This document shows positions 1 through 62,043 of a DNA stretch of 62,043 nt, piece after piece. How positions within the stretch are numbered: position 1 is the stretch's first letter; each line of letters starts with the position of its first letter. The notes below the pieces were generated by a model. It worked only from the letters and a program-made list of their open reading frames with translations, was not told the origin of the DNA and did not search any database. This DNA comes from an uncultured Bacilli bacterium (GTDB lineage Bacteria > Bacillota_I > Bacilli_A > RF39 > UBA660), in contig CANRAQ010000001.1 of NCBI GenBank assembly GCA_947628725.1, positions 1 through 62,043 on the forward strand, in the 5' to 3' direction. Made by a program: the position numbers and the translations under genes.

Positions 1-194
1 CATCGATATGCCCTTTAGCGGATTTTTAGCCCCGCCTTCATAATAGACAAAATGACTAGAATAATGTGCCATCGATATAAATGATTCTAGCATATTTACA
101 CTTTTTTGTCAAATTCTCAAAAAATCTATATTTTTTTAATATTTCACATTTACTTTTAATATATTCTATGATATATGGTGTATTTTATTCATTA

Positions 195-1934
195 CTAATT
201 ATCAACTATTTTTCTATCATTAATAATAGAATATATTATAACTATAGGAATGGATGCAGTAACACCAAACATATATCTATATTCTGCAAAAACTGGAGAA
301 GCTACCATCATAGTCAACCATAATGACCATAGAGGTATGTACGGTATTATATATTTTTTATCAAATTTCTTAATATATAATTTATATACAGTAGCAAACA
401 ATAGCATATAAAATTGTAATCCAATACTCCAAATAAATAAACTAAATGGTATTTTCCTAGATGTCAAATAATTAAAATTTTTAATTTTAATTATTGGCTT
501 AGACTCAACATTTTCATCAAATACTGCCTTACTTTCACCGGCCGTTGCCCAATAATTCACATTAGGATACCAATAACCTAAAGTAGAAGAAAAATATGAT
601 TCAAAATAGGTGGTTGGATGTTTAAGAAATATTGTAAACCAAACCTTGAAGAATTTTGATTTATTCTTGTTAAAAACTTCACTATTCATCTGTTCTTTTA
701 CTTTATCTGAAATTATAGGATTATAAACCTTGGAAATATATTCAGTATTAAATATACTATCTAAATATTTTTTTTCATCTGAAGAAATATCTTCTTTTTT
801 GGATAATACACGCGCTATTTGTTGTAAAGGTATTGAATATGCTTCACCTGTTGCAGATTTGCCTACCTTATAATAATCAAACACTGGGCCTTTAATTATA
901 AAGTATAATGATATTATAATAATAGAATATAATGCTATCTTTCCCCTATTAGAATTATCAAAAATAATTATTAATATGCTAGAAAAAATAAGTACATATA
1001 TTCCGTTATTTCTAAAAAATAGTAACATAATAATTGCTAAAGTCATTATTATTACATTTTTTAGTTTAAACTTATATTTATTCCATATATAATCTATAAG
1101 TAAAGTACATATAATTACTACTGATCCACTAAATAATATATCTCTCCATAAAGTGACACTATAATATCCGAATAATGGGTTAATTGCATAAATTATAAAT
1201 AAAAATATACAAATAATTTTATTTACACCTTTATTATATAAATATCTAATTGAAAACGAGAATATACATGATAATATAATCATTTGCATAATAGTATAAA
1301 ACATAACAGCAAGATTCATATTTTTAAATATTAACATACCAATATTAAAGAAAATACCAAAAAACCACGTAAATCCGAAAGTATGATGATCACTTAAAAT
1401 CACATGATTTACATTATGAATTATATAATATGAATCTAACGTCATAATAGCTGGAAAAAATCTTAAAAAATAAGGTAACCAACAAATAATCATCAATAAT
1501 GCAATTAAAAAACCATGAATTATTTTTAATTTTTTCATATTATTATCTTTTTTAATAATATTTACTTTAGATAATTTCAAAAATGAAAAGTAAATAATTC
1601 TTGTAAAAAATGGTATAAATCCCATAGTCATTATTATAATTTTAAGTATATTTTTAATATTTATAAAACTTATAACTGGATTATTTATATACCTATAAGT
1701 AATTGTACCAATTGATAATGTTAGTGAAATTATAATTGATAAAAACATTGAATACTTTTTAGTTCTACTATCACTAAATGTTCCATTTTTAATATAAAAA
1801 TATAATATTATAAAAAACAATAATACAATCATAAAATCATATGTTTCATATAATTTATTATAATAAATCATAATTGCAAAAAATGTTAATAATGAAAACA
1901 ATATACTTTTGAAATAAAGTCTTAATTTATTCAT
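195..1934 (-). CDS. Polytopic membrane protein, candidate extracytoplasmic (GT-C-like / DUF6020-like) glycosyltransferase
   Basis: ORF track 195..1955 (586 aa). Start trimmed to ATG 1934 (MNKLRLYF), which follows a GGAGG. More than 10 hydrophobic helices. The C-terminal part shares an F.K.W.T...TY.ESY...YW motif with the adjacent 542-aa paralog. Family name is from memory, not verified. Confidence 0.45.
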   Translation of the reverse strand: MNKLRLYFKSILFSLLTFFAIMIYYNKLYETYDFMIVLLFFIILYFYIKNGTFSDSRTKKYSMFLSIIISLTLSIGTITYRYINNPVISFINIKNILKIIIMTMGFIPFFTRIIYFSFLKLSKVNIIKKDNNMKKLKIIHGFLIALLMIICWLPYFLRFFPAIMTLDSYYIIHNVNHVILSDHHTFGFTWFFGIFFNIGMLIFKNMNLAVMFYTIMQMIILSCIFSFSIRYLYNKGVNKIICIFLFIIYAINPLFGYYSVTLWRDILFSGSVVIICTLLIDYIWNKYKFKLKNVIIMTLAIIMLLFFRNNGIYVLIFSSILIIIFDNSNRGKIALYSIIIISLYFIIKGPVFDYYKVGKSATGEAYSIPLQQIARVLSKKEDISSDEKKYLDSIFNTEYISKVYNPIISDKVKEQMNSEVFNKNKSKFFKVWFTIFLKHPTTYFESYFSSTLGYWYPNVNYWATAGESKAVFDENVESKPIIKIKNFNYLTSRKIPFSLFIWSIGLQFYMLLFATVYKLYIKKFDKKYIIPYIPLWSLWLTMMVASPVFAEYRYMFGVTASIPIVIIYSIINDRKIVDN

Positions 1935-1957
1935 ATTTTTACCTCCGATAATCATTA

Positions 1958-3586
1958 TTAATCTTTTTTAACTGCAACCACATATACAAAAAGTATTGGT
2001 AAAATTAAAACAAATGGATACATATATCTTAATGAAGAATTTACAGGTGTTGATGCCATTAAACTTAACCATACTGCAAATAATGTAATATTTGGGATCA
2101 AAAATTTACTTTGTTTTTTTGTTATCAATATTAGCATTAATAACATGAAAATCCAAAAACATGTTCCTTCATTTAAAAAGTTTGTATATTTATAATAAAA
2201 ATTTTCTAAATTATTTTGAATATTATTTGGTAATATATTATCATATCTTATATTATATTTACTTTTAACTTTTTCAATAAATTCACCCTGTTTATCTGTA
2301 ATTACATCATCATAAAACATATTTGTAGTGTTTGATGTAGGCATTATATTCCAATAGCAATAAGTTTGTAACATGTAACTTTCAACATAAGTTCTAAAAT
2401 TTTTAGGCATAACTGTAAGCCATGTTTTAATAAATTTAGATTTAGTAACTTGTAAGTAATCCCTGTTAAAATTTGAGTCCCATTTAATACTATCTACAAC
2501 ACCACTATTATATTTATCTTTTATTTCATCTAATGGCATTAAAGAGTTTATATATTCTTTTTCTTGTTTATTTAAAACACCATCTTCAAATACAGTTGCG
2601 GATAGTTGTTGAATAGGAATTGCCACATTCTCTTGAAATCTATGTTCTACACCATACTTAACTTCAAATACCTTACATATAAGAAAATTAAATAATATAG
2701 GTATTAAAAATATTAAAATAAACACTTTTTTGTATTCTTTATGATATCTAATTAGTATAACAAGTGTAGTCAATATATAAACTACAAATGCATTACTTCT
2801 TGTTAAATATAATGCTACTGAAATAGCTATATATAAAATTATAAATTTCTTATTTGTTAAAAGTTTACCATCTGATTCTACTAACTTAATCAATAATAAA
2901 AATAAGTATAATATCAATATAGAAAACATAACATCTTTAATTGCAAATATTGAATATGATGCATATATAGGTAAAATTGAATAAATCAATGTCAAAATTA
3001 CTATCCATACTTTTGATACTTTTCTTTTTGATAGGAAGCATATAGCAAAAGAAATACTACATGCCATAACGATCATTTGAAATATGCTAAATAAAGCCCA
3101 TCCTATAATAGAACTATTTAATATTTTTTGACCTATTATTACAATAAATGTATATAGTAAAAAATTGTGTCCTATGGGATGCCCAGATGTTGCATAAATT
3201 GGTGATTCTATTTGAGTAAAAGTATCCCACATGCCTCCACCTGGAAAGAATGTAATTAAGCATATTGACCAAATCAAAAGCATTGATATAAGTGAAATAA
3301 AAAATATCTTCTTAATACTTTTATTAGAATACTCTTTACTCTCTTTTTCTAAACAATTAGAAAATTTAATTAAAAGTTTTATAATTATAAATACTATAAT
3401 AAAAATAATAACAAATATTAATAATGATTTTAAAATATTAATATCTTTTAAAAAACCTAATTTTTTATTATTGTTTGTTATTAAATTTTGAAAATACAAT
3501 GCTACTGTTAACAATAATGAAAATACTATAACTTTTAAATCTTTTTTTAAATAAAGCCCAATTTTTTTCATATAATTAATCTCCAA
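1958..3586 (-). CDS. Polytopic membrane protein, paralog of the 195..1934 product (candidate GT-C-like glycosyltransferase)
   Basis: 542-aa ORF with many TM helices. FIKTWLTVMP..TYVESYMLQTYCYW aligns with FFKVWFTIFL..TYFESYFSSTLGYW of the neighbour. An alternative start at 3571 is possible. Confidence 0.45.
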   Translation of the reverse strand: MEINYMKKIGLYLKKDLKVIVFSLLLTVALYFQNLITNNNKKLGFLKDINILKSLLIFVIIFIIVFIIIKLLIKFSNCLEKESKEYSNKSIKKIFFISLISMLLIWSICLITFFPGGGMWDTFTQIESPIYATSGHPIGHNFLLYTFIVIIGQKILNSSIIGWALFSIFQMIVMACSISFAICFLSKRKVSKVWIVILTLIYSILPIYASYSIFAIKDVMFSILILYLFLLLIKLVESDGKLLTNKKFIILYIAISVALYLTRSNAFVVYILTTLVILIRYHKEYKKVFILIFLIPILFNFLICKVFEVKYGVEHRFQENVAIPIQQLSATVFEDGVLNKQEKEYINSLMPLDEIKDKYNSGVVDSIKWDSNFNRDYLQVTKSKFIKTWLTVMPKNFRTYVESYMLQTYCYWNIMPTSNTTNMFYDDVITDKQGEFIEKVKSKYNIRYDNILPNNIQNNLENFYYKYTNFLNEGTCFWIFMLLMLILITKKQSKFLIPNITLFAVWLSLMASTPVNSSLRYMYPFVLILPILFVYVVAVKKD

Positions 3587-3926
3587 TACTCATCAAACTA
3601 ACGCCAATTATAATTATTAGCATACCTATTACATGCGTCAATGTAATACTTTCTTTTAAGAATACACATGAACCAAATAGTACTACTATATTGACAAGTG
3701 CAATAGAAAGTGGATATACGAAAGATAATTTACTATAACTAACTATGTATAACCATAAAAGAAAACTAATTCCATAACATAGAACACCTATTATCATTTT
3801 TATTGACAATGATATTTTAAATCCCAATAGATTTAATGCAAAAGTTGTATTTCCAGATCCAAGTTTAAATAAAATTAAACCAGCAGATGAAAATAAAACA
3901 TATATTAAAAATGTAAATATTTTCAT
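3576..3926 (-). CDS. Small 4-TM EamA/SMR-like membrane protein, candidate lipid-linked sugar flippase
   Basis: 116 aa with four hydrophobic helices. Lies between a GT2 polyprenyl-phosphate transferase and large membrane proteins, the context of three-component glycosylation systems. Confidence 0.45.
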   Translation of the reverse strand: MKIFTFLIYVLFSSAGLILFKLGSGNTTFALNLLGFKISLSIKMIIGVLCYGISFLLWLYIVSYSKLSFVYPLSIALVNIVVLFGSCVFLKESITLTHVIGMLIIIIGVSLMSIGD

Positions 3927-3941
3927 AATTTCATCCCTTTC

Positions 3942-4280
3942 CTATTTCGTTTTTTCCTTTTTCAATATAGAAATTTCCTGTACTAAAGTTTTAATTTGAT
4001 CATTTTGTTTAGAAATTCTTATACTTAACAGTAATGAAACATAAAATAGAAAGAAGATAAATAGAATTAAAATCATATTTGATGCAGCTTCAAATCCGAA
4101 AAAATCAGATATATAGAAGATAAATTTAGGAAATAATATTCCAAATTCCATAATTAATGTAAAAAATATCCACAATATTCCAAATCTAATTGATAACTTT
4201 TTTCTTCTAATTCTTTTAATTATAAAATATATTTGTATAAATATTATTATAGTCAAAAACAATTGTAATCTGTTATTCAT
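3942..4280 (-). CDS. DUF2304-like small membrane protein
   Basis: 112 aa with 3-4 TM helices and a C-terminal charged helix. Overlaps by 4 nt the GT2 gene upstream of it, the usual genomic partner of DUF2304. Confidence 0.5.
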   Translation of the reverse strand: MNNRLQLFLTIIIFIQIYFIIKRIRRKKLSIRFGILWIFFTLIMEFGILFPKFIFYISDFFGFEAASNMILILFIFFLFYVSLLLSIRISKQNDQIKTLVQEISILKKEKTK

Positions 4281-4987
4281 AGTCTACCTCTTTCTAATTT
4301 AGTAAATATTATAGATAAACATACACTTATCATATAATATATGTTTTTATGTAAATATATAGATGAATGACCATATTTTCTTTCTCTCATATTTACAGGT
4401 ATTTCATCAACTTTTAATCCGTTTAAAAGCAACACTACGACTGATTCAGGTTCAGGATATTCTTGTGGGTAATATTTTGAAAATATTTCTATTACTTTTC
4501 TATTCCCTGCTCTAAATCCACTAGTCGTATCATATATTTTTTTCTTAGTAGTAAATTTGATAATTGATGAAATTATTTTAATTCCTAATTGTCTAGATTT
4601 AGTTGAAGTAAAATTGCTTAATTTTTTTATAAATCTTGAACCAATAACAAAATCATTACCACTTTCTATACTTTTAATTAAATCTTCTATATAATTTTCA
4701 TCGTGTTGGCCATCACCATCAAATTGTATTGCTATATCATAATTATTTTCCAAAGCATATTTATAACCTGTTTGAACGGCACCACCGATACCTAAATTCT
4801 CAATTAAATTAATTACGTTAAATTTATTATCATTACATACTTTTAGTGTATTATCTGTGCTCCCATCATTTATCACGACATAGTCTATATTATATTTTGA
4901 TTTTTTTATAACCTTTTTTAAATTATCAACTGTGTTTTTTATATTTAATTCTTCATTATATGCTGGAATTATTACTAATACTTTCAT
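4277..4987 (-). CDS. Glycosyltransferase family 2 (polyprenyl-phosphate sugar synthase type)
   Basis: 236 aa with MKVLVIIPAYNEE, INDGSTDNT and QFDGDGQHD motifs typical of DPM1/CsbB/GtrB-like GT2 enzymes. Confidence 0.8.
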   Translation of the reverse strand: MKVLVIIPAYNEELNIKNTVDNLKKVIKKSKYNIDYVVINDGSTDNTLKVCNDNKFNVINLIENLGIGGAVQTGYKYALENNYDIAIQFDGDGQHDENYIEDLIKSIESGNDFVIGSRFIKKLSNFTSTKSRQLGIKIISSIIKFTTKKKIYDTTSGFRAGNRKVIEIFSKYYPQEYPEPESVVVLLLNGLKVDEIPVNMRERKYGHSSIYLHKNIYYMISVCLSIIFTKLERGRL

Positions 4988-4995
4988 AAATCCTC

Positions 4996-5481
4996 CTACT
5001 TCTTACTATCTATTTCTTTTTCAATCAACTTAATAAAGTTTTCAGTATTACTTTTATATTTTTTAGGTTTAAATTTCTTTGACTCTTTTATTACATCCCC
5101 AAGTTTATCAAAATCGTCTAATTTTAATATATAACCATTTTCACTAAAATTTTCAATTATTTGAAGTTGATGATCATTTGTGTGTTCTCCATACTTTTCT
5201 AAGCGTGCAGCAGCTATTACTTTTTTATTATTTTTTAGTCCCGCTATTATAGAACCAACACCGCCATGAGTTATCAATAAATCACATTTTTCAATTAATT
5301 CATCAAACTTATCCATAGGTATTAAATCGAAAATTTCCATATCATCAGATTTAAAATCTGCTGATGACCCTGCTTGTACTACGACTTTCTCTTTTATAAC
5401 TTTAAGATCTATTTGCTTTTGTACCGCTTCAAGTAATCTATAAAATTTTTTATCCTGAGTTCCAAGTGTTATCAAAATCAT
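4996..5481 (-). CDS. Alg13-like / PssE-Cps14G-like glycosyltransferase catalytic half (GT28 C-terminal domain)
   Basis: 161 aa. MILITLGTQ...LLITHGGVGSIIAGL...EHTNDHQLQI matches the Glyco_tran_28_C pattern. No Alg14/Cps14F-like partner ORF is seen next to it. Confidence 0.65.
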   Translation of the reverse strand: MILITLGTQDKKFYRLLEAVQKQIDLKVIKEKVVVQAGSSADFKSDDMEIFDLIPMDKFDELIEKCDLLITHGGVGSIIAGLKNNKKVIAAARLEKYGEHTNDHQLQIIENFSENGYILKLDDFDKLGDVIKESKKFKPKKYKSNTENFIKLIEKEIDSKK

Positions 5482-5495
5482 AGAAAACTAACCTC

Positions 5496-8072
5496 CTACA
5501 AACTTTTATTTGATAAAACATTAATCCATATTTTTAATATACTTTCTTTAGAAAATTCTTGAGATTTTTTTATTGCATCTTTTTTCATCTTTTCCCTAAT
5601 TTTTAAATTACTCATATATTTTTCTAATGTGTCAACATATTTATCTTCATTCCTATCTTTTATTATATATCCATTTACACCATCATCAATTATATCACAT
5701 ACTCCACTTTCAGTTTCATATGCAATACAAGGTACACCATAACTCATTGCTTCAATAAGTACCATAGGTAAGCCTTCCGTAATTGATGTCATAGCAAATA
5801 TACTTGAATTAAGCATATATTCTTCGATTTCATCATGATTCATATATCCCAATAATAATACTTTTTCTTCTAATTTTTTTTCTTTAATCAAACTAGATAA
5901 ATTATTAAATTCATCTCCATCGCCTATTATAAACAATTTAGAGTCTTTAATATTTGCTTTATCATATATTCCAATTAATTCATTTAATCTTTTTCCAGTA
6001 TGAAGTCTACCTACACTTATTATATTTTTATTTTTAACATCAGATTTTTTATTAGGATCTACTGTAAACATATTTGGAACTAATATAACTTTAGTATGAT
6101 TATTTTTTGATAAAAATTTCTCATAATCATTTTTCAATGTTGTCGTAAGAGCAAATAGATAATCAATATTATAATAATTATTTTTTATTGTATTAATATA
6201 TTTTTTATCATTATTATGATGTTTATGCTCTTGAGCAATTTTTATTTTATAATTAGCGCCATAACTACTTAAAAGTTTACTAAATTCCATTCTAGTAGAA
6301 ATAATTGCATCACTTTTATTATTAATTATTTCTTTAATTATTAAATATTTTTTCTTAAATAAAATATTTATTGATTTTATAACTTCACCAAATAGCGATA
6401 TGAATTTTTTATCTTTAATACATTGTTTTAATTCATCTCTATTAGGTTCACCGTTATACAAAAATTTTACTTTTATTTTTTTATCTAACTCATTTAACCT
6501 ACTATTATTTAATTTATAAAATGAAACTATTTCAACATTATATTTTTTAGATAATGCATTTGCAGTATTTATTGTAGATGTCTCTATTCCACCATATCCT
6601 AAATGTAAAGCTAAAAATGTTAAATTTTTTACTTTATCACTTTTCTTATAACTTTCATTTAATCTTAATTTTATTATAAGTAATATTATTAATAAAACTA
6701 AAAATATTGAAAAATTAGTATATATATATGTGTATCCTGAAAGTATACTTATTGAAAAGAATATTCCAAGACCCATATAAAGCAAATATGTTTCTAAGTC
6801 ATTAGTTTTAAAATTTTTAATTATATATATAGTAGCTTTAATAAATGTAAGTATTGGAATAATTAACATACATATAAATCCAAATATTCCATAATTAAAT
6901 AAGGCCATGAAGAAATCACTTTCTTCAGATAATGTATTTTCTTGAATTAAAAAGCCTATACCAAATAATTTATATTCTATATCTGATATATTAAATTTGT
7001 ACTTAGAATAATAAAATTGCCTTTTTCTATTTTCAGATGGATGAATTTTACCTTTCTTATATAATTTAGTTAAATAATTTGTAGATAAATTGTTCCATTT
7101 TTTATATAATTTTAATTCAGTTACATTACCTTTATTATTTTTAATTAATTCATCTATTTTTTCTATATTCAAACTTCCATCTACTAATTTCATATTATAG
7201 CCATCTAAAGTTGTGTTTTTATTAGAATTATTTATTTGTACATTAGTATAAACAGGAGTGTATTTATATAAAACCACCATGCTTATTGCACATACACTTA
7301 CAAATACTAAATTAAATATATTATTTTTAAATATTTTCGAATAAAACATTAAAAATATTGATATTATTATATATATTATCAAAGATACTAATACAATCAA
7401 ATAAGGTGTTCTAGTTCCAAGAATCATTATAGTAATTATTATAGGAGTTAATGATAATATCTTTTTATACCAACTATTTCTTGGCTTTAATATTGTATAA
7501 AGAAGTATTGGAAACATTATTGAAATAGCATGTCCAAGTATTTGTCCTGAATCATACCATCCTTTAAATCCTTTTTTAAACTTGTCAGCATATTCGTATG
7601 TCATACCAGATGTACCAGTTATAACTGAAAGCAATAATAATCCAGTATAAATTATAAAAGTTATTAAAACAGTTTTTTTAATATTATCAAACATTTCTTT
7701 TTTATCTTCGTAGTGCTTATACAATACATAATATATTATAAATATAGCAATCATATATATAATGTTAATTAAAAATCTAAATTCATGCATTATAACATTA
7801 TTACTTATATATAATCTATATAGTATCATATAATGTCCTAGCATAAATATTAAAAATAAGAATGCATAAATAAACCATCTTTTCTTATTATTTTCATATT
7901 TGAAAAACATATATAATGCGACTATAAAAATAAATAATGGTTTTACAAATGTAGATATTTGAATTTTTAATATACCATCTAAATATAAATTAGATAAAAT
8001 ATCAAATAATGGTTGCAATATCACATATATTGACATCAATTTTAAAATATTTCGTTGTTCATTTTTGCTCAC
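5496..8072 (-). CDS. Fusion protein: N-terminal O-antigen polymerase/ligase-like (Wzy-type) membrane domain + C-terminal GT4 glycosyltransferase
   Basis: 858 aa. Residues ~1-470 form at least 10 TM helices with a large loop. Residues ~480-858 are a GT-B fold with the ...SITEGLPMVLIEAMSYGVPCIA... (E-x7-E type) GT4 motif. Confidence 0.65.
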   Translation of the reverse strand: MSKNEQRNILKLMSIYVILQPLFDILSNLYLDGILKIQISTFVKPLFIFIVALYMFFKYENNKKRWFIYAFLFLIFMLGHYMILYRLYISNNVIMHEFRFLINIIYMIAIFIIYYVLYKHYEDKKEMFDNIKKTVLITFIIYTGLLLLSVITGTSGMTYEYADKFKKGFKGWYDSGQILGHAISIMFPILLYTILKPRNSWYKKILSLTPIIITIMILGTRTPYLIVLVSLIIYIIISIFLMFYSKIFKNNIFNLVFVSVCAISMVVLYKYTPVYTNVQINNSNKNTTLDGYNMKLVDGSLNIEKIDELIKNNKGNVTELKLYKKWNNLSTNYLTKLYKKGKIHPSENRKRQFYYSKYKFNISDIEYKLFGIGFLIQENTLSEESDFFMALFNYGIFGFICMLIIPILTFIKATIYIIKNFKTNDLETYLLYMGLGIFFSISILSGYTYIYTNFSIFLVLLIILLIIKLRLNESYKKSDKVKNLTFLALHLGYGGIETSTINTANALSKKYNVEIVSFYKLNNSRLNELDKKIKVKFLYNGEPNRDELKQCIKDKKFISLFGEVIKSINILFKKKYLIIKEIINNKSDAIISTRMEFSKLLSSYGANYKIKIAQEHKHHNNDKKYINTIKNNYYNIDYLFALTTTLKNDYEKFLSKNNHTKVILVPNMFTVDPNKKSDVKNKNIISVGRLHTGKRLNELIGIYDKANIKDSKLFIIGDGDEFNNLSSLIKEKKLEEKVLLLGYMNHDEIEEYMLNSSIFAMTSITEGLPMVLIEAMSYGVPCIAYETESGVCDIIDDGVNGYIIKDRNEDKYVDTLEKYMSNLKIREKMKKDAIKKSQEFSKESILKIWINVLSNKSL

Positions 8073-8091
8073 TTTATCACATCCTAAAATA

Positions 8092-9165
8092 TTATTTGAG
8101 TAGTTCTAATGTTTTTTTCATTATTTCTTCATTATCACCTTTATAATTTTTCATATTATTATCTAAATCTTTAAAAGAAACTTTACCATCTAGTATATCT
8201 TTCATCATATATTTTAAAGATTCATCATCGTTTTTTACAATTATTCCATATTTTCCATCTTCAAGTATTTCTCTTGGACCTACTATATCTGTTGTTAATA
8301 CTTTTGTTTTTAATAATAAAGCTTCCTTTATTACTATACCATACCCTTCCATATAACTTGAAAGAACAAAAAAATCTGCTGCTTTTATATATGGATATGG
8401 GTTAGTTTTAAGTCCTAACATTTCTACTTTATCTTCTACATCATACTCATGTACCATATTTTTTATTTTTTCAAAATTTGGGCCATCACCAACAAGTTGA
8501 ATTTTAAAATTATAACCCAAATCCTTTAAATATTTTGCTGCCATAACTAACCTATCCTGTCGTTTTTGATCACGCATTTTAGCAACATTTACAAAAGTAA
8601 AAACATCGTTCTTAACTTCAAACTCTTTTGACTTTTCTAATATTTCATTTTCATTTATAAAATTATATATTACTTCTACCTTATTTTCTGGAATACTATA
8701 TTTATCACAAAAAATAGTTTTTGCTTCTTTTGATACACATATTACCTTATCTAATTTTGAATATGTATTTTTTATCTCTTTTTCGCCAATACCTATATCA
8801 AATTTTGATACATCGTTATGGATCCATCCATATTTTTTTATTTTTTTATTTATATCTGCAACCCAAGTACCACATCTACCTTCCATATAACCTAAGGCAG
8901 CATAATAGTCTTTTTTATTTGCAATTTTATTTATAACTTTTCTTCTATAAAAAGGTATATATCTAAATAAAGCATATGAAAATATGTTTTTCTTTAATCT
9001 ATATACATTTACATTCTTTGGAACAAAATCCATTAATGATCCAACTGGCTCTAATAAATACAAATCTATTTCAAAATTTTTATTTAAATAATTGAGTGTA
9101 TCTGTTAAGGCTTTTTCTGCTCCACCCATATCCATAGTATAACCAAATATTAATATCTTTTTCAT
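8092..9165 (-). CDS. Glycosyltransferase family 4
   Basis: 357 aa with MGGAEKAL near the N-terminus and SSYMEGYGIVIKEALLLKTKVLTTD at the C-terminus (GT4 signature). Confidence 0.8.
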   Translation of the reverse strand: MKKILIFGYTMDMGGAEKALTDTLNYLNKNFEIDLYLLEPVGSLMDFVPKNVNVYRLKKNIFSYALFRYIPFYRRKVINKIANKKDYYAALGYMEGRCGTWVADINKKIKKYGWIHNDVSKFDIGIGEKEIKNTYSKLDKVICVSKEAKTIFCDKYSIPENKVEVIYNFINENEILEKSKEFEVKNDVFTFVNVAKMRDQKRQDRLVMAAKYLKDLGYNFKIQLVGDGPNFEKIKNMVHEYDVEDKVEMLGLKTNPYPYIKAADFFVLSSYMEGYGIVIKEALLLKTKVLTTDIVGPREILEDGKYGIIVKNDDESLKYMMKDILDGKVSFKDLDNNMKNYKGDNEEIMKKTLELLK

Positions 9166-9169
9166 ACAA

Positions 9170-10024
9170 TCATCCTCTAATTTTATAAACTATATAAGTA
9201 GGTATATATAAAAGTAATACTTTAAACTTACATTTTACTTCACTTAAAGTTGTTTTAAAACCAACTTTGCTATAAAAACTAAATAATATATAAGCATATA
9301 CATTATATAATTTATTATCAATATCTAATAGTTCTTTATGATATAATCTATTTCCCTTAGGATTCCTTTTTACTAAAGAAAAATAATTTGACGAATATCC
9401 ATTATCTAGATATTTTACGGAAGCAGCAACATAATTTTTACACATAAACATATAATTTTTATCTATTCTATTATATAAAAGAGCTTCAGGAACAAATTTT
9501 TCACCTTCAAAAATTGGAAAACGATATTTTTCAATTACAGATTTTTTAAAAGTGAGAAGTTTATCACCTTTTACTTTATGCCTATTATATAAATCATGGT
9601 ATTTAGTAATTAAATTATCATCAGGAAACATAGTTCCTACTATCTTTTTTTTATTATCAATATAATTATTTAAATATATTATACCAGCAATATTATTATC
9701 AAGATTAACATAATCACTATTTATTTTTTCAATTGAGCCTTTAGTAAGTATATCATCAGAATCTATGCAAAGAAAAATATCACCTTTAGCGTTATCTAAA
9801 CCGACATTATACGCAGATTGCTTGCCACCGTTTTCTTTATATACATAATTTATTTTTATTTTTTTCTCTTTTTTTAATTTTTCAATATATTCTTTAGTGT
9901 CATCAATAGATCCATCATCAACTATTAACCATTCAAAATTTGCTTTATCTTGCTTTAATAATGATTCATATAATTTTTCTAATTCTTTTCGCCTATTATA
10001 TGTTGGTGTAAAAACTGTTATCAT
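9170..10024 (-). CDS. Glycosyltransferase family 2
   Basis: ORF track 9170..10039. Start set at ATG 10024 (MITVFTPTYNRR), which forms a TAATG overlap with the upstream stop and follows a GGAGG. Motifs VDDGSIDDT and IDSDD. Confidence 0.8.
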   Translation of the reverse strand: MITVFTPTYNRRKELEKLYESLLKQDKANFEWLIVDDGSIDDTKEYIEKLKKEKKIKINYVYKENGGKQSAYNVGLDNAKGDIFLCIDSDDILTKGSIEKINSDYVNLDNNIAGIIYLNNYIDNKKKIVGTMFPDDNLITKYHDLYNRHKVKGDKLLTFKKSVIEKYRFPIFEGEKFVPEALLYNRIDKNYMFMCKNYVAASVKYLDNGYSSNYFSLVKRNPKGNRLYHKELLDIDNKLYNVYAYILFSFYSKVGFKTTLSEVKCKFKVLLLYIPTYIVYKIRG

Positions 10025-10932
10025 TAAATAAACCTCCACATTAATTTATAGTAAAGCTTTTTTAATTTTCTAATGAATGTATCATTTATAATATTATCTA
10101 AAACTTTTCTTTTCTTCAATTCCTTTATATATAATTTTTTATCATTTTTATCTAATGTTTTAGACTTAAATATAACTGCATTTGATATAAAACTTCTATA
10201 TAGTCTATCATTTTGTTTATATTTAATATCGATAAGTCTATCATATTGATGTAACATATCATAGGCTTTTTTTATTCTCTTTTCCCTTGAATCAGATGAC
10301 ATAATACTATTTTGTCTTTGAACATAATTATATCCATAATAATCTAAATAGTAAATATATTTAGACTTCATAACTATTTCAGGCGTAAGCCCAAAGTCTT
10401 CATGTATCATACCTTTAACATATTGAAATTTATTTTTTTTCCAAAATTTTAGATTATATATGTAACTCCATGCTGGTTCAAAAAATTCAAGTTTAACTAA
10501 ATCATCGAAACAAACTCTACCACTAAATGTAAAACCTTGTTCATATCTTATCAAATTTCCCAAATCATCAACCAATCTTATTTTAATTTTTATTAAATCT
10601 ATATTTTTATTAGAAATTAATACTTGATTAACTCTTTCCAAATAGTCTAAATCTATGTAATCGTCACTATCAATCAATACTAAATAATCACCCGTAGCAT
10701 ATTTAATACCATAATTTCTAGCATCACTAAGTCCACCATTTTCTTTTTTATAACTTTTAAAGCGATTATCTTTTTTAACATATTCATCAATTATTTGTTG
10801 AGAATTATCCTTAGTACCATCATTTACTATTATTACTTCAAAATTTTTATAAGTTTGGTTAATAATACTATTTAAACATTTATCAATATATTTTTCTACA
10901 TTATATACTGGAATTACTATACTAAATTTCAT
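10024..10932 (-). CDS. Glycosyltransferase family 2
   Basis: 302 aa with MKFSIVIPVYNVEKYI, VNDGTKDNS and IDSDDY motifs. Confidence 0.8.
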   Translation of the reverse strand: MKFSIVIPVYNVEKYIDKCLNSIINQTYKNFEVIIVNDGTKDNSQQIIDEYVKKDNRFKSYKKENGGLSDARNYGIKYATGDYLVLIDSDDYIDLDYLERVNQVLISNKNIDLIKIKIRLVDDLGNLIRYEQGFTFSGRVCFDDLVKLEFFEPAWSYIYNLKFWKKNKFQYVKGMIHEDFGLTPEIVMKSKYIYYLDYYGYNYVQRQNSIMSSDSREKRIKKAYDMLHQYDRLIDIKYKQNDRLYRSFISNAVIFKSKTLDKNDKKLYIKELKKRKVLDNIINDTFIRKLKKLYYKLMWRFI

Positions 10933-10941
10933 AAATCACCA

Positions 10942-11826
10942 TCATATTTCTTCAATAATACTATCTATATATTTTTTATCATTTATTTCTTCTAATTTAT
11001 CTTGTTCCATTACTTCATTTACAATCTTATTTTTAACTGCTTTTTTCTCTTTTGCATTTTCTCTAAACCATTCATACTCCAAGTCTAAATGTCCTAAATC
11101 TATAGCCTTTATACCTATAGATGCAAGATCATACGCTAAAACAGTTGCAGTTGGTCCTAAAGCTATTAAAACGATTTCATCGTTGTGATTTTTCTTTACA
11201 GTATTATATATTTTTTCATATTTTGAAAAAGCATTTTTATTAGGGCATAATATTCTTTTTATACTTTTAGAATTATCAAACAAATCATTATTTACTCCTA
11301 ATCTACTATACTTTCCTTCTACAATCATGATGTTCTTACCATCCCATAATTTCTTTAAATTTTGGAATATCTCTAAACTTATGCTCGTATCTTTATATCT
11401 TATATATGGTCTTGTTATACATGAATCACAGTAAGTTTTATTTTTATACTTTTTATTTAAATAAATATTTTTATAATCTTTTATTTGTTCTAACCAAAAT
11501 ATTTCCTCATTATATTTTAATTTCCTTGTAATTTTATATGTATATACTGCTGGTATACAAACAGCTATAAAATTATCTTGAGAGAATAAAATCTTTTCTA
11601 ACCTCTTTTGTAGATTGGCATCAAAATCTTGAAATTTGATAGAACTACCATTTATTATATTAAATTCCCCATCACCATATCTACATACAGATAAATTATT
11701 ATCTATTATATATTTTATAGATTTCATAGAATTCATAACCTTAGGTGGTCGTTTAAAAATATATATAATTCTAGTTACAACATATAAATAACTTAAATGT
11801 AAAAAATGTTTGATATGAGTTATCAT
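10942..11826 (-). CDS. GT-D-fold (DUF1792-type) glycosyltransferase
   Basis: 294 aa. LSVCRYGDGEF motif and overall size resemble the DUF1792/SP_1767 family. Assignment is from memory. Confidence 0.55.
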   Translation of the reverse strand: MITHIKHFLHLSYLYVVTRIIYIFKRPPKVMNSMKSIKYIIDNNLSVCRYGDGEFNIINGSSIKFQDFDANLQKRLEKILFSQDNFIAVCIPAVYTYKITRKLKYNEEIFWLEQIKDYKNIYLNKKYKNKTYCDSCITRPYIRYKDTSISLEIFQNLKKLWDGKNIMIVEGKYSRLGVNNDLFDNSKSIKRILCPNKNAFSKYEKIYNTVKKNHNDEIVLIALGPTATVLAYDLASIGIKAIDLGHLDLEYEWFRENAKEKKAVKNKIVNEVMEQDKLEEINDKKYIDSIIEEI

Positions 11827-11829
11827 AAA

Positions 11830-12330
11830 TCACCCTCTATTAAATTTTAATATATAATCTATAACTTCACGAACAGCACCATTACCGCCATTAACACTAC
11901 TTATGTAATTAGCAATTTTTTTAATTTCTTTACAAGCATCATTTGGGCACGCTATAAAGCCCCCAAATTTTTTAATTTCCATCATACATTCTAAATCAAC
12001 TAAGTCATCCCCTACATAAGCAACATTTTTTAAAGTATAATTTTTGTCATGTTTTTCGTTATAAGTATTTAATATTTCTTGAATTTTTGATTCTTTATTG
12101 CTTACATTTTGATAGATTTCTGTAATTCCTAAATCTTTACATCTATTTTCAACAATTTTACTATTTCTAGCTGTTATAATAACAGGAATGATATCTAATT
12201 TTGGTAAGATATTTTTTATGCCACATCCATCTTTAATATCAAATACTTTAAATATTTCTCCATCATTTCCCATATAAATTTTTCCATCTGTTAGAGTACC
12301 ATCAACATCCATAAAAAAGAACTTAATCAT
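11830..12330 (-). CDS. HAD-IIIA phosphatase of the KdsC family (3-deoxy-ulosonate phosphate phosphatase-like)
   Basis: 166 aa. FMDVDGTLTDGKIY, FDIKDGCGI, IITARNS, YVGDDLVDLECM and NGGNGAVREVIDYIL follow the KdsC pattern along the whole length. Confidence 0.8.
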   Translation of the reverse strand: MIKFFFMDVDGTLTDGKIYMGNDGEIFKVFDIKDGCGIKNILPKLDIIPVIITARNSKIVENRCKDLGITEIYQNVSNKESKIQEILNTYNEKHDKNYTLKNVAYVGDDLVDLECMMEIKKFGGFIACPNDACKEIKKIANYISSVNGGNGAVREVIDYILKFNRG

Positions 12331-13970
12331 AATCTCATACCCTTCTTATTTTCAGTTTGTTGATTATTTTCTATTATATTTTCAAATTGACTAGTTGTAA
12401 CAAAAAATAAATTATTAATACTCTTTTTCTCAAAAAAATCTGAAAGCATCTTTGAAATTAAAAAATTTGTATGGTTAGGATTATCTAAAACGTTTGATAA
12501 CTCTAAATCAGAACTTGCATAGTTATTTGGTGTATAACTATACCCATCAAGACCAGCTATTCCAACAGAATTTACATTTAACTTATCTAATAAATATAAT
12601 AATAAAATCGTTGAATTATCAATATGTTCATTACCTGGACTTACTAAATCAGTAAATGCAACAATATTTTCTTTATCATCATTTTTATTTTGCTTGATAT
12701 TAGAAGTAATTATTTTTTTATAATTTTTGTAATTATCTTCATTTTTCAAATTTGTATAACGTCTCGTATTACTTATAAAAATATAATCACATTTTAAATT
12801 TTGTGGTATGAAGCCAACTGAAATTACTATTGGATTTGTTTCATTTATATACTCCTGTATTTTATCTTTTTCTATTTTTATTGTGCTACCAGGTGCTAAA
12901 AGTAAAATGTTTTTCCCAAAAAATTCTTTTTTTAAATTATCTAAACCAAGTGCAGTTGGAATACTACTTTTTAAACTTTCTAGATATGTTTTTTCTAGTA
13001 AATCGTAATCATATCTTTTACGAGCCAATCCAATTTTATCAAGAATATATCTAATTGTTTTTGATCTTATACTACTTTTTTCCGTTAGATATGCAATATT
13101 ATTAACATGAGCTCCATAACTACCAGCAATAAAATATGGTGTTGAATATCCCCAATTACATTTAGTCCTTAAATTATCCATATAATCATCAATTACATCT
13201 AATAGTGAATCAATATCATATTCATAGCCCCATTTTGTATTTAAGTATTGCGCTATTAATTCAGTTGGTGTATTACCAGCACCTCTACCCATACCAGAAA
13301 TAGTTCCATCAATAACGCCTTCTCTTTTACCAGAAGAAATTCTAGTAAATTCTTGAGAAAGTGCATTAGATAATTGCATGTTGTTATGTGAGTGAAATCC
13401 AACTTTGCAGGAAGAAATTAAATATTTATCAATTATCTCAAATACTTTAGTTAAATCTTCAGGATACATAGATCCAAAAGTATCAACAATAGAAAAACTA
13501 TATGGTTCAACCTCATTAATAAGTTTAATAAATTCTATAAGTTCTTCTTCAGTATATCCTAAAATATCAACAGGTTGAACAAATAATTTATAACCTTTTT
13601 CTTTAATTTTTTTACATGCTTCTATTGCACCATATCTTTCATTTTTAAAGAAACACTCTCTAACTGCATCTATTGATTCATTATCGCACTCATCTAAATT
13701 ATCTACAGAAAATCTACTATAATCAGCTAATACCGTAAACATAGTTCCATTTTTATCTTTAGGAATAAATCTTTTGGCATCTTGTGAGTTTCTAAAAACA
13801 GTTTTTCCCTCACCAAAACCTTCATTTTGAAAAAAACCAATTTCAATAAAGTCTATTTTCGTTTTTAATAAGCCATCAATAATACCTTTTATTACATTAT
13901 CACCAAATTTTTTATCAATTAAATATGCTCCATCTCTTAATGTACAATCAAGTAATTGTATATGTTTCAC
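12327..13970 (-). CDS. HMGL-like (pyruvate carboxyltransferase-fold) aldolase domain fused to a ~200-aa C-terminal domain of unclear function
   Basis: 547 aa. N-terminal LLDCTLRDG and VGFHSHNNMQLSNA (His-x-His metal site) are hallmarks of the DmpG/LeuA/HMG-CoA-lyase TIM-barrel family. The C-terminal half (ILLLAPGSTI...GIAGLDGYS) looks Rossmann-like. Confidence 0.65.
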   Translation of the reverse strand: MKHIQLLDCTLRDGAYLIDKKFGDNVIKGIIDGLLKTKIDFIEIGFFQNEGFGEGKTVFRNSQDAKRFIPKDKNGTMFTVLADYSRFSVDNLDECDNESIDAVRECFFKNERYGAIEACKKIKEKGYKLFVQPVDILGYTEEELIEFIKLINEVEPYSFSIVDTFGSMYPEDLTKVFEIIDKYLISSCKVGFHSHNNMQLSNALSQEFTRISSGKREGVIDGTISGMGRGAGNTPTELIAQYLNTKWGYEYDIDSLLDVIDDYMDNLRTKCNWGYSTPYFIAGSYGAHVNNIAYLTEKSSIRSKTIRYILDKIGLARKRYDYDLLEKTYLESLKSSIPTALGLDNLKKEFFGKNILLLAPGSTIKIEKDKIQEYINETNPIVISVGFIPQNLKCDYIFISNTRRYTNLKNEDNYKNYKKIITSNIKQNKNDDKENIVAFTDLVSPGNEHIDNSTILLLYLLDKLNVNSVGIAGLDGYSYTPNNYASSDLELSNVLDNPNHTNFLISKMLSDFFEKKSINNLFFVTTSQFENIIENNQQTENKKGMRL

Positions 13971-14641
13971 TTAGTATCGTCCTTCCCATTATTTATAATC
14001 ATCATATATATTGCATTAGCAATTTCAAAATCTTCTGGATAATCTATATCTACACATTCTATTCCATTTACTTCTACAATTAATGGGTTGATACCAATAC
14101 GTCTTTTATATTTAGTGAATACTTCTTTTTTAAAAACATAAGCTGCAGAAACTTCACTATATATAGGATTTAAATCTTGTGTTCTAGGAACATTTTCAGC
14201 ATTGAAATTAATAGGCTTATTTTCAGTATTCCATAATAATTTTTGTATTTTTTCACCAGTAAAAGCAGAATCATATTGTCCTTCCTTTACAGAACTAAAA
14301 CATTTATTAATATGCTCTATACTAACAAATGGTGATGTGCAATGGCATACGGCATAAATATCAGCATCAACTATTTTCATAAATTCAGAAATAATATCCT
14401 GTGGTGTAGCCTCTTGTGTATCAAGAAATTCTGGCCTTTTTAAGAATTTAACACCAGGTATTAAATATTCCTTAATTGCTTCATTACTACAAAAAACATA
14501 TAATTCATCAATTTCACTACACTTAACTAATGTTTTAAGAAATACTGTTATTAATGCAGTTCCATCATCAAATTTTTTTGTATTTTTTCCAGGTGTCCTT
14601 TGATTATTTAGTTTTATTGGTACAAATGCTACTGTTTTCAT
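13967..14641 (-). CDS. Acylneuraminate-type cytidylyltransferase family protein (CMP-sugar-acid synthetase-like)
   Basis: 224 aa. AFVPIKLNNQRTPGKN at the N-terminus and VDIDYPEDFEIA near the C-terminus resemble the CTP_transf_3 (NeuA/KdsB-like) family. 4-nt overlap with the aldolase gene. Confidence 0.7.
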   Translation of the reverse strand: MKTVAFVPIKLNNQRTPGKNTKKFDDGTALITVFLKTLVKCSEIDELYVFCSNEAIKEYLIPGVKFLKRPEFLDTQEATPQDIISEFMKIVDADIYAVCHCTSPFVSIEHINKCFSSVKEGQYDSAFTGEKIQKLLWNTENKPINFNAENVPRTQDLNPIYSEVSAAYVFKKEVFTKYKRRIGINPLIVEVNGIECVDIDYPEDFEIANAIYMMIINNGKDDTK

Positions 14642-15653
14642 TATTTCTCCTACTTTCTAAAAATTCAAATCCTAAAGCTATTTTATCTTTTACAAAATTT
14701 AATTGTTCAAGAGATGATGATGTTATTGTTATAGCTTTATCAAAATTAACATTTTTATTATAATTTAAAATTTCAATTGGTATATTTTTACTTACTATAT
14801 TTACTTTATTATTTATTTTTTTATAATCAAAATTATCTCTTGGATGTGCCTTTATATATACATCATAATCTTTAATATAATCATTTATAATTTGAGTATA
14901 TATATCTATTTGATCTTTCATACTAAGTACCATCTTATCAACAAAAAGTGGTTGTGTTAATAATAATATTTTTTTTCCTTTTTTAGTCATGTCTATATTA
15001 TCATTCATAAATATGTTATATATTAATAATTTATCATCTTCATTAATTTTGGAAAACAATTCTTTTCTAGGTACTTCTACAACATTTTTATTCTTAATAA
15101 ATATTTTTGATTTATCATTTACTTCTATATCTATAACATATTTAGATTGCCCAAAAAAGTCATAACCTATATGTAAAATCTTTTTTATTATTTTCTTAAT
15201 TCTATACTTAAAGTCTGGATTTAAAAATGTTGTTCTATATTTAAAATTACCTTTAATATAGTAGAATGCATCTAATCCATCCTCGATTAAATGATACTTA
15301 ATTTTCATATCAATTAAATATGCCCCAATCGTAGTCCAATCATTATAAACATATATATCCTTATAATTTTTAAAGTCAATATCACTGTTTTTTTGAAATA
15401 AATCTATCATTTCATTTTTTCGAAAAATTTTTCTTTCTATATTTTCTTTATTAAATAATTCACTGATCTTTATTTCATCATAATAAATAACTGACATAAA
15501 TAAATTTGACTTTTTTAAATTTTTAATTAATTTTTGACAATCTGGTATACTACTACATATAACTATATCAGATTTTTGTTTTGAAATAATTGTCTTTACA
15601 AGAGTTACATATACTTGATAATATGTACTACAAACATATATACTATTTTTCAT
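14604..15653 (-). CDS. Sialyltransferase-like glycosyltransferase (GT52 / polysialyltransferase-like)
   Basis: 349 aa. N-terminal VCSTYYQVYV resembles the C.TP.Q start of GT52. Contains an E-D-G motif (HLIEDGLD) and an H-P motif (IKAHPRD), the two motifs reported as shared by bacterial GT38/52/80 sialyltransferases. Confidence 0.55.
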   Translation of the reverse strand: MKNSIYVCSTYYQVYVTLVKTIISKQKSDIVICSSIPDCQKLIKNLKKSNLFMSVIYYDEIKISELFNKENIERKIFRKNEMIDLFQKNSDIDFKNYKDIYVYNDWTTIGAYLIDMKIKYHLIEDGLDAFYYIKGNFKYRTTFLNPDFKYRIKKIIKKILHIGYDFFGQSKYVIDIEVNDKSKIFIKNKNVVEVPRKELFSKINEDDKLLIYNIFMNDNIDMTKKGKKILLLTQPLFVDKMVLSMKDQIDIYTQIINDYIKDYDVYIKAHPRDNFDYKKINNKVNIVSKNIPIEILNYNKNVNFDKAITITSSSLEQLNFVKDKIALGFEFLESRRNNENSSICTNKTK

Positions 15654-17205
15654 TAATCAAATTCTTCTTTCTATTTAAAATAAAACTTTTAAATTTAGAT
15701 ATATCCTCTTTATTAAACATAATAAACATACTTACGACTAATCCAATAATTCCACATATAATTGCATCTATAATTAGCATAAACCAACTATTAACTACAA
15801 GAATTTTTGAAATTAATATAAATATAACTGCTATAACTGATGAACTTAGTATTGATTTTATTATTGGCTCATAAAATGATGTCAATTTTGCATTTAGACA
15901 TTTTGCAGAGTACATTGGTGTAAATGTCAAATTCTTTATTATTCCAGTTATAACACTTACTCCAGCAACAACAATAATTGGTTCAGATATTAAATTTAAT
16001 TTTAATATAACAAATACTATAGCTATATTTAAAAATCCAATACCCAATGTCATTAATGAATTTAATTTTATTTTATTAGTTATAGTAAATACACTAAATA
16101 AAATATTTATTGATGTTCCTACTATACTTCCAGATAAAGTTATTAATGTTAATATAGTAAGTAAACTTGCATTTTCATTTGGTAACCATAATTTATAAAA
16201 TGGAAATGCAAAACACATTATTCCTACCAATACGACATTTGAAAATAATGAAACAATTTTCATTGAAAATCTTATATCTTTAATTATTTCATTATCTTTT
16301 AGTGCAAACTTCTTTGTCATATTTGGTTGAAAAATATTAACTAAAAGCGCAGTTAATAAACTAACAGATGATGATATGGTTTTAGATATTGAAAGTTGTC
16401 CCATTGCAGTTGCACTTATAAAAATATTAGAAATTAACAAATCTAATCCATCAGACAAAATTTGTCCTAATTTAGTAATAGTATTCCATACTCCAGATAT
16501 AAAAATTTCTATAATTTTTTTTATATCAAAATATTTCATTTTTACCTTGATAAATGGTAAAAATTTCTTTGTATATTTAACATTGAAAAATAGTAAATAT
16601 GCTGTTGAACATATAGTAGCAATACCAACTAAAATAATATTGGCACCAAAAATTTTAAATAATATAAACATTACAACAACTTTTAAAATTCCTGATTCCA
16701 TATTTCTAATTGTAAATAACTCTATCTTATCTCCTGCGTATGTTGATACTGAATATGTAGTATTTATTAAACTCAAGAAAAAATTAATAAAAATTAATAA
16801 AAATAATATTTTAACACTAAAAATTAGTTTACTTGGTATAACTATTAAACTATTCAAATATATTACACAAAATATTGATGGAATTAATAGTAAAAGTATT
16901 ATAAAAATATTAGTTACTAGAACACTTGTAAAATACTTATTAGCATCTTCATGTTTTTTTTCAAAAATAGCAACAGAAATGAATCTTGAGGCCATAGAAT
17001 TTATTGCAAGTGTAACAATCGATGCATAATTAACAAAATTATTTGCTAAAGAAACAAATCCGTATGCATCTGTACCTATATTTTTAGTTATATAAGGGGT
17101 TAGAAAAAAATTAATTCCTAATGTTGTTATAAATGAAACAAGGCAAGCCAATACATTTATAAATAATTTTTTACTTTTCATTTTTGCTCCTTTTTTTATG
17201 ATCAA
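15643..17205 (-). CDS. wzx: Wzx-type polysaccharide flippase (MOP superfamily)
   Basis: 520 aa with about 14 TM helices, in a glycan-locus context. The real start may be ATG 17181 (MKSKKLF). Confidence 0.7.
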   Translation of the reverse strand: MIIKKGAKMKSKKLFINVLACLVSFITTLGINFFLTPYITKNIGTDAYGFVSLANNFVNYASIVTLAINSMASRFISVAIFEKKHEDANKYFTSVLVTNIFIILLLLIPSIFCVIYLNSLIVIPSKLIFSVKILFLLIFINFFLSLINTTYSVSTYAGDKIELFTIRNMESGILKVVVMFILFKIFGANIILVGIATICSTAYLLFFNVKYTKKFLPFIKVKMKYFDIKKIIEIFISGVWNTITKLGQILSDGLDLLISNIFISATAMGQLSISKTISSSVSLLTALLVNIFQPNMTKKFALKDNEIIKDIRFSMKIVSLFSNVVLVGIMCFAFPFYKLWLPNENASLLTILTLITLSGSIVGTSINILFSVFTITNKIKLNSLMTLGIGFLNIAIVFVILKLNLISEPIIVVAGVSVITGIIKNLTFTPMYSAKCLNAKLTSFYEPIIKSILSSSVIAVIFILISKILVVNSWFMLIIDAIICGIIGLVVSMFIMFNKEDISKFKSFILNRKKNLINEK

Positions 17206-18220
17206 ATATTATATCAGTCTTAAGTACAAATATAATTAAACATAATAGTAATATCCCATATATGATGTAACCTATATGTGTATCTACTAAAAGCCATATA
17301 ACTGATGCTGTTGAGAACAAGGCAGTTATTAAATAAATTATTAAAACAGTTTTTCTTACACTATAATTTCTCTTTAAAAATTGGTGATGAAAGTGGCTTT
17401 TATCAGGTGTGCCAATACTTTCACCCTTTAATTTTCTTCTTATTATAGCGCATAATGTATCAAAGATTGGTACAGTTAATATACCTAATGGAATTATTAT
17501 TGAAGAAGTTATTAAAGTCTTAAATCCAAGTAATGTTACAACGGACATAGTAAATCCTAAAAACATTGATCCTGAATCACCCATAAATATCTTTGCTGGA
17601 TTAAAATTATGAACTAAAAATCCTAATGTTGATCCTAACATAGTAAATGTAATTACAACTGAAAGCCCAATTCTTCCTTGAAAATATGCTATAACACCGA
17701 TAGTTAAGAAAAATATTGAACTTATTCCACCAGCAAGACCATCAAGCCCATCTATCAAATTCATACAATTGATACATCCTAATATAAATATAATTGTTAT
17801 TATATATGCGAATTTTCCAAAATTAACATATATTCCAAACATAGATGCATCTGAAAGTAAAAGTTTACCATAAAATACAACTATTAAAGCAGCAACTAAT
17901 TGCCCAATTAACTTATATTGAGGTTTAATTGGATTTATATCATCAATTATTCCAGTAATAAGTAATATAAAACTTCCAATTAAAATTGAATTCATAGTTG
18001 GTGTATGTTCACCAAAAATCATATAGCCAAGTAAAAATCCACCATAAATTCCTAACCCACCTAAACGTGGCATAGGTACAGTATGTACCTTTCTTTCATT
18101 AGGTTCATCTATAGCCCCTATATGAAATGCAATCTTTTTAATAAAAGGTGTAATAACTACAACAAATATAAATGGAATAAAAACCATAGTTAATATCGTT
18201 GTCAAATTTACATTATTCAT
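17171..18220 (-). CDS. Polyprenyl-phosphate N-acetylhexosamine-1-phosphate transferase (WecA/TagO/MraY family)
   Basis: 349 aa with 10-11 TM helices. Motifs IDEPNERKVH, GIIDDI, NLIDGLDGLA and FMGDSGSMFLGF are characteristic of the MraY/WecA family. Confidence 0.85.
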   Translation of the reverse strand: MNNVNLTTILTMVFIPFIFVVVITPFIKKIAFHIGAIDEPNERKVHTVPMPRLGGLGIYGGFLLGYMIFGEHTPTMNSILIGSFILLITGIIDDINPIKPQYKLIGQLVAALIVVFYGKLLLSDASMFGIYVNFGKFAYIITIIFILGCINCMNLIDGLDGLAGGISSIFFLTIGVIAYFQGRIGLSVVITFTMLGSTLGFLVHNFNPAKIFMGDSGSMFLGFTMSVVTLLGFKTLITSSIIIPLGILTVPIFDTLCAIIRRKLKGESIGTPDKSHFHHQFLKRNYSVRKTVLIIYLITALFSTASVIWLLVDTHIGYIIYGILLLCLIIFVLKTDIIFDHKKRSKNEK

Positions 18221-18355
18221 TTTACCACCAATATAATTATAACATATTTAATATCAATTATAAAGTTTTTGCAAAAAAAGTCGAAATAAATTTCAAATTT
18301 TATGTTAAAACTTTATTTTTATTTAAAAGTACGATATAATAATCTTGGTGATGAT

Positions 18356-19048
18356 ATGAGTAAAAGAAATATTGACTTATCATATTTAAGTAATGATGAA
18401 TATGATCTAGATAAAACTTCTTCATTTACAGATATAATGTCTAGAAGTGAAAGAAAAAAAAGAGAATATGAAAAGCAACATGAAGATAATGATGATATAG
18501 AAAAAATGGTAAATGAAAAGAAAAGAAATATCGAAGATATCGAAAATACAAAAGATATAGAAAAGAAAGAATTTGATAAGGCCTCTATTGAAATAGATAA
18601 AAAACTAAATAAAAAAGAAAAGGTCACTATCAAAGAAGAAGATGTAAAAGATAACAAAAAAAGCCAAGTACAATCTAATGAAATAACTGAAGATGATAAA
18701 TTAGCTAAAACACAAATACTAGAACTTACTAGACAAATGAAATTCAATTTCGAAGAAACGAAAAAAGAAAATAACGAAAATAAGAAAAAAGGAATTTCTA
18801 TATTAAATATAATTGGTGAAGTAAATTTATTATGTATTGCTTACTATATATATTTATTAATATTTACAAATTATCAAAATAACAAACAAAATTATATGAT
18901 TTCAGGCGGTATTGTAATTTTATTAGTAATGTTATTTGGTATTTCAGTTATCACTGGTAAAAAAGCAAGTAAAGTTTTCAACATATTAAATATATTAGTT
19001 ATTATAGCATTTATTGCATTTCATGCTTACACATTAATAGAATTTTAA
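18356..19048 (+). CDS. Lys/Glu-rich protein with C-terminal TM helices (unknown function)
   Basis: ORF track 18302..19048. Start moved to MSKRNIDL. About 165 aa are highly charged and low-complexity, followed by three hydrophobic helices. Confidence 0.5.
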   Translation: MSKRNIDLSYLSNDEYDLDKTSSFTDIMSRSERKKREYEKQHEDNDDIEKMVNEKKRNIEDIENTKDIEKKEFDKASIEIDKKLNKKEKVTIKEEDVKDNKKSQVQSNEITEDDKLAKTQILELTRQMKFNFEETKKENNENKKKGISILNIIGEVNLLCIAYYIYLLIFTNYQNNKQNYMISGGIVILLVMLFGISVITGKKASKVFNILNILVIIAFIAFHAYTLIEF

Positions 19049-19068
19049 TCAACAAAAAATGGAGTTTA

Positions 19069-20325
19069 CTAATTCTCCATTTTTTTATTATCACTATTTA
19101 CTTTTATAAGCATAAAAAGCATCATCAAAAAGCATACACTACTTAAAACTAAAGTCAAAGATAAGTATTTATCTTTTTCTTGTGTTAATCTATCTAACAT
19201 AGTTGAATCATATCTTTGAACTGAATTTTCTTTAGTATCATATAAATAATATCCTTCATAACCAGTAAATGTGTTAGTCGCATACAATAAATAATAATCA
19301 TCTACCTCATCTATTTTATACGCTGAGACTTCTTCATCATTTATATTAATAGTAACACTTTCATATTTACTATTTTTATTTTCATGAATATATAAATTCA
19401 TGACATCAAATTTAAATTCCTTATATTCATAATATTTGTCATTATTACTATCATAGGCAAACATTGAAATATTACCTTTTTCATCCTTTAATCCAATTAA
19501 AGTTACATCTGTAATACTATTATAAAATGCAGGTATATCGAAATTATTTATTTTTACAGTAGTAGCCTCATAACCATCCATATTTTTTAATAATTCTTTA
19601 CGCTTAACAACAGTATAATTTGAATCCCCTATTTTTACTTTTATAGGATCTTTTTCAGGTACTGTTATAGTTAATTTATATGTTCTTTCATTTCCGTTTT
19701 CAGCGGCAACTACTACATTTATAGTATTTATACCTTCAGTAAGTGATACTTCTCCAGCACCTTTTACAGTAGCCTTATTATCTTCTTTTGTTGCATTTAT
19801 TTTAATTTTATCTAATCCATCTTCAACAGTTAAACTATATTCTAAAGTATTCTTATCAAATTTAGGATTTAATTCATAACCCTCTATATTTAAATCTTTT
19901 AAATAATTATTTGAACTATATGTTGGATTAACATCAATAGATGGTGGAGTATTTTTAGGAACAACAGTTATTGTAACTGATTTAGTACCATTCCAACAAG
20001 AATCATTAGTTGGATCACATAAATAATTTTTATCAACAGGTTTAAATATTATACTAGTAGTTCCTACAGAATTTGCCTTAAAATATACAGTATCAACAAA
20101 ATTATTTACTTCAATTTCTGATGTTTTTTCACCGGCAAGTATATTATTATTTGAAGAAATTAAAGAGTAAGTTCCCCATAAATTTGTAGTCCTTATTGTT
20201 ATTCCAACAGAACTACCAACGGTTACTGTCCTACTTGATGCTGATATACTTGCATCACCCGCATTTACCTTTAACATAAAACAAGAAGTAATAAGTAAGG
20301 TAATAAGTAGATTAAATTTTTTCAT
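19069..20325 (-). CDS. Secreted/anchored surface protein with a cadherin-like beta-sandwich domain
   Basis: ORF track 19069..20349. Start at MKKFNLL gives a signal peptide. NNYLKDLNIEGYELNPKFDKNTLEYSLTV...TYKLTI fits the cadherin-like beta-sandwich pattern. C-terminal TM anchor. Confidence 0.6.
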   Translation of the reverse strand: MKKFNLLITLLITSCFMLKVNAGDASISASSRTVTVGSSVGITIRTTNLWGTYSLISSNNNILAGEKTSEIEVNNFVDTVYFKANSVGTTSIIFKPVDKNYLCDPTNDSCWNGTKSVTITVVPKNTPPSIDVNPTYSSNNYLKDLNIEGYELNPKFDKNTLEYSLTVEDGLDKIKINATKEDNKATVKGAGEVSLTEGINTINVVVAAENGNERTYKLTITVPEKDPIKVKIGDSNYTVVKRKELLKNMDGYEATTVKINNFDIPAFYNSITDVTLIGLKDEKGNISMFAYDSNNDKYYEYKEFKFDVMNLYIHENKNSKYESVTININDEEVSAYKIDEVDDYYLLYATNTFTGYEGYYLYDTKENSVQRYDSTMLDRLTQEKDKYLSLTLVLSSVCFLMMLFMLIKVNSDNKKMEN

Positions 20326-20338
20326 AAAAATTTCCTTT

Positions 20339-22396
20339 CTATTGAACAATACTTGAATAATCTTTTAACATATATTTTTTTATTCTTATAAAATCAAGTG
20401 CATTAATAGAGCCATCCTTTGTAATATCTGAAGCTTCGAAATTAACTCCACTTAATGTCAATTGCTTTAGCATATATTTTTTTATTCTTATAAAATCAAG
20501 TGCATTAATAGAGCCATCACCATTAACATCACCATATATTACTATTTCATATGTTTTAGTTTCATTACCTACAGTAACTGTAACTTTGTCTCCAGTAGCA
20601 ATAGTTCCACTATTTTTGTCTTTAGAACTACTATTTTTTAGTGTTACTGTTGCATTTTTATTAGCATTTAATATTTTTTCTTTAATAATACTTATATTAG
20701 TTCCTACAGCAATTCCACTTAAATATTTATCATTATTTTTAATTCCAGCATTATTTAATGTTGTTTTAACATCAACTGGGTCTTCTAGTTTAGTTCCAGT
20801 AAGTTTTATGTTTATAACATAGTTTCTAACATCACCATTTTGTGCAGTTACTTTTATAGTTTTAGTAGTATTTTCTTTTATTTCAAATGTTCCAGTACCC
20901 TCTATTTTAGCAGTACTATTTTTTGCAACTGCGCCTATAGTTATTTTTGGATTGTTAATATCTAAGTTGTAATTATAAGTTGTAACTTCACTATTAAATC
21001 CAATTATATTAGTTCCATTTAGTGAAATACTCTTTAAGTGATTGTTTGGCCATCCACTTTTAGTAGGAAGTGCAGTACTTGTAGGCATATCACTATAAAC
21101 TGGAATATAAAATGTGTAACTTAAACCAAGCATATTATTATTGTAGTATGATCTATATGTAGTTACAGCCTCGCTTGATGGAGCGGATATATTTTGCATA
21201 TATTGATGTGAATAATTGTTATGGGTTGGAGTTCTACCAATTGATTTCAAATAATTATATACAACATCATATTTTTTAAAATAACTAGTATCTTGTCCAG
21301 GAGCAACATAATTATCAAAAATCCAAATAGCCCCACCTGTTATAGCTTTTTCTTCAGTATCCCAAGGCCTTAAAGTATTGGCATCAGTATTTGCAGCAAA
21401 GTCAAGGCCTCTATAAACTGGATTGCTTCCACCAGTTGCGCCAATATTATAAAAATTAAACATTTTATTATATGCTCCACTTATTGCAGTACCAGCAGTT
21501 GGACCATTTGATACTTCTTCTTTAGATAATGATGCTAAATAGATAGGATTAACTTTACTAGTTTTACCTGCATTAACAAAATTATCAGTAAATTTACTTA
21601 AATAATCATTTCCAAATATACTAGAAATACTCTTTTTTAAATTATCATCTGAAACAGTACTATCATAAGACAATGTTTCAAATTGAAATATATACATATC
21701 AGATAAAAAGTTTCTAGGATCCATATAATATGCTATAGTATCATAATTTGCTTTATACCATGGGTCAGAGCCAGTTGTATCATCATAAGCGATATAGCGG
21801 TCATTAACATAATCGAATGAATCGCTATCTAATGAAAGATATGCATAGTTACTTGACATACTTCTTCTAAGTAATGCTCTACTACCATATGTTTGATTTG
21901 TTACAGCATCTGAAAATTTAAGCCCTGTATCTATTTTTTTAAATGACCAATTAGGATGGGCAGATTTTAATACTGCTAATTTATTCCAATAAGTTTCTGG
22001 AAATCCTGCAGTTTTAAATTCGTTTTTTAATTCATCTGTTAAAGCGGATTTTGATAAATATGTACCACAATAATAACCATAATAAATTTTTCCGTTATAA
22101 GGGAACTTAACATATAAATAAGAACTTGGACATATACTATTATTTGATTTAATTTCAGGTGTATTAGTTAATACGGTTACTTCATCACCTGTATCTAACC
22201 ATACTGCTCCACTATTATATGAATTAAGATTTTTATCTTTATATAAGCAATATCCAGTAGACCCACTATACAAACTACATTTTGACCCACTATTATTAAT
22301 TACTGTAGCCTGATAATCTGCTTTAACTATTCCTACAAACAAAAAAGGTAATATAAATGAACATATAACATTTAACAACTTATATTTTTGTTTCAT
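20339..22396 (-). CDS. Secreted putative peptidoglycan hydrolase (N-acetylglucosaminidase-like) with a cadherin-like domain and a C-terminal dockerin
   Basis: 685 aa with a signal peptide. GFPETYWNKLAVLKSAHPNWSF and YYMDPRNFL are motifs I associate with clostridial glucosaminidases. NHLKSISLNGT...TTYNYNL...NYVINI is the cadherin-like module. The C-terminus GDVNGDGSINALDFIRIKKYML ... DITKDGSINALDFIRIKKYML is a duplicated dockerin Ca-binding segment. Confidence 0.6.
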   Translation of the reverse strand: MKQKYKLLNVICSFILPFLFVGIVKADYQATVINNSGSKCSLYSGSTGYCLYKDKNLNSYNSGAVWLDTGDEVTVLTNTPEIKSNNSICPSSYLYVKFPYNGKIYYGYYCGTYLSKSALTDELKNEFKTAGFPETYWNKLAVLKSAHPNWSFKKIDTGLKFSDAVTNQTYGSRALLRRSMSSNYAYLSLDSDSFDYVNDRYIAYDDTTGSDPWYKANYDTIAYYMDPRNFLSDMYIFQFETLSYDSTVSDDNLKKSISSIFGNDYLSKFTDNFVNAGKTSKVNPIYLASLSKEEVSNGPTAGTAISGAYNKMFNFYNIGATGGSNPVYRGLDFAANTDANTLRPWDTEEKAITGGAIWIFDNYVAPGQDTSYFKKYDVVYNYLKSIGRTPTHNNYSHQYMQNISAPSSEAVTTYRSYYNNNMLGLSYTFYIPVYSDMPTSTALPTKSGWPNNHLKSISLNGTNIIGFNSEVTTYNYNLDINNPKITIGAVAKNSTAKIEGTGTFEIKENTTKTIKVTAQNGDVRNYVINIKLTGTKLEDPVDVKTTLNNAGIKNNDKYLSGIAVGTNISIIKEKILNANKNATVTLKNSSSKDKNSGTIATGDKVTVTVGNETKTYEIVIYGDVNGDGSINALDFIRIKKYMLKQLTLSGVNFEASDITKDGSINALDFIRIKKYMLKDYSSIVQ
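20369..20518. repeat. Two identical 48-nt direct repeats (20369..20416 and 20471..20518), 102 nt apart, encoding the two dockerin segments
   Basis: catatatttttttattcttataaaatcaagtgcattaatagagccatc occurs twice with no mismatch. Confidence 0.9.
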
Positions 22397-22470
22397 TTAT
22401 ATCACCTTACCTCTAACATATATTATATCAAATTTCGACATATTTGTATATATTATAGGCAATATTTCCA

Positions 22471-23007
22471 TTACTTTACATTTTTATATATTCTTATATT
22501 CTTACTACCATACTTTTTTTCTTTTATTATATTTAAATTTATATTAAATACTTCATTTTCATATTCACAAATTATTATTCCATCATCTTTTAATAGATTA
22601 TAATTAATTATTTTATTAAGTGAATCTTGAATTAAATTTAATTTATATGGTGGATCTAAAAATATTATATCAAATTTAATGTTTTTAGATTTAAAGTATT
22701 CTAGTGCCTCTTTATAATCATTGTTTATAACAATTACTTCTTCATCTATGTTACTTATATTTTTTTTAATTATATCTATAAGTTTATTATTTTTTTCTAC
22801 TAGGTATGCTTTAGAACTGCCATTACTTAATGCTTCTATAGCAAGTGAACCACTACCTGCAAATAAATCTAAAACAATACTATTTTTTAGTTTATTTTGT
22901 ATACTCGCAAATAATGATTCTTTTACTCTATCCATAGTTGGCCTTGTACCATCAATATCAAATCCTATTATATTTTTTCCTTTATATTTACCACTAATTA
23001 CTCTCAT
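22471..23007 (-). CDS. rsmD: 16S rRNA (guanine966-N2)-methyltransferase RsmD
   Basis: 178 aa. MRVISGKYKGK, RPTMDRVKESLF, LDLFAGSGSL and FLDPPY motifs. Confidence 0.85.
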   Translation of the reverse strand: MRVISGKYKGKNIIGFDIDGTRPTMDRVKESLFASIQNKLKNSIVLDLFAGSGSLAIEALSNGSSKAYLVEKNNKLIDIIKKNISNIDEEVIVINNDYKEALEYFKSKNIKFDIIFLDPPYKLNLIQDSLNKIINYNLLKDDGIIICEYENEVFNINLNIIKEKKYGSKNIRIYKNVK

Positions 23008-23034
23008 ACTGTCACCAAACTAATTATATCATAT

Positions 23035-23256
23035 TTATTTTAATGATGAAATAATATTACTTATCATAGAAAAAGTTGATAATGCTTTATCTATTTTATC
23101 ACTAGGTCTAAGTCTATAGTTGATCCTAACTTCTTCAATAAAATCATTTATTTTATCTGGATTTCTATTAAGTATTTTATACCAATATGAATTTTCATGT
23201 AAATATCTTATAAATAGTGGGTTACTTTTTAATTTAAATTGAGTATCTAATGTCAT
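23035..23256 (-). CDS. YlbE-like small protein
   Basis: 73 aa. FIRYLHENSYWYKILNRNP resembles Bacillus YlbE. Synteny with ylbD-like and rsmD (ylbH). Confidence 0.5.
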   Translation of the reverse strand: MTLDTQFKLKSNPLFIRYLHENSYWYKILNRNPDKINDFIEEVRINYRLRPSDKIDKALSTFSMISNIISSLK

Positions 23257-23630
23257 TAATCCTCAAAATGTTTATATAATGGTCTAGGTTTATAGGCTGG
23301 TTTACTATCCGATGTATTATCTTTTTTAGAAAAATCTTGTACTACGCCAAGTACTCTTTGAACATTACCGATGCCTTCTTGTAACCCATCTAAATCTACA
23401 TTTTTAAACCAATTTACTACCTCACTCAATGTAAGACCAGCAATCGCTGTTTTACCTGCCTTAGTTTCTACTTTTTCTTCCTTTTTTAAATATGTAGACC
23501 ATGCTTCTTCCTTATCACCATATAAATCGTACATTTCATAAAATTTTTGCCATGTCATTTCATTATTTCTAACATATTTGATTAATTGTGGGTTATTTTT
23601 AACAAATTCCTTAAACTCATCTTTTTTCAT
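23256..23630 (-). CDS. YlbD-like protein (putative coat-associated protein family)
   Basis: 124 aa. FKEFVKNNPQLIKYVRNNEMTWQKFYEMYDLYG resembles the Bacillus YlbD N-terminus. Confidence 0.5.
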   Translation of the reverse strand: MKKDEFKEFVKNNPQLIKYVRNNEMTWQKFYEMYDLYGDKEEAWSTYLKKEEKVETKAGKTAIAGLTLSEVVNWFKNVDLDGLQEGIGNVQRVLGVVQDFSKKDNTSDSKPAYKPRPLYKHFED

Positions 23631-23703
23631 ATAACACCTGCCTATTAAAATATATGAAAAAAAGAGTTTAATTATAATAAATTCTTTAAAGTAATTACTA
23701 TAA

Positions 23704-24975
23704 TTATTCTCCTATACAATATGGATATTCAATTTTATTAATTTTAGTTCTTTTAATTTCATTTAATTCTTTATTATTTCCTTTTGTCTTTACTAATAAG
23801 TAATTTCCAGTATGACCTATTATATAGCCATCCTTATATACCTCTGGTAAAAATTCTACTTCCTTACCTATAAATTTAGAAAAATATTCTATTTCTAATT
23901 GTTTACTTATATTTAATAACTCTCTAACTCTCATCTTTTTAGTAGTTTCATCTATATGATTAGGTAATTCTTCTGCTTTAGTACCTGCCCTAAGAGAAAA
24001 TGGAAATACATGTATTTTAGAAAATTTTATCTTTTTTACAGTATCTATAGTTTCATTAAAATACTCATCTGTTTCCCCGGGAAAACCTACTATTATATCA
24101 GTTGTTATAGATATATTTGGTCTTATCTTTCTTATGTTTTCTATTTTATTTATAAAGTAGTTTTTGTCATATTTTCTATTCATACTTTTAAGAATAAAAT
24201 CCGATCCACTTTGTAGTGGAATATGCATGTGATCTACTAAAATATTTGTAGATTTTAATACTTTCATAAATTCATCATCTAATTCTGTTATTTCGATACT
24301 AGATATTCTAAGTCTCTCAAGTCCATCTATGCATACTAATTCACTCAATAATTTAGAAAAGTTATAATCTTTTAAATCTGATCCATAGTGTCCTGTATGA
24401 ATACCTGTTAACACTATTTCTTTATGTCCATCTTTAATTAAATTCTTTATCTCTTCTTTTATGACACTTGAATCCTTACTTCTTACTTTACCTCTCGCAT
24501 ATGGAATTATACAATAACTACAATAGTTTTCACAACCATCTTCTATTTTTACAAATGCCCTAGTTTTATTAAAATTATTTAAACACATATTTTCAAATTT
24601 TTTATCCATTATATTTTCTATATGTAATATTTTTTTATTATTTTTTCTATATTCTTCTATATAATCTACTATTTTACTTTTTCCATCATTTCCTAATATT
24701 ATAGATACATTAAGTTTATCAAGTAATTTATAATTTACTTGAGACATACACCCAGTTGCAACAACTATGGAATCTTTATGATTATTTAAAATATGTCTTA
24801 TTGTCTTTAAAGATTTTTTATCACTAGTATTAGTTACAGTACATGTATTTACTATAAATATATCAGAGTCTTCTATACTTCCTTCTTTATATCCAGCATT
24901 TATCAATTTATCTTTCATAACATTAGATTCATATGTATTAACCTTACAACCTAATGTATAAATATAAAACTTCAT
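23704..24975 (-). CDS. mtaB: tRNA (t6A37) methylthiotransferase MtaB (radical SAM, UPF0004 + TRAM)
   Basis: 423 aa. YTLGCKVNTYES at the N-terminus, CENYCSYCIIPYARG radical SAM cluster and a C-terminal TRAM-like region. Confidence 0.8.
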   Translation of the reverse strand: MKFYIYTLGCKVNTYESNVMKDKLINAGYKEGSIEDSDIFIVNTCTVTNTSDKKSLKTIRHILNNHKDSIVVATGCMSQVNYKLLDKLNVSIILGNDGKSKIVDYIEEYRKNNKKILHIENIMDKKFENMCLNNFNKTRAFVKIEDGCENYCSYCIIPYARGKVRSKDSSVIKEEIKNLIKDGHKEIVLTGIHTGHYGSDLKDYNFSKLLSELVCIDGLERLRISSIEITELDDEFMKVLKSTNILVDHMHIPLQSGSDFILKSMNRKYDKNYFINKIENIRKIRPNISITTDIIVGFPGETDEYFNETIDTVKKIKFSKIHVFPFSLRAGTKAEELPNHIDETTKKMRVRELLNISKQLEIEYFSKFIGKEVEFLPEVYKDGYIIGHTGNYLLVKTKGNNKELNEIKRTKINKIEYPYCIGE

Positions 24976-25023
24976 AAAATCACATCCATAATCAATTTTA
25001 CACTATTATTATATAAAAATCTA

Positions 25024-25053
25024 CAAAAAAGCAAGGATTAATTATTTCCTTGC
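25024..25053 (-). terminator. Rho-independent terminator after tsf
   Basis: On the minus strand, GCAAGGA-loop-TCCTTGC followed by TTTTTT. The hairpin overlaps the tsf stop codon. Confidence 0.7.
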
Positions 25054-25919
25054 ATTTGTTTAGCAACTTCTTCTGCAAAATTTTCTTCTCTTTTTTGCAT
25101 TCCTTCTCCTACTTCAAAACGAATCATAGTAGTAATTGTTCCACCATTATTTTTAACGAAATCTGCAACTGTTTCTTTGTTTTCTGCTTTTACAAATATT
25201 TGATTTTCTAGGCATACTTCTTCATAATATTTTTTAACCTTACCAACAAGTATTCCTTCAATTCTATCTGCAGGTTTTCCTTCGTTTAATAATTGTTCTT
25301 TCATTATTTCTTTTTCTTTATCAAGAACATCTGTAGGTACTTCAGAAGATTTTACATATAGTGGTTTCATTGCAGCAGCATGCATAGCAACATCTTTTGC
25401 AACATCACTATCAGCACCATCAATTACAGTTAAAACTGCAATTTTTCCACCCATATGTATATAATCTCCAAATACTTCACTATCTTTTTTAGAAATTACT
25501 TCTACTCTTCTTAGGCTTAATTTTTCACCTATTGTCGCTGTTTTAGATACTATTAAATCTTCAATAGTACCTTCACTACATTTTAATTTTAAAGTTTCTT
25601 CTAATGTTGTAGCATCACTTTCTATAACTGTATTTAAAATTTCATTTACCATATCGATAAATTTTTCATTTTTAGCAACGAAATCTGTTTCTGAATTAAC
25701 TTCAATTATTACAGCTTTATTACCTTTTGTTAATATAGATGCTACACCTTCTGCAGCAATTCTATCAGCTTTTTTAGCAGCTTTAGAAATTCCTTTTTCT
25801 CTTAACCAATCAATTGATGCATCAATATTTCCATTATTAGCCTCTAATGCTTTTTTACAATCAAGCATTCCAGCACCTGTTTTTTCTCTTAATTCTTTTA
25901 CCATACTAGCAGTAATCAT
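25038..25919 (-). CDS. tsf: Translation elongation factor Ts
   Basis: 293 aa. MITASMVKELREKTGAGMLDCKKAL is the canonical EF-Ts N-terminus. Confidence 0.95.
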   Translation of the reverse strand: MITASMVKELREKTGAGMLDCKKALEANNGNIDASIDWLREKGISKAAKKADRIAAEGVASILTKGNKAVIIEVNSETDFVAKNEKFIDMVNEILNTVIESDATTLEETLKLKCSEGTIEDLIVSKTATIGEKLSLRRVEVISKKDSEVFGDYIHMGGKIAVLTVIDGADSDVAKDVAMHAAAMKPLYVKSSEVPTDVLDKEKEIMKEQLLNEGKPADRIEGILVGKVKKYYEEVCLENQIFVKAENKETVADFVKNNGGTITTMIRFEVGEGMQKREENFAEEVAKQMQGNN

Positions 25920-25933
25920 AATATTCCTCCTCT

Positions 25934-25965
25934 TAAAAATTAAAAGATGATTTTAAATCATCTTT
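25934..25965 (-). terminator. Hairpin plus U-run between rpsB and tsf (attenuator/partial terminator)
   Basis: The palindrome aaagatgat..atcatcttt is followed on the minus strand by TAATTTTT. It lies in the 53-nt rpsB-tsf spacer. Confidence 0.45.
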
Positions 25966-25972
25966 ATCTTAT

Positions 25973-27016
25973 CTATTTTAAAGCTTCTAACAATTCAGCT
26001 TTTTTCATTGTAGAATAACCTTTTATTTCTTTAGTTTTAGCAAGTTCTCTTAGTTCAGCAACTGTCTTTTTAGATAAATCAACTTCTTTATCTACGGCTT
26101 TTTCTTTAACAGTTTCAACTTTTTCAACTTTAGCTACTTTTTCAGTTTCAGTTTTTTCTACTTTTACTTCTCTTTCAGATTTATTTGATGATTTTTTATC
26201 GAATACTTTTTTCTTTTTATCAAATGGTTTATCGAAAGTTTTTCTTTCTTCTTTTCTCTTTACAGATTCAACTGCTTTTTTCATTATATCTGTTCCATTT
26301 TCTTCAGTTTTACCACTTACATAATCAGTAATAACTCCACCGTTTGCCTCGATTATAGCATTATTCATAACACCTATAATTAATTTTACTGCACGAATTG
26401 CATCATCATTTGCAGGTATTACATAATCTACCATATCAGGATCACAGTTTGTATCAACTATACCAAATACTGGAATATTTAACTTTCTAGCCTCACGTAT
26501 AGCAATTTCTTCTTTAGTTGGATCAACTATAATCATTGCTTGAGGAAGTTTATCCATTTGACGTATACCACATAGTAATTTATCTAATTTTGCATATTCT
26601 TTTTTAAGACCAATTACTTCTTTCTTTGGTAATAAATCAAATGTACCATTTTCTTCCATTTTTTCTATAGTTTCTAATCTTTTAACTCTATTTCTAATAG
26701 TTCTAAAGTTTGTAAGTGTTCCACCTAACCATCTTTCTGTTACGTAATAAGAATCACTCTTAAGTGCTTCTTCCTTGCAAGCTTCTTGTGCTTGTTTTCT
26801 TGTTCCAACAAATATAACTTTTCCACCATTTTTTGCAATCTCATATAATGCAGAATAAGCTTCTTCTATTTTCTTTGCAGTCTTTTGTAAATCGATAATA
26901 TATATATCATCACGAGATGTAAAAATATATTCTTTCATTTTTGGATTCCATCTTTTAGTTTGATGACCAAAATGAACACCAGCTTCTAATAAATTATTCA
27001 TAGACACAACTGTCAT
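25973..27016 (-). CDS. rpsB: 30S ribosomal protein S2 with a ~100-aa Lys/Glu-rich C-terminal extension ending in a Rho_N/SAP-like helix-hairpin
   Basis: ORF track 25973..27046. Start at [27 protein letters not shown]. The conserved S2 core is followed by KRKEERK...KVEKVE... and [34 protein letters not shown]. Confidence 0.9.
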
Positions 27017-27124
27017 ATATATTCCTCCTTTTGTTATTTCTTCCACCTATATCAACTTTATACATCACCAATTGGCACTAGACATATAAATCCATAAGTG
27101 TGTAAATTTAAAAAAGCCATTAGT

Positions 27125-27152
27125 ATTATATCATAAAATACTAAATTTGTAA
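27125..27152 (-). promoter_or_regulatory. Sigma-A-type promoter upstream of rpsB
   Basis: Minus strand TTACAA - 16 nt - TATAAT, about 100 nt upstream of the rpsB start. Confidence 0.4.
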
Positions 27153-27221
27153 TACTTTTTTATTAATTTTATACATTTATTTTGATTTTAATCACAAATA
27201 ATACAATTATATATAAAAAAA

Positions 27222-27298
27222 TGGTGACCGGTACGGGATTCGGACCCGTGAATGTCACCTTGAGAGGGTGATGTGTTAAGCCACTTCACCAACCGGCC
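27222..27298 (-). tRNA. tRNA-Glu (anticodon CUC)
   Basis: Reverse complement GGCCGGTTGGTGAAGTGGCTTAACACATCACCCTCTCAAGGTGACATTCACGGGTCCGAATCCCGTACCGGTCACCA. 7-bp acceptor stem, anticodon stem TCACC/GGTGA with loop CTCTCAA, T-arm ACGGG/CCCGT and an encoded CCA. Closely resembles Bacillus tRNA-Glu apart from the anticodon. Confidence 0.85.
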
Positions 27299-27371
27299 AT
27301 GCCAAAAAGACAATATCATTTTAGCATATATTTATATAAATTTCAATCTAAAAGCTAAAAAAAGATACATA

Positions 27372-28001
27372 TTAGTACCTTTTTGATTTACTTATTCCAT
27401 ATTGAGTTAACTGTGTTTTTAAGTTTGAACTAATTTGAAATAAACTTTCTTTTAAATACTTAGATATAGTACTTCTTGATAAATTAAATTGATATCCAAT
27501 TTCATTTAAATTATAAGCCTTACCATCTAATCCAAAATACATTGTAATTATTCTTTTCTCTAAATAAGTTAACCCACTTATGTAAGATCTTATTATAGAA
27601 AATATTATCTTATTATTCTCATAATAATCCATTACACCTTCATCATAAACAGAAATATCTGCCTTTGATTTTGATGCTTTCATTTGAATTATATATAATT
27701 CAATTTCATCATCGATTAACTTTATTGCGTAATCATAAAAACTTGATTGATTTGATTTACTATAAGTATCTACTGCGCGTATTAATCCTATATTACCAAC
27801 TGATATTAAATCTTTTTCTTCCATATTAGAATTTTTAAATTTACTCTTAACTTCTTTAGATACCAAATAAAGATTTTGATTTATTATTTGATTTCTTGAT
27901 TTTTTGTCCCCTATTTTTAAACTTTCAAATAATTCTTTAGAATTTTTATCACATTGTGATTTGATTTCTGTTTCACTTTTAACAACTGAATAACTATACA
28001 T
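27372..28001 (-). CDS. Divergent sigma-70 family RNA polymerase sigma factor
   Basis: 209 aa. A region-2-like segment (NQNLYLVSKEV...LISVGNIGLIRAVDTY) and a region-4 HTH (NLNEIGYQFNLSRSTISKYLKESL). Other regions are poorly conserved. Confidence 0.6.
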   Translation of the reverse strand: MYSYSVVKSETEIKSQCDKNSKELFESLKIGDKKSRNQIINQNLYLVSKEVKSKFKNSNMEEKDLISVGNIGLIRAVDTYSKSNQSSFYDYAIKLIDDEIELYIIQMKASKSKADISVYDEGVMDYYENNKIIFSIIRSYISGLTYLEKRIITMYFGLDGKAYNLNEIGYQFNLSRSTISKYLKESLFQISSNLKTQLTQYGISKSKRY

Positions 28002-28071
28002 ACTACTTCCCCATTCCGTTGATTGACTATTTTAATACTTTTTTTAAAAAAGTCAAGTAGATAATCAAAAA

Positions 28072-29724
28072 TTATTTAAATAAATTATTATATCTTTCTT
28101 TAATTGAATCTTCACCAAGTAATTTCATTATTTCAAATAAATCAGGTGTCATTGATTTACTTGTTAGGGCAACTCTTAATACTGTAGATATATCGGCAAC
28201 ATTTCCTTTATAATTTTCTGGATTTTTCTTATATTCTTTCATATTTGATGCATAACCTAATTCATCACACATAATTTTAATATTATTGAACCAAATATCT
28301 TTATCAGATAAATCAATATATTTATTTATATATGTCGAAAGTATATTTTTTATTTCATCTTTATCAGTTATATTTTTCCAATCATATTGTTTTTCTTTAG
28401 AACGATATATGTCATCATACATATACCATATTAAATTTTCTATATCAGAATATTTAGCAATATCTTTTCTAGGTTTTTCCTGTTCACGCTCTATATTTAT
28501 TATATTTTTATAATAATCCTCATCTTTTAAAATTAATTTTTTTAATGATTCACTATATTTATCTGCCCAATTTAATGATTCAATATATAATTCTTCCTTT
28601 GTCATTTTAGATATAATATTTTTAGAAATATCATCTAATTTCATTAAATCATATAAAGCTCCACTCGTGGACATTTTTTTAGCACTAAACTCAAAATCAG
28701 TAAATTTTTTGTCTGGATTTGCTGTATGCCACTCCTCATAATTTGAATTTATTATAGTCATCAAAGATTCTATTACTGCAATTTTTGGATAACCAGCCTC
28801 ATCATAGTAAGTTATGCTTGCCTCTGGATCTTTTCGTTTACTTATTTTTCTTAAAGAGTCACCATCTTTTTTCATTATTAATGGTGTATGTATATATTTT
28901 GGTGGTTTAAAACCAAAGGCTTCAAACATTTGAATATGTTTTGGCGCACTAGATAACCATTCTTCACCTCTTACTACATGTGTAGTTCCCATTAAATAAT
29001 CATCAACAACATGAGCAAAATGATATGTAGGAAGCATAGTTTCACTTTTCATTATTACTTCATCTATATCATTTTCATTTAAAAAGAGTTTACCTTGTCT
29101 TAAATCATCAAATTCAAATTTATTTTCAAAATTTCCATTACTTCTAAACCTAATAACATATGGTTCTTTATTTTTAATTTTTTCTATGGCTTCTTCTATA
29201 CTCATTCTAGAACATCTAGCAAATCTACCATGATACCCTGTGCGAACTTTTATGATTTCTTGATTTTCTCTCATTTCATCTAATTCCTGTTTAGTACAAA
29301 AACATGGATATGCTCTACCAATTTCTATTAAATATTTAATAAATGTTTGATATATTTCTTTTCTTTCACTTTGAACATATGGTCCATATTCACCTACTAC
29401 TTTACCATCATATTCATATTCATCAGGATTAAGACCATAAGCATTTAATGTTTTAATTATAAGTTCAACAGCACCATCTATTTGACGTGCCTTATCTGTA
29501 TCTTCTGTCCTTAAATAAAATATTCCACCGCTTTTTTTAGCAATTATATAATTTATAATTGCCTGATACAATCCACCTAAATGCATATACCCAGTTGGTG
29601 ATGGAGCAAATCTAGTTACATAACATCCATCAGGAAGATTCCTTTTTTTATATTTATTTTCATAATATTTTATAGTCATAGTAATATTTGGAAATATTGC
29701 ATCCGCTAAATCCTTATTAGACAT
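28072..29724 (-). CDS. gltX: Glutamate--tRNA ligase (long, divergent form)
   Basis: ORF track 28072..29790. Start at MSNKDLADAIF. RFAPSPTGYMHLGG (HIGH region) and LRKISKRK (KMSKS-like). About 550 aa against ~480 for typical bacterial GluRS. Confidence 0.8.
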   Translation of the reverse strand: MSNKDLADAIFPNITMTIKYYENKYKKRNLPDGCYVTRFAPSPTGYMHLGGLYQAIINYIIAKKSGGIFYLRTEDTDKARQIDGAVELIIKTLNAYGLNPDEYEYDGKVVGEYGPYVQSERKEIYQTFIKYLIEIGRAYPCFCTKQELDEMRENQEIIKVRTGYHGRFARCSRMSIEEAIEKIKNKEPYVIRFRSNGNFENKFEFDDLRQGKLFLNENDIDEVIMKSETMLPTYHFAHVVDDYLMGTTHVVRGEEWLSSAPKHIQMFEAFGFKPPKYIHTPLIMKKDGDSLRKISKRKDPEASITYYDEAGYPKIAVIESLMTIINSNYEEWHTANPDKKFTDFEFSAKKMSTSGALYDLMKLDDISKNIISKMTKEELYIESLNWADKYSESLKKLILKDEDYYKNIINIEREQEKPRKDIAKYSDIENLIWYMYDDIYRSKEKQYDWKNITDKDEIKNILSTYINKYIDLSDKDIWFNNIKIMCDELGYASNMKEYKKNPENYKGNVADISTVLRVALTSKSMTPDLFEIMKLLGEDSIKERYNNLFK

Positions 29725-29868
29725 ATTATCATCCTTTCTTTTAAAGAAAAAAATTCTCAAATAGATAAAATAATTATAACAAATTATCAAATCTTTGTAA
29801 ACTTGATTTTTACTAAATAATATATTAAAATATAATTCATAAAATTAATTTTGATGAGGGAGGCTAAT

Positions 29869-30612
29869 ATGGACACTATTAAAATTTCTGATGATGATTT
29901 TAAAGAAATGGTCAGATATAAATTTCCTAACAGTTATGAATCTAGTGCATACCTAATTATAATAGATAATAAAAAATATGTGTTGAAATTATTTAATGAA
30001 AATATTAATACTAAAAATAAATTTGAAAAAATCATTCTATTAAAGGATAGATTAAAAGATACTGATTTAGTTGTTACTGCGGATTCTTTTGCAACATATA
30101 AGGATAAAAAAGGTTATATTATGCCATACATAGATGGTAAGGAATTTGACTATGTCGGTATGAGAAAGAAAAATATAATTTCAGTATTAAAATTAGTAAG
30201 TGAAAGTTTAAAAGAAATACATAAATATAATATTGTATGTGGAGATTTTACTCATAATTTTATTATAGGTAATGATAATAAACTACATTTTATAGATCAT
30301 GATAATTACCAAATAGATGATATACCTGTAGATACTCCAGATAGATTTTTAAAAAATTATATGAAATATATAACTAATATAGATTCTAATTATGATAATT
30401 ATGTTCTTAACTTATATACAGTAGCTGCATTATATAAAATATTTTACCCATATATAATAGAATGTTATGTACACAAAGATATAGAATTTAAAGATAAAGA
30501 AATTAATAAAATACTAGAAAATACTTTTAATTTAAAAGATTCATACGATGAAAAAGCAATAGTAGATTTAATTAAAGAAAAAAAAGATCTTAGACGTTTA
30601 AGACATTATTAG
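29869..30612 (+). CDS. Small protein-kinase-like fold protein (RIO/Kdo-kinase-like)
   Basis: ORF track 29851..30612. ATG 29869 follows GAGGGAGG. VLKLF (Lys in a beta3-like position), IVCGDFTHNFII (catalytic-loop-like) and LHFIDHDN (DFG-like). Confidence 0.5.
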   Translation: MDTIKISDDDFKEMVRYKFPNSYESSAYLIIIDNKKYVLKLFNENINTKNKFEKIILLKDRLKDTDLVVTADSFATYKDKKGYIMPYIDGKEFDYVGMRKKNIISVLKLVSESLKEIHKYNIVCGDFTHNFIIGNDNKLHFIDHDNYQIDDIPVDTPDRFLKNYMKYITNIDSNYDNYVLNLYTVAALYKIFYPYIIECYVHKDIEFKDKEINKILENTFNLKDSYDEKAIVDLIKEKKDLRRLRHY

Positions 30613-31439
30613 ATCTTTTTTTTGTTCCTTTTAAAATTAAACATATACTGTATAGCTAGCCCACTATACTTTCCATAAACAGATTTGGTATATTTTCTAA
30701 TAGAAGCCTCACCTTCTATATTATAATCATCCTTCATAAATTTTTTTACCCATGTGTCTGTTGGATATACATCAAATTTTTGATATGCGAATAATAATAT
30801 ACAAGACGCTACTTTAGGTCCAACACCTTTAAATGTCATAAGATAATCTAGTGCATCCTCACTTTTCATATCATAGATTTTATTTATGTCTAATTTTGAA
30901 TCGTTTATAGATTTAACTATTTCATATAAATATTTATCTCTAAAACCTACTTTATAATTTCTATAGTCTGATACTGATAGATTTTTTAATTCATCATAAC
31001 TTGGAAATAGATAATATTCATATCCCTCAAACAATACTTTCTTACCATGATCTTTAGCAATCAAATTTAATGAATTAGCGATAGATGGAACTCTATTATT
31101 TTGAGATATAACATATGAAATTATAGTTTCAAATGGATCTTGATGTATCATTTTAAGTCCCTTACTAAATTCTATTGCTTCTTTCATCTTAGAATCTCTT
31201 TTTACTATATCATTTTTTATTTCCTCATAATCTCTATTAAGATCAAAATAATCATTTACTATTTCTTCTAAATTATTTTCATCATTAGATCTTATTTCTA
31301 TATAATCCTTATCTTCTTTTAAACTTATAACTCTATCTTTCAATATTACTATAAATTCATCATCTCTTTTTAAATATCTAAATATCTGACCACAAGTTAT
31401 CGTAGAATTTAAATCGAAGTTATTTTTTATTTTTATCAT
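30609..31439 (-). CDS. ogg: HhH-GPD DNA glycosylase (8-oxoguanine glycosylase/AlkA-like)
   Basis: 276 aa. LMTFKGVGPKVASCILLFAYQKFDVYPTDTWV is the HhH-GPD motif with the catalytic Asp. Size and layout resemble clostridial Ogg. Confidence 0.7.
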   Translation of the reverse strand: MIKIKNNFDLNSTITCGQIFRYLKRDDEFIVILKDRVISLKEDKDYIEIRSNDENNLEEIVNDYFDLNRDYEEIKNDIVKRDSKMKEAIEFSKGLKMIHQDPFETIISYVISQNNRVPSIANSLNLIAKDHGKKVLFEGYEYYLFPSYDELKNLSVSDYRNYKVGFRDKYLYEIVKSINDSKLDINKIYDMKSEDALDYLMTFKGVGPKVASCILLFAYQKFDVYPTDTWVKKFMKDDYNIEGEASIRKYTKSVYGKYSGLAIQYMFNFKRNKKKI

Positions 31440-31454
31440 ATCATCACCACAGTT

Positions 31455-31904
31455 TTATAACTCAAATTTTATATTTATTTCATCCTTATCTAAATTAGGT
31501 AAATTATCTATATGTCCTAACTTAGTATAGGTATAAGATGTATCAAATGATTTATAGAATATAACTAGACAATTATTTCCATATATCATAACATCACCTT
31601 TATTTATATGTTTTGGATTTGTTGGTTTCACAGTAAAAGTTGTATTTAAATAAGTATATTTTTCGTTTCCATTTAGTTCATTCATAGTAAGTTCCATAGG
31701 TAATAAATTAATAAATTCATTTGCTAAATTACTATCTTCTAACTTTATATCAACTACTGTATCATTTATAATTGCTTTTATGCTCATAATATCATCACTT
31801 TCATTTACATCAACATTAATTTTATTATTTGCCTTTTTTATTAACATTAATATTAATAATATAAATATGAACGCTAATACTAATAATATTTTTTTACTTT
31901 TCAT
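31455..31904 (-). CDS. Membrane-anchored cyclophilin-like-fold protein (unknown function)
   Basis: 149 aa with an N-terminal TM helix. GDVMIYGNNCLVIFYKSF resembles the cyclophilin-like family seen in Firmicutes. Weak assignment. Confidence 0.4.
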   Translation of the reverse strand: MKSKKILLVLAFIFILLILMLIKKANNKINVDVNESDDIMSIKAIINDTVVDIKLEDSNLANEFINLLPMELTMNELNGNEKYTYLNTTFTVKPTNPKHINKGDVMIYGNNCLVIFYKSFDTSYTYTKLGHIDNLPNLDKDEINIKFEL

Positions 31905-31912
31905 AAATTTTA

Positions 31913-34123
31913 TTATCTTTCTTTAATATGTTTTATTCTTAGAGTATTTAATACTACAGTAATACTGCTTAAAACCATTGCCAAACTAGCTAACATTGGG
32001 TTAATTGAAATACCAAAGTTTTTAAATAGTCCAATAGCAATTGGTATCATCAAAATATTATATAAAAAGGCCCAAAATAAATTTTGTTTAATATTTTTTA
32101 TAGTTTTTTTACTAATATTTAAAAGTTTTATTATGCTCCTTAAATCATTATTAATCAATATTACATCAGCAGAATTCATAGCAATATCTGTCCCACTATT
32201 AATACTTACTCCTATATCTGAACTTGCTAAAGCGGGACTATCGTTTATTCCATCCCCACACATCATAACAATTTTGTTATCCTTTTTTAACCTTTTTATA
32301 ATTTCATTTTTTTCTTTAGGTAATACATCTGATACTACATCATTTATTCCAATACTATTTGAAATAATCTGTGCTGTTTTACTATTGTCACCTGTTAACA
32401 TTACTACATCTACATTCATATTTTTTAATGCTTTTATCACTTCTTTGGATTCATTTCTAATAATGTCGTTTACCCCAATAAGCCCAATTATATTTTTATT
32501 TTTTACAACATATATGATACTGTTACCTAAATTAACTAGTTTTTCTTCATCACTTATATATTTATTTTTAATATTATATTTTTTTAATATTTTCGAATTA
32601 CCTAATATAATTTCTTCATTATTTATCATACCACTTATTCCATATCCAGATATGTTTTTAAAATTATCTACATCTAAATAAGAAATATTTTTATCTTCCA
32701 TATAAGTAGTGAATGCCCTAGATATTGGATGAGTTGATTTAACTTCCATACTACCTACTATTTGCATTAAATCATCATTACTAATAGAACTATAATTTAT
32801 AATATTTTCTACTTTTAATTTTCCATATGTTAAAGTACCTGTTTTATCAAATACTACTGTATTTATTTTCGACGCTACTTCTAGTACTTCACTTTTTTTA
32901 ACTAATATTCCATTAGTTGCACATAAACCTTCACTTACGACTATGGCAAGAGGTGTAGCAAGACCTAAACTACATGGACATGCAACTACTAATATTGTAA
33001 CAAATGTTATAATAGATTCTTTAAATGAAAATCCAAGTATTAAATATACTATAAATGTAATTATGGATATCAATATTACAGAAGGCACAAAATAACTAGC
33101 AACTTTATCTGCAATTAACGATATTTTTGGTTTAGAATTTGTTGCCTCTAAAACTAATCTAACTATTTCAGATATGGTACTTTCTTTACCTATTTTTACT
33201 GCTTCATACTCTATATATCCATCATAATTTAAACTACCGGCAATTACATCATCACCAATTTTCTTTGATACAGGCTTACTTTCTCCTGTTATAAATGATT
33301 CATCTAAATGAGTTTCACCAAATACTATTTTACCATCTACAGCGATTTTTTCACCAGATTTAGATACAACTATATCACCTTTTTTTATTTCATCTATAGT
33401 TGCTTCTTTCAATTTGCCATTTATTTTTATTACAGCATTATTTGGTGTAATTTTAACTAATTTTTTTATAGCATCTTTTGTTTTATCTTTACTTAATCCA
33501 TCTATATATCTACCTAATTTTATAAAATATATTATGATAGCAGAAGATTCAAAATATAGATTCATTACATCATTTGAATTATGACTTAATATTAAAATCA
33601 TATTATATAGACTATATAAAAAACTAGTTAAAACACCAATAGAAACTAAAGTATCCATATTTGGTGTCTTATGTATTAAATTTTTATATCCATTTTTTAA
33701 TATATCAAATCCATATATTATGAAACATATAGTCAATATAAATAAACTTATTACATAATTTTCTATATTAGTTTTTGGATTTAAATAAGGTGGTGTTGGT
33801 AAATTAATCATATGTCCCATAGAAATATACATCAATAATATCGCTAAAAAAGTAAATATTATAAATTTAATCTTTTCTTTTTTACTTTTATTTTCTATTT
33901 TAATTTCTTTAAATTCACCTAAACTTTTAAATCCAGCTTCATCAATAAATTTTTCTATTTTATCTTGATTCAATACTTTTTCATCATATTCAACTATAAC
34001 ATTTGCCATTACGAGATTAACTGATGCATTTATAACGCCATTTTGTTTATTAAGATATTTTTCTAATCCATTTGAACATGCTGAACATGTCATACCATCA
34101 ACAGCTAATATTATTTTTTTCAT
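31913..34123 (-). CDS. copA: Copper-translocating P1B-type ATPase
   Basis: 736 aa. N-terminal HMA GMTCSACSNGLEK, TM CPC motif (VACPCSLGLATP), DKTGTLT phosphorylation site and GDGINDSPAL. Confidence 0.92.
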   Translation of the reverse strand: MKKIILAVDGMTCSACSNGLEKYLNKQNGVINASVNLVMANVIVEYDEKVLNQDKIEKFIDEAGFKSLGEFKEIKIENKSKKEKIKFIIFTFLAILLMYISMGHMINLPTPPYLNPKTNIENYVISLFILTICFIIYGFDILKNGYKNLIHKTPNMDTLVSIGVLTSFLYSLYNMILILSHNSNDVMNLYFESSAIIIYFIKLGRYIDGLSKDKTKDAIKKLVKITPNNAVIKINGKLKEATIDEIKKGDIVVSKSGEKIAVDGKIVFGETHLDESFITGESKPVSKKIGDDVIAGSLNYDGYIEYEAVKIGKESTISEIVRLVLEATNSKPKISLIADKVASYFVPSVILISIITFIVYLILGFSFKESIITFVTILVVACPCSLGLATPLAIVVSEGLCATNGILVKKSEVLEVASKINTVVFDKTGTLTYGKLKVENIINYSSISNDDLMQIVGSMEVKSTHPISRAFTTYMEDKNISYLDVDNFKNISGYGISGMINNEEIILGNSKILKKYNIKNKYISDEEKLVNLGNSIIYVVKNKNIIGLIGVNDIIRNESKEVIKALKNMNVDVVMLTGDNSKTAQIISNSIGINDVVSDVLPKEKNEIIKRLKKDNKIVMMCGDGINDSPALASSDIGVSINSGTDIAMNSADVILINNDLRSIIKLLNISKKTIKNIKQNLFWAFLYNILMIPIAIGLFKNFGISINPMLASLAMVLSSITVVLNTLRIKHIKER

Positions 34124-34127
34124 TATA

Positions 34128-34334
34128 TTAATCCTTTTCTATATCAAAACCAAGATTAGTAATTTTTTCTTCTATTAAATTCGTATCAATTTTATCTTCA
34201 CTGTTAATTGTTACAGTTCCTTTTTTATAGTCAGCTAAAACCTCACCATCTACTACATTTTTTAATACATTTTTAATTCTATTTTCACAACCTTCACATT
34301 CCATACCCCTAACTTTAATTATTATTTTTTCCAT
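34128..34334 (-). CDS. copZ: Copper chaperone (HMA domain)
   Basis: 68 aa with a GMECEGCENRI metal-binding motif, directly upstream of copA. Confidence 0.85.
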   Translation of the reverse strand: MEKIIIKVRGMECEGCENRIKNVLKNVVDGEVLADYKKGTVTINSEDKIDTNLIEEKITNLGFDIEKD

Positions 34335-34431
34335 AAAATCATCCTTTCATATAAATATTTATTTTATTTCAAAAATATTATATACCTTATTTATTGTTTT
34401 TGTAAATAAATTTTGTATTTTCATTCTAATC

Positions 34432-34460
34432 AAAAAAGTAAATCACTATTGTAATTTACT
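34432..34460 (-). terminator. Rho-independent terminator after the MATE fusion gene
   Basis: Minus strand AGTAAAT-loop-ATTTACT followed by TTTTTT. Confidence 0.6.
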
Positions 34461-34471
34461 TAAAATTATTA

Positions 34472-36451
34472 TTATTTTAAATTTACTTTTTTTATATATT
34501 CACATATTATTTCAGCAGTTTTTTCTTTTCCTATTGATGAATCGATACACAAATCATAATTTTCTGGTTTACCCCAAGTTTTACCTGAAATTATTTCATA
34601 ATAACTTGCTCTATTTTTATCAGATTTTTTAATATTTTTTATAGCTTTTGATTTAGTATCTTTATACATTTCCATTATATTTTTAACTCTATAATCATCA
34701 TTAGCATATATAAATATTCTAACTAAATTTTTGTTATCTCTCAATACATAATCTGAAGCTCTTCCAACAAGTACACATGAACCTTTTGATGCAATCATAT
34801 TTATTACTTTTTCTTGAGCCTCTATTGCATATTTTACTGGTGCAGTTGTTAAATATAGATCATGAAGCAAATCGTCATCACTATTAATTTGTGAAACAAA
34901 CTCTTTATCAAGTTTACTTTCTTTGGCTGCTAGAGCTGTCATCTCTTTATAGTAGTAAGGAATATTTAAACTTTCTGCAACTAATTTACCAATTGCCTTT
35001 CCTTGTGAACCATGTGTTCTTGAAATAGTTATTATTACGCCATCTTTAGACTCCTTTAAATAAGCATTGTTTTCTTCAATAACTTTTTTAGTTTTAAGAT
35101 TCTTGAAAAATTTTATGATAAGTATAATAGTTACAATAATTCCTATTATATCTGCAATTGGTGCGGATATCAATACACCTTTAATTCCCATGTATTTTGG
35201 TAATATTATAACAAGTGGTACAAAACATACAATATCTCTTGAAAGTGATACAATTGCTGCTTTTGTAGGTTCGCCTACTGCTTGAAAGAATATAGAACAC
35301 ATTTTAATTAAACATGTAAATGTTACAAGTAATAAAAATAATCTAAATGTTAAAACTGCAAAATCTATATAAAGTTTTTCATCAGATCCAAATATTTTTA
35401 TTATTATGTTAGGACAAAGTTCAAATATTATCGTAGATATAATTCCAACAATAACGGATATAATAACGACCTTTTTAAAAGTTTCTTTTACTCTTTTAAT
35501 ATTTTTTGCACCGTAATTGTAACCTAATATTGGCTGAGCACCTAATATTACACCAACTATAATATTTATTACTATTGAAAATACTTTCATCACTATTCCA
35601 ATAACAGCAATAGGTATGTCTGATCCGTATTTACTTTTAGCTCCATATTTAGATAGCATTATATTACAAACGAGTGATATTACGACTATACTCATTTGAG
35701 TTATAAATGTTGAAATACCTAGTTTAATTATATTTTTAAATATACCTATATTAATTTTAAAACTTTCTTTAGTTAATTTAAATGTTTTAGTTCTAGTGTA
35801 ATATATAATTGTAACAATAAGTGAAGCAACCTGCCCTATTACGGTAGCATATGCTGCACCTTTGATTCCTAAATTAAATTTAAATATAAATATTGGATCT
35901 AAAATTATGTTAATAATTGCTCCAACTGCTGTTGCAGCCATAGAAAAGCCCGGAGATCCATCTGCTCTAATTACTGCATTCATACTATTAGATAGCATAT
36001 AGACTGGTATAAATATAAGTATTATTGTAAAATAATCCCTAGCTAATGATATACTTTCGTCACTCGCACCAAATAGATATAGTAAATTATCTTTAAATAT
36101 AAATCCTAATATAAGAAATATTATACTTATAATAAAAGTAACTAATATACTATTCCCAATTCCTTTATGAGCATTTTTTGTATCTTTCCTACCTTGACAT
36201 AGTGAAAGGTATGCAGCAGAACCATCACCAAAACACCATGCAAATGCAACGGAAATAATTGTAATTGGATAAACTACCCCAGTTGCAGCATTACCTAAAT
36301 ATCCTAAATTACTATTACCTATAAATATTTGATCTACTATATTATATAAGGAACTAATAAGTAGTGATAAAATACAAGGTATAGAAAATTTTAGTAATAA
36401 TTTAGATATCTTTTCTTCCCCTAAAAAATTATTATTTTGTTGATTTTCCAT
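34472..36451 (-). CDS. MATE-family efflux transporter fused to a C-terminal cytidylate-kinase-like (P-loop) domain
   Basis: 659 aa. Residues ~1-450 are a 12-TM MATE-like domain. Residues ~470-659 start with VIITISRTHGSQGKAIGKLVAESLNIPYY, typical of the cytidylate-kinase-like family 2. Confidence 0.7.
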   Translation of the reverse strand: MENQQNNNFLGEEKISKLLLKFSIPCILSLLISSLYNIVDQIFIGNSNLGYLGNAATGVVYPITIISVAFAWCFGDGSAAYLSLCQGRKDTKNAHKGIGNSILVTFIISIIFLILGFIFKDNLLYLFGASDESISLARDYFTIILIFIPVYMLSNSMNAVIRADGSPGFSMAATAVGAIINIILDPIFIFKFNLGIKGAAYATVIGQVASLIVTIIYYTRTKTFKLTKESFKINIGIFKNIIKLGISTFITQMSIVVISLVCNIMLSKYGAKSKYGSDIPIAVIGIVMKVFSIVINIIVGVILGAQPILGYNYGAKNIKRVKETFKKVVIISVIVGIISTIIFELCPNIIIKIFGSDEKLYIDFAVLTFRLFLLLVTFTCLIKMCSIFFQAVGEPTKAAIVSLSRDIVCFVPLVIILPKYMGIKGVLISAPIADIIGIIVTIILIIKFFKNLKTKKVIEENNAYLKESKDGVIITISRTHGSQGKAIGKLVAESLNIPYYYKEMTALAAKESKLDKEFVSQINSDDDLLHDLYLTTAPVKYAIEAQEKVINMIASKGSCVLVGRASDYVLRDNKNLVRIFIYANDDYRVKNIMEMYKDTKSKAIKNIKKSDKNRASYYEIISGKTWGKPENYDLCIDSSIGKEKTAEIICEYIKKVNLK

Positions 36452-36484
36452 TTTTATTCCTCCTTTTGGTAAATCATATGTCGG

Positions 36485-36586
36485 TCCATTTTAAAGCAAA
36501 AAAATACACGTAAAACAATGTCTTGTTTTTACGCGTATTGCTGGATCAGACTTGATAATTATATAACTTTTTTGAAATTTTTTCAA
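36485..36586 (-). promoter_or_regulatory. Promoter (TTGAAA-17-TATAAT) plus leader hairpin/U-run (possible attenuator) upstream of the MATE fusion gene
   Basis: -35 at 36581..36586 and -10 at 36558..36563 (minus strand). The leader contains ACGCGTAAAAACA...TGTTTTACGTGT followed by ATTTTTTTG, about 35 nt before the RBS. Confidence 0.5.
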
Positions 36587-36627
36587 GCATAATTTTTAAA
36601 TTTTCTTAAGTTTAAACTTCAAAAAAT

Positions 36628-37116
36628 CTAATTTGTTTTCTTATTAATTATTCTTCTGTAGCAAATAAATTTATAAATCATAATACCAATAAAACTTCCA
36701 AATGTATCAATAAATACATCATATATTTTTGCGCTTCTTCCTGATATTAGTAATTGATGTGCTTCATCACTACATGCATATAAAAAGCATAAAATTAATG
36801 CAATGAGCATAAACTTTTTATCCAAATTTTTATAATCTTTAATTACACTACATAGTAAAAATGCTAAAACCAAATATTCAATAATATGTGCTGTTTTTCT
36901 AACTACTAATGTAGTATTTTTAGTATATATTTCTAGTTCTTCAGAATGAATTTCTTTATTTGTTATATTGTAATACCAAGTAAATAATTGCTTCACTATC
37001 ACATCACTACGACTAGAAGAAACTTCTCCATTATCGTTTGAAAAACTAAATATTAATGCCATCCAAATTATTAACAAAACTATTCTTAAATATTTCATAT
37101 AATCAACCAAAGACAT
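36628..37116 (-). CDS. VanZ-family membrane protein
   Basis: 162 aa with 4-5 TM helices. VRKTAHIIEYLVLAFLL and SDEAHQ motifs are typical of VanZ-like proteins. Confidence 0.7.
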   Translation of the reverse strand: MSLVDYMKYLRIVLLIIWMALIFSFSNDNGEVSSSRSDVIVKQLFTWYYNITNKEIHSEELEIYTKNTTLVVRKTAHIIEYLVLAFLLCSVIKDYKNLDKKFMLIALILCFLYACSDEAHQLLISGRSAKIYDVFIDTFGSFIGIMIYKFICYRRIINKKTN

Positions 37117-37160
37117 TATAACACATACCTATTTTATAAGCAATAGAAAAAAATTTGTAT

Positions 37161-37189
37161 GAAAAATAAAAGCAACTTTTTTCAGTTGC
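37161..37189 (-). terminator. Rho-independent terminator after tRNA-Met
   Basis: Minus strand GCAACT-GAAAAA-AGTTGC followed by TTTTATTTTTC. Confidence 0.65.
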
Positions 37190-37228
37190 CTTATATAATA
37201 CTCGAATTTTTCGAGTTTGATAACAATC

Positions 37229-37305
37229 TGGTAGCGACGGGGAGATTCGAACTCTCGACACCATGGGTATGAACCATGTGCTCTAGCCAACTGAGCTACA
37301 TCGCC
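37229..37305 (-). tRNA. tRNA-Met (CAU), elongator type
   Basis: Reverse complement GGCGATGTAGCTCAGTTGGCTAGAGCACATGGTTCATACCCATGGTGTCGAGAGTTCGAATCTCCCCGTCGCTACCA. G1-C72 is paired and there is no GGG/CCC anticodon stem, so it is not an initiator. Ile2 (lysidine) cannot be fully excluded. Confidence 0.8.
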
Positions 37306-37432
37306 ATAAATTTGAAACAATATAATAATAACATATTTTGCCATCTTTGACAATATATTTTTTTAAATTTATAAAATAAATTAGTCATTATTATTATAAT
37401 ATTAAAAATGAATTATATAACTAAAAAAAGAA

Positions 37433-38785
37433 TTAATAATCATTTTTTACTAATTCTTTATATTTTCTACCCTTTTCCTCAAAATTTTTAAAATATTCAT
37501 AACTGCTTGCTGCTGGAGACATTAAACAAATTTTACCTTTAGCAGTAACTTCTTTTGCCTTTTTTACAGCATCTTCTAAATATTCTATACAATATATATT
37601 TTTATTTGTATTCATCTCTTTTAATTTATCTGCTATTTTATAACCTGTAGTTGGCATACATATTAAATTACTTATATTACTATTATATAAATATTCTATA
37701 AGACTACTATAATCTATTCCCCTATCCATGCCACCAAATATTAAGGTATCAACTTCTTTTAATGTCTTTAATGCATTTATAGTTGCTTCAGGTATAGTAG
37801 AAATAGAATCATTATAATATGATATTCCATTTATAGTCGCAACAAATTCTAACCTATGCTCAAGTGGTATAAATTCATTTATAGTTTTTATTACTTTAGA
37901 TAAATCTAATTTTAATATTTTTGATACCATTATGCAAAACATTATATTGATTAAGTTATGTTCACCTTTTAAATTCCTTTTATTATCACAATCATATAAT
38001 GTTTCATTATTAAATATTATATAATTAATATTTTTATATATAGTATTAGAATCTAAATTTTTATTTAATGATATTTTATATTGTTTTCCTAAATATTTGT
38101 TATTTTTCATCTGATTAACTAAATTTTCGTTATCTAAATAATATAATGAATAATCGTCTTCATTTTGAAATTTAAACATATTCATCTTGCACTCATGATA
38201 ATGACTAACAGTTTTACAAAAGTCCAAATGATCTTCAAACAAATTAAGAATTATTCCTATATGTGGAGATACATTAACAAATTCTAACTGCAATGCAGAC
38301 ATCTCTATGACAAGTTTAGTATTATTAGTATACTTTTCTACATCATCTAGCATAGGTTTACCTATGTTACCAATTAAATATGAATCAAATCCTTGATCAA
38401 GTAATATCTTGTTCATAAGTGTAGAAGTTGTACTTTTACCTTTAGTCCCTGTAATTCCTATTACATTATCTTTATATGTTTCTAATATTAATTGTAATTG
38501 TGATGTTATTTTATGTCTTATTTTACTCGTATCAATCTCACTTAATGAAATTCCAGGTGTCTTAATAATTAAATCATATTTATCTAAATTATCTAGGTAA
38601 TTATCACCAAAAACGATAGTTACATTTTTATCACTTACATCATTCGATATATCCTTTTTATCTATTATAGTAATAGGCATATCACTATGTCTTCTTATAA
38701 AATTATAAGTTGATTTACCTTCTCTACCAAAACCTAATATACATATATTTTTATCTTTAATAACTTCTAATATTTTATTATACAT
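37433..38785 (-). CDS. murD: UDP-N-acetylmuramoylalanine--glutamate ligase (MurD family)
   Basis: 450 aa. GITGTKGKSTT P-loop and overall Mur-ligase layout. Located outside any visible dcw cluster. Confidence 0.85.
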   Translation of the reverse strand: MYNKILEVIKDKNICILGFGREGKSTYNFIRRHSDMPITIIDKKDISNDVSDKNVTIVFGDNYLDNLDKYDLIIKTPGISLSEIDTSKIRHKITSQLQLILETYKDNVIGITGTKGKSTTSTLMNKILLDQGFDSYLIGNIGKPMLDDVEKYTNNTKLVIEMSALQLEFVNVSPHIGIILNLFEDHLDFCKTVSHYHECKMNMFKFQNEDDYSLYYLDNENLVNQMKNNKYLGKQYKISLNKNLDSNTIYKNINYIIFNNETLYDCDNKRNLKGEHNLINIMFCIMVSKILKLDLSKVIKTINEFIPLEHRLEFVATINGISYYNDSISTIPEATINALKTLKEVDTLIFGGMDRGIDYSSLIEYLYNSNISNLICMPTTGYKIADKLKEMNTNKNIYCIEYLEDAVKKAKEVTAKGKICLMSPAASSYEYFKNFEEKGRKYKELVKNDY

Positions 38786-40139
38786 ACTTATCTATTTCCT
38801 CACAAATTATTTTTTTAAACTTATCTTCCAAATTATTTTCTAAATTATATTCATATTCATATTTAATGTCATTTTCATCATTAAAATTTTCTTTATAATA
38901 CTTAAGTAAATATGGTAAATTGTCTTTTAATTTATTTATTATTAGACTTAATGCATATCTTACTTCTCCATATGTTCCAACACATTCAAAAGGCTTTTTT
39001 TCAGCATGACCTGAAAGTTCTAAAAGTGTATTTAATAAATCTTTATTTTCATATAAATCTTCACCAAATATATCCACTAAATCATCTTTATATAAAAATG
39101 GGCTTAACATTATATAGGTAAACAAACATTTTGGGCAATTGCAACACCATTTCCATACGGCTTCTTTACTTCCTACATTGCAACTTTTAAATATTTTATG
39201 ATATTTTTTATATTTTGAAAATATAAGCGCTATTTGAAATTCATTTATATATCTAAGCATACTAAAATATTTTATATCTATGTTGAAATATTTTTTTGTG
39301 TACTCATTAAAATCATTTTCAAACTCATAAGTTTTAGAATATTGATGATTTATTTTAGTTCCCAATATTGTTGGTTCATTTGAACTTGATTCATTTGAAA
39401 GTATTATATACTTTTTATTTTGTAAATATGCGCAAAGATAAGATACGAATGCAATAAGTGCGCTAAAAGGGGTATGACCATTTAAAAATCCTTTATTATT
39501 TAAATCTATTATTTTCCTATCTAATACCCTTTTAATTTTAATTATTTCATCATCACTATACCCTGCAGTTTTAGCGCATTCAAGTTGAACTTCTTTAGGA
39601 TTAACTATAAAACATGTATTAATATCCTTTTCTACTTTCATAAGTTCAAGAGTAACATTAGAGTCCTTACCACCACCTATAGGTATTAAGTTACCTACTC
39701 CTTTATAGTTAAAGTCATTGAATTCGCATCTGCTTGCTGTACAAGTTATGTCTATTAGATCATCCATAGAAACATCTATACCATTTACATATAAAAATTC
39801 TCCAAGACCACAATAGCATAATTTTTTAAACCACTTTATTTGATTATCATCAATATATCCTGCTTTTATTATTACATTTTTACTACAAGTGCACTTAAAG
39901 TAACTGATAAGTTCAACCATACCTATATTAAAGATTAAATATTTAAATAAAGATTCATCTATATTTTTATTTGTTATATATTTTTTGTCTATAATATAAT
40001 ATGGAGTAAATTCTGTTAATCCTTCTATTATAAAATGATATATGATTTTAATACTAGTACCTTCATCTAATATTTCATAACTATCATATATAAAATTTGG
40101 ATATTGCTCCCTAAATTTTAAAAATTTATCTTGATTCAT
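38778..40139 (-). CDS. PP-loop (adenine-nucleotide alpha-hydrolase-like) protein with a C-terminal Cys cluster; candidate MurL-like partner of MurD
   Basis: 453 aa. IPIGGGKDSNVTLELM resembles the SGGxDS PP-loop, and WKWCCNCPKC is a Cys cluster. 8-nt overlap with the murD start. Confidence 0.4.
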   Translation of the reverse strand: MNQDKFLKFREQYPNFIYDSYEILDEGTSIKIIYHFIIEGLTEFTPYYIIDKKYITNKNIDESLFKYLIFNIGMVELISYFKCTCSKNVIIKAGYIDDNQIKWFKKLCYCGLGEFLYVNGIDVSMDDLIDITCTASRCEFNDFNYKGVGNLIPIGGGKDSNVTLELMKVEKDINTCFIVNPKEVQLECAKTAGYSDDEIIKIKRVLDRKIIDLNNKGFLNGHTPFSALIAFVSYLCAYLQNKKYIILSNESSSNEPTILGTKINHQYSKTYEFENDFNEYTKKYFNIDIKYFSMLRYINEFQIALIFSKYKKYHKIFKSCNVGSKEAVWKWCCNCPKCLFTYIMLSPFLYKDDLVDIFGEDLYENKDLLNTLLELSGHAEKKPFECVGTYGEVRYALSLIINKLKDNLPYLLKYYKENFNDENDIKYEYEYNLENNLEDKFKKIICEEIDKYV

Positions 40140-40203
40140 AAAGCCTCCTAATTATTGTATAACACTATAAATATATTATATCAAAACTATATACTGAATG
40201 CAA

Positions 40204-40890
40204 TTATCTATTTTGAAGTTTAAGTCTACTTATAACTTTTTTTTCTATTCTAGAAATATATGATTGACTAATACCTAAACTACTTGCAACTTCCTTTTGT
40301 GTCATTTCTTTTTGACCTAATAATCCATATCTCATAGTCATTATCTGTTTATCTCTATCATTTAAATTAGATAGTTCTCTATATAATATTTTTCTTTCTA
40401 ATTCTTCTTCTAATGGTCTAGTAACTATATCATCTGAAGTACCTAGTATATCTTCTAAATGTAATTCATTACCTTCACTATCATAACTTAGATTATCTTC
40501 AAAACTTACTTCTCCTTTTTTCTTTTTATTTTTTCTCAAAAACATAAGTATTTCATTATCTATACATCGTGAAGCATAGGTAGCAAGTTTTATATTTTTA
40601 TCTAACTTATATGTACTTACACCTTTTATTAGACCAATAGTTCCTATACTTACTAAATCTTCCAAATCTATACCTGTATTTTCATATTTTTTTGACAAGA
40701 AAACGACCAATCTTAAATTATGTTCTATAAGTTTATTTTTAGCATATACATCTCCTTCCATAGACAATTTTACATATTTTACCTCATCTTCCTTTGAAAG
40801 TGGTTCTGGAAGTTTATCCGCACTACCTACAAAATATATACCACGATTACAAAATAAATTTTTTAATATATTTAATATTTTTTTTATCAT
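40204..40890 (-). CDS. sigE: Sporulation sigma factor SigE (pro-sigma-E)
   Basis: 228 aa with an N-terminal pro-sequence, then LPEPLSKEDE, IEHNLRLVVFLSKKY and LVSIGTIGLIKGVSTY. Directly downstream of spoIIGA. Confidence 0.9.
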   Translation of the reverse strand: MIKKILNILKNLFCNRGIYFVGSADKLPEPLSKEDEVKYVKLSMEGDVYAKNKLIEHNLRLVVFLSKKYENTGIDLEDLVSIGTIGLIKGVSTYKLDKNIKLATYASRCIDNEILMFLRKNKKKKGEVSFEDNLSYDSEGNELHLEDILGTSDDIVTRPLEEELERKILYRELSNLNDRDKQIMTMRYGLLGQKEMTQKEVASSLGISQSYISRIEKKVISRLKLQNR

Positions 40891-40891
40891 T

Positions 40892-41668
40892 TTATCCCTC
40901 CAATAATGATCTATTAAGTATTACATCTACACCATCTAAACTAATTTTATCAATAATTCCTAGTAATACATTTTTATATTCTTTATTATTAAATGTAATA
41001 CTATCTATTTTTACAACTTTTAAAATATCATTACCTGATGCATTAGTATATGGAATAAGCCTAAATTCTTTTATATTAAAAAGTATTTTCCTTTTATCTA
41101 TCAATATGACATACTTATTAGAAATATTATCTTTTAGTACATTTCCTGTATCCATATATGCGGTATAATTATATGATTTATTATCTTTTTTTATTAATAC
41201 ATTACAATAATTTGAATAATTGTACTTTAAAGATTTAGTTTGCTTTATGTAAATATATATTATAATTGGACTTACAACTAACAAAAATATAAAATTTATA
41301 CTTAAACCATTATTTATAAATATAATACCTGTATGTTTATATGAAAATTCTATATTTAATAAATATAAGAATCCTCCAAGTATTATACTATTTATATAAA
41401 GATATAAAATATTTATTAAAGTATATTTTATATTTATAAATTTAAATGATATTATAACCATCACTATACTTATAAATAGTTTAAATAAGAATAATATAAA
41501 ACTATTGATGTTAAAAAATAAAAATAATATACTTAATCCTCCAAAAAAAGAACCCAATAATATTCTATTAATACTAGTATTTCTCTTTAAAATTATTTTT
41601 ACTGATAACAATAGTATAAAATCTATAATAAAATTTAGTATCATTACAAAATCTATATATATTTTCAT
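40892..41668 (-). CDS. spoIIGA: Sigma-E processing peptidase SpoIIGA
   Basis: 258 aa with five N-terminal TM helices. The C-terminal domain carries YMDTGN (aspartic protease DTG). 1-nt spacing to sigE. Confidence 0.85.
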   Translation of the reverse strand: MKIYIDFVMILNFIIDFILLLSVKIILKRNTSINRILLGSFFGGLSILFLFFNINSFILFLFKLFISIVMVIISFKFINIKYTLINILYLYINSIILGGFLYLLNIEFSYKHTGIIFINNGLSINFIFLLVVSPIIIYIYIKQTKSLKYNYSNYCNVLIKKDNKSYNYTAYMDTGNVLKDNISNKYVILIDKRKILFNIKEFRLIPYTNASGNDILKVVKIDSITFNNKEYKNVLLGIIDKISLDGVDVILNRSLLEG

Positions 41669-41688
41669 TTAATCACCAAAAATAGTAT

Positions 41689-41722
41689 AAAAAAATGACA
41701 CCGATAATTGTGTCGTTTTTTA
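41689..41722 (-). terminator. Hairpin with flanking A/T runs after the exonuclease gene
   Basis: GACAC-loop-GTGTC flanked by AAAAAAA and TTTTTT, so it could act in either direction. Confidence 0.5.
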
Positions 41723-42310
41723 TTTTCTAATTACAATAAATCTATAACTATATAGATCTGTTAGTTTATTGAAGTTATTAACCTTTAATTTATTTAACAT
41801 TTTATGAAATATTAAAGCTGTACCATAAGCATCATAATCTGCACGATGATGTTTTTCTTCACTCCAAGGTATATTATAACGTACAACTAAGGTTGCTAAA
41901 TTATGATATCTTTCACTAGATTCTAAATATCTAGATAACCCAAGTGTATCTATAACTACGTTTTTTAAAGGCGGCAAATTATATTTTTCAATAGCCTTTT
42001 CAATAAATGAAATATCAAATTTAGCATTATGAGCTACCATAGGTAAATTGTTTACCCACTTTAAAAAGTCAATCACACATGATTTTTCATCACGTTTATC
42101 TTTTAACATTTCATTTGTTATTCCGGTTATTTTTATTATTTCTTCATTCAACAATTTACCTGGATTTACGAGTTCATCATATTTATCAATGATTTCACCA
42201 TTTTTTATTTTTACTGCCCCTATTTCTATTATACTATCATCAGAATTAGGATATAATCCTGTCGTTTCTAAATCAAATACAACATAAGTTTCTTCTAACA
42301 AATCTAGCAT
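41720..42310 (-). CDS. DnaQ/PolC-type 3'-5' exonuclease domain protein
   Basis: ORF track 41720..42334. Start at MLDLLEETY follows GGAGG. Exo I VVFDLETTGL, Exo II MVAHNAKFDISF, Exo III HRADYDA. Confidence 0.8.
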   Translation of the reverse strand: MLDLLEETYVVFDLETTGLYPNSDDSIIEIGAVKIKNGEIIDKYDELVNPGKLLNEEIIKITGITNEMLKDKRDEKSCVIDFLKWVNNLPMVAHNAKFDISFIEKAIEKYNLPPLKNVVIDTLGLSRYLESSERYHNLATLVVRYNIPWSEEKHHRADYDAYGTALIFHKMLNKLKVNNFNKLTDLYSYRFIVIRK

Positions 42311-42532
42311 ACTTCCTCCAAAAAAAAGTGCCAAAAGAACGTGTCCGAATCGAATAAAACCTAGTCTCCCAGGTGGGCATCACATCATAACCTTTAGGAT
42401 CCTCAATAAAATTGAGTCTTCGACACCAGCTACAAATTAGATTCCCTATTATTTCGATTAGTAGGTTTTTCTTATGGACTTAATCGTGTCTTCTAGCAAT
42501 TTAATTATATCATTTTATTAATAGGCGGTCAA
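42311..42532 (-). promoter_or_regulatory. Near-consensus promoter (TTGACC-17-TATAAT) plus ~186-nt untranslated leader of unclassified structure
   Basis: -35 at 42527..42532 and -10 at 42504..42509 (minus strand). The leader is visibly more GC-rich than its surroundings and has a long-range pairing AAUCGAA(A)UAA / UUAUUCGAUU. Confidence 0.5.
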
Positions 42533-42544
42533 GTGATATTCTGA

Positions 42545-42571
42545 TAAAAACAAAAAAAGACGATTGTCTTT
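42545..42571 (-). terminator. Rho-independent terminator after the SPFH gene
   Basis: Minus strand AAAGAC-AATC-GTCTTT followed by TTTTTGTTTTT. Confidence 0.65.
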
Positions 42572-43863
42572 TATTGAACTTGTGTACCACAATTCATGCA
42601 GAATTTAGCATTACCATCTATTTCGTTTCCACATGAAGTACAGAATTTTTTAGTTTCTTTTACTTCTTCAGGTCTCTTTGTTCCACATTCCATACAGAAA
42701 TTTCCTGTGATTACTGCTCCACAATTTGGACATTTTACTTCTTCTGTTGACTCAGCATTAGAAGCAGTTTCTTGAACTGGTTGTGATTCAACTGGTTCAG
42801 GTTGAACTTGTTGAGGTTGTGGCTCAACTACTCCGCCACCAGGAATGTTCATAGATTCCATACCAGTTTGTGCTTGTGATTGGGCAGATATATTTGCACC
42901 AAACATTGCTCCACCTTGATTTAGCATGCCCATACCCATAAATCCAGTCATAGCGCCTGCTTCATTACCAGCAGCAGTTTTTATAGCCTCACTAGCAGCA
43001 GCATTTGCACGTGCACCTTGCATAGCAGGATTCATTGCATATAATCTATCACCTTGCATTGCTTTTATAGTTTGAGCAGATTCTTCAGTTGGTGTAACAT
43101 TTGCAATAGAAACACGTTCAACATTAATTCCTTGTGAACCCCATGTTTCATCTAAACATTCATTTACCGCTTTACGTATTTGATCCACAGCACCTGGTAA
43201 CATATCATAAGATACTTTTTGTTGAGCTACTTTATTAAGAGCTGGATTCAATGCACTTAGAAAATCTGCTAAGAATAATTCTCTAAATGATTCATCCATT
43301 ACAAATTCATCTTCTACATTTCCTCCATATGTATGATAAAGAGCAAGTGGATCTACTACTTTCATAACATATTCACCATAACATCTTATATCCACTGTCA
43401 TACCAAATTCACTATCTCTAAATGGTATTGGTGTTGTTGTACCAAACTTATTTCCAGTTAATAAACGAGTATTAACGAAATATGCTCTTTGATCATGTGG
43501 TGCGATACCTCCTGTTGTAAATCTTTCTCCAAATTTTTGGAAAGATGCCAATAATCCTTTACCAAATCCTCCATAAAATAATGATGGTTCAGTACCCTGA
43601 TCAAAAGTATATGAACCTGCATCTGCAGTAAAATCAACAATTTTACCATCAGCTACTATTATTAGAAATTGGTCTTCATTTACTACTATTTTACTTCCAT
43701 TTGTTATAATATTTTCTGTTCCTTTAACATTAGAGCCACCTTTTTTAGGTATACCTCTTTTAATTAATACATTGTCATCCATACGATCACAATATATATA
43801 CTCTAGCCATTGATCAGCTAATACACTTGAACCTGCTTGTACTGCAGCTTTTATTAAACCCAT
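42571..43863 (-). CDS. SPFH/Band-7-like protein of the YdjI ('virion core protein-like') family with two C-terminal zinc ribbons
   Basis: 430 aa. An N-terminal ~300 aa YdjI-like region, a Gly/Ala/Met/Gln-rich linker, then CPNCGAVITGNFCMECG and CTSCGNEIDGNAKFCMNCG. Confidence 0.65.
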   Translation of the reverse strand: MGLIKAAVQAGSSVLADQWLEYIYCDRMDDNVLIKRGIPKKGGSNVKGTENIITNGSKIVVNEDQFLIIVADGKIVDFTADAGSYTFDQGTEPSLFYGGFGKGLLASFQKFGERFTTGGIAPHDQRAYFVNTRLLTGNKFGTTTPIPFRDSEFGMTVDIRCYGEYVMKVVDPLALYHTYGGNVEDEFVMDESFRELFLADFLSALNPALNKVAQQKVSYDMLPGAVDQIRKAVNECLDETWGSQGINVERVSIANVTPTEESAQTIKAMQGDRLYAMNPAMQGARANAAASEAIKTAAGNEAGAMTGFMGMGMLNQGGAMFGANISAQSQAQTGMESMNIPGGGVVEPQPQQVQPEPVESQPVQETASNAESTEEVKCPNCGAVITGNFCMECGTKRPEEVKETKKFCTSCGNEIDGNAKFCMNCGTQVQ

Positions 43864-43927
43864 TAAATCATTCCTCCTAGCTTAATACATATTTAGTATA
43901 TAATAATTTACTCTAAAAGTCAATAAA

Positions 43928-44674
43928 TTAATAATCAGCTTTATATGATGAAATATGCCATGACTTTAAATTTATATCTTCTAATGATGATCCACAAAAT
44001 TCACATTTTTTATGTCCTAATTTTTTTACTGGTGCTCCACAGTTAGGACAATTTATTCCTATAAGCGCTTGATTTTTTACAGCTACATTAGGATCAAATA
44101 CATATATGAATTCTGTAGTATATCTATTTTGAACTTTATAGTCACTTTTTTCTATAACTTTTCCATCTTTTTCTTTTGTATAATAATATTCTAATGAAGA
44201 AGAAATACTTATATTCATTGCACCATTTTTATTAGTATAATACTTTATTGCATGCTCATGAAATTTAACATCATCATATCTTATATTTATATTGTTGGTT
44301 TTATAATCCTCAATTTCTTTTTTTAGTTTTTCCCTTACTAAAATTAATTCATCACACTTATCAAGTTTTTTATTTTCGATAGAATTAAATATTGCAAGCA
44401 AACTAGTTTCTACTTTCGTATACAATTCACTTTCACTAAAATTTGGAAAATCTTTAGTAATTTTAGGAAGCAATAATTTTGTCATTCCATTTACATGTTT
44501 TTTATTGGTTTTAGCCTCTATTTCACCTTTTTTTATCTCGTTAATTAAACTATCTAAATTACTAAAGCCAAGTTTTCTTAGAAAAGACAATAATTTTAAT
44601 TTTAAGTTAACAAACATTAATGATAAAAAGATTATTACTCCAATAATTATTGCAAAAAATATTAATAAATTCAT
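43928..44674 (-). CDS. Membrane-anchored protein with a C-terminal zinc ribbon (Tim44-like middle domain suspected)
   Basis: 248 aa. N-terminal TM helix and C-terminal INCPNCGAPVKKLGHKKCEFCGS...WHIS. Confidence 0.45.
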   Translation of the reverse strand: MNLLIFFAIIIGVIIFLSLMFVNLKLKLLSFLRKLGFSNLDSLINEIKKGEIEAKTNKKHVNGMTKLLLPKITKDFPNFSESELYTKVETSLLAIFNSIENKKLDKCDELILVREKLKKEIEDYKTNNINIRYDDVKFHEHAIKYYTNKNGAMNISISSSLEYYYTKEKDGKVIEKSDYKVQNRYTTEFIYVFDPNVAVKNQALIGINCPNCGAPVKKLGHKKCEFCGSSLEDINLKSWHISSYKADY

Positions 44675-44675
44675 A

Positions 44676-46418
44676 CTACTCTCCTTTATTTAAACTTATA
44701 CCAAGTTCATCTAATTGTTTAGAATCTACAATATTTGGACATTCACACATTAAATCTGATGCTGAAGCTGTTTTAGGGAACGCTATTACATCTCTAATAC
44801 TATCTGTTTGTGAAAGTATCATTACCAGTCTATCTAATCCAAGTGCAAAACCTCCATGTGGTGGACAACCATATTTTAATGCGTCTACAAAGAATCCAAA
44901 TTTTTCTTTTATATCCTCTTCTGTTAATTCAAGTGCTTTAAACATAGTTTCTTGTATTTTTTCATCATGAATACGTATTGAACCTCCACCTGCTTCATAT
45001 CCGTTAATTACTATATCATATGCCTTACTGTAACAATTTTCTTTATCATTAATCAACTTATCTACATCACTATCTTTTGGCATAGTAAATGGATGATGGC
45101 ATGAAACAAATCTATTTTCTTCTTCACTCCATTCAAATGATGGGAAATCCACTACCCATAATAATTTATATTCATCTTTTTTAATTAAATTAAGATCTTT
45201 AGCAATTTTACATCTAAGTGCACCTAAGGAAGTTTTAACAATTTTTTTATTTCCTGGTATTATAAGAACTAAATCATTATTTTCTAGACTTAAATTTTCT
45301 TTTATTTTATTAAGTTCTTCACTTGTTATTCCCTTAACAATAGAACCTGTTACTTCATTACCATATTTTATATATGCAAGTAAATTAGCCTTATATTTCT
45401 TAACAAATTCTGTTAACTTATCTAATTCTTTTCTAGAATATTTATCACATGCATCTTTAACTACAATAGCATTTATTATACCATTATTATCGATAACATC
45501 TTTAAAAAGTGCAAAGGAAGTATTTTCAAATATATTTGTTATATCACATATTTCCATACCATATCTTAAATCTGGTTTATCTGTTCCATATTTATCTATA
45601 GCATCATTATATTTCATTCTCATAATAGGTAATTTTATATCTATATTTTTTACTTCTTTAAAAATGTATGAAATTAATTCTTCACCAAGTTCCATTATGT
45701 CATCTTCATTAACAAAAGAACATTCTACATCTATTTGTGTAAATTCAGGTTGACGATCTGCTCTTAAATCTTCATCTCTAAAACATTTAGCAATTTGGAA
45801 ATATCTTTCAAAGCCACCTATCATAAGTAATTGTTTAAATATTTGTGGTGACTGTGGCAATGCATAAAATTTTCCTTTATTTACCCTTGATGGAACTAAA
45901 TAATCTCTAGCTCCTTCTGGTGTACTTTTACATAATATTGGTGTTTCTATTTCTAAAAATTCTTGACCTATTAAAAATTTTCTAGTTGCAAACATTATCT
46001 TATTTCTTATAGCCATAGTATTTTGTAAACTTTCTCTTCTTAAATCTAAATATCTATATTTAAGTCTTGTATCTTCTAGTGCTGTTGTATCATCAGATAT
46101 TTGGAAAGGTATATCTTTTGATTTATTTATAAGTTCTAAATAATCTACTTCTACTTCTATTTCTCCTGTTGGTATATTTAAATTTTTATTTACTCTCTCT
46201 ACTATGATTCCTGTTATTTTTATAACATATTCACTTTTCAAGTTACTAGCAATTTCATAGTATTTATTTTCTGGATTTACAACTAATTGAATAATTCTTG
46301 TTCTATTTCTTAAGTCAATAAATATTAAGCCTCCTAAATTTCTAACCTTGCTTACCCATCCAGATAATGTTACTTTTTCTCCCACATTACTTAAGTTATA
46401 ATTAATATATTTTTGCAT
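44676..46418 (-). CDS. aspS: Aspartate--tRNA ligase
   Basis: ORF track 44676..46550. The real start is ATG 46418 (MQKYINYNL), preceded by AAAGGAGG. The longer ORF reads through the T-box leader. Class II motifs [27 protein letters not shown] and [10 protein letters not shown]. Confidence 0.93.
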
Positions 46419-46612
46419 ATTTTTTCCTCCTTTAATAAACAAAAAATCTATAAATTCAAGGACGAAATATTCGTGGTGCCACCCTGATTCATAGATTAAA
46501 CTATCTTTATAAAAGTTAACGCCTTTTTCCATTATACGATTATTTAACATTTGATGTCTTCAATATAAAATCATTATTAGTTTCCACCATACACTAACTC
46601 TCTATAAATTAT
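46419..46612 (-). promoter_or_regulatory. T-box riboswitch leader, Asp (GAC) specifier, controlling aspS
   Basis: On the minus strand: AGAGA box (~46598..46603), specifier loop TTGAAGACATCAA with GAC at 46556..46558, T-box sequence GAATCAGGGTGGCACCACGA (46471..46490), and a terminator arm CCTTGAATTTATAGA followed by TTTTTTG. Confidence 0.85.
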
Positions 46613-46679
46613 TTATATATACTCTTTCAAATAAATACAACCTGATTATAACATATATTTATATTTTTTTCAAACAAAA

Positions 46680-46958
46680 CTATAGTTTTATTTTAACTAA
46701 TGTACATCCGACATTATTATAAAAAAGTTTATAGTCTATTACATCATTACATTTTTTTAAAACATTATTTATCTCATTTCTTATAATACCGCTTCCTATA
46801 CCATGAATAATACATATAATATCATTTTTTAATATTTTGTTATCATTTATGAATTCTAATGTTTTTACTCTAGCAGTATCTCTATCTAATCCATGTAAAT
46901 CTATACTTGGTAAATTTTCAATAAAAATAACTTCATCTAAATTCATATAAATCACCAT
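46680..46958 (-). CDS. Smr (small MutS-related) domain protein
   Basis: 92 aa. IDLHGL...HGIGSGIIR is the Smr nuclease-domain pattern. The start may be ATG 46946. Confidence 0.7.
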   Translation of the reverse strand: MVIYMNLDEVIFIENLPSIDLHGLDRDTARVKTLEFINDNKILKNDIICIIHGIGSGIIRNEINNVLKKCNDVIDYKLFYNNVGCTLVKIKL

Positions 46959-47170
46959 AAAAAGTATACCATAAAAGAAAAGAAAACTCCATCATACGAT
47001 GAAGTTATTCTACATTTTCACACTTTATCACATGTAATATAAATATATTATATTTTTATGAAACTACTATTTATTCTCATTTTCTTTGATAGTTTCTTGT
47101 ATCACAATCTAATTTGGTATGAATAAGATTAAACTTATAAAATATTATTTTAAAATAACTTATTTACAAT

Positions 47171-47638
47171 TTAATTTATTTCTTCTAACATTTTTTCTTT
47201 TATCTTATCTATATCAGTAAAAAAGACTTTAATTCCTCTATTATGAAGTTTTGTTAAATTTTTAAAATTTTTAAGTATTATTCTTTCCAATTTTTCGGGA
47301 ACTCTAGCTGGTTTACCATCTACTGTATGTACATGATCTATATATTTTTCTAAAGTTGGAAAAGCATTTTGTAATAAAATAACTGAATCCTCATCAAAGA
47401 TTTTCTCAATTAATATTGTGTTACAAAAGCCATATTTTTCTATCTTCTTATTAACTATTTTTTTATATTTATCAACTTTAGAACTAATTGGAATAAACCA
47501 TAAAATGTCTTTATCTTTGATTGTAAAATAAGTAGGTCTTTTCTTGCCTCTTTCATGATTTTGCATTAAATTTTCATCATTAACGACATCAAAATATTTA
47601 TCTTTGATGTGATATAAATAGCCTGTTTTTATTTTCAT
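47171..47638 (-). CDS. Type III toxin-antitoxin toxin, ToxN/AbiQ/CptN-like endoribonuclease
   Basis: ORF track 47171..47653. Start at MKIKTGYLYHI follows GGAG. KRPTYFTIKDKDILWFIPISSK resembles the ToxN/AbiQ core (..P.F....YLAPLTS.K). It lies downstream of tandem RNA repeats and a terminator, the canonical type III TA layout. Confidence 0.72.
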   Translation of the reverse strand: MKIKTGYLYHIKDKYFDVVNDENLMQNHERGKKRPTYFTIKDKDILWFIPISSKVDKYKKIVNKKIEKYGFCNTILIEKIFDEDSVILLQNAFPTLEKYIDHVHTVDGKPARVPEKLERIILKNFKNLTKLHNRGIKVFFTDIDKIKEKMLEEIN

Positions 47639-47667
47639 TGTCATCAACTCCATAAAAAGTATACCAT

Positions 47668-47699
47668 AAAATAGAAGAAAACTCCATCATACGATGAAG
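47668..47699 (-). terminator. Rho-independent terminator between the antitoxin repeats and the toxin gene
   Basis: Minus strand CUUCAUC-GUAU-GAUGGAG followed by UUUUCUUCUAUUUU. A near-identical copy lies upstream of smr at ~46973..47004. Confidence 0.7.
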
Positions 47700-47707
47700 T
47701 TTTTCTA

Positions 47708-47816
47708 CATTTTCAACCGGGATCATTTATTACTCGCTAGCCACCCGGAAGCGAGAAACATTGTCGACCGGGATTATTTATTACTCGCTAGCCACCCGGA
47801 AGCGAGAAACATTTTC
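47708..47816 (-). ncRNA. ToxI/CptI-like antitoxin RNA: two tandem 51-nt repeats plus a partial repeat
   Basis: accggg recurs at 47716 and 47767, giving a 51-nt period. The two repeats differ at about 3 positions. Each unit on the minus strand has a CUCGCU...AGCGAG hairpin. The loop CCGGG is complementary to a downstream CCCGG, so a pseudoknot is possible. Markedly GC-rich relative to context. Confidence 0.75.
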
Positions 47817-47838
47817 ACACTTTTTCAAGTGCAACATT

Positions 47839-47867
47839 AATATACTATATTTTTATGAAAATGTCAA
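47839..47867 (-). promoter_or_regulatory. Promoter of the type III TA module
   Basis: Minus strand TTGACA - 17 nt - TATATT, about 20 nt upstream of the first repeat. Confidence 0.6.
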
Positions 47868-47958
47868 ATAGTATACATTAATAGTATATTCATAATTATA
47901 ACTTTTATAAAGTATTTCTAACAATATTTTTTAACAATTGTTGGAATAAATTTATAGA

Positions 47959-50595
47959 CTATTTATTCTCATTTTCTTTTACAGCAGCTTGTGCAGCGGC
48001 AAGTCTAGCTAGAGGTACTCTAAATGGACTACAAGATACATAGTCAAGTCCTACTCTATGACAGAATTCAACACTGCTTGGTTCTCCACCATGTTCACCA
48101 CATATACCCATATGAATATCTGGTCTTGTTTCACGTCCTAATTTAGCAGCCATTTTAATTAACTTACCTACACCATTTTGATCTAATTTAGCAAATGGAT
48201 CATTTTCAAAAATATTTTTACTATAATATTCATTTAAGAATTTAGCTGCATCATCTCTTGAAAAGCCAAATGTCATTTGAGTTAAATCATTTGTTCCGAA
48301 TGAGAAGAATTCTGCTTCTTTAGCAATCTCATCTGCAGTAACAGCAGCACGTGGTATTTCAATCATAGTACCAACATGATATTTTAAATCAACATTATTT
48401 TCTGCTATAACCTTATCTGCAGTTTCACAAACAATTTTCTTTACATATTTAAGTTCATTTACATCTCCAACAAGTGGAATCATAATTTCAGGTGTTACGT
48501 TCATACCTTTTTTATTTACGTTAATTGCAGCTTCAATAACTGCTCTTGTTTGCATTTTAGCTATTTCAGGGTAAGTAACAGCTAATCTACAACCTCTATG
48601 TCCCATCATAGGATTAAATTCTTTTAATGATTCAACACGATTTTTTAGTTGTTCAAAACTCATACCTAATGATTCAGCCAAAGGTTTGATTTCTTCATCT
48701 GTATGAGGTAAGAATTCATGTAGAGGTGGATCCAAATAACGTATTACAACTGGATAACCTTCCATAGCCTCAAATAAACCTTCAAAATCTTTTCTTTGAT
48801 ATGGTAATATTTTTTCTAGAGCTTCTTCTCTTTTCTCAACTGAGTCAGCTGCAATCATTCTACGGAAGTTAAATATTCTTTCTTCCTCGAAGAACATATG
48901 CTCTGTACGGCAAAGTCCAATACCTTCTGCTCCAAATTTACGAGCTTGAATAGCATCCTTTGGTGTATCCGCATTTGTTCTAACTTTAAGTCTTCTAACA
49001 CTGTCAGCCCAACCCATAAATGTTTCAAAATCACCACTAATTTCTGGCGCTACAGTCTTAATTTGTTCACCATAAACATTACCTGTAGAACCATCTAAAC
49101 TCATCCAGTCACCTTCATGATATACTTTACCATCTTTAGTTTTAACTGTTTTTGCTTCTTCATCTATAACAAGTTCTCCACATCCTGATACACAGCAAGT
49201 ACCCATACCACGAGCAACTACTGCAGCATGACTTGTCATACCTCCACGAATAGTTAAAATACCATGTGCTATATTCATTCCTTCTATATCTTCTGGACTT
49301 GTTTCAAGTCTTACTAAAAGCATATCTTTTTCACCATTTTTAGCAGCATTCATAACATCTTCAGCTGTAAAATATATTTTACCTGTTGCAGCTCCTGGTG
49401 AAGCAGCTAAACCTTTAGCAACTACTACAGCCTCTTTTAAAGCTTTTTGATCAAAATTTGGATGTAATAATTGATCTAATTGTTTAGGTTCTACTTTAAG
49501 TAAAGCCTCTTCTTTAGTAATCATTCCTTCATTTACTAAATCTACTGCAATTTTTAAAGCAGCTTGAGCAGTTCTTTTACCATTTCTTGTTTGTAACATG
49601 AAAAGTTTTCCATTTTCAATAGTGAATTCCATATCTTGCATATCTTTGTAATGATTTTCTAGAATTCCACAAATCTTAACAAATGATTCATAACATTCAG
49701 GCATTACATCTTTTAATGTATCTATTGTTTGTGGTGTACGAATACCAGCAACAACATCTTCTCCTTGAGCATTCATTAAATACTCACCATAAAGTTTTTT
49801 CTCTCCTGTAGCTGGGTTTCTTGTAAATGCAACACCAGTTCCTGAAGTTTCTCCACGGTTACCATATACCATCTCTTGAATATTAACTGCAGTTCCCCAA
49901 CTAGATGGAATATCATTAAGTCTACGATATGTAATTGCTCTATCGTTATTCCAACTTCTAAATACTGCTTTAACAGCTTCCATTAATTGTTCTTTTGGAT
50001 CTTGTGGGAAATCTACACCTGCATGATTTTTATATTCAGCTTTGTAAATTTCTACAACTTCCATTAAGTCTTCTGCAGAAAGTTCAGTGTCGTATTCTAC
50101 ACCTTTTTCCTCTTTTATTACATCAAATTTTCTTTCAAATGAACTTTTAGGAAATCCCATAACAACATCCGCAAACATTTGAATAAATCTTCTATAACTA
50201 TCATAAACGAATCTTGGATTATTTGTTGCAACAGCAAATCCTTTTGCAACTTCATCATTAAGTCCTAAATTAAGTACTGTATCCATCATTCCTGGCATTG
50301 ATGCACGAGCACCACTTCTTACAGAAACTAATAATGGATTTTCTTTATCACCAAAAGTTTTTCCAGTTTCCTTTTGAAGATCTTCTAAGTGTTCAAGAAT
50401 CTCATCTTTTATTTCTTGTGAAATATCCTCTCCATCATCATAATATTTTATACATGCTTCTGTAGTTACAGTAAATCCCCTTGGTACAGGAAGACCAATT
50501 CCTGTCATTTCAGCAAGGTTAGCACCTTTACCACCTAACAAATTTCGCATGTCCTTGTTACCTTCCTTGAAGGCATATACATATTTTGTCATCAT
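47959..50595 (-). CDS. ppdK: Pyruvate, phosphate dikinase
   Basis: 878 aa. GGKGANLAEM, GGMTSHAAVVARGMG (phospho-His) and the C-terminal PEP-utilising TIM domain ...GICGEHGG... Confidence 0.95.
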   Translation of the reverse strand: MMTKYVYAFKEGNKDMRNLLGGKGANLAEMTGIGLPVPRGFTVTTEACIKYYDDGEDISQEIKDEILEHLEDLQKETGKTFGDKENPLLVSVRSGARASMPGMMDTVLNLGLNDEVAKGFAVATNNPRFVYDSYRRFIQMFADVVMGFPKSSFERKFDVIKEEKGVEYDTELSAEDLMEVVEIYKAEYKNHAGVDFPQDPKEQLMEAVKAVFRSWNNDRAITYRRLNDIPSSWGTAVNIQEMVYGNRGETSGTGVAFTRNPATGEKKLYGEYLMNAQGEDVVAGIRTPQTIDTLKDVMPECYESFVKICGILENHYKDMQDMEFTIENGKLFMLQTRNGKRTAQAALKIAVDLVNEGMITKEEALLKVEPKQLDQLLHPNFDQKALKEAVVVAKGLAASPGAATGKIYFTAEDVMNAAKNGEKDMLLVRLETSPEDIEGMNIAHGILTIRGGMTSHAAVVARGMGTCCVSGCGELVIDEEAKTVKTKDGKVYHEGDWMSLDGSTGNVYGEQIKTVAPEISGDFETFMGWADSVRRLKVRTNADTPKDAIQARKFGAEGIGLCRTEHMFFEEERIFNFRRMIAADSVEKREEALEKILPYQRKDFEGLFEAMEGYPVVIRYLDPPLHEFLPHTDEEIKPLAESLGMSFEQLKNRVESLKEFNPMMGHRGCRLAVTYPEIAKMQTRAVIEAAINVNKKGMNVTPEIMIPLVGDVNELKYVKKIVCETADKVIAENNVDLKYHVGTMIEIPRAAVTADEIAKEAEFFSFGTNDLTQMTFGFSRDDAAKFLNEYYSKNIFENDPFAKLDQNGVGKLIKMAAKLGRETRPDIHMGICGEHGGEPSSVEFCHRVGLDYVSCSPFRVPLARLAAAQAAVKENENK

Positions 50596-50619
50596 TATCC
50601 TCCTTTAATAAACATATTA

Positions 50620-50649
50620 ATTATATCACACAAAAATTTATACAATCAA
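50620..50649 (-). promoter_or_regulatory. Promoter upstream of ppdK
   Basis: Minus strand TTGATT - 18 nt - TATAAT with an extended -10 (TGaTATAAT). Confidence 0.5.
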
Positions 50650-50698
50650 GTAATTTTATATATTTTTTCATATTTTTACAAAAAAAATAGACATAAGC

Positions 50699-50839
50699 CT
50701 ATTTAGATAATACAAAGTATCCTACCACTATAAGCACTACTACTATAAATACTCCAACAAGTAATGTTAATTCACTTTTAGATTTTGCTTCTTTTCTTTT
50801 TCTTATAGTCTTATTTGATGGTCTACCTCTTTTAGCCAT
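50699..50839 (-). CDS. Small (46-aa) basic protein with a C-terminal TM helix, absent from the ORF track
   Basis: Translation MAKRGRPSNKTIRKRKEAKSKSELTLLVGVFIVVVLIVVGYFVLSK. Preceded by GGAGG with 7-nt spacing and followed by a weak hairpin plus T-run. Confidence 0.45.
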   Translation of the reverse strand: MAKRGRPSNKTIRKRKEAKSKSELTLLVGVFIVVVLIVVGYFVLSK

Positions 50840-50921
50840 AAATCATACCTCCTACTTTACGGTAAGTATAACATATAACAGACAATAATACAATTAAATT
50901 TTGTAAATTATAATTTGGTAT

Positions 50922-50950
50922 ACAAAAAATAGTGTCAATAGGCACTATTT
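50922..50950 (-). terminator. Rho-independent terminator after spoVAE
   Basis: Minus strand AAATAGTG-loop-CACTATTT followed by TTTTTGT. Overlaps the stop codon. Confidence 0.65.
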
Positions 50951-51299
50951 AATCTCTTGGTTTAAATATTAAAGATAATATAAATGAAAATACTATAGCA
51001 GCAACTATTCCTGATGAAGTTAAATCAAACATTCCCATAAATAACCCCATTACTCCAAAATTATTTACAGTGTCCATAGCGCCATGAATAAGTAAATGTC
51101 CAAATGAAGTTATTGGTACAAGTGCGCCTCCACCAGCCCAAAGTACAAATTTGTCATAAATATTAAATATATCTAAAAATGCACCTACTACTACAAATAT
51201 GGTAGTTATATGACCAGGAGTTAATTTTGTGTTATCTAGTATTAACTGTCCAATCAAGCATACTACCCCACAAAATATAAATGAATTTAAATATGTCAT
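50949..51299 (-). CDS. spoVAE: Stage V sporulation protein AE (SpoVAEB-type)
   Basis: 116 aa with 4 TM helices. Paralogous to the SpoVAC-type protein and third gene of the spoVAC-AD-AE arrangement. Confidence 0.8.
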   Translation of the reverse strand: MTYLNSFIFCGVVCLIGQLILDNTKLTPGHITTIFVVVGAFLDIFNIYDKFVLWAGGGALVPITSFGHLLIHGAMDTVNNFGVMGLFMGMFDLTSSGIVAAIVFSFILSLIFKPRD

Positions 51300-52285
51300 T
51301 TTACTACCTCCAAACTAATCGCATGTGCGATACTTGGTATCGTTAAATGTTGATTACACATAGTTGTGTTCATAAGTGCCCCTGTCGCTACTAATAGGAC
51401 TTTATTTAATTCTTTGTTTTTCATTTTATTTAATATATAAGAATATGTAACTAAAGGTAAACATGCTATACCACTACCTCCTGTATAAACTGGTTGTTTA
51501 TTAATATCAAAAATCATACATGCAGAATCATCATAATTTGTTAAATTTATCTTATATGCATCTTTCATATAATCCTTAAGTATATTTTTACCTACAATTC
51601 CTAAGTCACCTGTCAAAATTAAATCATAGTAATCTACAGTTCTTTTTGTATCTTTTAAATGTTGAAGTATTACTTGTGCAGCTGCAGGTGCCATTACTGC
51701 ACCCATATTATTAACATCTTTAATTCCCATATCACATACAGTTCCAAGTGTTGCTGACTCTACTTTTATATTTGATTTTTCATTAGATAAATAACAACTT
51801 GCACATCCAGTCGTAGTAAAAGTTGTATAACATTTTTTTGGTCCACCATACTCTACAGGATTTCTAAATTGTTTTTCTGCACCATTATTGTGACAAGATG
51901 ATGTAACTAATGCATTTTTTATTTGATTTGCATTTATCATATTACTTGCTAATAATAATCCCAAACAACTAGAAGAACAAGCACTATATATACCTATATA
52001 TGGAATTTTCATTTTTGCTGATGCATAGCTTGTAGCAACTATTTGATTTAGTAAATCACTTCCTATATGAACATTAATATCTGTACTTTTCTTACCCAAT
52101 TTCTTAAGTAATATTAGAGTACTATCTTGTATTGCTCTAGTTTCTGCCTGCTCCCATGTTTTTTCTCCAAAATAAAAATCTTTGTATTTTTTATCAAAAT
52201 ATTTAGATAATGGTCCATTTGCTTCATATGGTCCTACTACTGTACTAGTATCATTTATATATACATTATCATATTTAAAAGTCAT
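51296..52285 (-). CDS. spoVAD: Stage V sporulation protein AD
   Basis: 329 aa with thiolase/ketoacyl-synthase-like fold features, located between spoVAC and spoVAE. Confidence 0.85.
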   Translation of the reverse strand: MTFKYDNVYINDTSTVVGPYEANGPLSKYFDKKYKDFYFGEKTWEQAETRAIQDSTLILLKKLGKKSTDINVHIGSDLLNQIVATSYASAKMKIPYIGIYSACSSSCLGLLLASNMINANQIKNALVTSSCHNNGAEKQFRNPVEYGGPKKCYTTFTTTGCASCYLSNEKSNIKVESATLGTVCDMGIKDVNNMGAVMAPAAAQVILQHLKDTKRTVDYYDLILTGDLGIVGKNILKDYMKDAYKINLTNYDDSACMIFDINKQPVYTGGSGIACLPLVTYSYILNKMKNKELNKVLLVATGALMNTTMCNQHLTIPSIAHAISLEVVK

Positions 52286-52286
52286 A

Positions 52287-52727
52287 TTAGCCTCCCATTA
52301 TTATTATCCTTAAAATTCCAAATATATATGCACTAACTACTCCAAATATAATAACTGATCCTGCAAGTTTAAACATATTCATACCAATACCAGTAACTAG
52401 ACCTTCTTTTCTATATTCTAGTGCTGCACTCATCATTGCATGTGCAAATCCTGTTATAGGAACTATTAAACCACATCTTGCAAAGTTAACCCATTTGTCA
52501 AAGAAGCCCAATCCAGTTAGAAAGCATCCTAAAAATACTAAAGTTATAATCATAAATACACTTGCATCTTTACTACTTAAATCAAATACATAAGAATAAA
52601 ATTGAACTAATGCATTACCTATTACACCCATTATTCCTCCGATAACAAAAGCTATAATAGCATTTTTTAATATATTTTCAGAAGGTGTATTCTTTTTTAC
52701 TATCTTATTATAAGCAGCTTTTTCCAT
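52287..52727 (-). CDS. spoVAC: Stage V sporulation protein AC
   Basis: ORF track 52287..52778. Start at MEKAAYNKIV follows GGGAGG. About 146 aa with 4 TM helices. Confidence 0.8.
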   Translation of the reverse strand: MEKAAYNKIVKKNTPSENILKNAIIAFVIGGIMGVIGNALVQFYSYVFDLSSKDASVFMIITLVFLGCFLTGLGFFDKWVNFARCGLIVPITGFAHAMMSAALEYRKEGLVTGIGMNMFKLAGSVIIFGVVSAYIFGILRIIIMGG

Positions 52728-52770
52728 AATAAAAATCCTCCCAAATATATTTTGGCAGGATTTTATCTTT

Positions 52771-53121
52771 TTATTCACATGCTTTTGATTGATATGTATA
52801 AGTATATTTATCTGACTCAGATGTTATTAAAACTGAACCAGTCATTTCTGTTTTGTCTTTAGGATCTTTTACTTCACTTTCTTCAATATATCCTTTTTCA
52901 ATTAAAGTAGATATATTTACACATTCTTCATTACTGTCCATTCCTTCTGATATATAATAAATTTTTGCTGCTCTTTCAAGTGATTCTTTTTGAGTATCTG
53001 ACAAATTTTCTCTAGAAGTTGAAAGAATATTACCTGTAGCAAAAAGTGTTATTGTTGCTAAAATTGCTAAAATTGCTATAACGGCAAGTAATTCTACTAA
53101 TGTAAAGCCTTTCTTATCCAT
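52771..53121 (-). CDS. Prepilin-type N-terminal cleavage/methylation domain protein (pseudopilin/ComGC-like)
   Basis: 116 aa. MDKKGFTLVELLAVIAILAIL is a class III signal peptide with a G/FTLVE cleavage motif. Confidence 0.75.
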   Translation of the reverse strand: MDKKGFTLVELLAVIAILAILATITLFATGNILSTSRENLSDTQKESLERAAKIYYISEGMDSNEECVNISTLIEKGYIEESEVKDPKDKTEMTGSVLITSESDKYTYTYQSKACE

Positions 53122-53200
53122 TCTATCACCTCAGTACTATAATAATTATATAAAAAAATATAAATATAGTCAAGAATAAATATCAATAACTAACACCACA

Positions 53201-53221
53201 AAATAAAAACCCATAAGGGTT
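53201..53221 (-). terminator. Terminator after tRNA-Lys
   Basis: Minus strand AACCC-TTAT-GGGTT followed by TTTATTTT. Confidence 0.55.
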
Positions 53222-53231
53222 AATAATCAAA

Positions 53232-53307
53232 TGGTGTCCCCTTGGGGGCTCGAACCCCAGACCCACTGATTAAGAGTCAGTTGCTCTACCAACTGAGCTA
53301 AGGAGAC
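53232..53307 (-). tRNA. tRNA-Lys (anticodon CUU)
   Basis: Reverse complement GTCTCCTTAGCTCAGTTGGTAGAGCAACTGACTCTTAATCAGTGGGTCTGGGGTTCGAGCCCCCAAGGGGACACCA. Anticodon stem ACTGA/TCAGT with loop CTCTTAA. Confidence 0.88.
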
Positions 53308-53352
53308 ATCAATTACTTATACAGTATAACATATTTTATAAAAAAATCAAAT

Positions 53353-53441
53353 ACTTATTTTAAATTTTTTATTGTAAATGTTATAAGTTGAAAAATTAGA
53401 TTATAAAAACTATCCTCTATATTTTTGAGAATAGTTTTTAT
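53353..53441. repeat. Left copy of a direct repeat: a collapsed version of the 58382..58866 cassette (promoter-like segment plus terminator hairpin, no gene between)
   Basis: 53353..53389 matches 58382..58417 at 36 positions, with one extra T in the left copy. 53393..53441 matches 58825..58866, including the hairpin AAAACTATCCTC...GAGAATAGTTTT. Confidence 0.8.
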
Positions 53442-53467
53442 CTTTTTCTAAATACATATTTTACAAT

Positions 53468-54484
53468 TTATTCATTTTCTAATATCCATTCTTGTAAATA
53501 TTTTATTTCAGTATGACAATAAGAACAGGCCTCACTTGTTGCATCAATAGAAGCTCCACAATTATGACATTTAATTATATTAACTCCATCTTTTAACTCC
53601 AACTTTTCGTTTGAATTTTTTCTTAATAAGTATTCTTCTTTAGTAAACTTTGATTTTATTTTTCCCATATTATAATAAACTATTCTAACTTCCGCTAATA
53701 CTTTTATATATTGTATGCCGTCTTTAGTAAAATCACTAAATTTTATATAGTCTATCACATCAAAATCTATAATATTCTTTTTAGAATAATAGTATTTTCT
53801 TACTTCATAATTTAAATTATTAAAAAAACTTTTTTTATCTATTTTTGTTCTATTCCAAAAATCAATCTGCTTTTGATTTTCCTTATCTTTATATATTTTT
53901 ATAGGCCCCAATATTACATAAGCATCCAAAATATAGAAAAAATAATATAGTATCATAGATAAAATTAAACCATAAATAAAAATTTTACAAATATCTACAC
54001 TATTAAATGTTCTCGATGTAGTTTTAATAAAAATAAAACATAAAATTGTACTTACAATTAAATCAATAATTCCTGTAATAATTCTATATGATTTATTTCT
54101 TAATACTCTATCATAATGATATTTACTCCCTAAATCTTTATCTACATAATCAATATTATAATATGTTCTACAATAGGGACATCCATCAACAAAATTTTTT
54201 AGTTCTGACTTCATACCACAGTTAGGACATGTGTATTCTTTATTTTCCATTTCATTTGAAATAAATGTATACTCTATTCTTGAATCAAATTCTGTTTCTT
54301 TGTGTATCAATTTTTTATCAATATAATAATCTTTTTCAAATCTTATCCCAGATATTATATCATCATTTATTGAATCATCAGTATTTCGTTCATATACTTT
54401 ATTTCCAACAAAATATTTTGTCCTTATGTTTATTCCATAATCTTTTAATTTTTTCTTATTAAAATTATCTGATATCAAAGGCAT
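53468..54484 (-). CDS. Membrane protein with N- and C-terminal zinc ribbons (unknown function)
   Basis: 338 aa. CPNCGMKSELKNFVDGCPYC, two TM helices, then a soluble domain ending in CHNCGASIDATSEACSYCHTEI..W. The C-terminal architecture parallels the 43928..44674 product. Confidence 0.55.
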   Translation of the reverse strand: MPLISDNFNKKKLKDYGINIRTKYFVGNKVYERNTDDSINDDIISGIRFEKDYYIDKKLIHKETEFDSRIEYTFISNEMENKEYTCPNCGMKSELKNFVDGCPYCRTYYNIDYVDKDLGSKYHYDRVLRNKSYRIITGIIDLIVSTILCFIFIKTTSRTFNSVDICKIFIYGLILSMILYYFFYILDAYVILGPIKIYKDKENQKQIDFWNRTKIDKKSFFNNLNYEVRKYYYSKKNIIDFDVIDYIKFSDFTKDGIQYIKVLAEVRIVYYNMGKIKSKFTKEEYLLRKNSNEKLELKDGVNIIKCHNCGASIDATSEACSYCHTEIKYLQEWILENE

Positions 54485-54492
54485 ATTTACTC

Positions 54493-54864
54493 CTATCTAT
54501 TATTGTTATTATTGTTGTTGTTATTGTTATTATTGTTATTATTTGATGATGAACCACCACTATATCCACTACTACTTGATGGAACATAATGAGGTATTAT
54601 TTTAAATGAATCATTAGTCACTTTTACCCCATCAATACTACCATCTATACATTTTGTCATTATTACTTCTGGTTGTATTTTTGGTTCAACATTAGCATTA
54701 AGAGTCAAACTGTTATCATTACCAATTATAATAGCTTTTGGATATGTTGCTAAATAGTTATAAATTTTATCTAATTCTTCTTTTGATAAATCATAATGTA
54801 TTGTCAAGTCAACACATCTTTTATATCTTATTAATTCTTCATAAGTTTCTGGTTCTTTATTCAT
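54493..54864 (-). CDS. Small soluble protein with a Ser/Gly-rich, 15-residue poly-Asn C-terminal tail (unknown function)
   Basis: 123 aa. ATGA 4-nt overlap with the radical SAM gene stop. The tail is ...SSSSGYSGGSSS(N)15R. Confidence 0.55.
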   Translation of the reverse strand: MNKEPETYEELIRYKRCVDLTIHYDLSKEELDKIYNYLATYPKAIIIGNDNSLTLNANVEPKIQPEVIMTKCIDGSIDGVKVTNDSFKIIPHYVPSSSSGYSGGSSSNNNNNNNNNNNNNNNR

Positions 54865-56600
54865 TTTTTCAACTCCTTATCTAAATAATAAAATTCAATA
54901 TTTTGAAATGGCAAATTAATTGCTTGAATATGATAATAAGCATTATTCTTTTGTTTAGTATAGTGATAATCTCTAAGTGCGGATGTAGTAAAAAATATAT
55001 TATTTGGTTTATCAAAAGAATATTCACTTTTATAATTATCTATCATGTTTTTGATATTATAAACATAATATTCATCATCTTGTTTACCATTATCTAACAC
55101 ACCTTTATATATTTGATGAGTAGCAATATGTCTTTGTTTTGTCCTATTTTCATCACCATAAGTTACCAAGTCCCCACTTAGTAACATAATATATAGTGAA
55201 TTATTTTCTGGGTAATCACACATTTCATTAATCATATTTTTTTTCATCCATATTTCAATTTTACTGTTTGGTGTTATATATATAATATCTCTAGATTTTT
55301 TTATAATTTGAGAACCTAAATGATATTCTTGATTATCAATTTTTAATATAAAACTATCATTATCGTATATATATTTAAGATTTTTATCCTGTTTAATAAG
55401 TTCCTCTAAAGTTGAATAATCAGTTTGTTTTCTACTTGGAATATATTTATCTTTATCTTCTAAACGCATTTTTTTAACATACTCATATACAAATTCATCA
55501 TTAAACTCATCTTTTAAAAAATTTCTATCTTTATACATAACTTGCTGTAATTGACAAGTGTAACTCTTATTTGAGTTATAATTGTTTTTTACAAACGGAC
55601 AACCAGTCTTACATAAGTATAAATAACCACATTTTGTACATTCTTCATTTAATGGTTGTTTATTATGATTAATAAATATTTTAGTTTTTGCTGTATTTAA
55701 TATTTCTTCAACTGAATTTTTATATATATTCCCATAATAGTAATTTGGATTTTTCTGTCCCCTAACACATGAATATATATCACCATTTTTTTCAAGTAAG
55801 AAAAATTTTTCACCGCAATTATAACAATTTGTACAATATTCAGGTCCAAATTCATCAAACCATGGTCCGTTAACACCATAATCTAAATCAGTTCCATCGA
55901 ATTCTTTATGCATTCTGTTATAAAACTCAATTTGTTCTTTTTCTGTAATATGATGCAAAATCCCATTTGAATTATAATCAAAACCAATCATAAAATTAAA
56001 GTCATTCATATCAAGACAAGTATTTTTATGTAAAAATTTGATATCTTCTATAATTTCATCGATATAATTATAATGTTCTTTAAAAATCGTAGCTGATACT
56101 TTCTTTTTGTTGGGTATATCTTTTAATAGCGCAATATTATCAAGTATTTTTTTTAAAGTTTTTTGATTCCCTTTAGTGATTCTATACTCATCATGCAATG
56201 ATAGTGGTAGATCTAAACTTCCAGATATAGAAACATTAAATTCCTTTATGGTATCAATGTGTTTTTCTAAATTATACATATTAGTTTTAATGTGTGGATT
56301 ACCTATTTTAAAGCCTCCATCACAAATTATTTTTTTGTTATCGTTATAATAATTACTTATAAATTTTATTAAATCATAAAAATCATTTTTAGATAATGTT
56401 GTAACTTCACCTCCGTGAAGAGAAATATTAAATGGAATAACATTATTATCTTTAAACTTTTTTATAGCATATTCCAAAGTTTCTAATGGTTTATATTTTG
56501 TTCCATCATCAACGGTATTGTCCTCTAAATAACAATATTTGCAGCACATATTACATGCCATTGTAGGAACATATAATAAATGTATATACTTGTAATTCAT
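54861..56600 (-). CDS. Radical SAM enzyme with a SPASM domain and a ~240-aa C-terminal extension
   Basis: 579 aa. CNMCCKYC provides CxxxCxxC, and SLHGGEV is the GGE motif. SPASM pattern: CGEKFFLLEKNGDIYSC (C-x11-G-x4-C), then CTKCGYLYLCKTGC (C-x2-C-x5-C-x3-C) and a later Cys. Residues ~340-579 have no motif I recognise. Confidence 0.8.
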   Translation of the reverse strand: MNYKYIHLLYVPTMACNMCCKYCYLEDNTVDDGTKYKPLETLEYAIKKFKDNNVIPFNISLHGGEVTTLSKNDFYDLIKFISNYYNDNKKIICDGGFKIGNPHIKTNMYNLEKHIDTIKEFNVSISGSLDLPLSLHDEYRITKGNQKTLKKILDNIALLKDIPNKKKVSATIFKEHYNYIDEIIEDIKFLHKNTCLDMNDFNFMIGFDYNSNGILHHITEKEQIEFYNRMHKEFDGTDLDYGVNGPWFDEFGPEYCTNCYNCGEKFFLLEKNGDIYSCVRGQKNPNYYYGNIYKNSVEEILNTAKTKIFINHNKQPLNEECTKCGYLYLCKTGCPFVKNNYNSNKSYTCQLQQVMYKDRNFLKDEFNDEFVYEYVKKMRLEDKDKYIPSRKQTDYSTLEELIKQDKNLKYIYDNDSFILKIDNQEYHLGSQIIKKSRDIIYITPNSKIEIWMKKNMINEMCDYPENNSLYIMLLSGDLVTYGDENRTKQRHIATHQIYKGVLDNGKQDDEYYVYNIKNMIDNYKSEYSFDKPNNIFFTTSALRDYHYTKQKNNAYYHIQAINLPFQNIEFYYLDKELKK

Positions 56601-56612
56601 AAAAATCCCCCA

Positions 56613-58310
56613 TTAATTATAGTAATTTGGATAACCATCATCATAAAAATTATATTCATATGTATTAACGCTTGTTGGACTATCTTTAAATGCCCTTTCA
56701 TTTACATAAGTACTTGAAGGTATTGTTATATCATATAAATTTGAGCATTCTCTAAATGCTGATGAACCTATTTCTCTTAATTTACTATTTTCACTAATTG
56801 AAACTTCTGTTAAAGAAGAATCACCATAAAAAGCGTGTCCACCAATTCTTGTAACATTATCTGGAATTGTAATACTTGTCAAGGATGTACAATATTTAAA
56901 ACTATCTCCTCCAATTTCTGTAATGTTATTAGATAATTTTATATATTCTAGTGATTTGGCTCCATAAAATGTTTCTCCACCCATATATGTCAATGTATCT
57001 GGCAAAACAATCTTTTTTATAGATTTGGCATTATAAAATGCACCACCACCGAGATATTCTAATTTATCTGGTATATTTACATTTTTTAGTTTATAACAAT
57101 TTTTAAATGCTTGACCTCTTATTTCAATAATTGAATTAGGCAAACTTACACTTTCTAAAAATGGCATATTTGAAAATGTATTACCCCTTAAACTAACTAC
57201 TTTTTTATTATTATAAGTTTCAGGAATAGTAGCTGTCTTAAAGTCAGTTAATCCAAAAATATAATATCTTACAGCATAACCATTACCATATTTTTCATAC
57301 AAAATTCTAGGTGATGAAAAAATAATTAATGGCAAAATAATAGCGACTAATAGGCTTATTATAAAAGGTACCTTTGAATTATCAGTAACAAATGTGTTTT
57401 TTACATTCATAACGATATTTGAAACTTTTTCACCAGGTCGTGCTGTTACTTCCTTTTTCAAGTATTTCATTAAATTATATTTTCTTGTAATTTTAAAGAA
57501 AATTAATAATATAACTATACCAAATATATATGTATATATTGGAAAGTGAAAAAATATTAATGTTATAAATACAAAAACAAGAATCGAAAAGATAATATTT
57601 AAAATTTTCTTCCTTTTAATAATATCACTTGGAATTAATTTAGAGGATTTATCTATACCAGCTTTTATTAATTCTCTATTAATAAACTCTTCTAACATTT
57701 TATTTTCTGTCAATCTATACATTTTATCAAAATTTGATGGTAACACTGAAACTCTTGGTGGATTTTCAATTACTGAATCTAAATTTTCACTTACAACTAC
57801 ATTATTTCCATCGAATGGTTCACCACAATTTGAACAAAATTTATCTGTAATTTTTAATACTGCATTGCATTTAGCGCATTTTAATTCTATACCTTTAACC
57901 TGATTTTGTGGTGATACTGTTTTATAATTTGAGTTTGAACTTATATATTGATCTTCTTCAATAACTGTTTTTACTTGAGTTATAAGTGAACATATAGGAA
58001 CAATTATAAATGTTCCAATAAAAACTGATATAAAATCAAACATTGCTATATATGGAGTTATAAAAAAATCAAAAATCAACAAAATTCCAGCTCTTATAGA
58101 AAATAATATCCAAAATGTTTTTTTACTATTTTCCTTTGAAAAAATTTCAGATAATGGTTTTAAAACAAAAATTGACATATGTATAGAAACAAAAGCTTCC
58201 ACTCCTAATGCAACAATAATAGATAAGGTATTACTTCCATTACTTGCATAAATTGTATTTGGCATCAATAACAAAAGAATTATCAACAATATTTTATATT
58301 TATTTTTCAT
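56613..58310 (-). CDS. Multi-pass membrane protein with an internal zinc ribbon and a C-terminal BspA-type leucine-rich-repeat domain
   Basis: 565 aa with a signal/TM region. CAKCNAVLKITDKFCSNCGE, more TM helices, then about 7 repeats of the P..(I/V)..IG..AF..C..L..I.IP type. Confidence 0.6.
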   Translation of the reverse strand: MKNKYKILLIILLLLMPNTIYASNGSNTLSIIVALGVEAFVSIHMSIFVLKPLSEIFSKENSKKTFWILFSIRAGILLIFDFFITPYIAMFDFISVFIGTFIIVPICSLITQVKTVIEEDQYISSNSNYKTVSPQNQVKGIELKCAKCNAVLKITDKFCSNCGEPFDGNNVVVSENLDSVIENPPRVSVLPSNFDKMYRLTENKMLEEFINRELIKAGIDKSSKLIPSDIIKRKKILNIIFSILVFVFITLIFFHFPIYTYIFGIVILLIFFKITRKYNLMKYLKKEVTARPGEKVSNIVMNVKNTFVTDNSKVPFIISLLVAIILPLIIFSSPRILYEKYGNGYAVRYYIFGLTDFKTATIPETYNNKKVVSLRGNTFSNMPFLESVSLPNSIIEIRGQAFKNCYKLKNVNIPDKLEYLGGGAFYNAKSIKKIVLPDTLTYMGGETFYGAKSLEYIKLSNNITEIGGDSFKYCTSLTSITIPDNVTRIGGHAFYGDSSLTEVSISENSKLREIGSSAFRECSNLYDITIPSSTYVNERAFKDSPTSVNTYEYNFYDDGYPNYYN

Positions 58311-58381
58311 ATACAGACTGCACCTCTATTCTTAAATAAATTATAACATAAAATTCGACAATTTTTAATATTTATATTTTA

Positions 58382-58417
58382 ACTTATTTTAAATTTTTAT
58401 TGTAAATGTTATAAGTT
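58382..58417. repeat. Right copy, first segment, of the direct repeat seen at 53353..53389 (promoter-like)
   Basis: acttattttaaatttttattgtaaatgttataagtt. On the plus strand it contains TTGTAA followed 17-18 nt later by TATATT, upstream of the 58477 gene. Confidence 0.8.
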
Positions 58418-58476
58418 AAATTTTATATTGTGCATAAATTATATATAGAATAAAATTTATTTGAAAGAAGGAGTTT

Positions 58477-58833
58477 ATGGAAAATATATCATTAGGTCAA
58501 ATTGCAACTATAATTACATTTGCAAGTATTTTTATTGGCGCTATAACTACTTTAATTGCTTTTTCAAAATCGTTCATTTCTAAAGTGTTGAATCCAATCA
58601 ATCAGAAAATAGATAGATTAGAAAAAGTATCTATGAAAAGTCGTAACAACATAGAACTTGAATTAATTAAAATTATTCTAGTAAACTTTATTAACGATAT
58701 TGAGCAAGGTACTGATAAAACTCAAATTCAGAAAAAAAATATATATGAATTATACGATAGATATAAAACTTTAGGTGGCAATTCTTATGTTCATGATCGT
58801 TGGGAAAAACTTATTAAAGAAGGTAAATTATAA
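58477..58833 (+). CDS. Small protein with an N-terminal TM helix (unknown function)
   Basis: 118 aa. GGAG RBS (gaaggagtttATG) and a terminator immediately downstream. Confidence 0.55.
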   Translation: MENISLGQIATIITFASIFIGAITTLIAFSKSFISKVLNPINQKIDRLEKVSMKSRNNIELELIKIILVNFINDIEQGTDKTQIQKKNIYELYDRYKTLGGNSYVHDRWEKLIKEGKL

Positions 58834-58873
58834 AAAACTATCCTCGATTTTGAGAATAGTTTTTATTTTTTTA
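58832..58873. terminator. Bidirectional terminator hairpin (right copy of the repeat's second segment)
   Basis: AAAACTATCCTC-GATTTT-GAGAATAGTTTT followed by a T-run on the plus strand. It lies between convergent genes. Confidence 0.65.
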
Positions 58874-59453
58874 TATTTTGATTTTCATTATTTTTATACT
58901 CTTCCCTGATACTAGATAATATCTCGTCTAGTTGTTCTGTAGTAATAGTTCCACCATTTTTTGATATTGTACTAATTTGCTCATCTGATAAATATTCAAT
59001 TAATGGTCTTCCCTCATAAAAGTGTACATATTTTGAACAAAAAGGTTGTACATGTTCAGTAGTATATTCATGTAAATTGTAATAAGCAACAAAATCATCA
59101 TGATATTCATAATATATTGGACTAGTATCATATGAATAAAGTATATATAAGTTTTTTTCACCCTTTACATTTTCATTTTCTATGACAGTAAGTTCATATA
59201 AATTAAAAGTTTTAGAATTAATGATACTTTGTTTTTGTTTCGTTAAATCGGCTATTTCTCTTTCTAAACTATCACGTTTTTCAACATATTCTGCTAAATA
59301 ATCATCAATAGTTTTTGATTGTGACTTATCATTATTTTTAAATAATGACTCAATTTTATATGAACATTTACCTAATCCAAATCCCGTAAAAAATATAGTA
59401 ATACCTACTCCACCAGCAGCAAGCCTTTTCACTAATTTTTCATTTACTTTCAT
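58863..59453 (-). CDS. Membrane-anchored hypothetical protein
   Basis: 196 aa. N-terminal TM helix (AAGGVGITIFFTGFGLG) and a coiled-coil-like segment. No motif recognised. Confidence 0.5.
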   Translation of the reverse strand: MKVNEKLVKRLAAGGVGITIFFTGFGLGKCSYKIESLFKNNDKSQSKTIDDYLAEYVEKRDSLEREIADLTKQKQSIINSKTFNLYELTVIENENVKGEKNLYILYSYDTSPIYYEYHDDFVAYYNLHEYTTEHVQPFCSKYVHFYEGRPLIEYLSDEQISTISKNGGTITTEQLDEILSSIREEYKNNENQNIKK

Positions 59454-59593
59454 ATATATTTTCCCCCTTTAAAACTGATTGCTTAATAAAATATCACAAT
59501 AATATAAAAAAGTCAATTTGGTTCGAGAATAGTTACCAACAAATATGTATAAAATATTATATTTAGTATATATCAATCTAATATAGTTACAAT

Positions 59594-59622
59594 TTGCGTT
59601 TTTTTTAAGTATGTGCTACAAT
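59594..59622 (+). promoter_or_regulatory. Promoter of the GDPD gene
   Basis: TTGCGT - 17 nt - TACAAT with an extended -10 TG (tgtgcTACAAT). The first Met of the ORF track (59611) lies inside it. Confidence 0.5.
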
Positions 59623-59646
59623 ATCATGCAATTAAGGGGGAAAATT

Positions 59647-60531
59647 ATGGAAAGTAATGTTGTTAAATTATTAGAAAATACAAAATATGATGCTCACAAA
59701 GGAGAATCTTGGAAGTATCCAGAAAATAGTTATGGTGCTATTAAATCAGCTTTAGAAAATCCAGAAGTAGATGCAGTTGAGTTTGACGTTAGAATGACTA
59801 AAGATTGTAAATTAATTATAAGACATGACGATTCAATGTTCACTACTTCATCATCATTTAAAAAGGTATCTGATATGACACTTGACGAATTAAAAAAATT
59901 AAGTATAAAAGCCCATAAAATAGATTATTTTATTCATAGATATCAAATTCTTAATAACAAGAAAACAGAATATAGTAATTATCAAAAAGAACTTTTAAAG
60001 CAATTAATTTCAAAGAAAGATAGAATAATTACACTAGAAGAATTATTACAAATTGCTCCTAACGATAAAAAATTACTTTTAGAAGTTAAAGGTAGTGATG
60101 AGTATTATAAAACTGATAAATATAGTAAAGGTATTTTAGAACTTGTAAATAACTACAGTATGAAAAATATATTAATACATGGCTTTGATTCTAAATTGAT
60201 GATGTGGTTTCAGGAACATGCTCCAAAAGCTGTTGTAGGTATTGGAATTTCAACTGATTTAAAACCACTAGATTTACCATTAAATCATGCTTGCTTTAAT
60301 TTATCAAGGATGAATGATCAATTAAAACAAATAGTAGATGCTTTAGAAAAAAGACCAGAAAGAGAATTCCATTTTTGGAAAGTCGACACTCGAAAAGAAT
60401 TAGAGTTATATAAATTATTCTTAAATGAAATGGCTAAAAGAGAATTAAATAGTACAACTAGCATTATGACTAATGATGTTAAAGCTTGTAAAATGTTAGT
60501 TAAAGACTATAAAGATTCCTTAGAAAAATAA
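59647..60531 (+). CDS. Glycerophosphodiester phosphodiesterase (GDPD) family protein
   Basis: ORF track 59611..60531. ATG 59647 follows AAGGGGG. AHKGESWKYPENSYGAIKSAL...VDAVEFDVRMTKDCKLIIRHDDS matches the GDPD H-R/K-G...E-N...E-x-D...HD pattern. Confidence 0.7.
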   Translation: MESNVVKLLENTKYDAHKGESWKYPENSYGAIKSALENPEVDAVEFDVRMTKDCKLIIRHDDSMFTTSSSFKKVSDMTLDELKKLSIKAHKIDYFIHRYQILNNKKTEYSNYQKELLKQLISKKDRIITLEELLQIAPNDKKLLLEVKGSDEYYKTDKYSKGILELVNNYSMKNILIHGFDSKLMMWFQEHAPKAVVGIGISTDLKPLDLPLNHACFNLSRMNDQLKQIVDALEKRPEREFHFWKVDTRKELELYKLFLNEMAKRELNSTTSIMTNDVKACKMLVKDYKDSLEK

Positions 60532-60533
60532 TT

Positions 60534-60562
60534 AAAACATCTGAAATTTCAGATGTTTTATT
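60534..60562. terminator. Bidirectional terminator between convergent genes
   Basis: AAAACATCTGA-AATT-TCAGATGTTTT with a T-run after it. Confidence 0.7.
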
Positions 60563-60611
60563 ATGATTGTTTGATAATAAACAAATTATATTTAATTCAA
60601 AGTTTTTTTAT

Positions 60612-62043
60612 TTATTTTCTATAATAATTTCTCATTCTAAGTTCTGCAATATGTTCTAATCTACTACTATCCCCTTTTGCCCATAGACTATCAAATGTAG
60701 CCAAAGATTCATCTCCTAGTTTTTCTACAAAATTTCTTACCTTTTCTAAATTATCTTCATCTACATATGAAAGTGATACTATCGTTGCATATTTTTCTCC
60801 TATATCCAAATTGAATGCTTGTTCATTATAATTACCATTTATTACATCTTCTAGAGTTATTACTTTCTTTTTTGTAAATGCTACAAACTCTGTTGTTAAT
60901 TCTTCTCCTATTAATGACCTTAACATTTTTGGATTACCTGTTTGATATAATATCTTGGATGCCATCTCCCACTTTCTTGGATCTGCATTTGGTGTTTGTC
61001 CATTATATTTTGTTCTTAATCCCTTATCTCTTTTAAAACTTATAAATGCATATATCGCAGGATGTATTTTCATTCCTACTTTGCTTTCTTCTACATCTAA
61101 TTTTTCATATTCACTTTCTGGAGTGATTGCCCATTTTAACCAATCTTCTGCTGTCGTTTTTATATACACATGGGCAAGTCTATTAAATAATGGCTCTGCT
61201 AATTCATTTGCTGAAATTGAATCTTCTACTTCATTTCCTGCTGCCACTATTCTTGCATTTTCTGGTAATTTCCACTTACCATTTACTTCTTTATCTAATA
61301 TTAAATTGAATGCTAACTTTTGTATGGCTGGTAATGCATTCGCCAATTCATCTAAAAATAATATGTGTATCTTATCAGGCTCACTCTTACATTTCTCCTC
61401 TAAGTTTTCAAGCCATGATGGCTTTATATCCAGCATATGTCCTTCTTCTACTATTACATCTTGATATTCAATAAATTCTTTTTCTTCTTCATTTCCTAAT
61501 TCATTTATTATTTTCTTTTTAACCGGTACTTCTACTCGTTTATATGTTGGTTGTATATATACACTTTTACCCAATAATGATTCTATCGATGCATTTGCTA
61601 AATATATTATTTCACAATCTTTATCTAATTGTTTTACTCTCGCACTTTTTCCTTCGCTTGATCTTCCATGTAGATATGGTGTTATACCACTTTGTATGCA
61701 AGATTTCATTATATCTTCTTCACTTACATTTTCATAATTAAAATTATATGGATTAATATTTAAATTTTTATTATAGTTTTCGTATGTATTTTCTACACTT
61801 TTAACTTTACTTAAATCTAAAGTTTGAGTTATTGCTGGTAAATAATATTTTTTTAAATAGTTATACATATCTGAAAATAGAAAGTCTAATATGTCTGAAT
61901 CCACATTATTAAATTGTATTCCGCTCATACCAATTTTTTCTGTAAAACATATATCTTTTTCTTCATTTACTATCCAAGTTATTGGATTTACTTCAAGCCA
62001 AACATAATTTCCAACATCTCGTGTATTTCTTCCATTTGATAAA
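60612..62043 (-). CDS. MoxR/AAA_5-like AAA+ ATPase, N-terminally incomplete (ORF open to the window edge)
   Basis: ORF track starts at Met 61928, but the same frame has no stop from 61929 to 62043 (LSNGRNTRDVGNYVWLEVNPITWIVNEEKDICFTEKIG-MSG...). Walker A-like GRSSEGKS, Walker B ILFLDELANA and EPLFNRLAHV (MoxR-like sensor region). Confidence 0.6.
   Translation of the reverse strand, partial: LSNGRNTRDVGNYVWLEVNPITWIVNEEKDICFTEKIGMSGIQFNNVDSDILDFLFSDMYNYLKKYYLPAITQTLDLSKVKSVENTYENYNKNLNINPYNFNYENVSEEDIMKSCIQSGITPYLHGRSSEGKSARVKQLDKDCEIIYLANASIESLLGKSVYIQPTYKRVEVPVKKKIINELGNEEEKEFIEYQDVIVEEGHMLDIKPSWLENLEEKCKSEPDKIHILFLDELANALPAIQKLAFNLILDKEVNGKWKLPENARIVAAGNEVEDSISANELAEPLFNRLAHVYIKTTAEDWLKWAITPESEYEKLDVEESKVGMKIHPAIYAFISFKRDKGLRTKYNGQTPNADPRKWEMASKILYQTGNPKMLRSLIGEELTTEFVAFTKKKVITLEDVINGNYNEQAFNLDIGEKYATIVSLSYVDEDNLEKVRNFVEKLGDESLATFDSLWAKGDSSRLEHIAELRMRNYYRK

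Follow-up and report, generated by a model that had tools for sequence, protein, structure and literature searches.

Four overlapping genes of a bacterial glycan operon most likely direct the synthesis and transfer of a Kdo/sialic-acid-like CMP-sugar acid, the acid being formed by a metal-dependent pyruvate aldolase and not by a PEP-dependent synthase. It is rather probable that these genes constitute a self-contained module, which makes a CMP-activated 3-deoxy-2-ulosonic acid and adds it to a surface glycan. This reading rests on observed family assignments, conserved catalytic residues, operon structure, linkage across phyla, and the lack of a PEP-dependent synthase in this locus and in related ones. 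A pyruvate-dependent route to an ulosonic acid had been suggested in an earlier note on this DNA; the suggestion is supported, as every element of it that could be tested held, while both the pyruvate donor and the particular sugar remain inferences. The gene set is widespread but unstudied, and no paper on this aldolase-based route was found in the literature. The new elements are the predicted fold of the aldolase's C-terminal domain, the replacement of a catalytic His by Tyr in the N-terminal one, three aldolase subclades with their helper genes, and cultured carriers of the family.

Organization of the glycan locus

The four ORFs occupy positions 11830-15653 of the window (the whole 62-kb stretch of DNA that was analysed). 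They are real, tightly packed on the minus strand with overlaps of 38, 4 and 4 nt, and lie where the earlier note had placed them. The glycan operon to which they belong (Table 1) begins with the gene of the initiating transferase and proceeds, after the phosphatase gene, to that of the GT-D glycosyltransferase. The multi-pass membrane protein has no Pfam match of its own; in tblastn, it shows 37-42% identity to aldolase neighbours in three related loci (L032, L033 and L035), and these neighbours fall in a cluster with a representative matching PF13440/PF01943. The Wzy-like/GT4 fusion, the GT28-C half-enzyme and the flippase mark a Wzx/Wzy-type assembly line. The locus had been described as lacking a PEP-dependent synthase, and this was borne out: no NeuB/KdsA-type family occurs among the Pfam matches of any ORF between positions 195 and 18220. 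The host is a low-GC gut bacterium, a Gram-positive spore-former in which SpoVAD is present.

Table 1. Features of the glycan locus (positions in the window)
Feature	Position	Strand	Basis or detail
MraY/WecA-type polyprenyl-phosphate sugar-1-phosphate transferase, initiating	17171..18220	-	PF00953 Glycos_transf_4, 131.4 bits
Multi-pass membrane protein, probably Wzx-type flippase	15643..17205	-	homology to aldolase neighbours
Sialyltransferase-like GT (GT38/GT52 superfamily), predicted	14604..15653	-	349 aa; homologs and motifs
CTP_transf_3 cytidylyltransferase (KdsB/NeuA/PseF superfamily)	13967..14641	-	224 aa; PF02348
HMGL-like aldolase, whole protein	12327-13970	-	547 aa, GTG start
Aldolase residues 1-334, DRE-TIM metallolyase barrel and helical subdomain, DmpG-like	12969..13970	-	PF00682, structures
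Aldolase residues 335-547, predicted MptE-like/sialyltransferase-like Rossmann-type fold	12327..12968	-	AF2 and Foldseek
KdsC/YrbI-family HAD phosphatase, ulosonate-phosphate phosphatase type	11830..12330	-	166 aa; TIGR01670
GT-D fold glycosyltransferase, SP_1767 family	10942..11826	-	PF08759, 276 bits; TIGR03728, 301.9 bits (cut-off 290.75)
Two GT2 and one GT4 glycosyltransferases, same operon	8092..10932	-	PF00535 twice; PF00534/PF13439
Wzy/O-antigen-ligase-like membrane domain fused to GT4 domain	5496-8072	-	PF13425, 136.7 bits; PF00534, 135.8 bits
GT28-C half-enzyme	4996-5481	-	PF04101, 44.4 bits

Phosphatase, cytidylyltransferase and transferase

The families proposed earlier for the three partners of the aldolase proved to be right, although that of the transferase is supported by homologs and motifs alone. 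The phosphatase belongs to the KdsC/YrbI family (TIGR01670, 149.2 bits against a cut-off of 106.95) and its HAD motifs, DVDGTLTDG and GDD..D, are conserved in 45 homologs; it stays below the cut-offs for KdsC (149 against 208) and for KDN-9-P phosphatase (103 against 180). The cytidylyltransferase matches PF02348 (CTP_transf_3) with 44.4 bits (cut-off 22.6) and retains the N-terminal CTP loop, with P8, R15, P17 and K19 conserved in 71 homologs. The PseF model gives 56 bits where 205.7 would be required, and matches to KdsB models are weak. None of the four proteins, the aldolase included, reaches an equivalog cut-off (DmpG, KdsC, KDN-9-P phosphatase, PseF or KdsB).

The transferase has no direct match in Pfam or among PDB sequences. 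Its homologs (33-66% identity) carry PF07388 (polysialyltransferase) and/or PF07922 (GT52), and they include a GT52 capsule protein of Streptococcus agalactiae (32% identity, E 1.3e-30). Across 70 aligned homologs, E124, D125, K268, H270 and P271 are invariant, which covers the E-D-G and H-P motifs except for position 126, where 56 homologs have G and 14 have A; R272 is present in 67 of the 70, and position 273 is occupied by D (52 homologs) or E (18). Profile comparison with GT52 or polysialyltransferase-like neighbours in other loci gave match probabilities of 96.8-100%. The protein is predicted, from homologs and motifs alone, to be the transferase for the CMP-activated sugar acid.

The aldolase N-terminal domain

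The N-terminal domain of the 547-aa protein is predicted to be a C-C bond-forming synthase, with no assay of the family to support it. Residues 4-258 match PF00682 (HMGL-like; 72.9 bits, cut-off 29) and carry both signatures, DCTLRDG and FHSHNN, so that its earlier placement in the HMGL/DmpG-type TIM-barrel family was correct. The segment D8-G14 and residues H193, H195, N196 and N197 are invariant in 48 homologs; among these are the metal ligands and the enolate-stabilising Arg (R12, D13, H193, H195). The best PDB sequence match is 3dxi, the N-terminal domain of BVU_2661, followed by the DmpG-type entries 1nvm, 4lrs and 8ih7, and a Foldseek search with the barrel returned 3dxi and DmpG-type aldolases in the same order (E 2e-16 to 1e-13). 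The DmpG-type NCBIfam match has an E value of 1.6e-23, compared to 1.4e-11 or weaker for Claisen condensases, and in Foldseek ranks 1-12 are taken by pyruvate aldolases and 3dxi, with Claisen condensases at 13 and below. In both sequence and fold, the nearest relatives of the aldolase are therefore pyruvate-specific class II aldolases (DmpG type) and the orphan 3dxi.

The 4-hydroxy-2-oxovalerate aldolases DmpG, BphI and HsaF (1nvm, 4jn6, 4lrs, 8ih7) are its best characterised structural neighbours and share with it a TIM barrel, the accompanying helical subdomain, an Asp/His/His metal site and the LRDG Arg. However, identity is only 17-20%, and the aldolase has a fused MptE-like domain, no DmpF-type dehydrogenase partner, and a context of glycan biosynthesis instead of aromatic or steroid catabolism. 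The catalytic base of DmpG, His21, aligns with Tyr16 (Arg in one subclade), and the chemistry may thus differ from that of DmpG. Orthology to DmpG was ruled out by this replacement together with a TIGR03217 score of 73.9 bits, where the cut-off is 286. The closest solved relative, BVU_2661 of Bacteroides vulgatus, is a structural-genomics "putative aldolase" (E 1.5e-26, 25% identity) with the corresponding motifs DCTLRDGGY and GFHGHDN; it is of the GGY type, whereas the window's aldolase is of the GAY type. The title of entry 3dxi refers to the N-terminal domain alone, a sign that BVU_2661 extends past the aldolase domain. No publication on BVU_2661 or 3dxi was found, and no function is assigned.

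It can be asked whether the DRE-TIM domain uses pyruvate as aldol donor at all. It could instead catalyse a Claisen-type condensation, decarboxylate oxaloacetate or act as a lyase, and the module would then join CMP to another, possibly non-carbohydrate, hydroxy or oxo acid phosphate that decorates the glycan. The superfamily does hold isopropylmalate, homocitrate and citramalate synthases, HMG-CoA lyase and carboxyltransferases, all matched by the aldolase with lower scores, and the non-conserved DmpG His and the missed equivalog cut-offs also leave room for this. It is nevertheless unlikely, considering that pyruvate aldolases are the closest relatives, that the helper genes include RpiB and a KDG-type kinase, and that the partner families (KdsC/YrbI, CTP_transf_3, GT38/52, Maf-like) are, to our knowledge, known only with 2-keto-3-deoxy sugar acids.

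Gene linkage across related loci

Among 80 related loci, a cytidylyltransferase homolog lies directly upstream of the aldolase in 71 and a KdsC phosphatase directly downstream in 49. In the 57 loci with enough flank for presence counts, CTP_transf_3 is found in 52, adjoining the aldolase, KdsC in 36, and a transferase of the type using CMP-ulosonates (GT38/52-like or Maf/MptE-like) in 42, usually located immediately before the cytidylyltransferase. Such transferases are of three kinds, namely GT52 (79 bits), polysialyltransferase-like and Maf/MptE-like; Maf enzymes were reported to use CMP-Neu5Ac and CMP-Kdo (bioRxiv 10.1101/2020.06.03.131540; PMC11339370). The association of the genes far exceeds chance and spans Bacillota, Bacteroidota, Fibrobacterota, Verrucomicrobiota (Victivallaceae), Synergistota and Pseudomonadota (Succinivibrio), which is the opposite of what the earlier note had named as its refutation, namely an aldolase that does not co-occur with cytidylyltransferase and phosphatase elsewhere. 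Cultured carriers of the aldolase family are Enterococcus faecium isolates and B. vulgatus (BVU_2661).

The three aldolase subclades differ in their helper genes, which are RpiB, a KDG-type kinase or methyltransferases. RpiB (148 bits, above cut-off) stands between aldolase and KdsC in four loci, and a KDG/KDGal-type kinase, which scores 568 bits with the kinase portion of NF041633, takes the place of KdsC in nine. Both adjoin the aldolase in subclades and so tie it to sugar-phosphate and 2-keto-3-deoxy-acid chemistry; the kinase replacing the phosphatase in one subclade cannot be fitted into a single simple scheme. Neither KdsC nor kinase is present in 13 of the 57 loci, and in two loci (L057, L058) the aldolase is paired with a ThDP enzyme, without a cytidylyltransferase.

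A conventional PEP-dependent synthase of the NeuB, KdsA, LegI or PseI type, with its gene in another part of the genome, might still make the ulosonic acid, and the HMGL-like protein would only modify or recycle it, e.g., as a lyase controlling the free sugar-acid pool. The absence of such a synthase covers the glycan locus of the window and the three-gene neighbourhoods of the 80 loci, not the rest of the genome. Class II pyruvate aldolases (DmpG, BphI, HpaI) are reversible, and a KDG-type kinase beside the aldolase recalls catabolic kdgK-kdgA pairs. However, no NeuB/KdsA-type protein occurs within three genes of the aldolase in the 80 loci, and it is the aldolase, not a synthase, that is locked between cytidylyltransferase and phosphatase in dozens of loci of several phyla. 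Moreover, the KdsC-family phosphatase requires a phosphorylated ulosonate, and we know of no bacterial NeuB-type synthase that produces one. Within the scope of these searches, a distant synthase is quite improbable.

Proposed pathway and comparison with known systems

In the pyruvate-aldol scheme, it is proposed that the DRE-TIM domain binds a divalent metal via Asp13, His193 and His195, and that this site and Arg12 stabilise the pyruvate enolate, which would add to the aldehyde of an aldose phosphate to yield a 3-deoxy-2-ulosonate phosphate; the aldolase would thus take the place of KdsA/NeuB. The KdsC-family phosphatase would strip the terminal phosphate, making the otherwise reversible aldol step effectively irreversible. 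Next, the CTP_transf_3 enzyme would join CMP to the anomeric C2 hydroxyl, and the GT38/52-like transferase would place the sugar acid on a lipid-linked repeat unit of a glycan presumed to be assembled by the Wzx/Wzy-type pathway. The pyruvate donor, the sugar-phosphate acceptor and the product's chain length and stereochemistry are inferred.

The Gram-negative Kdo pathway (KdsD-KdsA-KdsC-KdsB-WaaA) follows the same logic, from an aldose phosphate and a C3 unit to a 3-deoxy-2-ulosonate phosphate, and then likewise employs a KdsC/YrbI-family HAD phosphatase, a CTP_transf_3 cytidylyltransferase and a CMP-dependent transferase; RpiB of the four related loci, a sugar-phosphate isomerase, occupies the place of KdsD. 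In contrast, the module lacks KdsA (PF00793), it relies for condensation on a DRE-TIM metallo-aldolase that carries a fused MptE-like domain and is expected to use pyruvate rather than PEP, its phosphatase and cytidylyltransferase are below the KdsC and KdsB equivalog cut-offs, and its host is Gram-positive, with a Wzx/Wzy glycan and not lipid A as the target. The KDN pathway of Bacteroides thetaiotaomicron, which comprises KDN-9-P synthase BT1714, KDN-9-P phosphatase BT1713 and CMP-KDN synthetase, similarly combines a synthase, a YrbI-family phosphatase (its model, NF058599, is the one giving 103 bits with the module's phosphatase) and a cytidylyltransferase in the capsule locus of a gut bacterium. 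Its synthase is NeuB-like and PEP-dependent, whereas that of the module is HMGL-like.

The aldolase C-terminal domain

The extra domain of about 200 aa, left unexplained by the earlier note, is indeed present, and a separate search with residues 335-547 (AF2 pLDDT 89.7) suggested an MptE-like/sialyltransferase-like nucleotide-binding fold, the function of which is inferred only. The ten top Foldseek matches are confined to SteA (9hmz/9hmy), the archaeal MptE pyrophosphokinase 8sd5 and GT29 sialyltransferases 5bo8/5bo9/2wnb (E 2e-5 to 6e-3, TM 0.40-0.50). The modelled fold agrees with that of Maf/MptE-like proteins (PF01973) and GT29/GT42 sialyltransferases, and weak, motif-colinear profile matches link it to MptE-like proteins, in which an N-terminal hydrophobic strand-(A/G)PG-S is followed, in the same order, by G-x-D. 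In contrast to these families, the domain reaches no Pfam threshold and is found essentially only fused to the aldolase. It may bind a nucleotide and serve in acceptor phosphorylation or in sensing of the CMP-sugar end product.

That the domain is itself a Maf-like CMP-sugar transferase, the 547-aa protein being a synthase-transferase fusion and the GT38/52-like protein otherwise employed, is very doubtful: the resemblance to GT29 sialyltransferases and to the MptE-like family, which includes Maf, and the invariant polar N401, S423, N424, N452 and D475, suggestive of a catalytic or ligand site, are outweighed by the separate transferase already found in 42 of the 57 loci, by best structural matches that are SteA and a pyrophosphokinase, not a glycosyltransferase, at such low TM scores, and by a merely marginal profile similarity to standalone MptE-like neighbours (probability 10%, E 0.003). 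G361, G473 and G476 are also invariant in the 48 homologs. In a scan of 1.8 billion proteins, the full-length matches are proteins about 520-545 aa long, with the domain at roughly residues 335-540, and it occurs essentially only in fusion with the aldolase.

Gene Order and Genomic Setting

The four genes of the module belong to a minus-strand operon in a genome with a G+C content of about 22–25%, and the coordinates that an earlier note had assigned to them from sequence inspection match the ORFs found in the window. Successive ORFs overlap by 38, 4, and 4 nt; therefore, the four genes are almost certainly co-transcribed and partly coupled in translation. The overlap of the transferase and cytidylyltransferase genes (14604–14641) is unusually long, given that the genes after it overlap by only 4 nt, and it looks real because the “MK” start of the cytidylyltransferase is kept in at least 80% of homologs. 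Since genes for an initiating transferase, a probable Wzx-type protein, glycosyltransferases (GT), and a Wzy-like protein flank the module, its setting is a Wzx/Wzy-type surface-glycan operon. The relatives of the multi-pass membrane protein encoded upstream are aldolase neighbours in three loci of other genomes (L032, L033, and L035), where they are members of a Wzx-type cluster (PF13440/PF01943). The GT28 C-terminal half-enzyme has no obvious partner, and a pair of tandem paralogous DUF6020 membrane proteins is encoded at the end of the glycan operon. SpoVAD, encoded elsewhere in the window, marks the host as a spore-former. A rabbit-gut MAG labelled “uncultured Bacilli” (locus L052) carries an aldolase 96% identical to that of the window over the part present.

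Features of the module and of the surrounding glycan operon
Feature	Position	Strand	Length	Remarks
WecA/MraY-type initiating transferase	17171–18220	minus		PF00953; upstream of module
Multi-pass membrane protein	15643–17205	minus		Upstream of module; 37–42% identity to aldolase neighbours
Sialyltransferase-like GT	14604–15653	minus	349 aa	Module
Cytidylyltransferase	13967–14641	minus	224 aa	Module
HMGL-like aldolase fusion	12327–13970	minus	547 aa	Module; GTG start
KdsC-family phosphatase	11830–12330	minus	166 aa	Module
GT-D transferase, two GT2, one GT4				Operon genes downstream of module
O-antigen-ligase/Wzy-like membrane domain (PF13425) fused to GT4 (PF00534)	5496–8072		858 aa	Downstream of module
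GT28 C-terminal half-enzyme	4996–5481		161 aa	After Wzy-GT4 fusion
GT2/DUF2304/small EamA-like set				Downstream of module; precedes DUF6020 pair
Two DUF6020 membrane proteins	195–3586		586 + 542 aa	

Distribution and Gene Linkage

More than 4,900 homologs of the fusion protein are present in a large protein collection. The best 120 of them (529–595 aa) are 60–91% identical over 96–100% of the query, and those that have a name are annotated merely as “aldolase catalytic domain-containing protein” or “4-hydroxy 2-oxovalerate aldolase.” When species-representative genomes were scanned, 80 loci were obtained, found in Bacilli, Lachnospiraceae, Oscillospiraceae, Acutalibacteraceae, and Erysipelotrichaceae and further in Bacteroidales/Tannerellaceae, Fibrobacter, Victivallaceae, Synergistaceae, Succinivibrio, and other groups. 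The aldolases of different phyla are still 54–59% identical, which points to horizontal spread. The neighbouring ORFs of the 80 loci were clustered and the clusters annotated: a CTP_transf_3 gene lies directly upstream of the aldolase in 71 loci, and a KdsC-family gene directly downstream in 49. Among the 57 loci whose flanks reach 3 kb or more upstream and 1.5 kb or more downstream of the aldolase, the CTP_transf_3 cytidylyltransferase is found near it in 52, the KdsC-family phosphatase in 36, and a KDG-type PfkB kinase in 8, so the co-occurrence on which the earlier note had made its pathway depend is borne out. In the same subset, 12 loci contain a GT38/52-like transferase (clusters c9, c32, c34, and c74, related to the window GT with hhalign probabilities of 96.8–100%), 30 an MptE-like transferase, and 42 one or the other. 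Neither transferase class is known to work with anything but CMP-activated ulosonic acids. CMP-Neu5Ac and CMP-Kdo are reportedly accepted by Maf (MptE-like) enzymes (bioRxiv 10.1101/2020.06.03.131540; PMC11339370).

The absence of a PEP-dependent synthase from the locus, noticed earlier from the sequence alone, was also found by Pfam analysis: ORFs 195–18220 of the window gave no match of NeuB (PF03102) or KdsA (PF00793) type. No such family was present among the annotated neighbour clusters of the 80 loci, nor did Pfam matches of another 81 proteins, most of them unclustered and all encoded within three genes of the aldolase, include one. These results concern the neighbourhood of the aldolase, and a conventional PEP-dependent synthase encoded elsewhere in the genome remains a rival explanation. 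All ulosonic-acid routes known to us use PEP-dependent synthases, of either KdsA or NeuB type.

The Aldolase Domain

The 547-aa protein passes the PF00682 (HMGL-like) threshold with 72.9 bits vs. 29 over residues 4–258, and among named families it matches 4-hydroxy-2-oxovalerate aldolases best (E 1.6e-23). Of the solved structures, 3dxi (putative aldolase BVU_2661 from Bacteroides vulgatus, N-terminal domain) is the closest, followed by the DmpG-type aldolases 1nvm, 4lrs/4lrt, 4jn6, and 8ih7. The AlphaFold model, built with 48 homologs, is confident (pLDDT 88.9, pTM 0.82), and its Foldseek ranking agrees with that obtained from sequence, the full-length model giving only TIM-barrel matches. 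In the alignment of the 48 homologs (35–74% identity), D8-C-T-L-R-D-G14, E43, H193-S-H-N-N-M-Q199, and G226/G228/G232-N233 are invariant. The HMMER alignment places R12/D13 of the aldolase on R17/D18 of DmpG (“LRDG”) and H193/H195 on H200/H202 (“HAHHN”), positions which in DmpG/BphI are the enolate-stabilising arginine and the metal ligands. The enzyme is therefore a DRE-TIM metallolyase whose 2-oxo-acid/metal site is intact. His21 of DmpG, following “RDGS” and acting as the catalytic base, aligns with Tyr16; Tyr or Arg is found there in other aldolase subclades, in which “RDG” is followed by G-R or G-Y. The enzyme is not a DmpG orthologue, since its score for the DmpG/BphI equivalog TIGR03217 is only 73.9 bits, with the cut-off at 286 (for NF006049, 83.3 vs. 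229). Neither the window locus nor the set of conserved aldolase neighbours includes a DmpF-type acylating aldehyde dehydrogenase partner.

The second rival explanation is that the DRE-TIM domain does different chemistry. In the NCBI conserved-domain resource, the BVU_2661-like group is described as being of unknown function. The reading as a Claisen condensase of the isopropylmalate synthase or homocitrate synthase type was ranked lower on account of much weaker sequence and fold scores; isopropylmalate, homocitrate, and citramalate synthases, and also carboxyltransferases, match the protein much more weakly than the 4-hydroxy-2-oxovalerate aldolases do.

Cytidylyltransferase, Phosphatase, and Glycosyltransferase

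The cytidylyltransferase passes PF02348 (CTP_transf_3; 44.4 bits vs. a gathering threshold of 22.6) and its N-terminal P-x6-R-x-P-x-K loop (P8, R15, P17, K19) is kept in 71 homologs; it is below the cut-offs of the PseF equivalog (56.2 vs. 205.7) and of the KdsB equivalog models (at most 24 bits vs. 193–255). The phosphatase passes the KdsC/YrbI family TIGR01670 (149.2 bits vs. 106.95) with all HAD motifs conserved (DVDGTLTDG, GDD..D), and falls below the models of Kdo-8-P phosphatase KdsC proper (NF007019; 149.2 vs. 208) and of KDN-9-P phosphatase (NF058599; 103.4 vs. 180). The window GT gave no PF07388 or PF07922 match at E ≤ 0.01 and no direct Pfam or PDB sequence match. Most of its 86 relatives, which include a GT52 capsule protein of Streptococcus agalactiae, match PF07388 (polysialyltransferase, GT38) and/or PF07922 (GT52), and its profile match to a GT52 neighbour cluster has a probability of 100%. 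D/E-D/E-G and H-P motifs have a functional role in GT38/52/80 sialyltransferases. The earlier reading of these motifs in the window GT was correct: E124-D125 (“HLIEDG”) and K-x-H270-P271 (“KAHPRD”) do not vary across 70 aligned homologs, the S. agalactiae GT52 included, with the G of “HLIEDG” being A in 14 of the 70.

The C-terminal Domain

Direct sequence assignment of residues 335–547 failed with Pfam, PDB profiles, and hhalign; consistent results came from the fold search alone. The domain itself has no Pfam match, PF01973 (MptE-like) included, and 7 of its 48 homologs match PF01973 weakly (best E 0.0097). PDB profile matches are marginal (SteA, E 0.036; archaeal MptE pyrophosphokinase, E 0.96), and the hhalign match to standalone MptE-like neighbours of the aldolase is weak (probability 10%, E 0.003), with the two profiles colinear (“APGxS” on “GNGPS”, “IAGxDG” on “GvD”). 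Because Foldseek returned only TIM-barrel matches for the full-length model, the domain was modelled on its own. This model is confident (pLDDT 89.7), and its Foldseek top 10 consists solely of SteA (9hmz, 9hmy), the MptE pyrophosphokinase 8sd5, and the GT29 structures 5bo8/5bo9/2wnb (E 2e-5 to 6e-3, probability 0.94–1.00, TM only 0.40–0.50). The extension, described in the earlier note as unexplained, is thus explained at the level of fold, probably MptE-like/sialyltransferase-like, and not at the level of function. In the 48 homologs, G361, N401, S423-N424, N452, and G473-x-D475-G476 are invariant and D451 nearly so, a conservation pattern characteristic of a site for ligand binding or catalysis and not of a domain that is only structural. 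When 1.8 billion representative proteins were scanned with a profile, the domain was seen in 1,461 clusters (50% identity); shorter matches look like gene fragments ending with it. The full-length matches (~520–545 aa) all have it at about residues 335–540. The domain thus appears to be a distinct branch of its fold, present essentially only in aldolase fusions. With GT29 enzymes among the structural matches, a third rival explanation holds that the C-terminal domain is itself the transferase; the closest enzyme fold is a pyrophosphokinase.

Helper Genes and Aldolase Subclades

In four gut Bacilli loci (L003, L005, L007, and L047), with aldolases 62–66% identical to that of the window, a gene for an RpiB-subfamily sugar-phosphate isomerase lies between the aldolase and KdsC genes (148 bits vs. 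a cut-off of 135; e.g., L007:9659–10108). In the MAG Lapin-028 bin30, the complete module occurs twice, at separate loci (L005 and L007). In the subclade with “DCTLRDGGY,” nine loci without KdsC have a PfkB kinase directly after the aldolase, scoring 568 bits to the kinase part of the KHG/KDPG-aldolase/kinase fusion NF041633 and 248 bits to KDG/KDGal kinases. Chance linkage was rejected as unlikely since the nine loci that have the kinase in this position come from several families. Such a KDG/KDGal-type kinase in the KdsC position, with no phosphatase, is seen in L070, L072, and L075–L080 (e.g., L070:9606–10628). The simple pathway model does not explain a kinase in place of the phosphatase. 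In the “DCTLRDGGR” subclade (L059–L067, L071), a class I SAM methyltransferase and a TylF-type O-methyltransferase flank the aldolase, which suggests that the sugar acid is methylated there. These isomerase, kinase, and methyltransferase helpers link the aldolase with aldose phosphates and 2-keto-3-deoxy acids, and they suggest several specificities; the acceptor of the window enzyme is not fixed by them. By inference, ribose-5-phosphate or arabinose-5-phosphate (eight-carbon product) or a hexose-6-phosphate (nine-carbon product) fits a KdsC-type phosphatase best. In two loci of Riflebacteria and Victivallaceae MAGs (L057:9638–11434 and L058:3913–5700), the fusion adjoins a thiamine-diphosphate enzyme, and neither a cytidylyltransferase nor KdsC is beside it; in these loci, the fusion protein may serve another purpose.

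Proposed Pathway and Its Significance

We consider it fairly probable, though by no means settled, that the aldolase is the condensing enzyme of a CMP-ulosonate pathway. In the first step of this model, a pyruvate enolate at the metal site would add to an aldose phosphate. Next, the KdsC-like enzyme would remove the phosphate, pulling the equilibrium, the cytidylyltransferase would make the CMP-sugar, and the GT38/52-like enzyme would move the sugar onto a lipid-linked repeat unit before Wzx export. For the fused domain, nucleotide-dependent supply of the acceptor and sensing of the end product seem the likeliest roles, neither of them strongly favoured. The module follows the same logic as the Kdo and KDN pathways; however, the condensing enzyme has the DRE-TIM fold and predicted pyruvate chemistry instead of being KdsA or NeuB, and the aldolase has a fusion partner and a Gram-positive Wzx/Wzy context. 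No paper describing an aldolase-based route was found in the searchable full-text literature. A more specific reading, which we think unlikely, assumes an undescribed sugar acid (e.g., a 3-deoxy-octulosonic acid epimer made from ribose-5-phosphate, as hinted by the RpiB relatives) and a bifunctional enzyme: with the help of a nucleotide, its MptE-like domain would prepare or gate the acceptor used by the pyruvate-dependent metallo-aldolase. If true, ulosonic-acid synthesis would have a third solution, independent in evolution of KdsA and NeuB and horizontally spread through gut bacteria.

CMP-activated ulosonic acids (Kdo, sialic, legionaminic, and pseudaminic) shape the recognition of bacteria by immune systems, lectins, and phages. 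Under the aldolase model, the module, abundant and mobile across gut-bacterial phyla, would be an independent route to them. Acidic keto-deoxy sugars on commensals are probably underestimated, because surveys for neuB or kdsA are blind to it. The model would also assign a function to 3dxi, a structural-genomics orphan since 2008, and can be directly tested in cultured organisms, Enterococcus faecium and B. vulgatus. Accessory kdsB, kdsC, kdsD, and hldE, without kdsA, were described in a Danish study of E. faecium ST80 (2026; PMC13689141); this set may be a related locus, its identity with the module locus not being shown. In two E. faecium assemblies, the gene order is MptE-like, WavE, hexapeptide acyltransferase, CTP_transf_3, aldolase, KdsC-like, and Wzx. 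The E. faecium aldolase (540 aa) is 63% and the KdsC-like protein 53% identical to that of the window, and the KdsB-like cytidylyltransferase (L081–L083: GCA_017269615.1, GCA_000395605.1, and GCA_000321545.1) only 26%.

What the first reader, a model, noticed from the sequence alone, without database searches (positions are those of the whole stretch)
53468..58310. Compact four-gene operon built around a radical SAM-SPASM enzyme with a long uncharacterised C-terminal extension, flanked by zinc-ribbon membrane proteins
- Operon structure: four minus-strand genes are packed with spacers of 12 nt, -4 nt (ATGA overlap) and 8 nt. They lie between a divergent promoter region (58311..58476) and a terminator hairpin (53406..53438), so this is a single operon.
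- Gene products:
  - A multi-pass membrane protein with a CxxC-x10-CxxC zinc ribbon and about 7 BspA-type LRRs.
  - A 579-aa radical SAM enzyme. It has a CxxxCxxC cluster, a GGE motif and a complete 7-Cys SPASM domain, implying two auxiliary Fe-S clusters. About 240 further residues match nothing I recognise.
  - A 123-aa soluble protein translationally coupled to the radical SAM gene, ending in SSSSGYSGGSSS(N)15R.
  - A 338-aa protein with zinc ribbons at both ends and two TM helices.
- Why it does not fit known systems: SPASM enzymes normally modify peptides or proteins (anSME, sactipeptides, ranthipeptides/SCIFF, streptide). Here there is no Cys-rich short precursor, ABC exporter, peptidase or sulfatase.
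- Hypotheses: a protein-modification or signalling module in which the 123-aa protein or one of the membrane proteins is the substrate, or a stress/defence module.
- Supporting context: the block is bracketed by direct repeats, consistent with accessory status.
Basis: partly seen in the sequence, partly recalled or inferred. Interest (0 to 1): 0.72.

Follow-up and report, generated by a model that had tools for sequence, protein, structure and literature searches.

The report
Radical SAM enzyme paired with poly-asparagine-tailed protein
This gut-bacterial operon is built around an uncharacterised radical SAM enzyme whose relatives, in bacteria and in phages alike, almost always sit beside a protein ending in a run of asparagines, which points to an undescribed protein modification.

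Summary

- **The enzyme.** The 579-aa protein is a true radical SAM/SPASM enzyme, closest to anSME. It reaches no curated family cut-off. Its C-terminal ~220 residues model confidently but match no solved or viral structure, and occur only fused to this enzyme.
- **New finding.** The 123-aa protein's tail (SSS-N15-R) is the conserved partner feature. Of 169 loci with a complete enzyme, 160 have a nearby ORF ending in an Asn run. This holds in 15 of 16 clades, at 22-66% GC, with mixed AAT/AAC codons.
- **In phages.** The Asn-tailed partner is the tail fibre, or a small protein next to a large one.
- **The membrane proteins.** The LRR and zinc-ribbon proteins co-occur with the pair only in gut Firmicutes (low-GC Bacilli, Waltera). 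Environmental clades carry other membrane proteins.

Best reading: the enzyme modifies the Asn-tailed protein. The chemistry and the biological role are unknown. PADLOC matched none of the four proteins, and five literature searches on the enzyme-Asn tail or enzyme-tail fibre link found no description of such a pairing.

The parts
56613..58310 (-). Gene A: 565-aa membrane protein. It has several N-terminal TM helices, a cytoplasmic zinc ribbon (C144..C162), three more TM helices, and a C-terminal BspA-type LRR domain that is probably extracellular.
   Evidence: ORF; LRR_5 at E 6e-49 and zinc-ribbon hits; hydrophobic segments. It lies directly upstream of the rSAM gene in all gut-clade loci.
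55851..56600 (-). Gene B, residues 1-250: radical SAM core, with C16xxxC20xxC23 and the GGE-like H62-G63-G64-E65 motif.
   Evidence: PF04055 at 40.7 bits against a cut-off of 29.5. Invariant residues. AF2 pLDDT about 90, and the Foldseek best hit is anSME 4k36 at E 3e-14.
55527..55850 (-). Gene B, residues 251-358: SPASM domain with invariant Cys 256, 262, 278, 321, 324, 330, 334 and 349. These give Cx10Gx4C ... CxxCx5Cx3C ... C, enough for two auxiliary [4Fe-4S] clusters.
   Evidence: PF13186 at 33.2 against 21.5; TIGR04085 at 48.6 against 27. Invariant Cys.
54864..55526 (-). Gene B, residues 359-579: helical linker plus a beta-rich C-terminal domain found only in this enzyme family. Invariant or nearly invariant (>=90%) motifs in the 38-row alignment: YGDExRxKxxH and TTxxxRxxHYxKxxxNAxYHxxxxNLPF.
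   Evidence: There are 102 representatives in 1.84e9 proteins, and every match of about full length (588-616 aa) carries the domain fused to the rSAM part. Invariant columns. The AF2 model of the domain alone has pLDDT 91 and pTM 0.82. No Foldseek hit below E 0.02 in PDB or BFVD.
54861..54863 (-). Stop codon of gene B, inside the ATGA overlap with the start of gene C (translational coupling).
   Evidence: An overlap of -4 or -8 nt occurs in 51 of 75 related loci.
54493..54864 (-). Gene C: 123-aa soluble protein, the proposed substrate. It has a conserved N-terminal domain (EPETYEELIRxKRCxDLxxYY...IYxFL...IDG...IIPHY), then a Ser/Gly linker, then the Asn tail.
   Evidence: alignment of 74 homologues; no Pfam, NCBIfam or PDB relative.
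54499..54543 (-). Poly-Asn tract (residues 108-122, N15), encoded by interspersed AAT and AAC codons and followed by one Arg codon and the stop.
   Evidence: It is the only ORF of 66 (at least 80 aa) in the window with such a tail. An equivalent tail lies next to the enzyme in 160 of 169 loci.
53468..54484 (-). Gene D: 338-aa protein with an N-terminal zinc ribbon (C86, C89, C102, C105), a TM hairpin (about 132-195) and a C-terminal zinc ribbon (C306, C309, C320, C323). Both soluble parts are predicted to face the cytoplasm.
   Evidence: 58 invariant columns in 34 homologues. The profile finds nothing in the PDB.
53403..53441 (-). Intrinsic-terminator-like hairpin after gene D.
   Evidence: 15-bp stem, -17.6 kcal/mol, z = -3.7. 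Sequence.
58340..58368 (-). Promoter-like site (TTAAAA, 17 nt, TG-TATAAT) upstream of gene A.
   Evidence: This is a consensus match only. A GAGGTG ribosome-binding site lies before the ATG.
53359..53450 (.). Downstream copy of the flanking repeat (upstream-element-like 34-mer plus the hairpin).
   Evidence: families D1, D2 and D15.
58387..58420 (.). Upstream copy of the 34-nt repeat (91% identical).
   Evidence: family D1.
58833..58875 (.). Upstream copy of the hairpin repeat. It is separated from the 34-mer copy by the small plus-strand gene at 58477-58833.
   Evidence: families D2, D15; listed as terminator-like.

Best explanation
The core of the operon is a two-part protein-modification system.

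**Shown.** Gene B encodes a radical SAM/SPASM enzyme with an anSME-like core, two auxiliary Fe-S clusters and a family-specific C-terminal domain. Gene C encodes a small cytoplasmic protein whose C-terminus is a run of asparagines plus one last residue.

**Inferred mechanism.**
- The C-terminal domain of the enzyme docks the partner protein.
- The 5'-deoxyadenosyl radical abstracts a hydrogen in the Asn run, or at the Ser/Thr/Cys residue that usually precedes it.
- The auxiliary clusters take up the electron.
- The result is an oxidative modification (a cross-link or a dehydrogenation) that stays on the protein.

**Inferred roles.**
- In gut Firmicutes the modified protein works at the cytoplasmic face of the membrane with protein D (a hairpin-anchored protein with two zinc ribbons) and protein A (a membrane protein with a cytoplasmic zinc ribbon and an outward LRR domain).
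- In phages the same enzyme type matures the C-terminal tip of the tail fibre.

The enzyme-substrate pairing is inferred from comparative genomics. The chemistry and the cellular role are not shown.
For: 1. **Enzyme identity.** The radical SAM and SPASM domains score above their cut-offs. All cluster-ligand Cys are invariant. The AF2 model has pLDDT 90, and its top Foldseek hits are anSME, CteB, SuiB, ChlB and SkfB, all of which modify peptides or proteins.

2. **Pairing with the Asn tail.**
- All 74 gut-clade homologues of C end in ...GGSSS-N(10-17)-R.
- Divergent relatives with 35-50% identical enzymes, from contigs of 57% and 64% GC, are followed by unrelated-looking small proteins ending ...TWT-N10-G and ...GQS-N18-G.
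- A metagenome scan gave the same result in clades from 27% to 66% GC.
- Census: 160 of 169 loci have the tail, and 6 of the 9 exceptions are cut by a contig end. It is present in 7 of 7 clusters at 50% identity and 15 of 16 at 60%.
- Among same-strand ORFs, 85 of 340 within 1.5 kb of the enzyme have such a tail, against 0 of 710 further away.

3. **Selection acts on the protein.** The Asn runs use mixed AAT and AAC codons at every GC content.

4. **Phage loci.** The tail fibre of Campylobacter phage CAM-P21 (PF12571, phrog_1162) ends ...SGSTNNNNY. Other IMG/VR loci end ...YSCNNNNN...TSSNNNNNNRG...TFSNNNNNNLAGNV and so on.

5. **Gene coupling.** B and C overlap by ATGA in the window, and by 4 or 8 nt in 51 of 75 related loci.

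6. **The C-terminal domain is family-specific and invariant-rich.** This is consistent with a dedicated docking or catalytic role.

7. **Membrane partners.** A and D are conserved with B and C in low-GC Bacilli and in Waltera-type Lachnospiraceae.
Against: - There is no biochemical evidence at all.
- No known SPASM chemistry has been described on a homopolymeric Asn substrate, so the reaction is a guess.
- The Asn run could be only a recognition tag, with the modified residue elsewhere.
- Some phage fibres have only two or three Asn (..STGNNF..SMGNNS..GNNNSKCSG). One complete locus (L119) shows no tail.
- The N-terminal domains of the tailed proteins are not detectably homologous between clades.
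- The membrane partners differ between clades, so the role of A and D is the weakest part.
- No protease or exporter is encoded, and how or whether the product leaves the cytoplasm is unknown.
Confidence: 0.6

Rival explanations
1. The Asn run is only a C-terminal recognition tag (a follower-type handle) bound by the enzyme's C-terminal domain. The actual modification is on another residue of the partner protein. One candidate is the Ser/Thr/Cys just before the run, oxidised as anSME oxidises Ser or Cys to formylglycine.
For: anSME is the closest sequence and structure relative. The residue just before the run is Ser in most clades, and Thr or Cys in several others. Run length varies freely from 4 to 28, as expected for a handle.
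Against: A few clades have Gly, Ala, Tyr, Phe or Arg before the run. No other motif is shared across clades. The anSME family score is far below its cut-off.
Confidence: 0.22
2. The tailed protein is a scaffold or precursor for a small molecule or cofactor made from C-terminal Asn residues and later released, as in PQQ, mycofactocin or pearlin-type pathways.
For: SPASM enzymes such as PqqE and MftC act on C-terminal residues of small precursors (established knowledge). Weak family matches to the mycofactocin and quinohemoprotein maturases appear. Many identical residues could give many product units.
Against: No peptidase, ligase or further tailoring enzyme is conserved next to the pair in any clade. 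In phages the tail is on a structural tail fibre, which is hard to reconcile with cofactor release.
Confidence: 0.07
3. The operon is an anti-phage defence or superinfection-exclusion module, and the enzyme acts on a phage or nucleotide substrate, as viperins do.
For: In the Campylobacter prophage the enzyme gene lies between the tail fibre and tail sheath genes, a position I recall as a cargo hot spot in P2-like phages. One environmental locus is next to PIN/PhdYeFM toxin-antitoxin genes. Viperins appear among the weaker structural hits.
Against: No PADLOC hit for any of the four proteins. The enzyme is tied to the tail fibre and to a conserved accessory gene (phrog_10241) in several unrelated phage groups. 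The cluster is kept at 68-90% identity across at least 80 species, unlike the patchy distribution usual for defence systems.
Confidence: 0.05
4. The Asn tails are compositional low-complexity noise of AT-rich genomes, and their position next to the enzyme is inherited by descent within one lineage.
For: The window is 24% GC, and Asn runs are common in such genomes.
Against: The tail is the only one among 66 ORFs in the window. It recurs in contigs of 56-66% GC with N14-N18. It is present in 15 of 16 enzyme clades, with mixed codons.
Confidence: 0.02

Closest known systems
Anaerobic sulfatase-maturing enzyme (anSME, TIGR03942; PDB 4k36-4k39)
   Same: It is the best sequence-family and structure match over residues 13-358. 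It is a radical SAM core plus a SPASM domain with two fully ligated auxiliary clusters, and it acts on a folded protein or peptide substrate.
   Different: The score is 91 bits against a cut-off of 349. There is no sulfatase or Cys/Ser-x-Pro-x-Arg motif partner. This enzyme has an extra 220-residue C-terminal domain, and its partner is an Asn-tailed protein.
QhpD/QhpC (quinohemoprotein amine dehydrogenase maturation, TIGR03906)
   Same: A SPASM enzyme that modifies a small protein subunit of about 110 aa encoded in the same operon, rather than a short leader-core peptide (established knowledge). There is a weak family match.
   Different: QhpD makes Cys-to-Asp/Glu thioethers in a Cys-containing subunit of a periplasmic enzyme. 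Here there is no dehydrogenase, no conserved Cys pattern, and the score is 41 against 453.
MftC/MftA (mycofactocin) and PqqE/PqqA
   Same: SPASM enzymes that act at or near the C-terminus of a genetically linked small precursor.
   Different: Those precursors end in defined Val-Tyr or Glu..Tyr motifs, need an RRE chaperone (MftB, PqqD) and a peptidase, and yield cofactors. None of these partners is present, and the scores are far below the cut-offs.
Ranthipeptide/SCIFF and NxxC-type thioether maturases (PapB NF047865, CteB, NxxcB)
   Same: SPASM maturases that link a Cys sulfur to carbon atoms of Asp/Asn-type residues. CteB is a top structural hit. A few tails have Cys directly before the Asn run.
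   Different: Most tails have no Cys. The precursors here are proteins of 84-370 aa, not Cys-rich peptides of about 45 aa. PapB scores 63 against 340.
Proteusin epimerase PoyD, and the SPASM/twitch epimerases YydG and EpeE
   Same: Radical SAM enzymes that act repeatedly along a peptide, including on many Asn residues in polytheonamides (established knowledge). EpeE is a weaker structural hit.
   Different: PoyD lacks a SPASM domain, and its substrates have nitrile-hydratase-like leaders. There is no sequence-level family match here.
PHROG family phrog_1802 (phage 'radical SAM domain-containing protein')
   Same: Full-length match including the C-terminal domain (residues 11-572 against profile positions 49-551 of 556, E 4e-39). 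The window protein belongs to the same family as the phage enzymes.
   Different: The PHROG entry has no assigned function, and its link to Asn-tailed tail fibres is not recorded.

Membership tests
Radical SAM superfamily (PF04055) | CxxxCxxC motif for the SAM-binding [4Fe-4S] cluster; Pfam score above the gathering threshold | tested here: met
   C16, C20 and C23 are invariant in 35 relatives. PF04055 scores 40.7 bits against 29.5.
Radical SAM superfamily (PF04055) | Partial TIM-barrel fold with a GGE-type SAM-binding motif | tested here: met
   H62-G63-x-E65 is invariant. The AF2 model aligns to anSME, CteB and SuiB at E 1e-11 to 3e-14.
SPASM domain (PF13186 / TIGR04085) | Cx9-15Gx4C, gap, CxxCx5Cx3C, gap, C; seven or eight Cys for two auxiliary clusters; score above the cut-off | tested here: met
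   C262-x10-G273-x4-C278, C321xxC324x5C330x3C334 and C349, plus C256, are all invariant. PF13186 scores 33.2 against 21.5 and TIGR04085 scores 48.6 against 27. Cluster binding itself is not testable here.
Anaerobic sulfatase maturase (TIGR03942 / NF010308) | Equivalog score above the cut-off | tested here: not met
   91.3 bits against 349.45, and 57.7 against 484.
Anaerobic sulfatase maturase (TIGR03942 / NF010308) | A sulfatase substrate with the Cys/Ser-x-Pro/Ala-x-Arg motif | tested here: not met
   No sulfatase domain in the four operon proteins or the five neighbours scanned. The rest of the genome could not be examined.
Ranthipeptide/SCIFF, sactipeptide, darobactin/dynobactin, cyclophane (triceptide), streptide-type and other curated RiPP maturases (NCBIfam rSAM equivalogs) | Equivalog score above the curated cut-off | tested here: not met
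   All 23 NCBIfam matches other than the generic SPASM domain are far below their cut-offs. Examples: DynA 85 against 450, PapB 63 against 340, HxsB 58 against 370, GrrM 48 against 310.
Ranthipeptide/SCIFF, sactipeptide, darobactin/dynobactin, cyclophane (triceptide), streptide-type and other curated RiPP maturases (NCBIfam rSAM equivalogs) | A short Cys-rich or aromatic-motif precursor peptide next to the enzyme | tested here: not met
   The neighbouring product is a protein of 114-129 aa with an Asn tail.
RiPP system in the broad sense | A ribosomal precursor encoded next to its maturase, with the modified region at one end | tested here: inconclusive
   Adjacency and co-variation are very strong, but no modification has been shown.
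RiPP system in the broad sense | A leader peptidase and/or an exporter | tested here: not met
   No peptidase or ABC transporter in the operon or its conserved neighbours.
Known anti-phage defence systems (PADLOC-DB 2.0) | A match of any component to a defence-system model | tested here: not met
   No hit for any of 7 proteins at E <= 0.01.
phrog_1802 (phage radical SAM protein family) | Full-length profile match including the C-terminal domain | tested here: met
   E 4.2e-39, residues 11-572 against profile positions 49-551 of 556. Identity to the Campylobacter phage CAM-P21 protein is 33% over 98% of the query.

The most novel reading that the evidence does not exclude
This may be a previously unrecognised post-translational modification system. 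In it, a dedicated radical SAM/SPASM enzyme with a novel docking domain would chemically rework C-terminal homopolymeric asparagine tracts, for example by iterative cross-linking, dehydrogenation or epimerisation that turns a floppy poly-Asn tail into a defined structure. Phages would use it to finish the receptor-binding tips of tail fibres. Gut and environmental bacteria would use it in membrane-associated modules, in gut Firmicutes together with a surface LRR protein.
Probability: 0.4. Interest if true: 0.9.

Novelty: new variant of a known kind. Interest (0 to 1): 0.78.

Why it matters
- **Enzymology.** Radical SAM/SPASM enzymes are a main source of new peptide and protein chemistry. No substrate class made of a homopolymeric Asn tail has been described: five literature searches on the enzyme-Asn tail or enzyme-tail fibre link found no description of such a pairing, and no curated family covers the enzyme.
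- **Abundance.** The family is common in the human gut. The Waltera-type cluster alone has 8,618 member sequences on at least 1,000 contigs. Relatives were found in 221 stretches of a species-representative genome collection.
- **Phage biology.** The family links bacterial operons to phage tail fibres. If the enzyme modifies fibre tips, it would add a new layer to phage host recognition. Campylobacter prophages offer a culturable test system.
- **Testability.** The substrate prediction is specific: one enzyme, one small protein, one tail.

Tried and rejected
- **Phage neighbours against C, D and A.** BLASTP comparison with the CAM-P21 neighbours (128 aa, 337 aa, 211 aa) found no similarity. 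The 128-aa protein is DUF1353, so the size match was a coincidence.
- **Cross-clade accessory proteins.** hhalign compared the phage accessory family (phrog_10241) and the environmental upstream and downstream TM families with A, C and D. It also compared gut C with the environmental tailed proteins. Nothing was significant.
- **PADLOC.** No hits.
- **PDB sequence searches.** The enzyme alone gave no hit. The D profile gave nothing. The C profile matched only the poly-Asn linker of pMAL maltose-binding-protein fusions, which is a low-complexity artefact.
- **Fold search of the C-terminal domain.** Nothing significant against PDB or BFVD.
- **Second homologue search.** Using the Campylobacter protein as query returned only near-identical C. 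coli copies and added no diversity.
- **Literature.** Six searches in all. Three combining radical SAM with poly-asparagine, polyasparagine or poly-Asn, one combining radical SAM, RiPP and Asn-rich, one combining radical SAM, SPASM and asparagine-rich, and one combining SPASM, tail fiber, phage and maturase all returned nothing. The radical SAM / tail fiber / Campylobacter / prophage search returned four papers; I opened only the best match, a 2010 Campylobacter phage paper, which merely counts radical SAM genes.
- **Model coordinates.** They are not exposed, so I could not examine how the C-terminal domain packs against the active site.

Full report
**1. What is in the window**

The region 53468-58310 holds four minus-strand ORFs:
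- A: 56613-58310, 565 aa
- B: 54861-56600, 579 aa
- C: 54493-54864, 123 aa
- D: 53468-54484, 338 aa

The A-B spacer is 12 nt, B and C overlap by ATGA, and the C-D spacer is 8 nt. A TG-extended promoter-like site lies at 58368-58340, and a GAGGTG ribosome-binding site precedes A. After D there is a 15-bp hairpin (-17.6 kcal/mol, z = -3.7) followed by a U-rich stretch.

The block is bracketed by two repeats. One is a 34-mer, 53359-53392 against 58387-58420, 91% identical. The other contains the hairpin, 53405-53450 against 58833-58875. In the upstream copy the two halves are separated by a small plus-strand gene (58477-58833). The whole window is about 24% GC.

**2. The four proteins**

- **A.** It also has several hydrophobic helices. 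The arrangement places the ribbon in the cytoplasm and the LRR domain outside; this topology is an inference.
- **B.** It carries Radical_SAM, Fer4_12 and SPASM above the Pfam cut-offs, and the TIGR04085 SPASM domain. In an alignment of 35 relatives down to 30% identity, several features are invariant: C16xxxC20xxC23, H62-G63-x-E65, and Cys 256, 262, 278, 321, 324, 330, 334 and 349. That is a complete ligand set for two auxiliary clusters.
- **B against known families.** None of the 23 NCBIfam radical SAM families it touches comes near its curated cut-off. The best are anSME (91 against 349) and DynA (85 against 450). A direct PDB sequence search finds nothing.
- **B structure.** An AF2 model (pLDDT 90.3) aligns over about 380 residues to anSME (E 3e-14), CteB, SuiB, ChlB and SkfB.
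- **C.** It has no family match.
- **D.** It has two zinc ribbons that are invariant in 34 homologues, and a TM hairpin. It has no PDB relative.
- **PADLOC.** None of the proteins matches.

**3. The C-terminal extension of B**

I searched residues 355-579 against 1.84 billion representative proteins. Only 102 hits came back. Most are fragments. Every match of about full length is 588-616 aa and carries the domain at its C-terminus behind the radical SAM part. The domain therefore exists only in this enzyme family.

It carries strictly conserved residues: Y481-G482-x-E484-x-R486-x-K488-x-x-H491, T538-T539, R543, H546-Y547 and N553-A-x-Y556-H557...N562-L-P-F565.

Modelled alone, it is a confident beta-rich domain (pLDDT 91, pTM 0.82). 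It has no significant Foldseek match in the PDB (best E 0.05, TM-score normalised to the query length at most 0.30) or in BFVD (best E 0.02). The full-length protein does match phrog_1802, a phage family of unknown function, from end to end.

**4. Conservation of the operon**

A scan of one genome per species found 221 stretches that encode a relative. All 80 loci retained, with enzymes 68-90% identical, have A, B, C and D in the same order wherever the contig reaches far enough; the few gaps lie at contig ends or fall below the search threshold. The window's own flanking genes (spoVA, a pilin-like gene, GDPD, an ATPase) are absent from their flanks.

These genomes are low-GC gut Bacilli labelled as Bacilli, Tenericutes or 'CAG' MAGs (taxonomy example).

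The same four genes also occur in human-gut contigs of 42-49% GC. There B is 62-68% identical, A 30-49% and D 40-49%. The enzyme in these contigs is annotated only as 'radical SAM protein [Waltera sp.]', and its cluster has 8,618 members.

**5. The key new observation: the Asn tail**

*Gut clade.* All 74 gut-clade homologues of C end in a Ser/Gly stretch, then 10-17 Asn, then almost always a final Arg.

*Divergent relatives.* I looked at relatives found through the C-terminal-domain search:
- An enzyme with a 45% identical C-terminal domain, on a 57% GC contig, is followed by a 120-aa ORF ending ...GTWT-N10-G.
- One with a 35% identical C-terminal domain, on a 64% GC contig, is followed by an overlapping 160-aa ORF ending ...GQS-N18-G.

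*Metagenome scan.* Seeding the scan with the high-GC clade gave many more examples. Tails of N8 to N28 followed by Gly (or by GNNGNNG-type endings) lie next to the enzyme in contigs of 27-66% GC. One of these enzyme clusters includes a Rhodocyclaceae MAG sequence.

*Census.*
- Of 169 loci with a complete enzyme ORF, 160 have an ORF ending in an Asn run within 2 kb.
- Six of the nine exceptions are cut by a contig end.
- Two more have short runs (..STGNNF and ..GNNNSKCSG).
- The tail is present in 7 of 7 enzyme clusters at 50% identity and in 15 of 16 at 60%.

*Background rates.* Within 93 loci, 85 of 340 same-strand ORFs within 1.5 kb of the enzyme carry such a tail, against 0 of 710 further away. 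In the window, C is the only one of 66 ORFs. These counts include related genomes and are not independent events. The argument rests on the recurrence across clades.

*Codons.* The runs are written with interspersed AAT and AAC codons in genomes of every GC content. This points to selection for asparagine and not for a DNA repeat.

*Position -1.* The residue just before the run is Ser in most clades, Thr or Cys in several, and rarely Gly, Ala, Tyr, Phe or Arg.

**6. Phages**

*Campylobacter prophages.* Campylobacter phage CAM-P21 encodes a full-length relative (33% identity, 98% coverage) between its tail fibre and tail sheath genes. Its tail fibre (PF12571, phrog_1162) ends ...YAPSGSTNNNNY.

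*IMG/VR loci.* Thirteen IMG/VR loci carry full-length relatives of the enzyme. Twelve are phage-type, and all twelve show a conserved order:
1. a tail fibre, or a small 84-108-aa protein placed after a 870-1000-aa protein, ending in an Asn run (...YSCNNNNN, ...GATNNNNY, ...TSSNNNNNNRG, ...TFSNNNNNNLAGNV, ...NNNGNNNNSCSGGW);
2. a helical accessory protein of 141-211 aa (phrog_10241);
3. the enzyme.

The thirteenth locus, L099, carries the bacterial four-gene cluster instead.

*Further phage-like contigs.* One has a contig-edge ORF ending N14-G. Another has a collagen-like ORF ending ...GYNNNNNGNNH.

The pairing therefore crosses the boundary between cells and viruses.

**7. What varies**

A and D are confined to the gut Firmicutes clades. 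Environmental clades have different partners:
- a 150-183-aa two-TM protein directly upstream of the enzyme, often overlapping it (motif FPTNARKADKI..NK..KFDKV), or
- a 240-290-aa protein with TM segments at both ends, next to the tailed protein.

Neither is detectably related to A or D. The N-terminal domains of the tailed proteins have a similar layout across clades, but no significant profile similarity. The invariant core is the enzyme plus an Asn-tailed protein, and cellular versions add some membrane protein.

**8. Interpretation**

*Shown:*
- B is a radical SAM/SPASM enzyme of the protein- or peptide-modifying kind.
- It has a private C-terminal domain.
- It is genetically coupled to proteins with a C-terminal Asn run.

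*Inferred:*
- The tailed protein is its substrate.
- The C-terminal domain docks it.
- The reaction is an oxidative modification in the Asn run or at its junction. Two-auxiliary-cluster SPASM enzymes typically perform two-electron oxidations such as cross-links or dehydrogenations; this is established knowledge of anSME, sactipeptide, ranthipeptide and streptide enzymes.
- The product stays on the protein, because in phages it is a structural fibre.

*Speculative:* that C, once modified, acts with D and A at the membrane in gut Firmicutes.

*Rivals:*
- The run is only a recognition tag and the site is elsewhere, for example an anSME-like oxidation of the preceding Ser or Cys. This is plausible.
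- The tail is a precursor of a small molecule. This is unlikely given the lack of peptidases and the tail-fibre context.
- The operon is a defence module. There is no support.
- The tails are compositional noise. This is refuted by the high-GC loci.

**9. Comparison with known systems and novelty**

The enzyme works like the protein-modifying SPASM enzymes (anSME, QhpD, MftC). It is a member of none of their families, because every equivalog test fails. It is a member of the uncharacterised phrog_1802.

Five full-text searches on the enzyme-Asn tail or enzyme-tail fibre link found no description of such a pairing: they combined radical SAM (or radical SAM plus RiPP) with poly-asparagine, polyasparagine, poly-Asn or Asn-rich terms, or SPASM with tail fiber, phage and maturase. 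A sixth, combining radical SAM, SPASM and asparagine-rich, also returned nothing. The radical SAM / tail fiber / Campylobacter / prophage search returned four papers; I opened only the top one, a 2010 Campylobacter phage paper, which merely counts radical SAM genes. The library does not cover subscription journals.

I rate this a new variant of a known kind: a known enzyme superfamily with a new domain, a new substrate class and a new biological setting. It could prove categorically new if the chemistry on poly-Asn is unprecedented.

**10. Limits**

- There are no experiments.
- Many loci are closely related.
- ORF calls in high-GC contigs are mechanical.
- I could not inspect the model coordinates.
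- No complex prediction was possible.

Noticed in passing
window 58477-58833 (+): A 118-aa protein with one N-terminal TM helix matches phage family phrog_13632 (E 1.5e-12). It sits exactly between the two halves of the upstream copy of the operon-flanking repeat, as if it had been inserted there or the repeat had been split.
   Followed up: partly
window 60612-61928 (-): A 438-aa protein matches the phage ATPase family phrog_1297 (E 5e-46), with a weak Sigma54_activat/AAA hit. It is a phage-like gene close to the operon, but it is absent from the flanks of the related loci.
   Followed up: no
window 50949-53121 (-): Directly downstream of the operon there is a ComGC/GspG-like prepilin gene (52771-53121). 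It overlaps a run of three ORFs (163, 329 and 116 aa) that look like spoVAC, spoVAD and spoVAE, and a pyruvate phosphate dikinase-like ORF follows. The names of these four are my recognition; only the pilin-like gene was profiled. The 34-nt repeat precedes both this gene block and the operon.
   Followed up: partly
P0324 (477 aa): A metagenomic protein joins an N-terminal BspA-type LRR segment directly to a partial radical SAM/SPASM/C-terminal-domain sequence of this family. It is either an assembly or frameshift artefact or a real fusion. Either way it repeats the LRR-enzyme adjacency in a more divergent member.
   Followed up: no
L120 2751-3233 and L121 2188-2730; L165: In some environmental clades the linker before the Asn run is Cys/Gly-rich (...SAGCSGGGGCGGGCGGGFNS-N15..., ...SGCGSCGCSS-N11-G). 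This hints at thioether-type chemistry in those members.
   Followed up: no
L115 6802-7239, L117 6792-7247, L083 3103-3585, L114 3387-4064: The Rhodocyclaceae-type tailed proteins carry a hydrophobic stretch (..GGKLVMLGTAGLILTMPG..) about 25 residues before the Asn run, so they may be tail-anchored membrane proteins.
   Followed up: no
L083 4201-5408: PIN-domain and PhdYeFM antitoxin genes lie next to the high-GC version of the system, which suggests a mobile or island context there.
   Followed up: no
L109, L089, L098 (IMG/VR contigs of 94-258 kb; the exact enzyme of L109 is also on a 263-kb contig): In large phage contigs the Asn tail is on a separate 84-108-aa protein that follows an 870-1000-aa protein with no family match. 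The Asn tail is not on that large protein itself, although the 1000-aa one in L089 ends ..HGNNNS.
   Followed up: partly
alignment A7 against the PDB: The profile of protein C matches dozens of maltose-binding-protein fusion constructs through the ...SSSNNNNNNNNNN... linker of pMAL vectors. This is a low-complexity artefact, but it shows the natural tail resembles a widely used flexible linker.
   Followed up: yes
window 57997-58016 (-): A weak terminator-like hairpin (6-bp stem) lies inside gene A. It is probably a chance match in AT-rich sequence.
   Followed up: no
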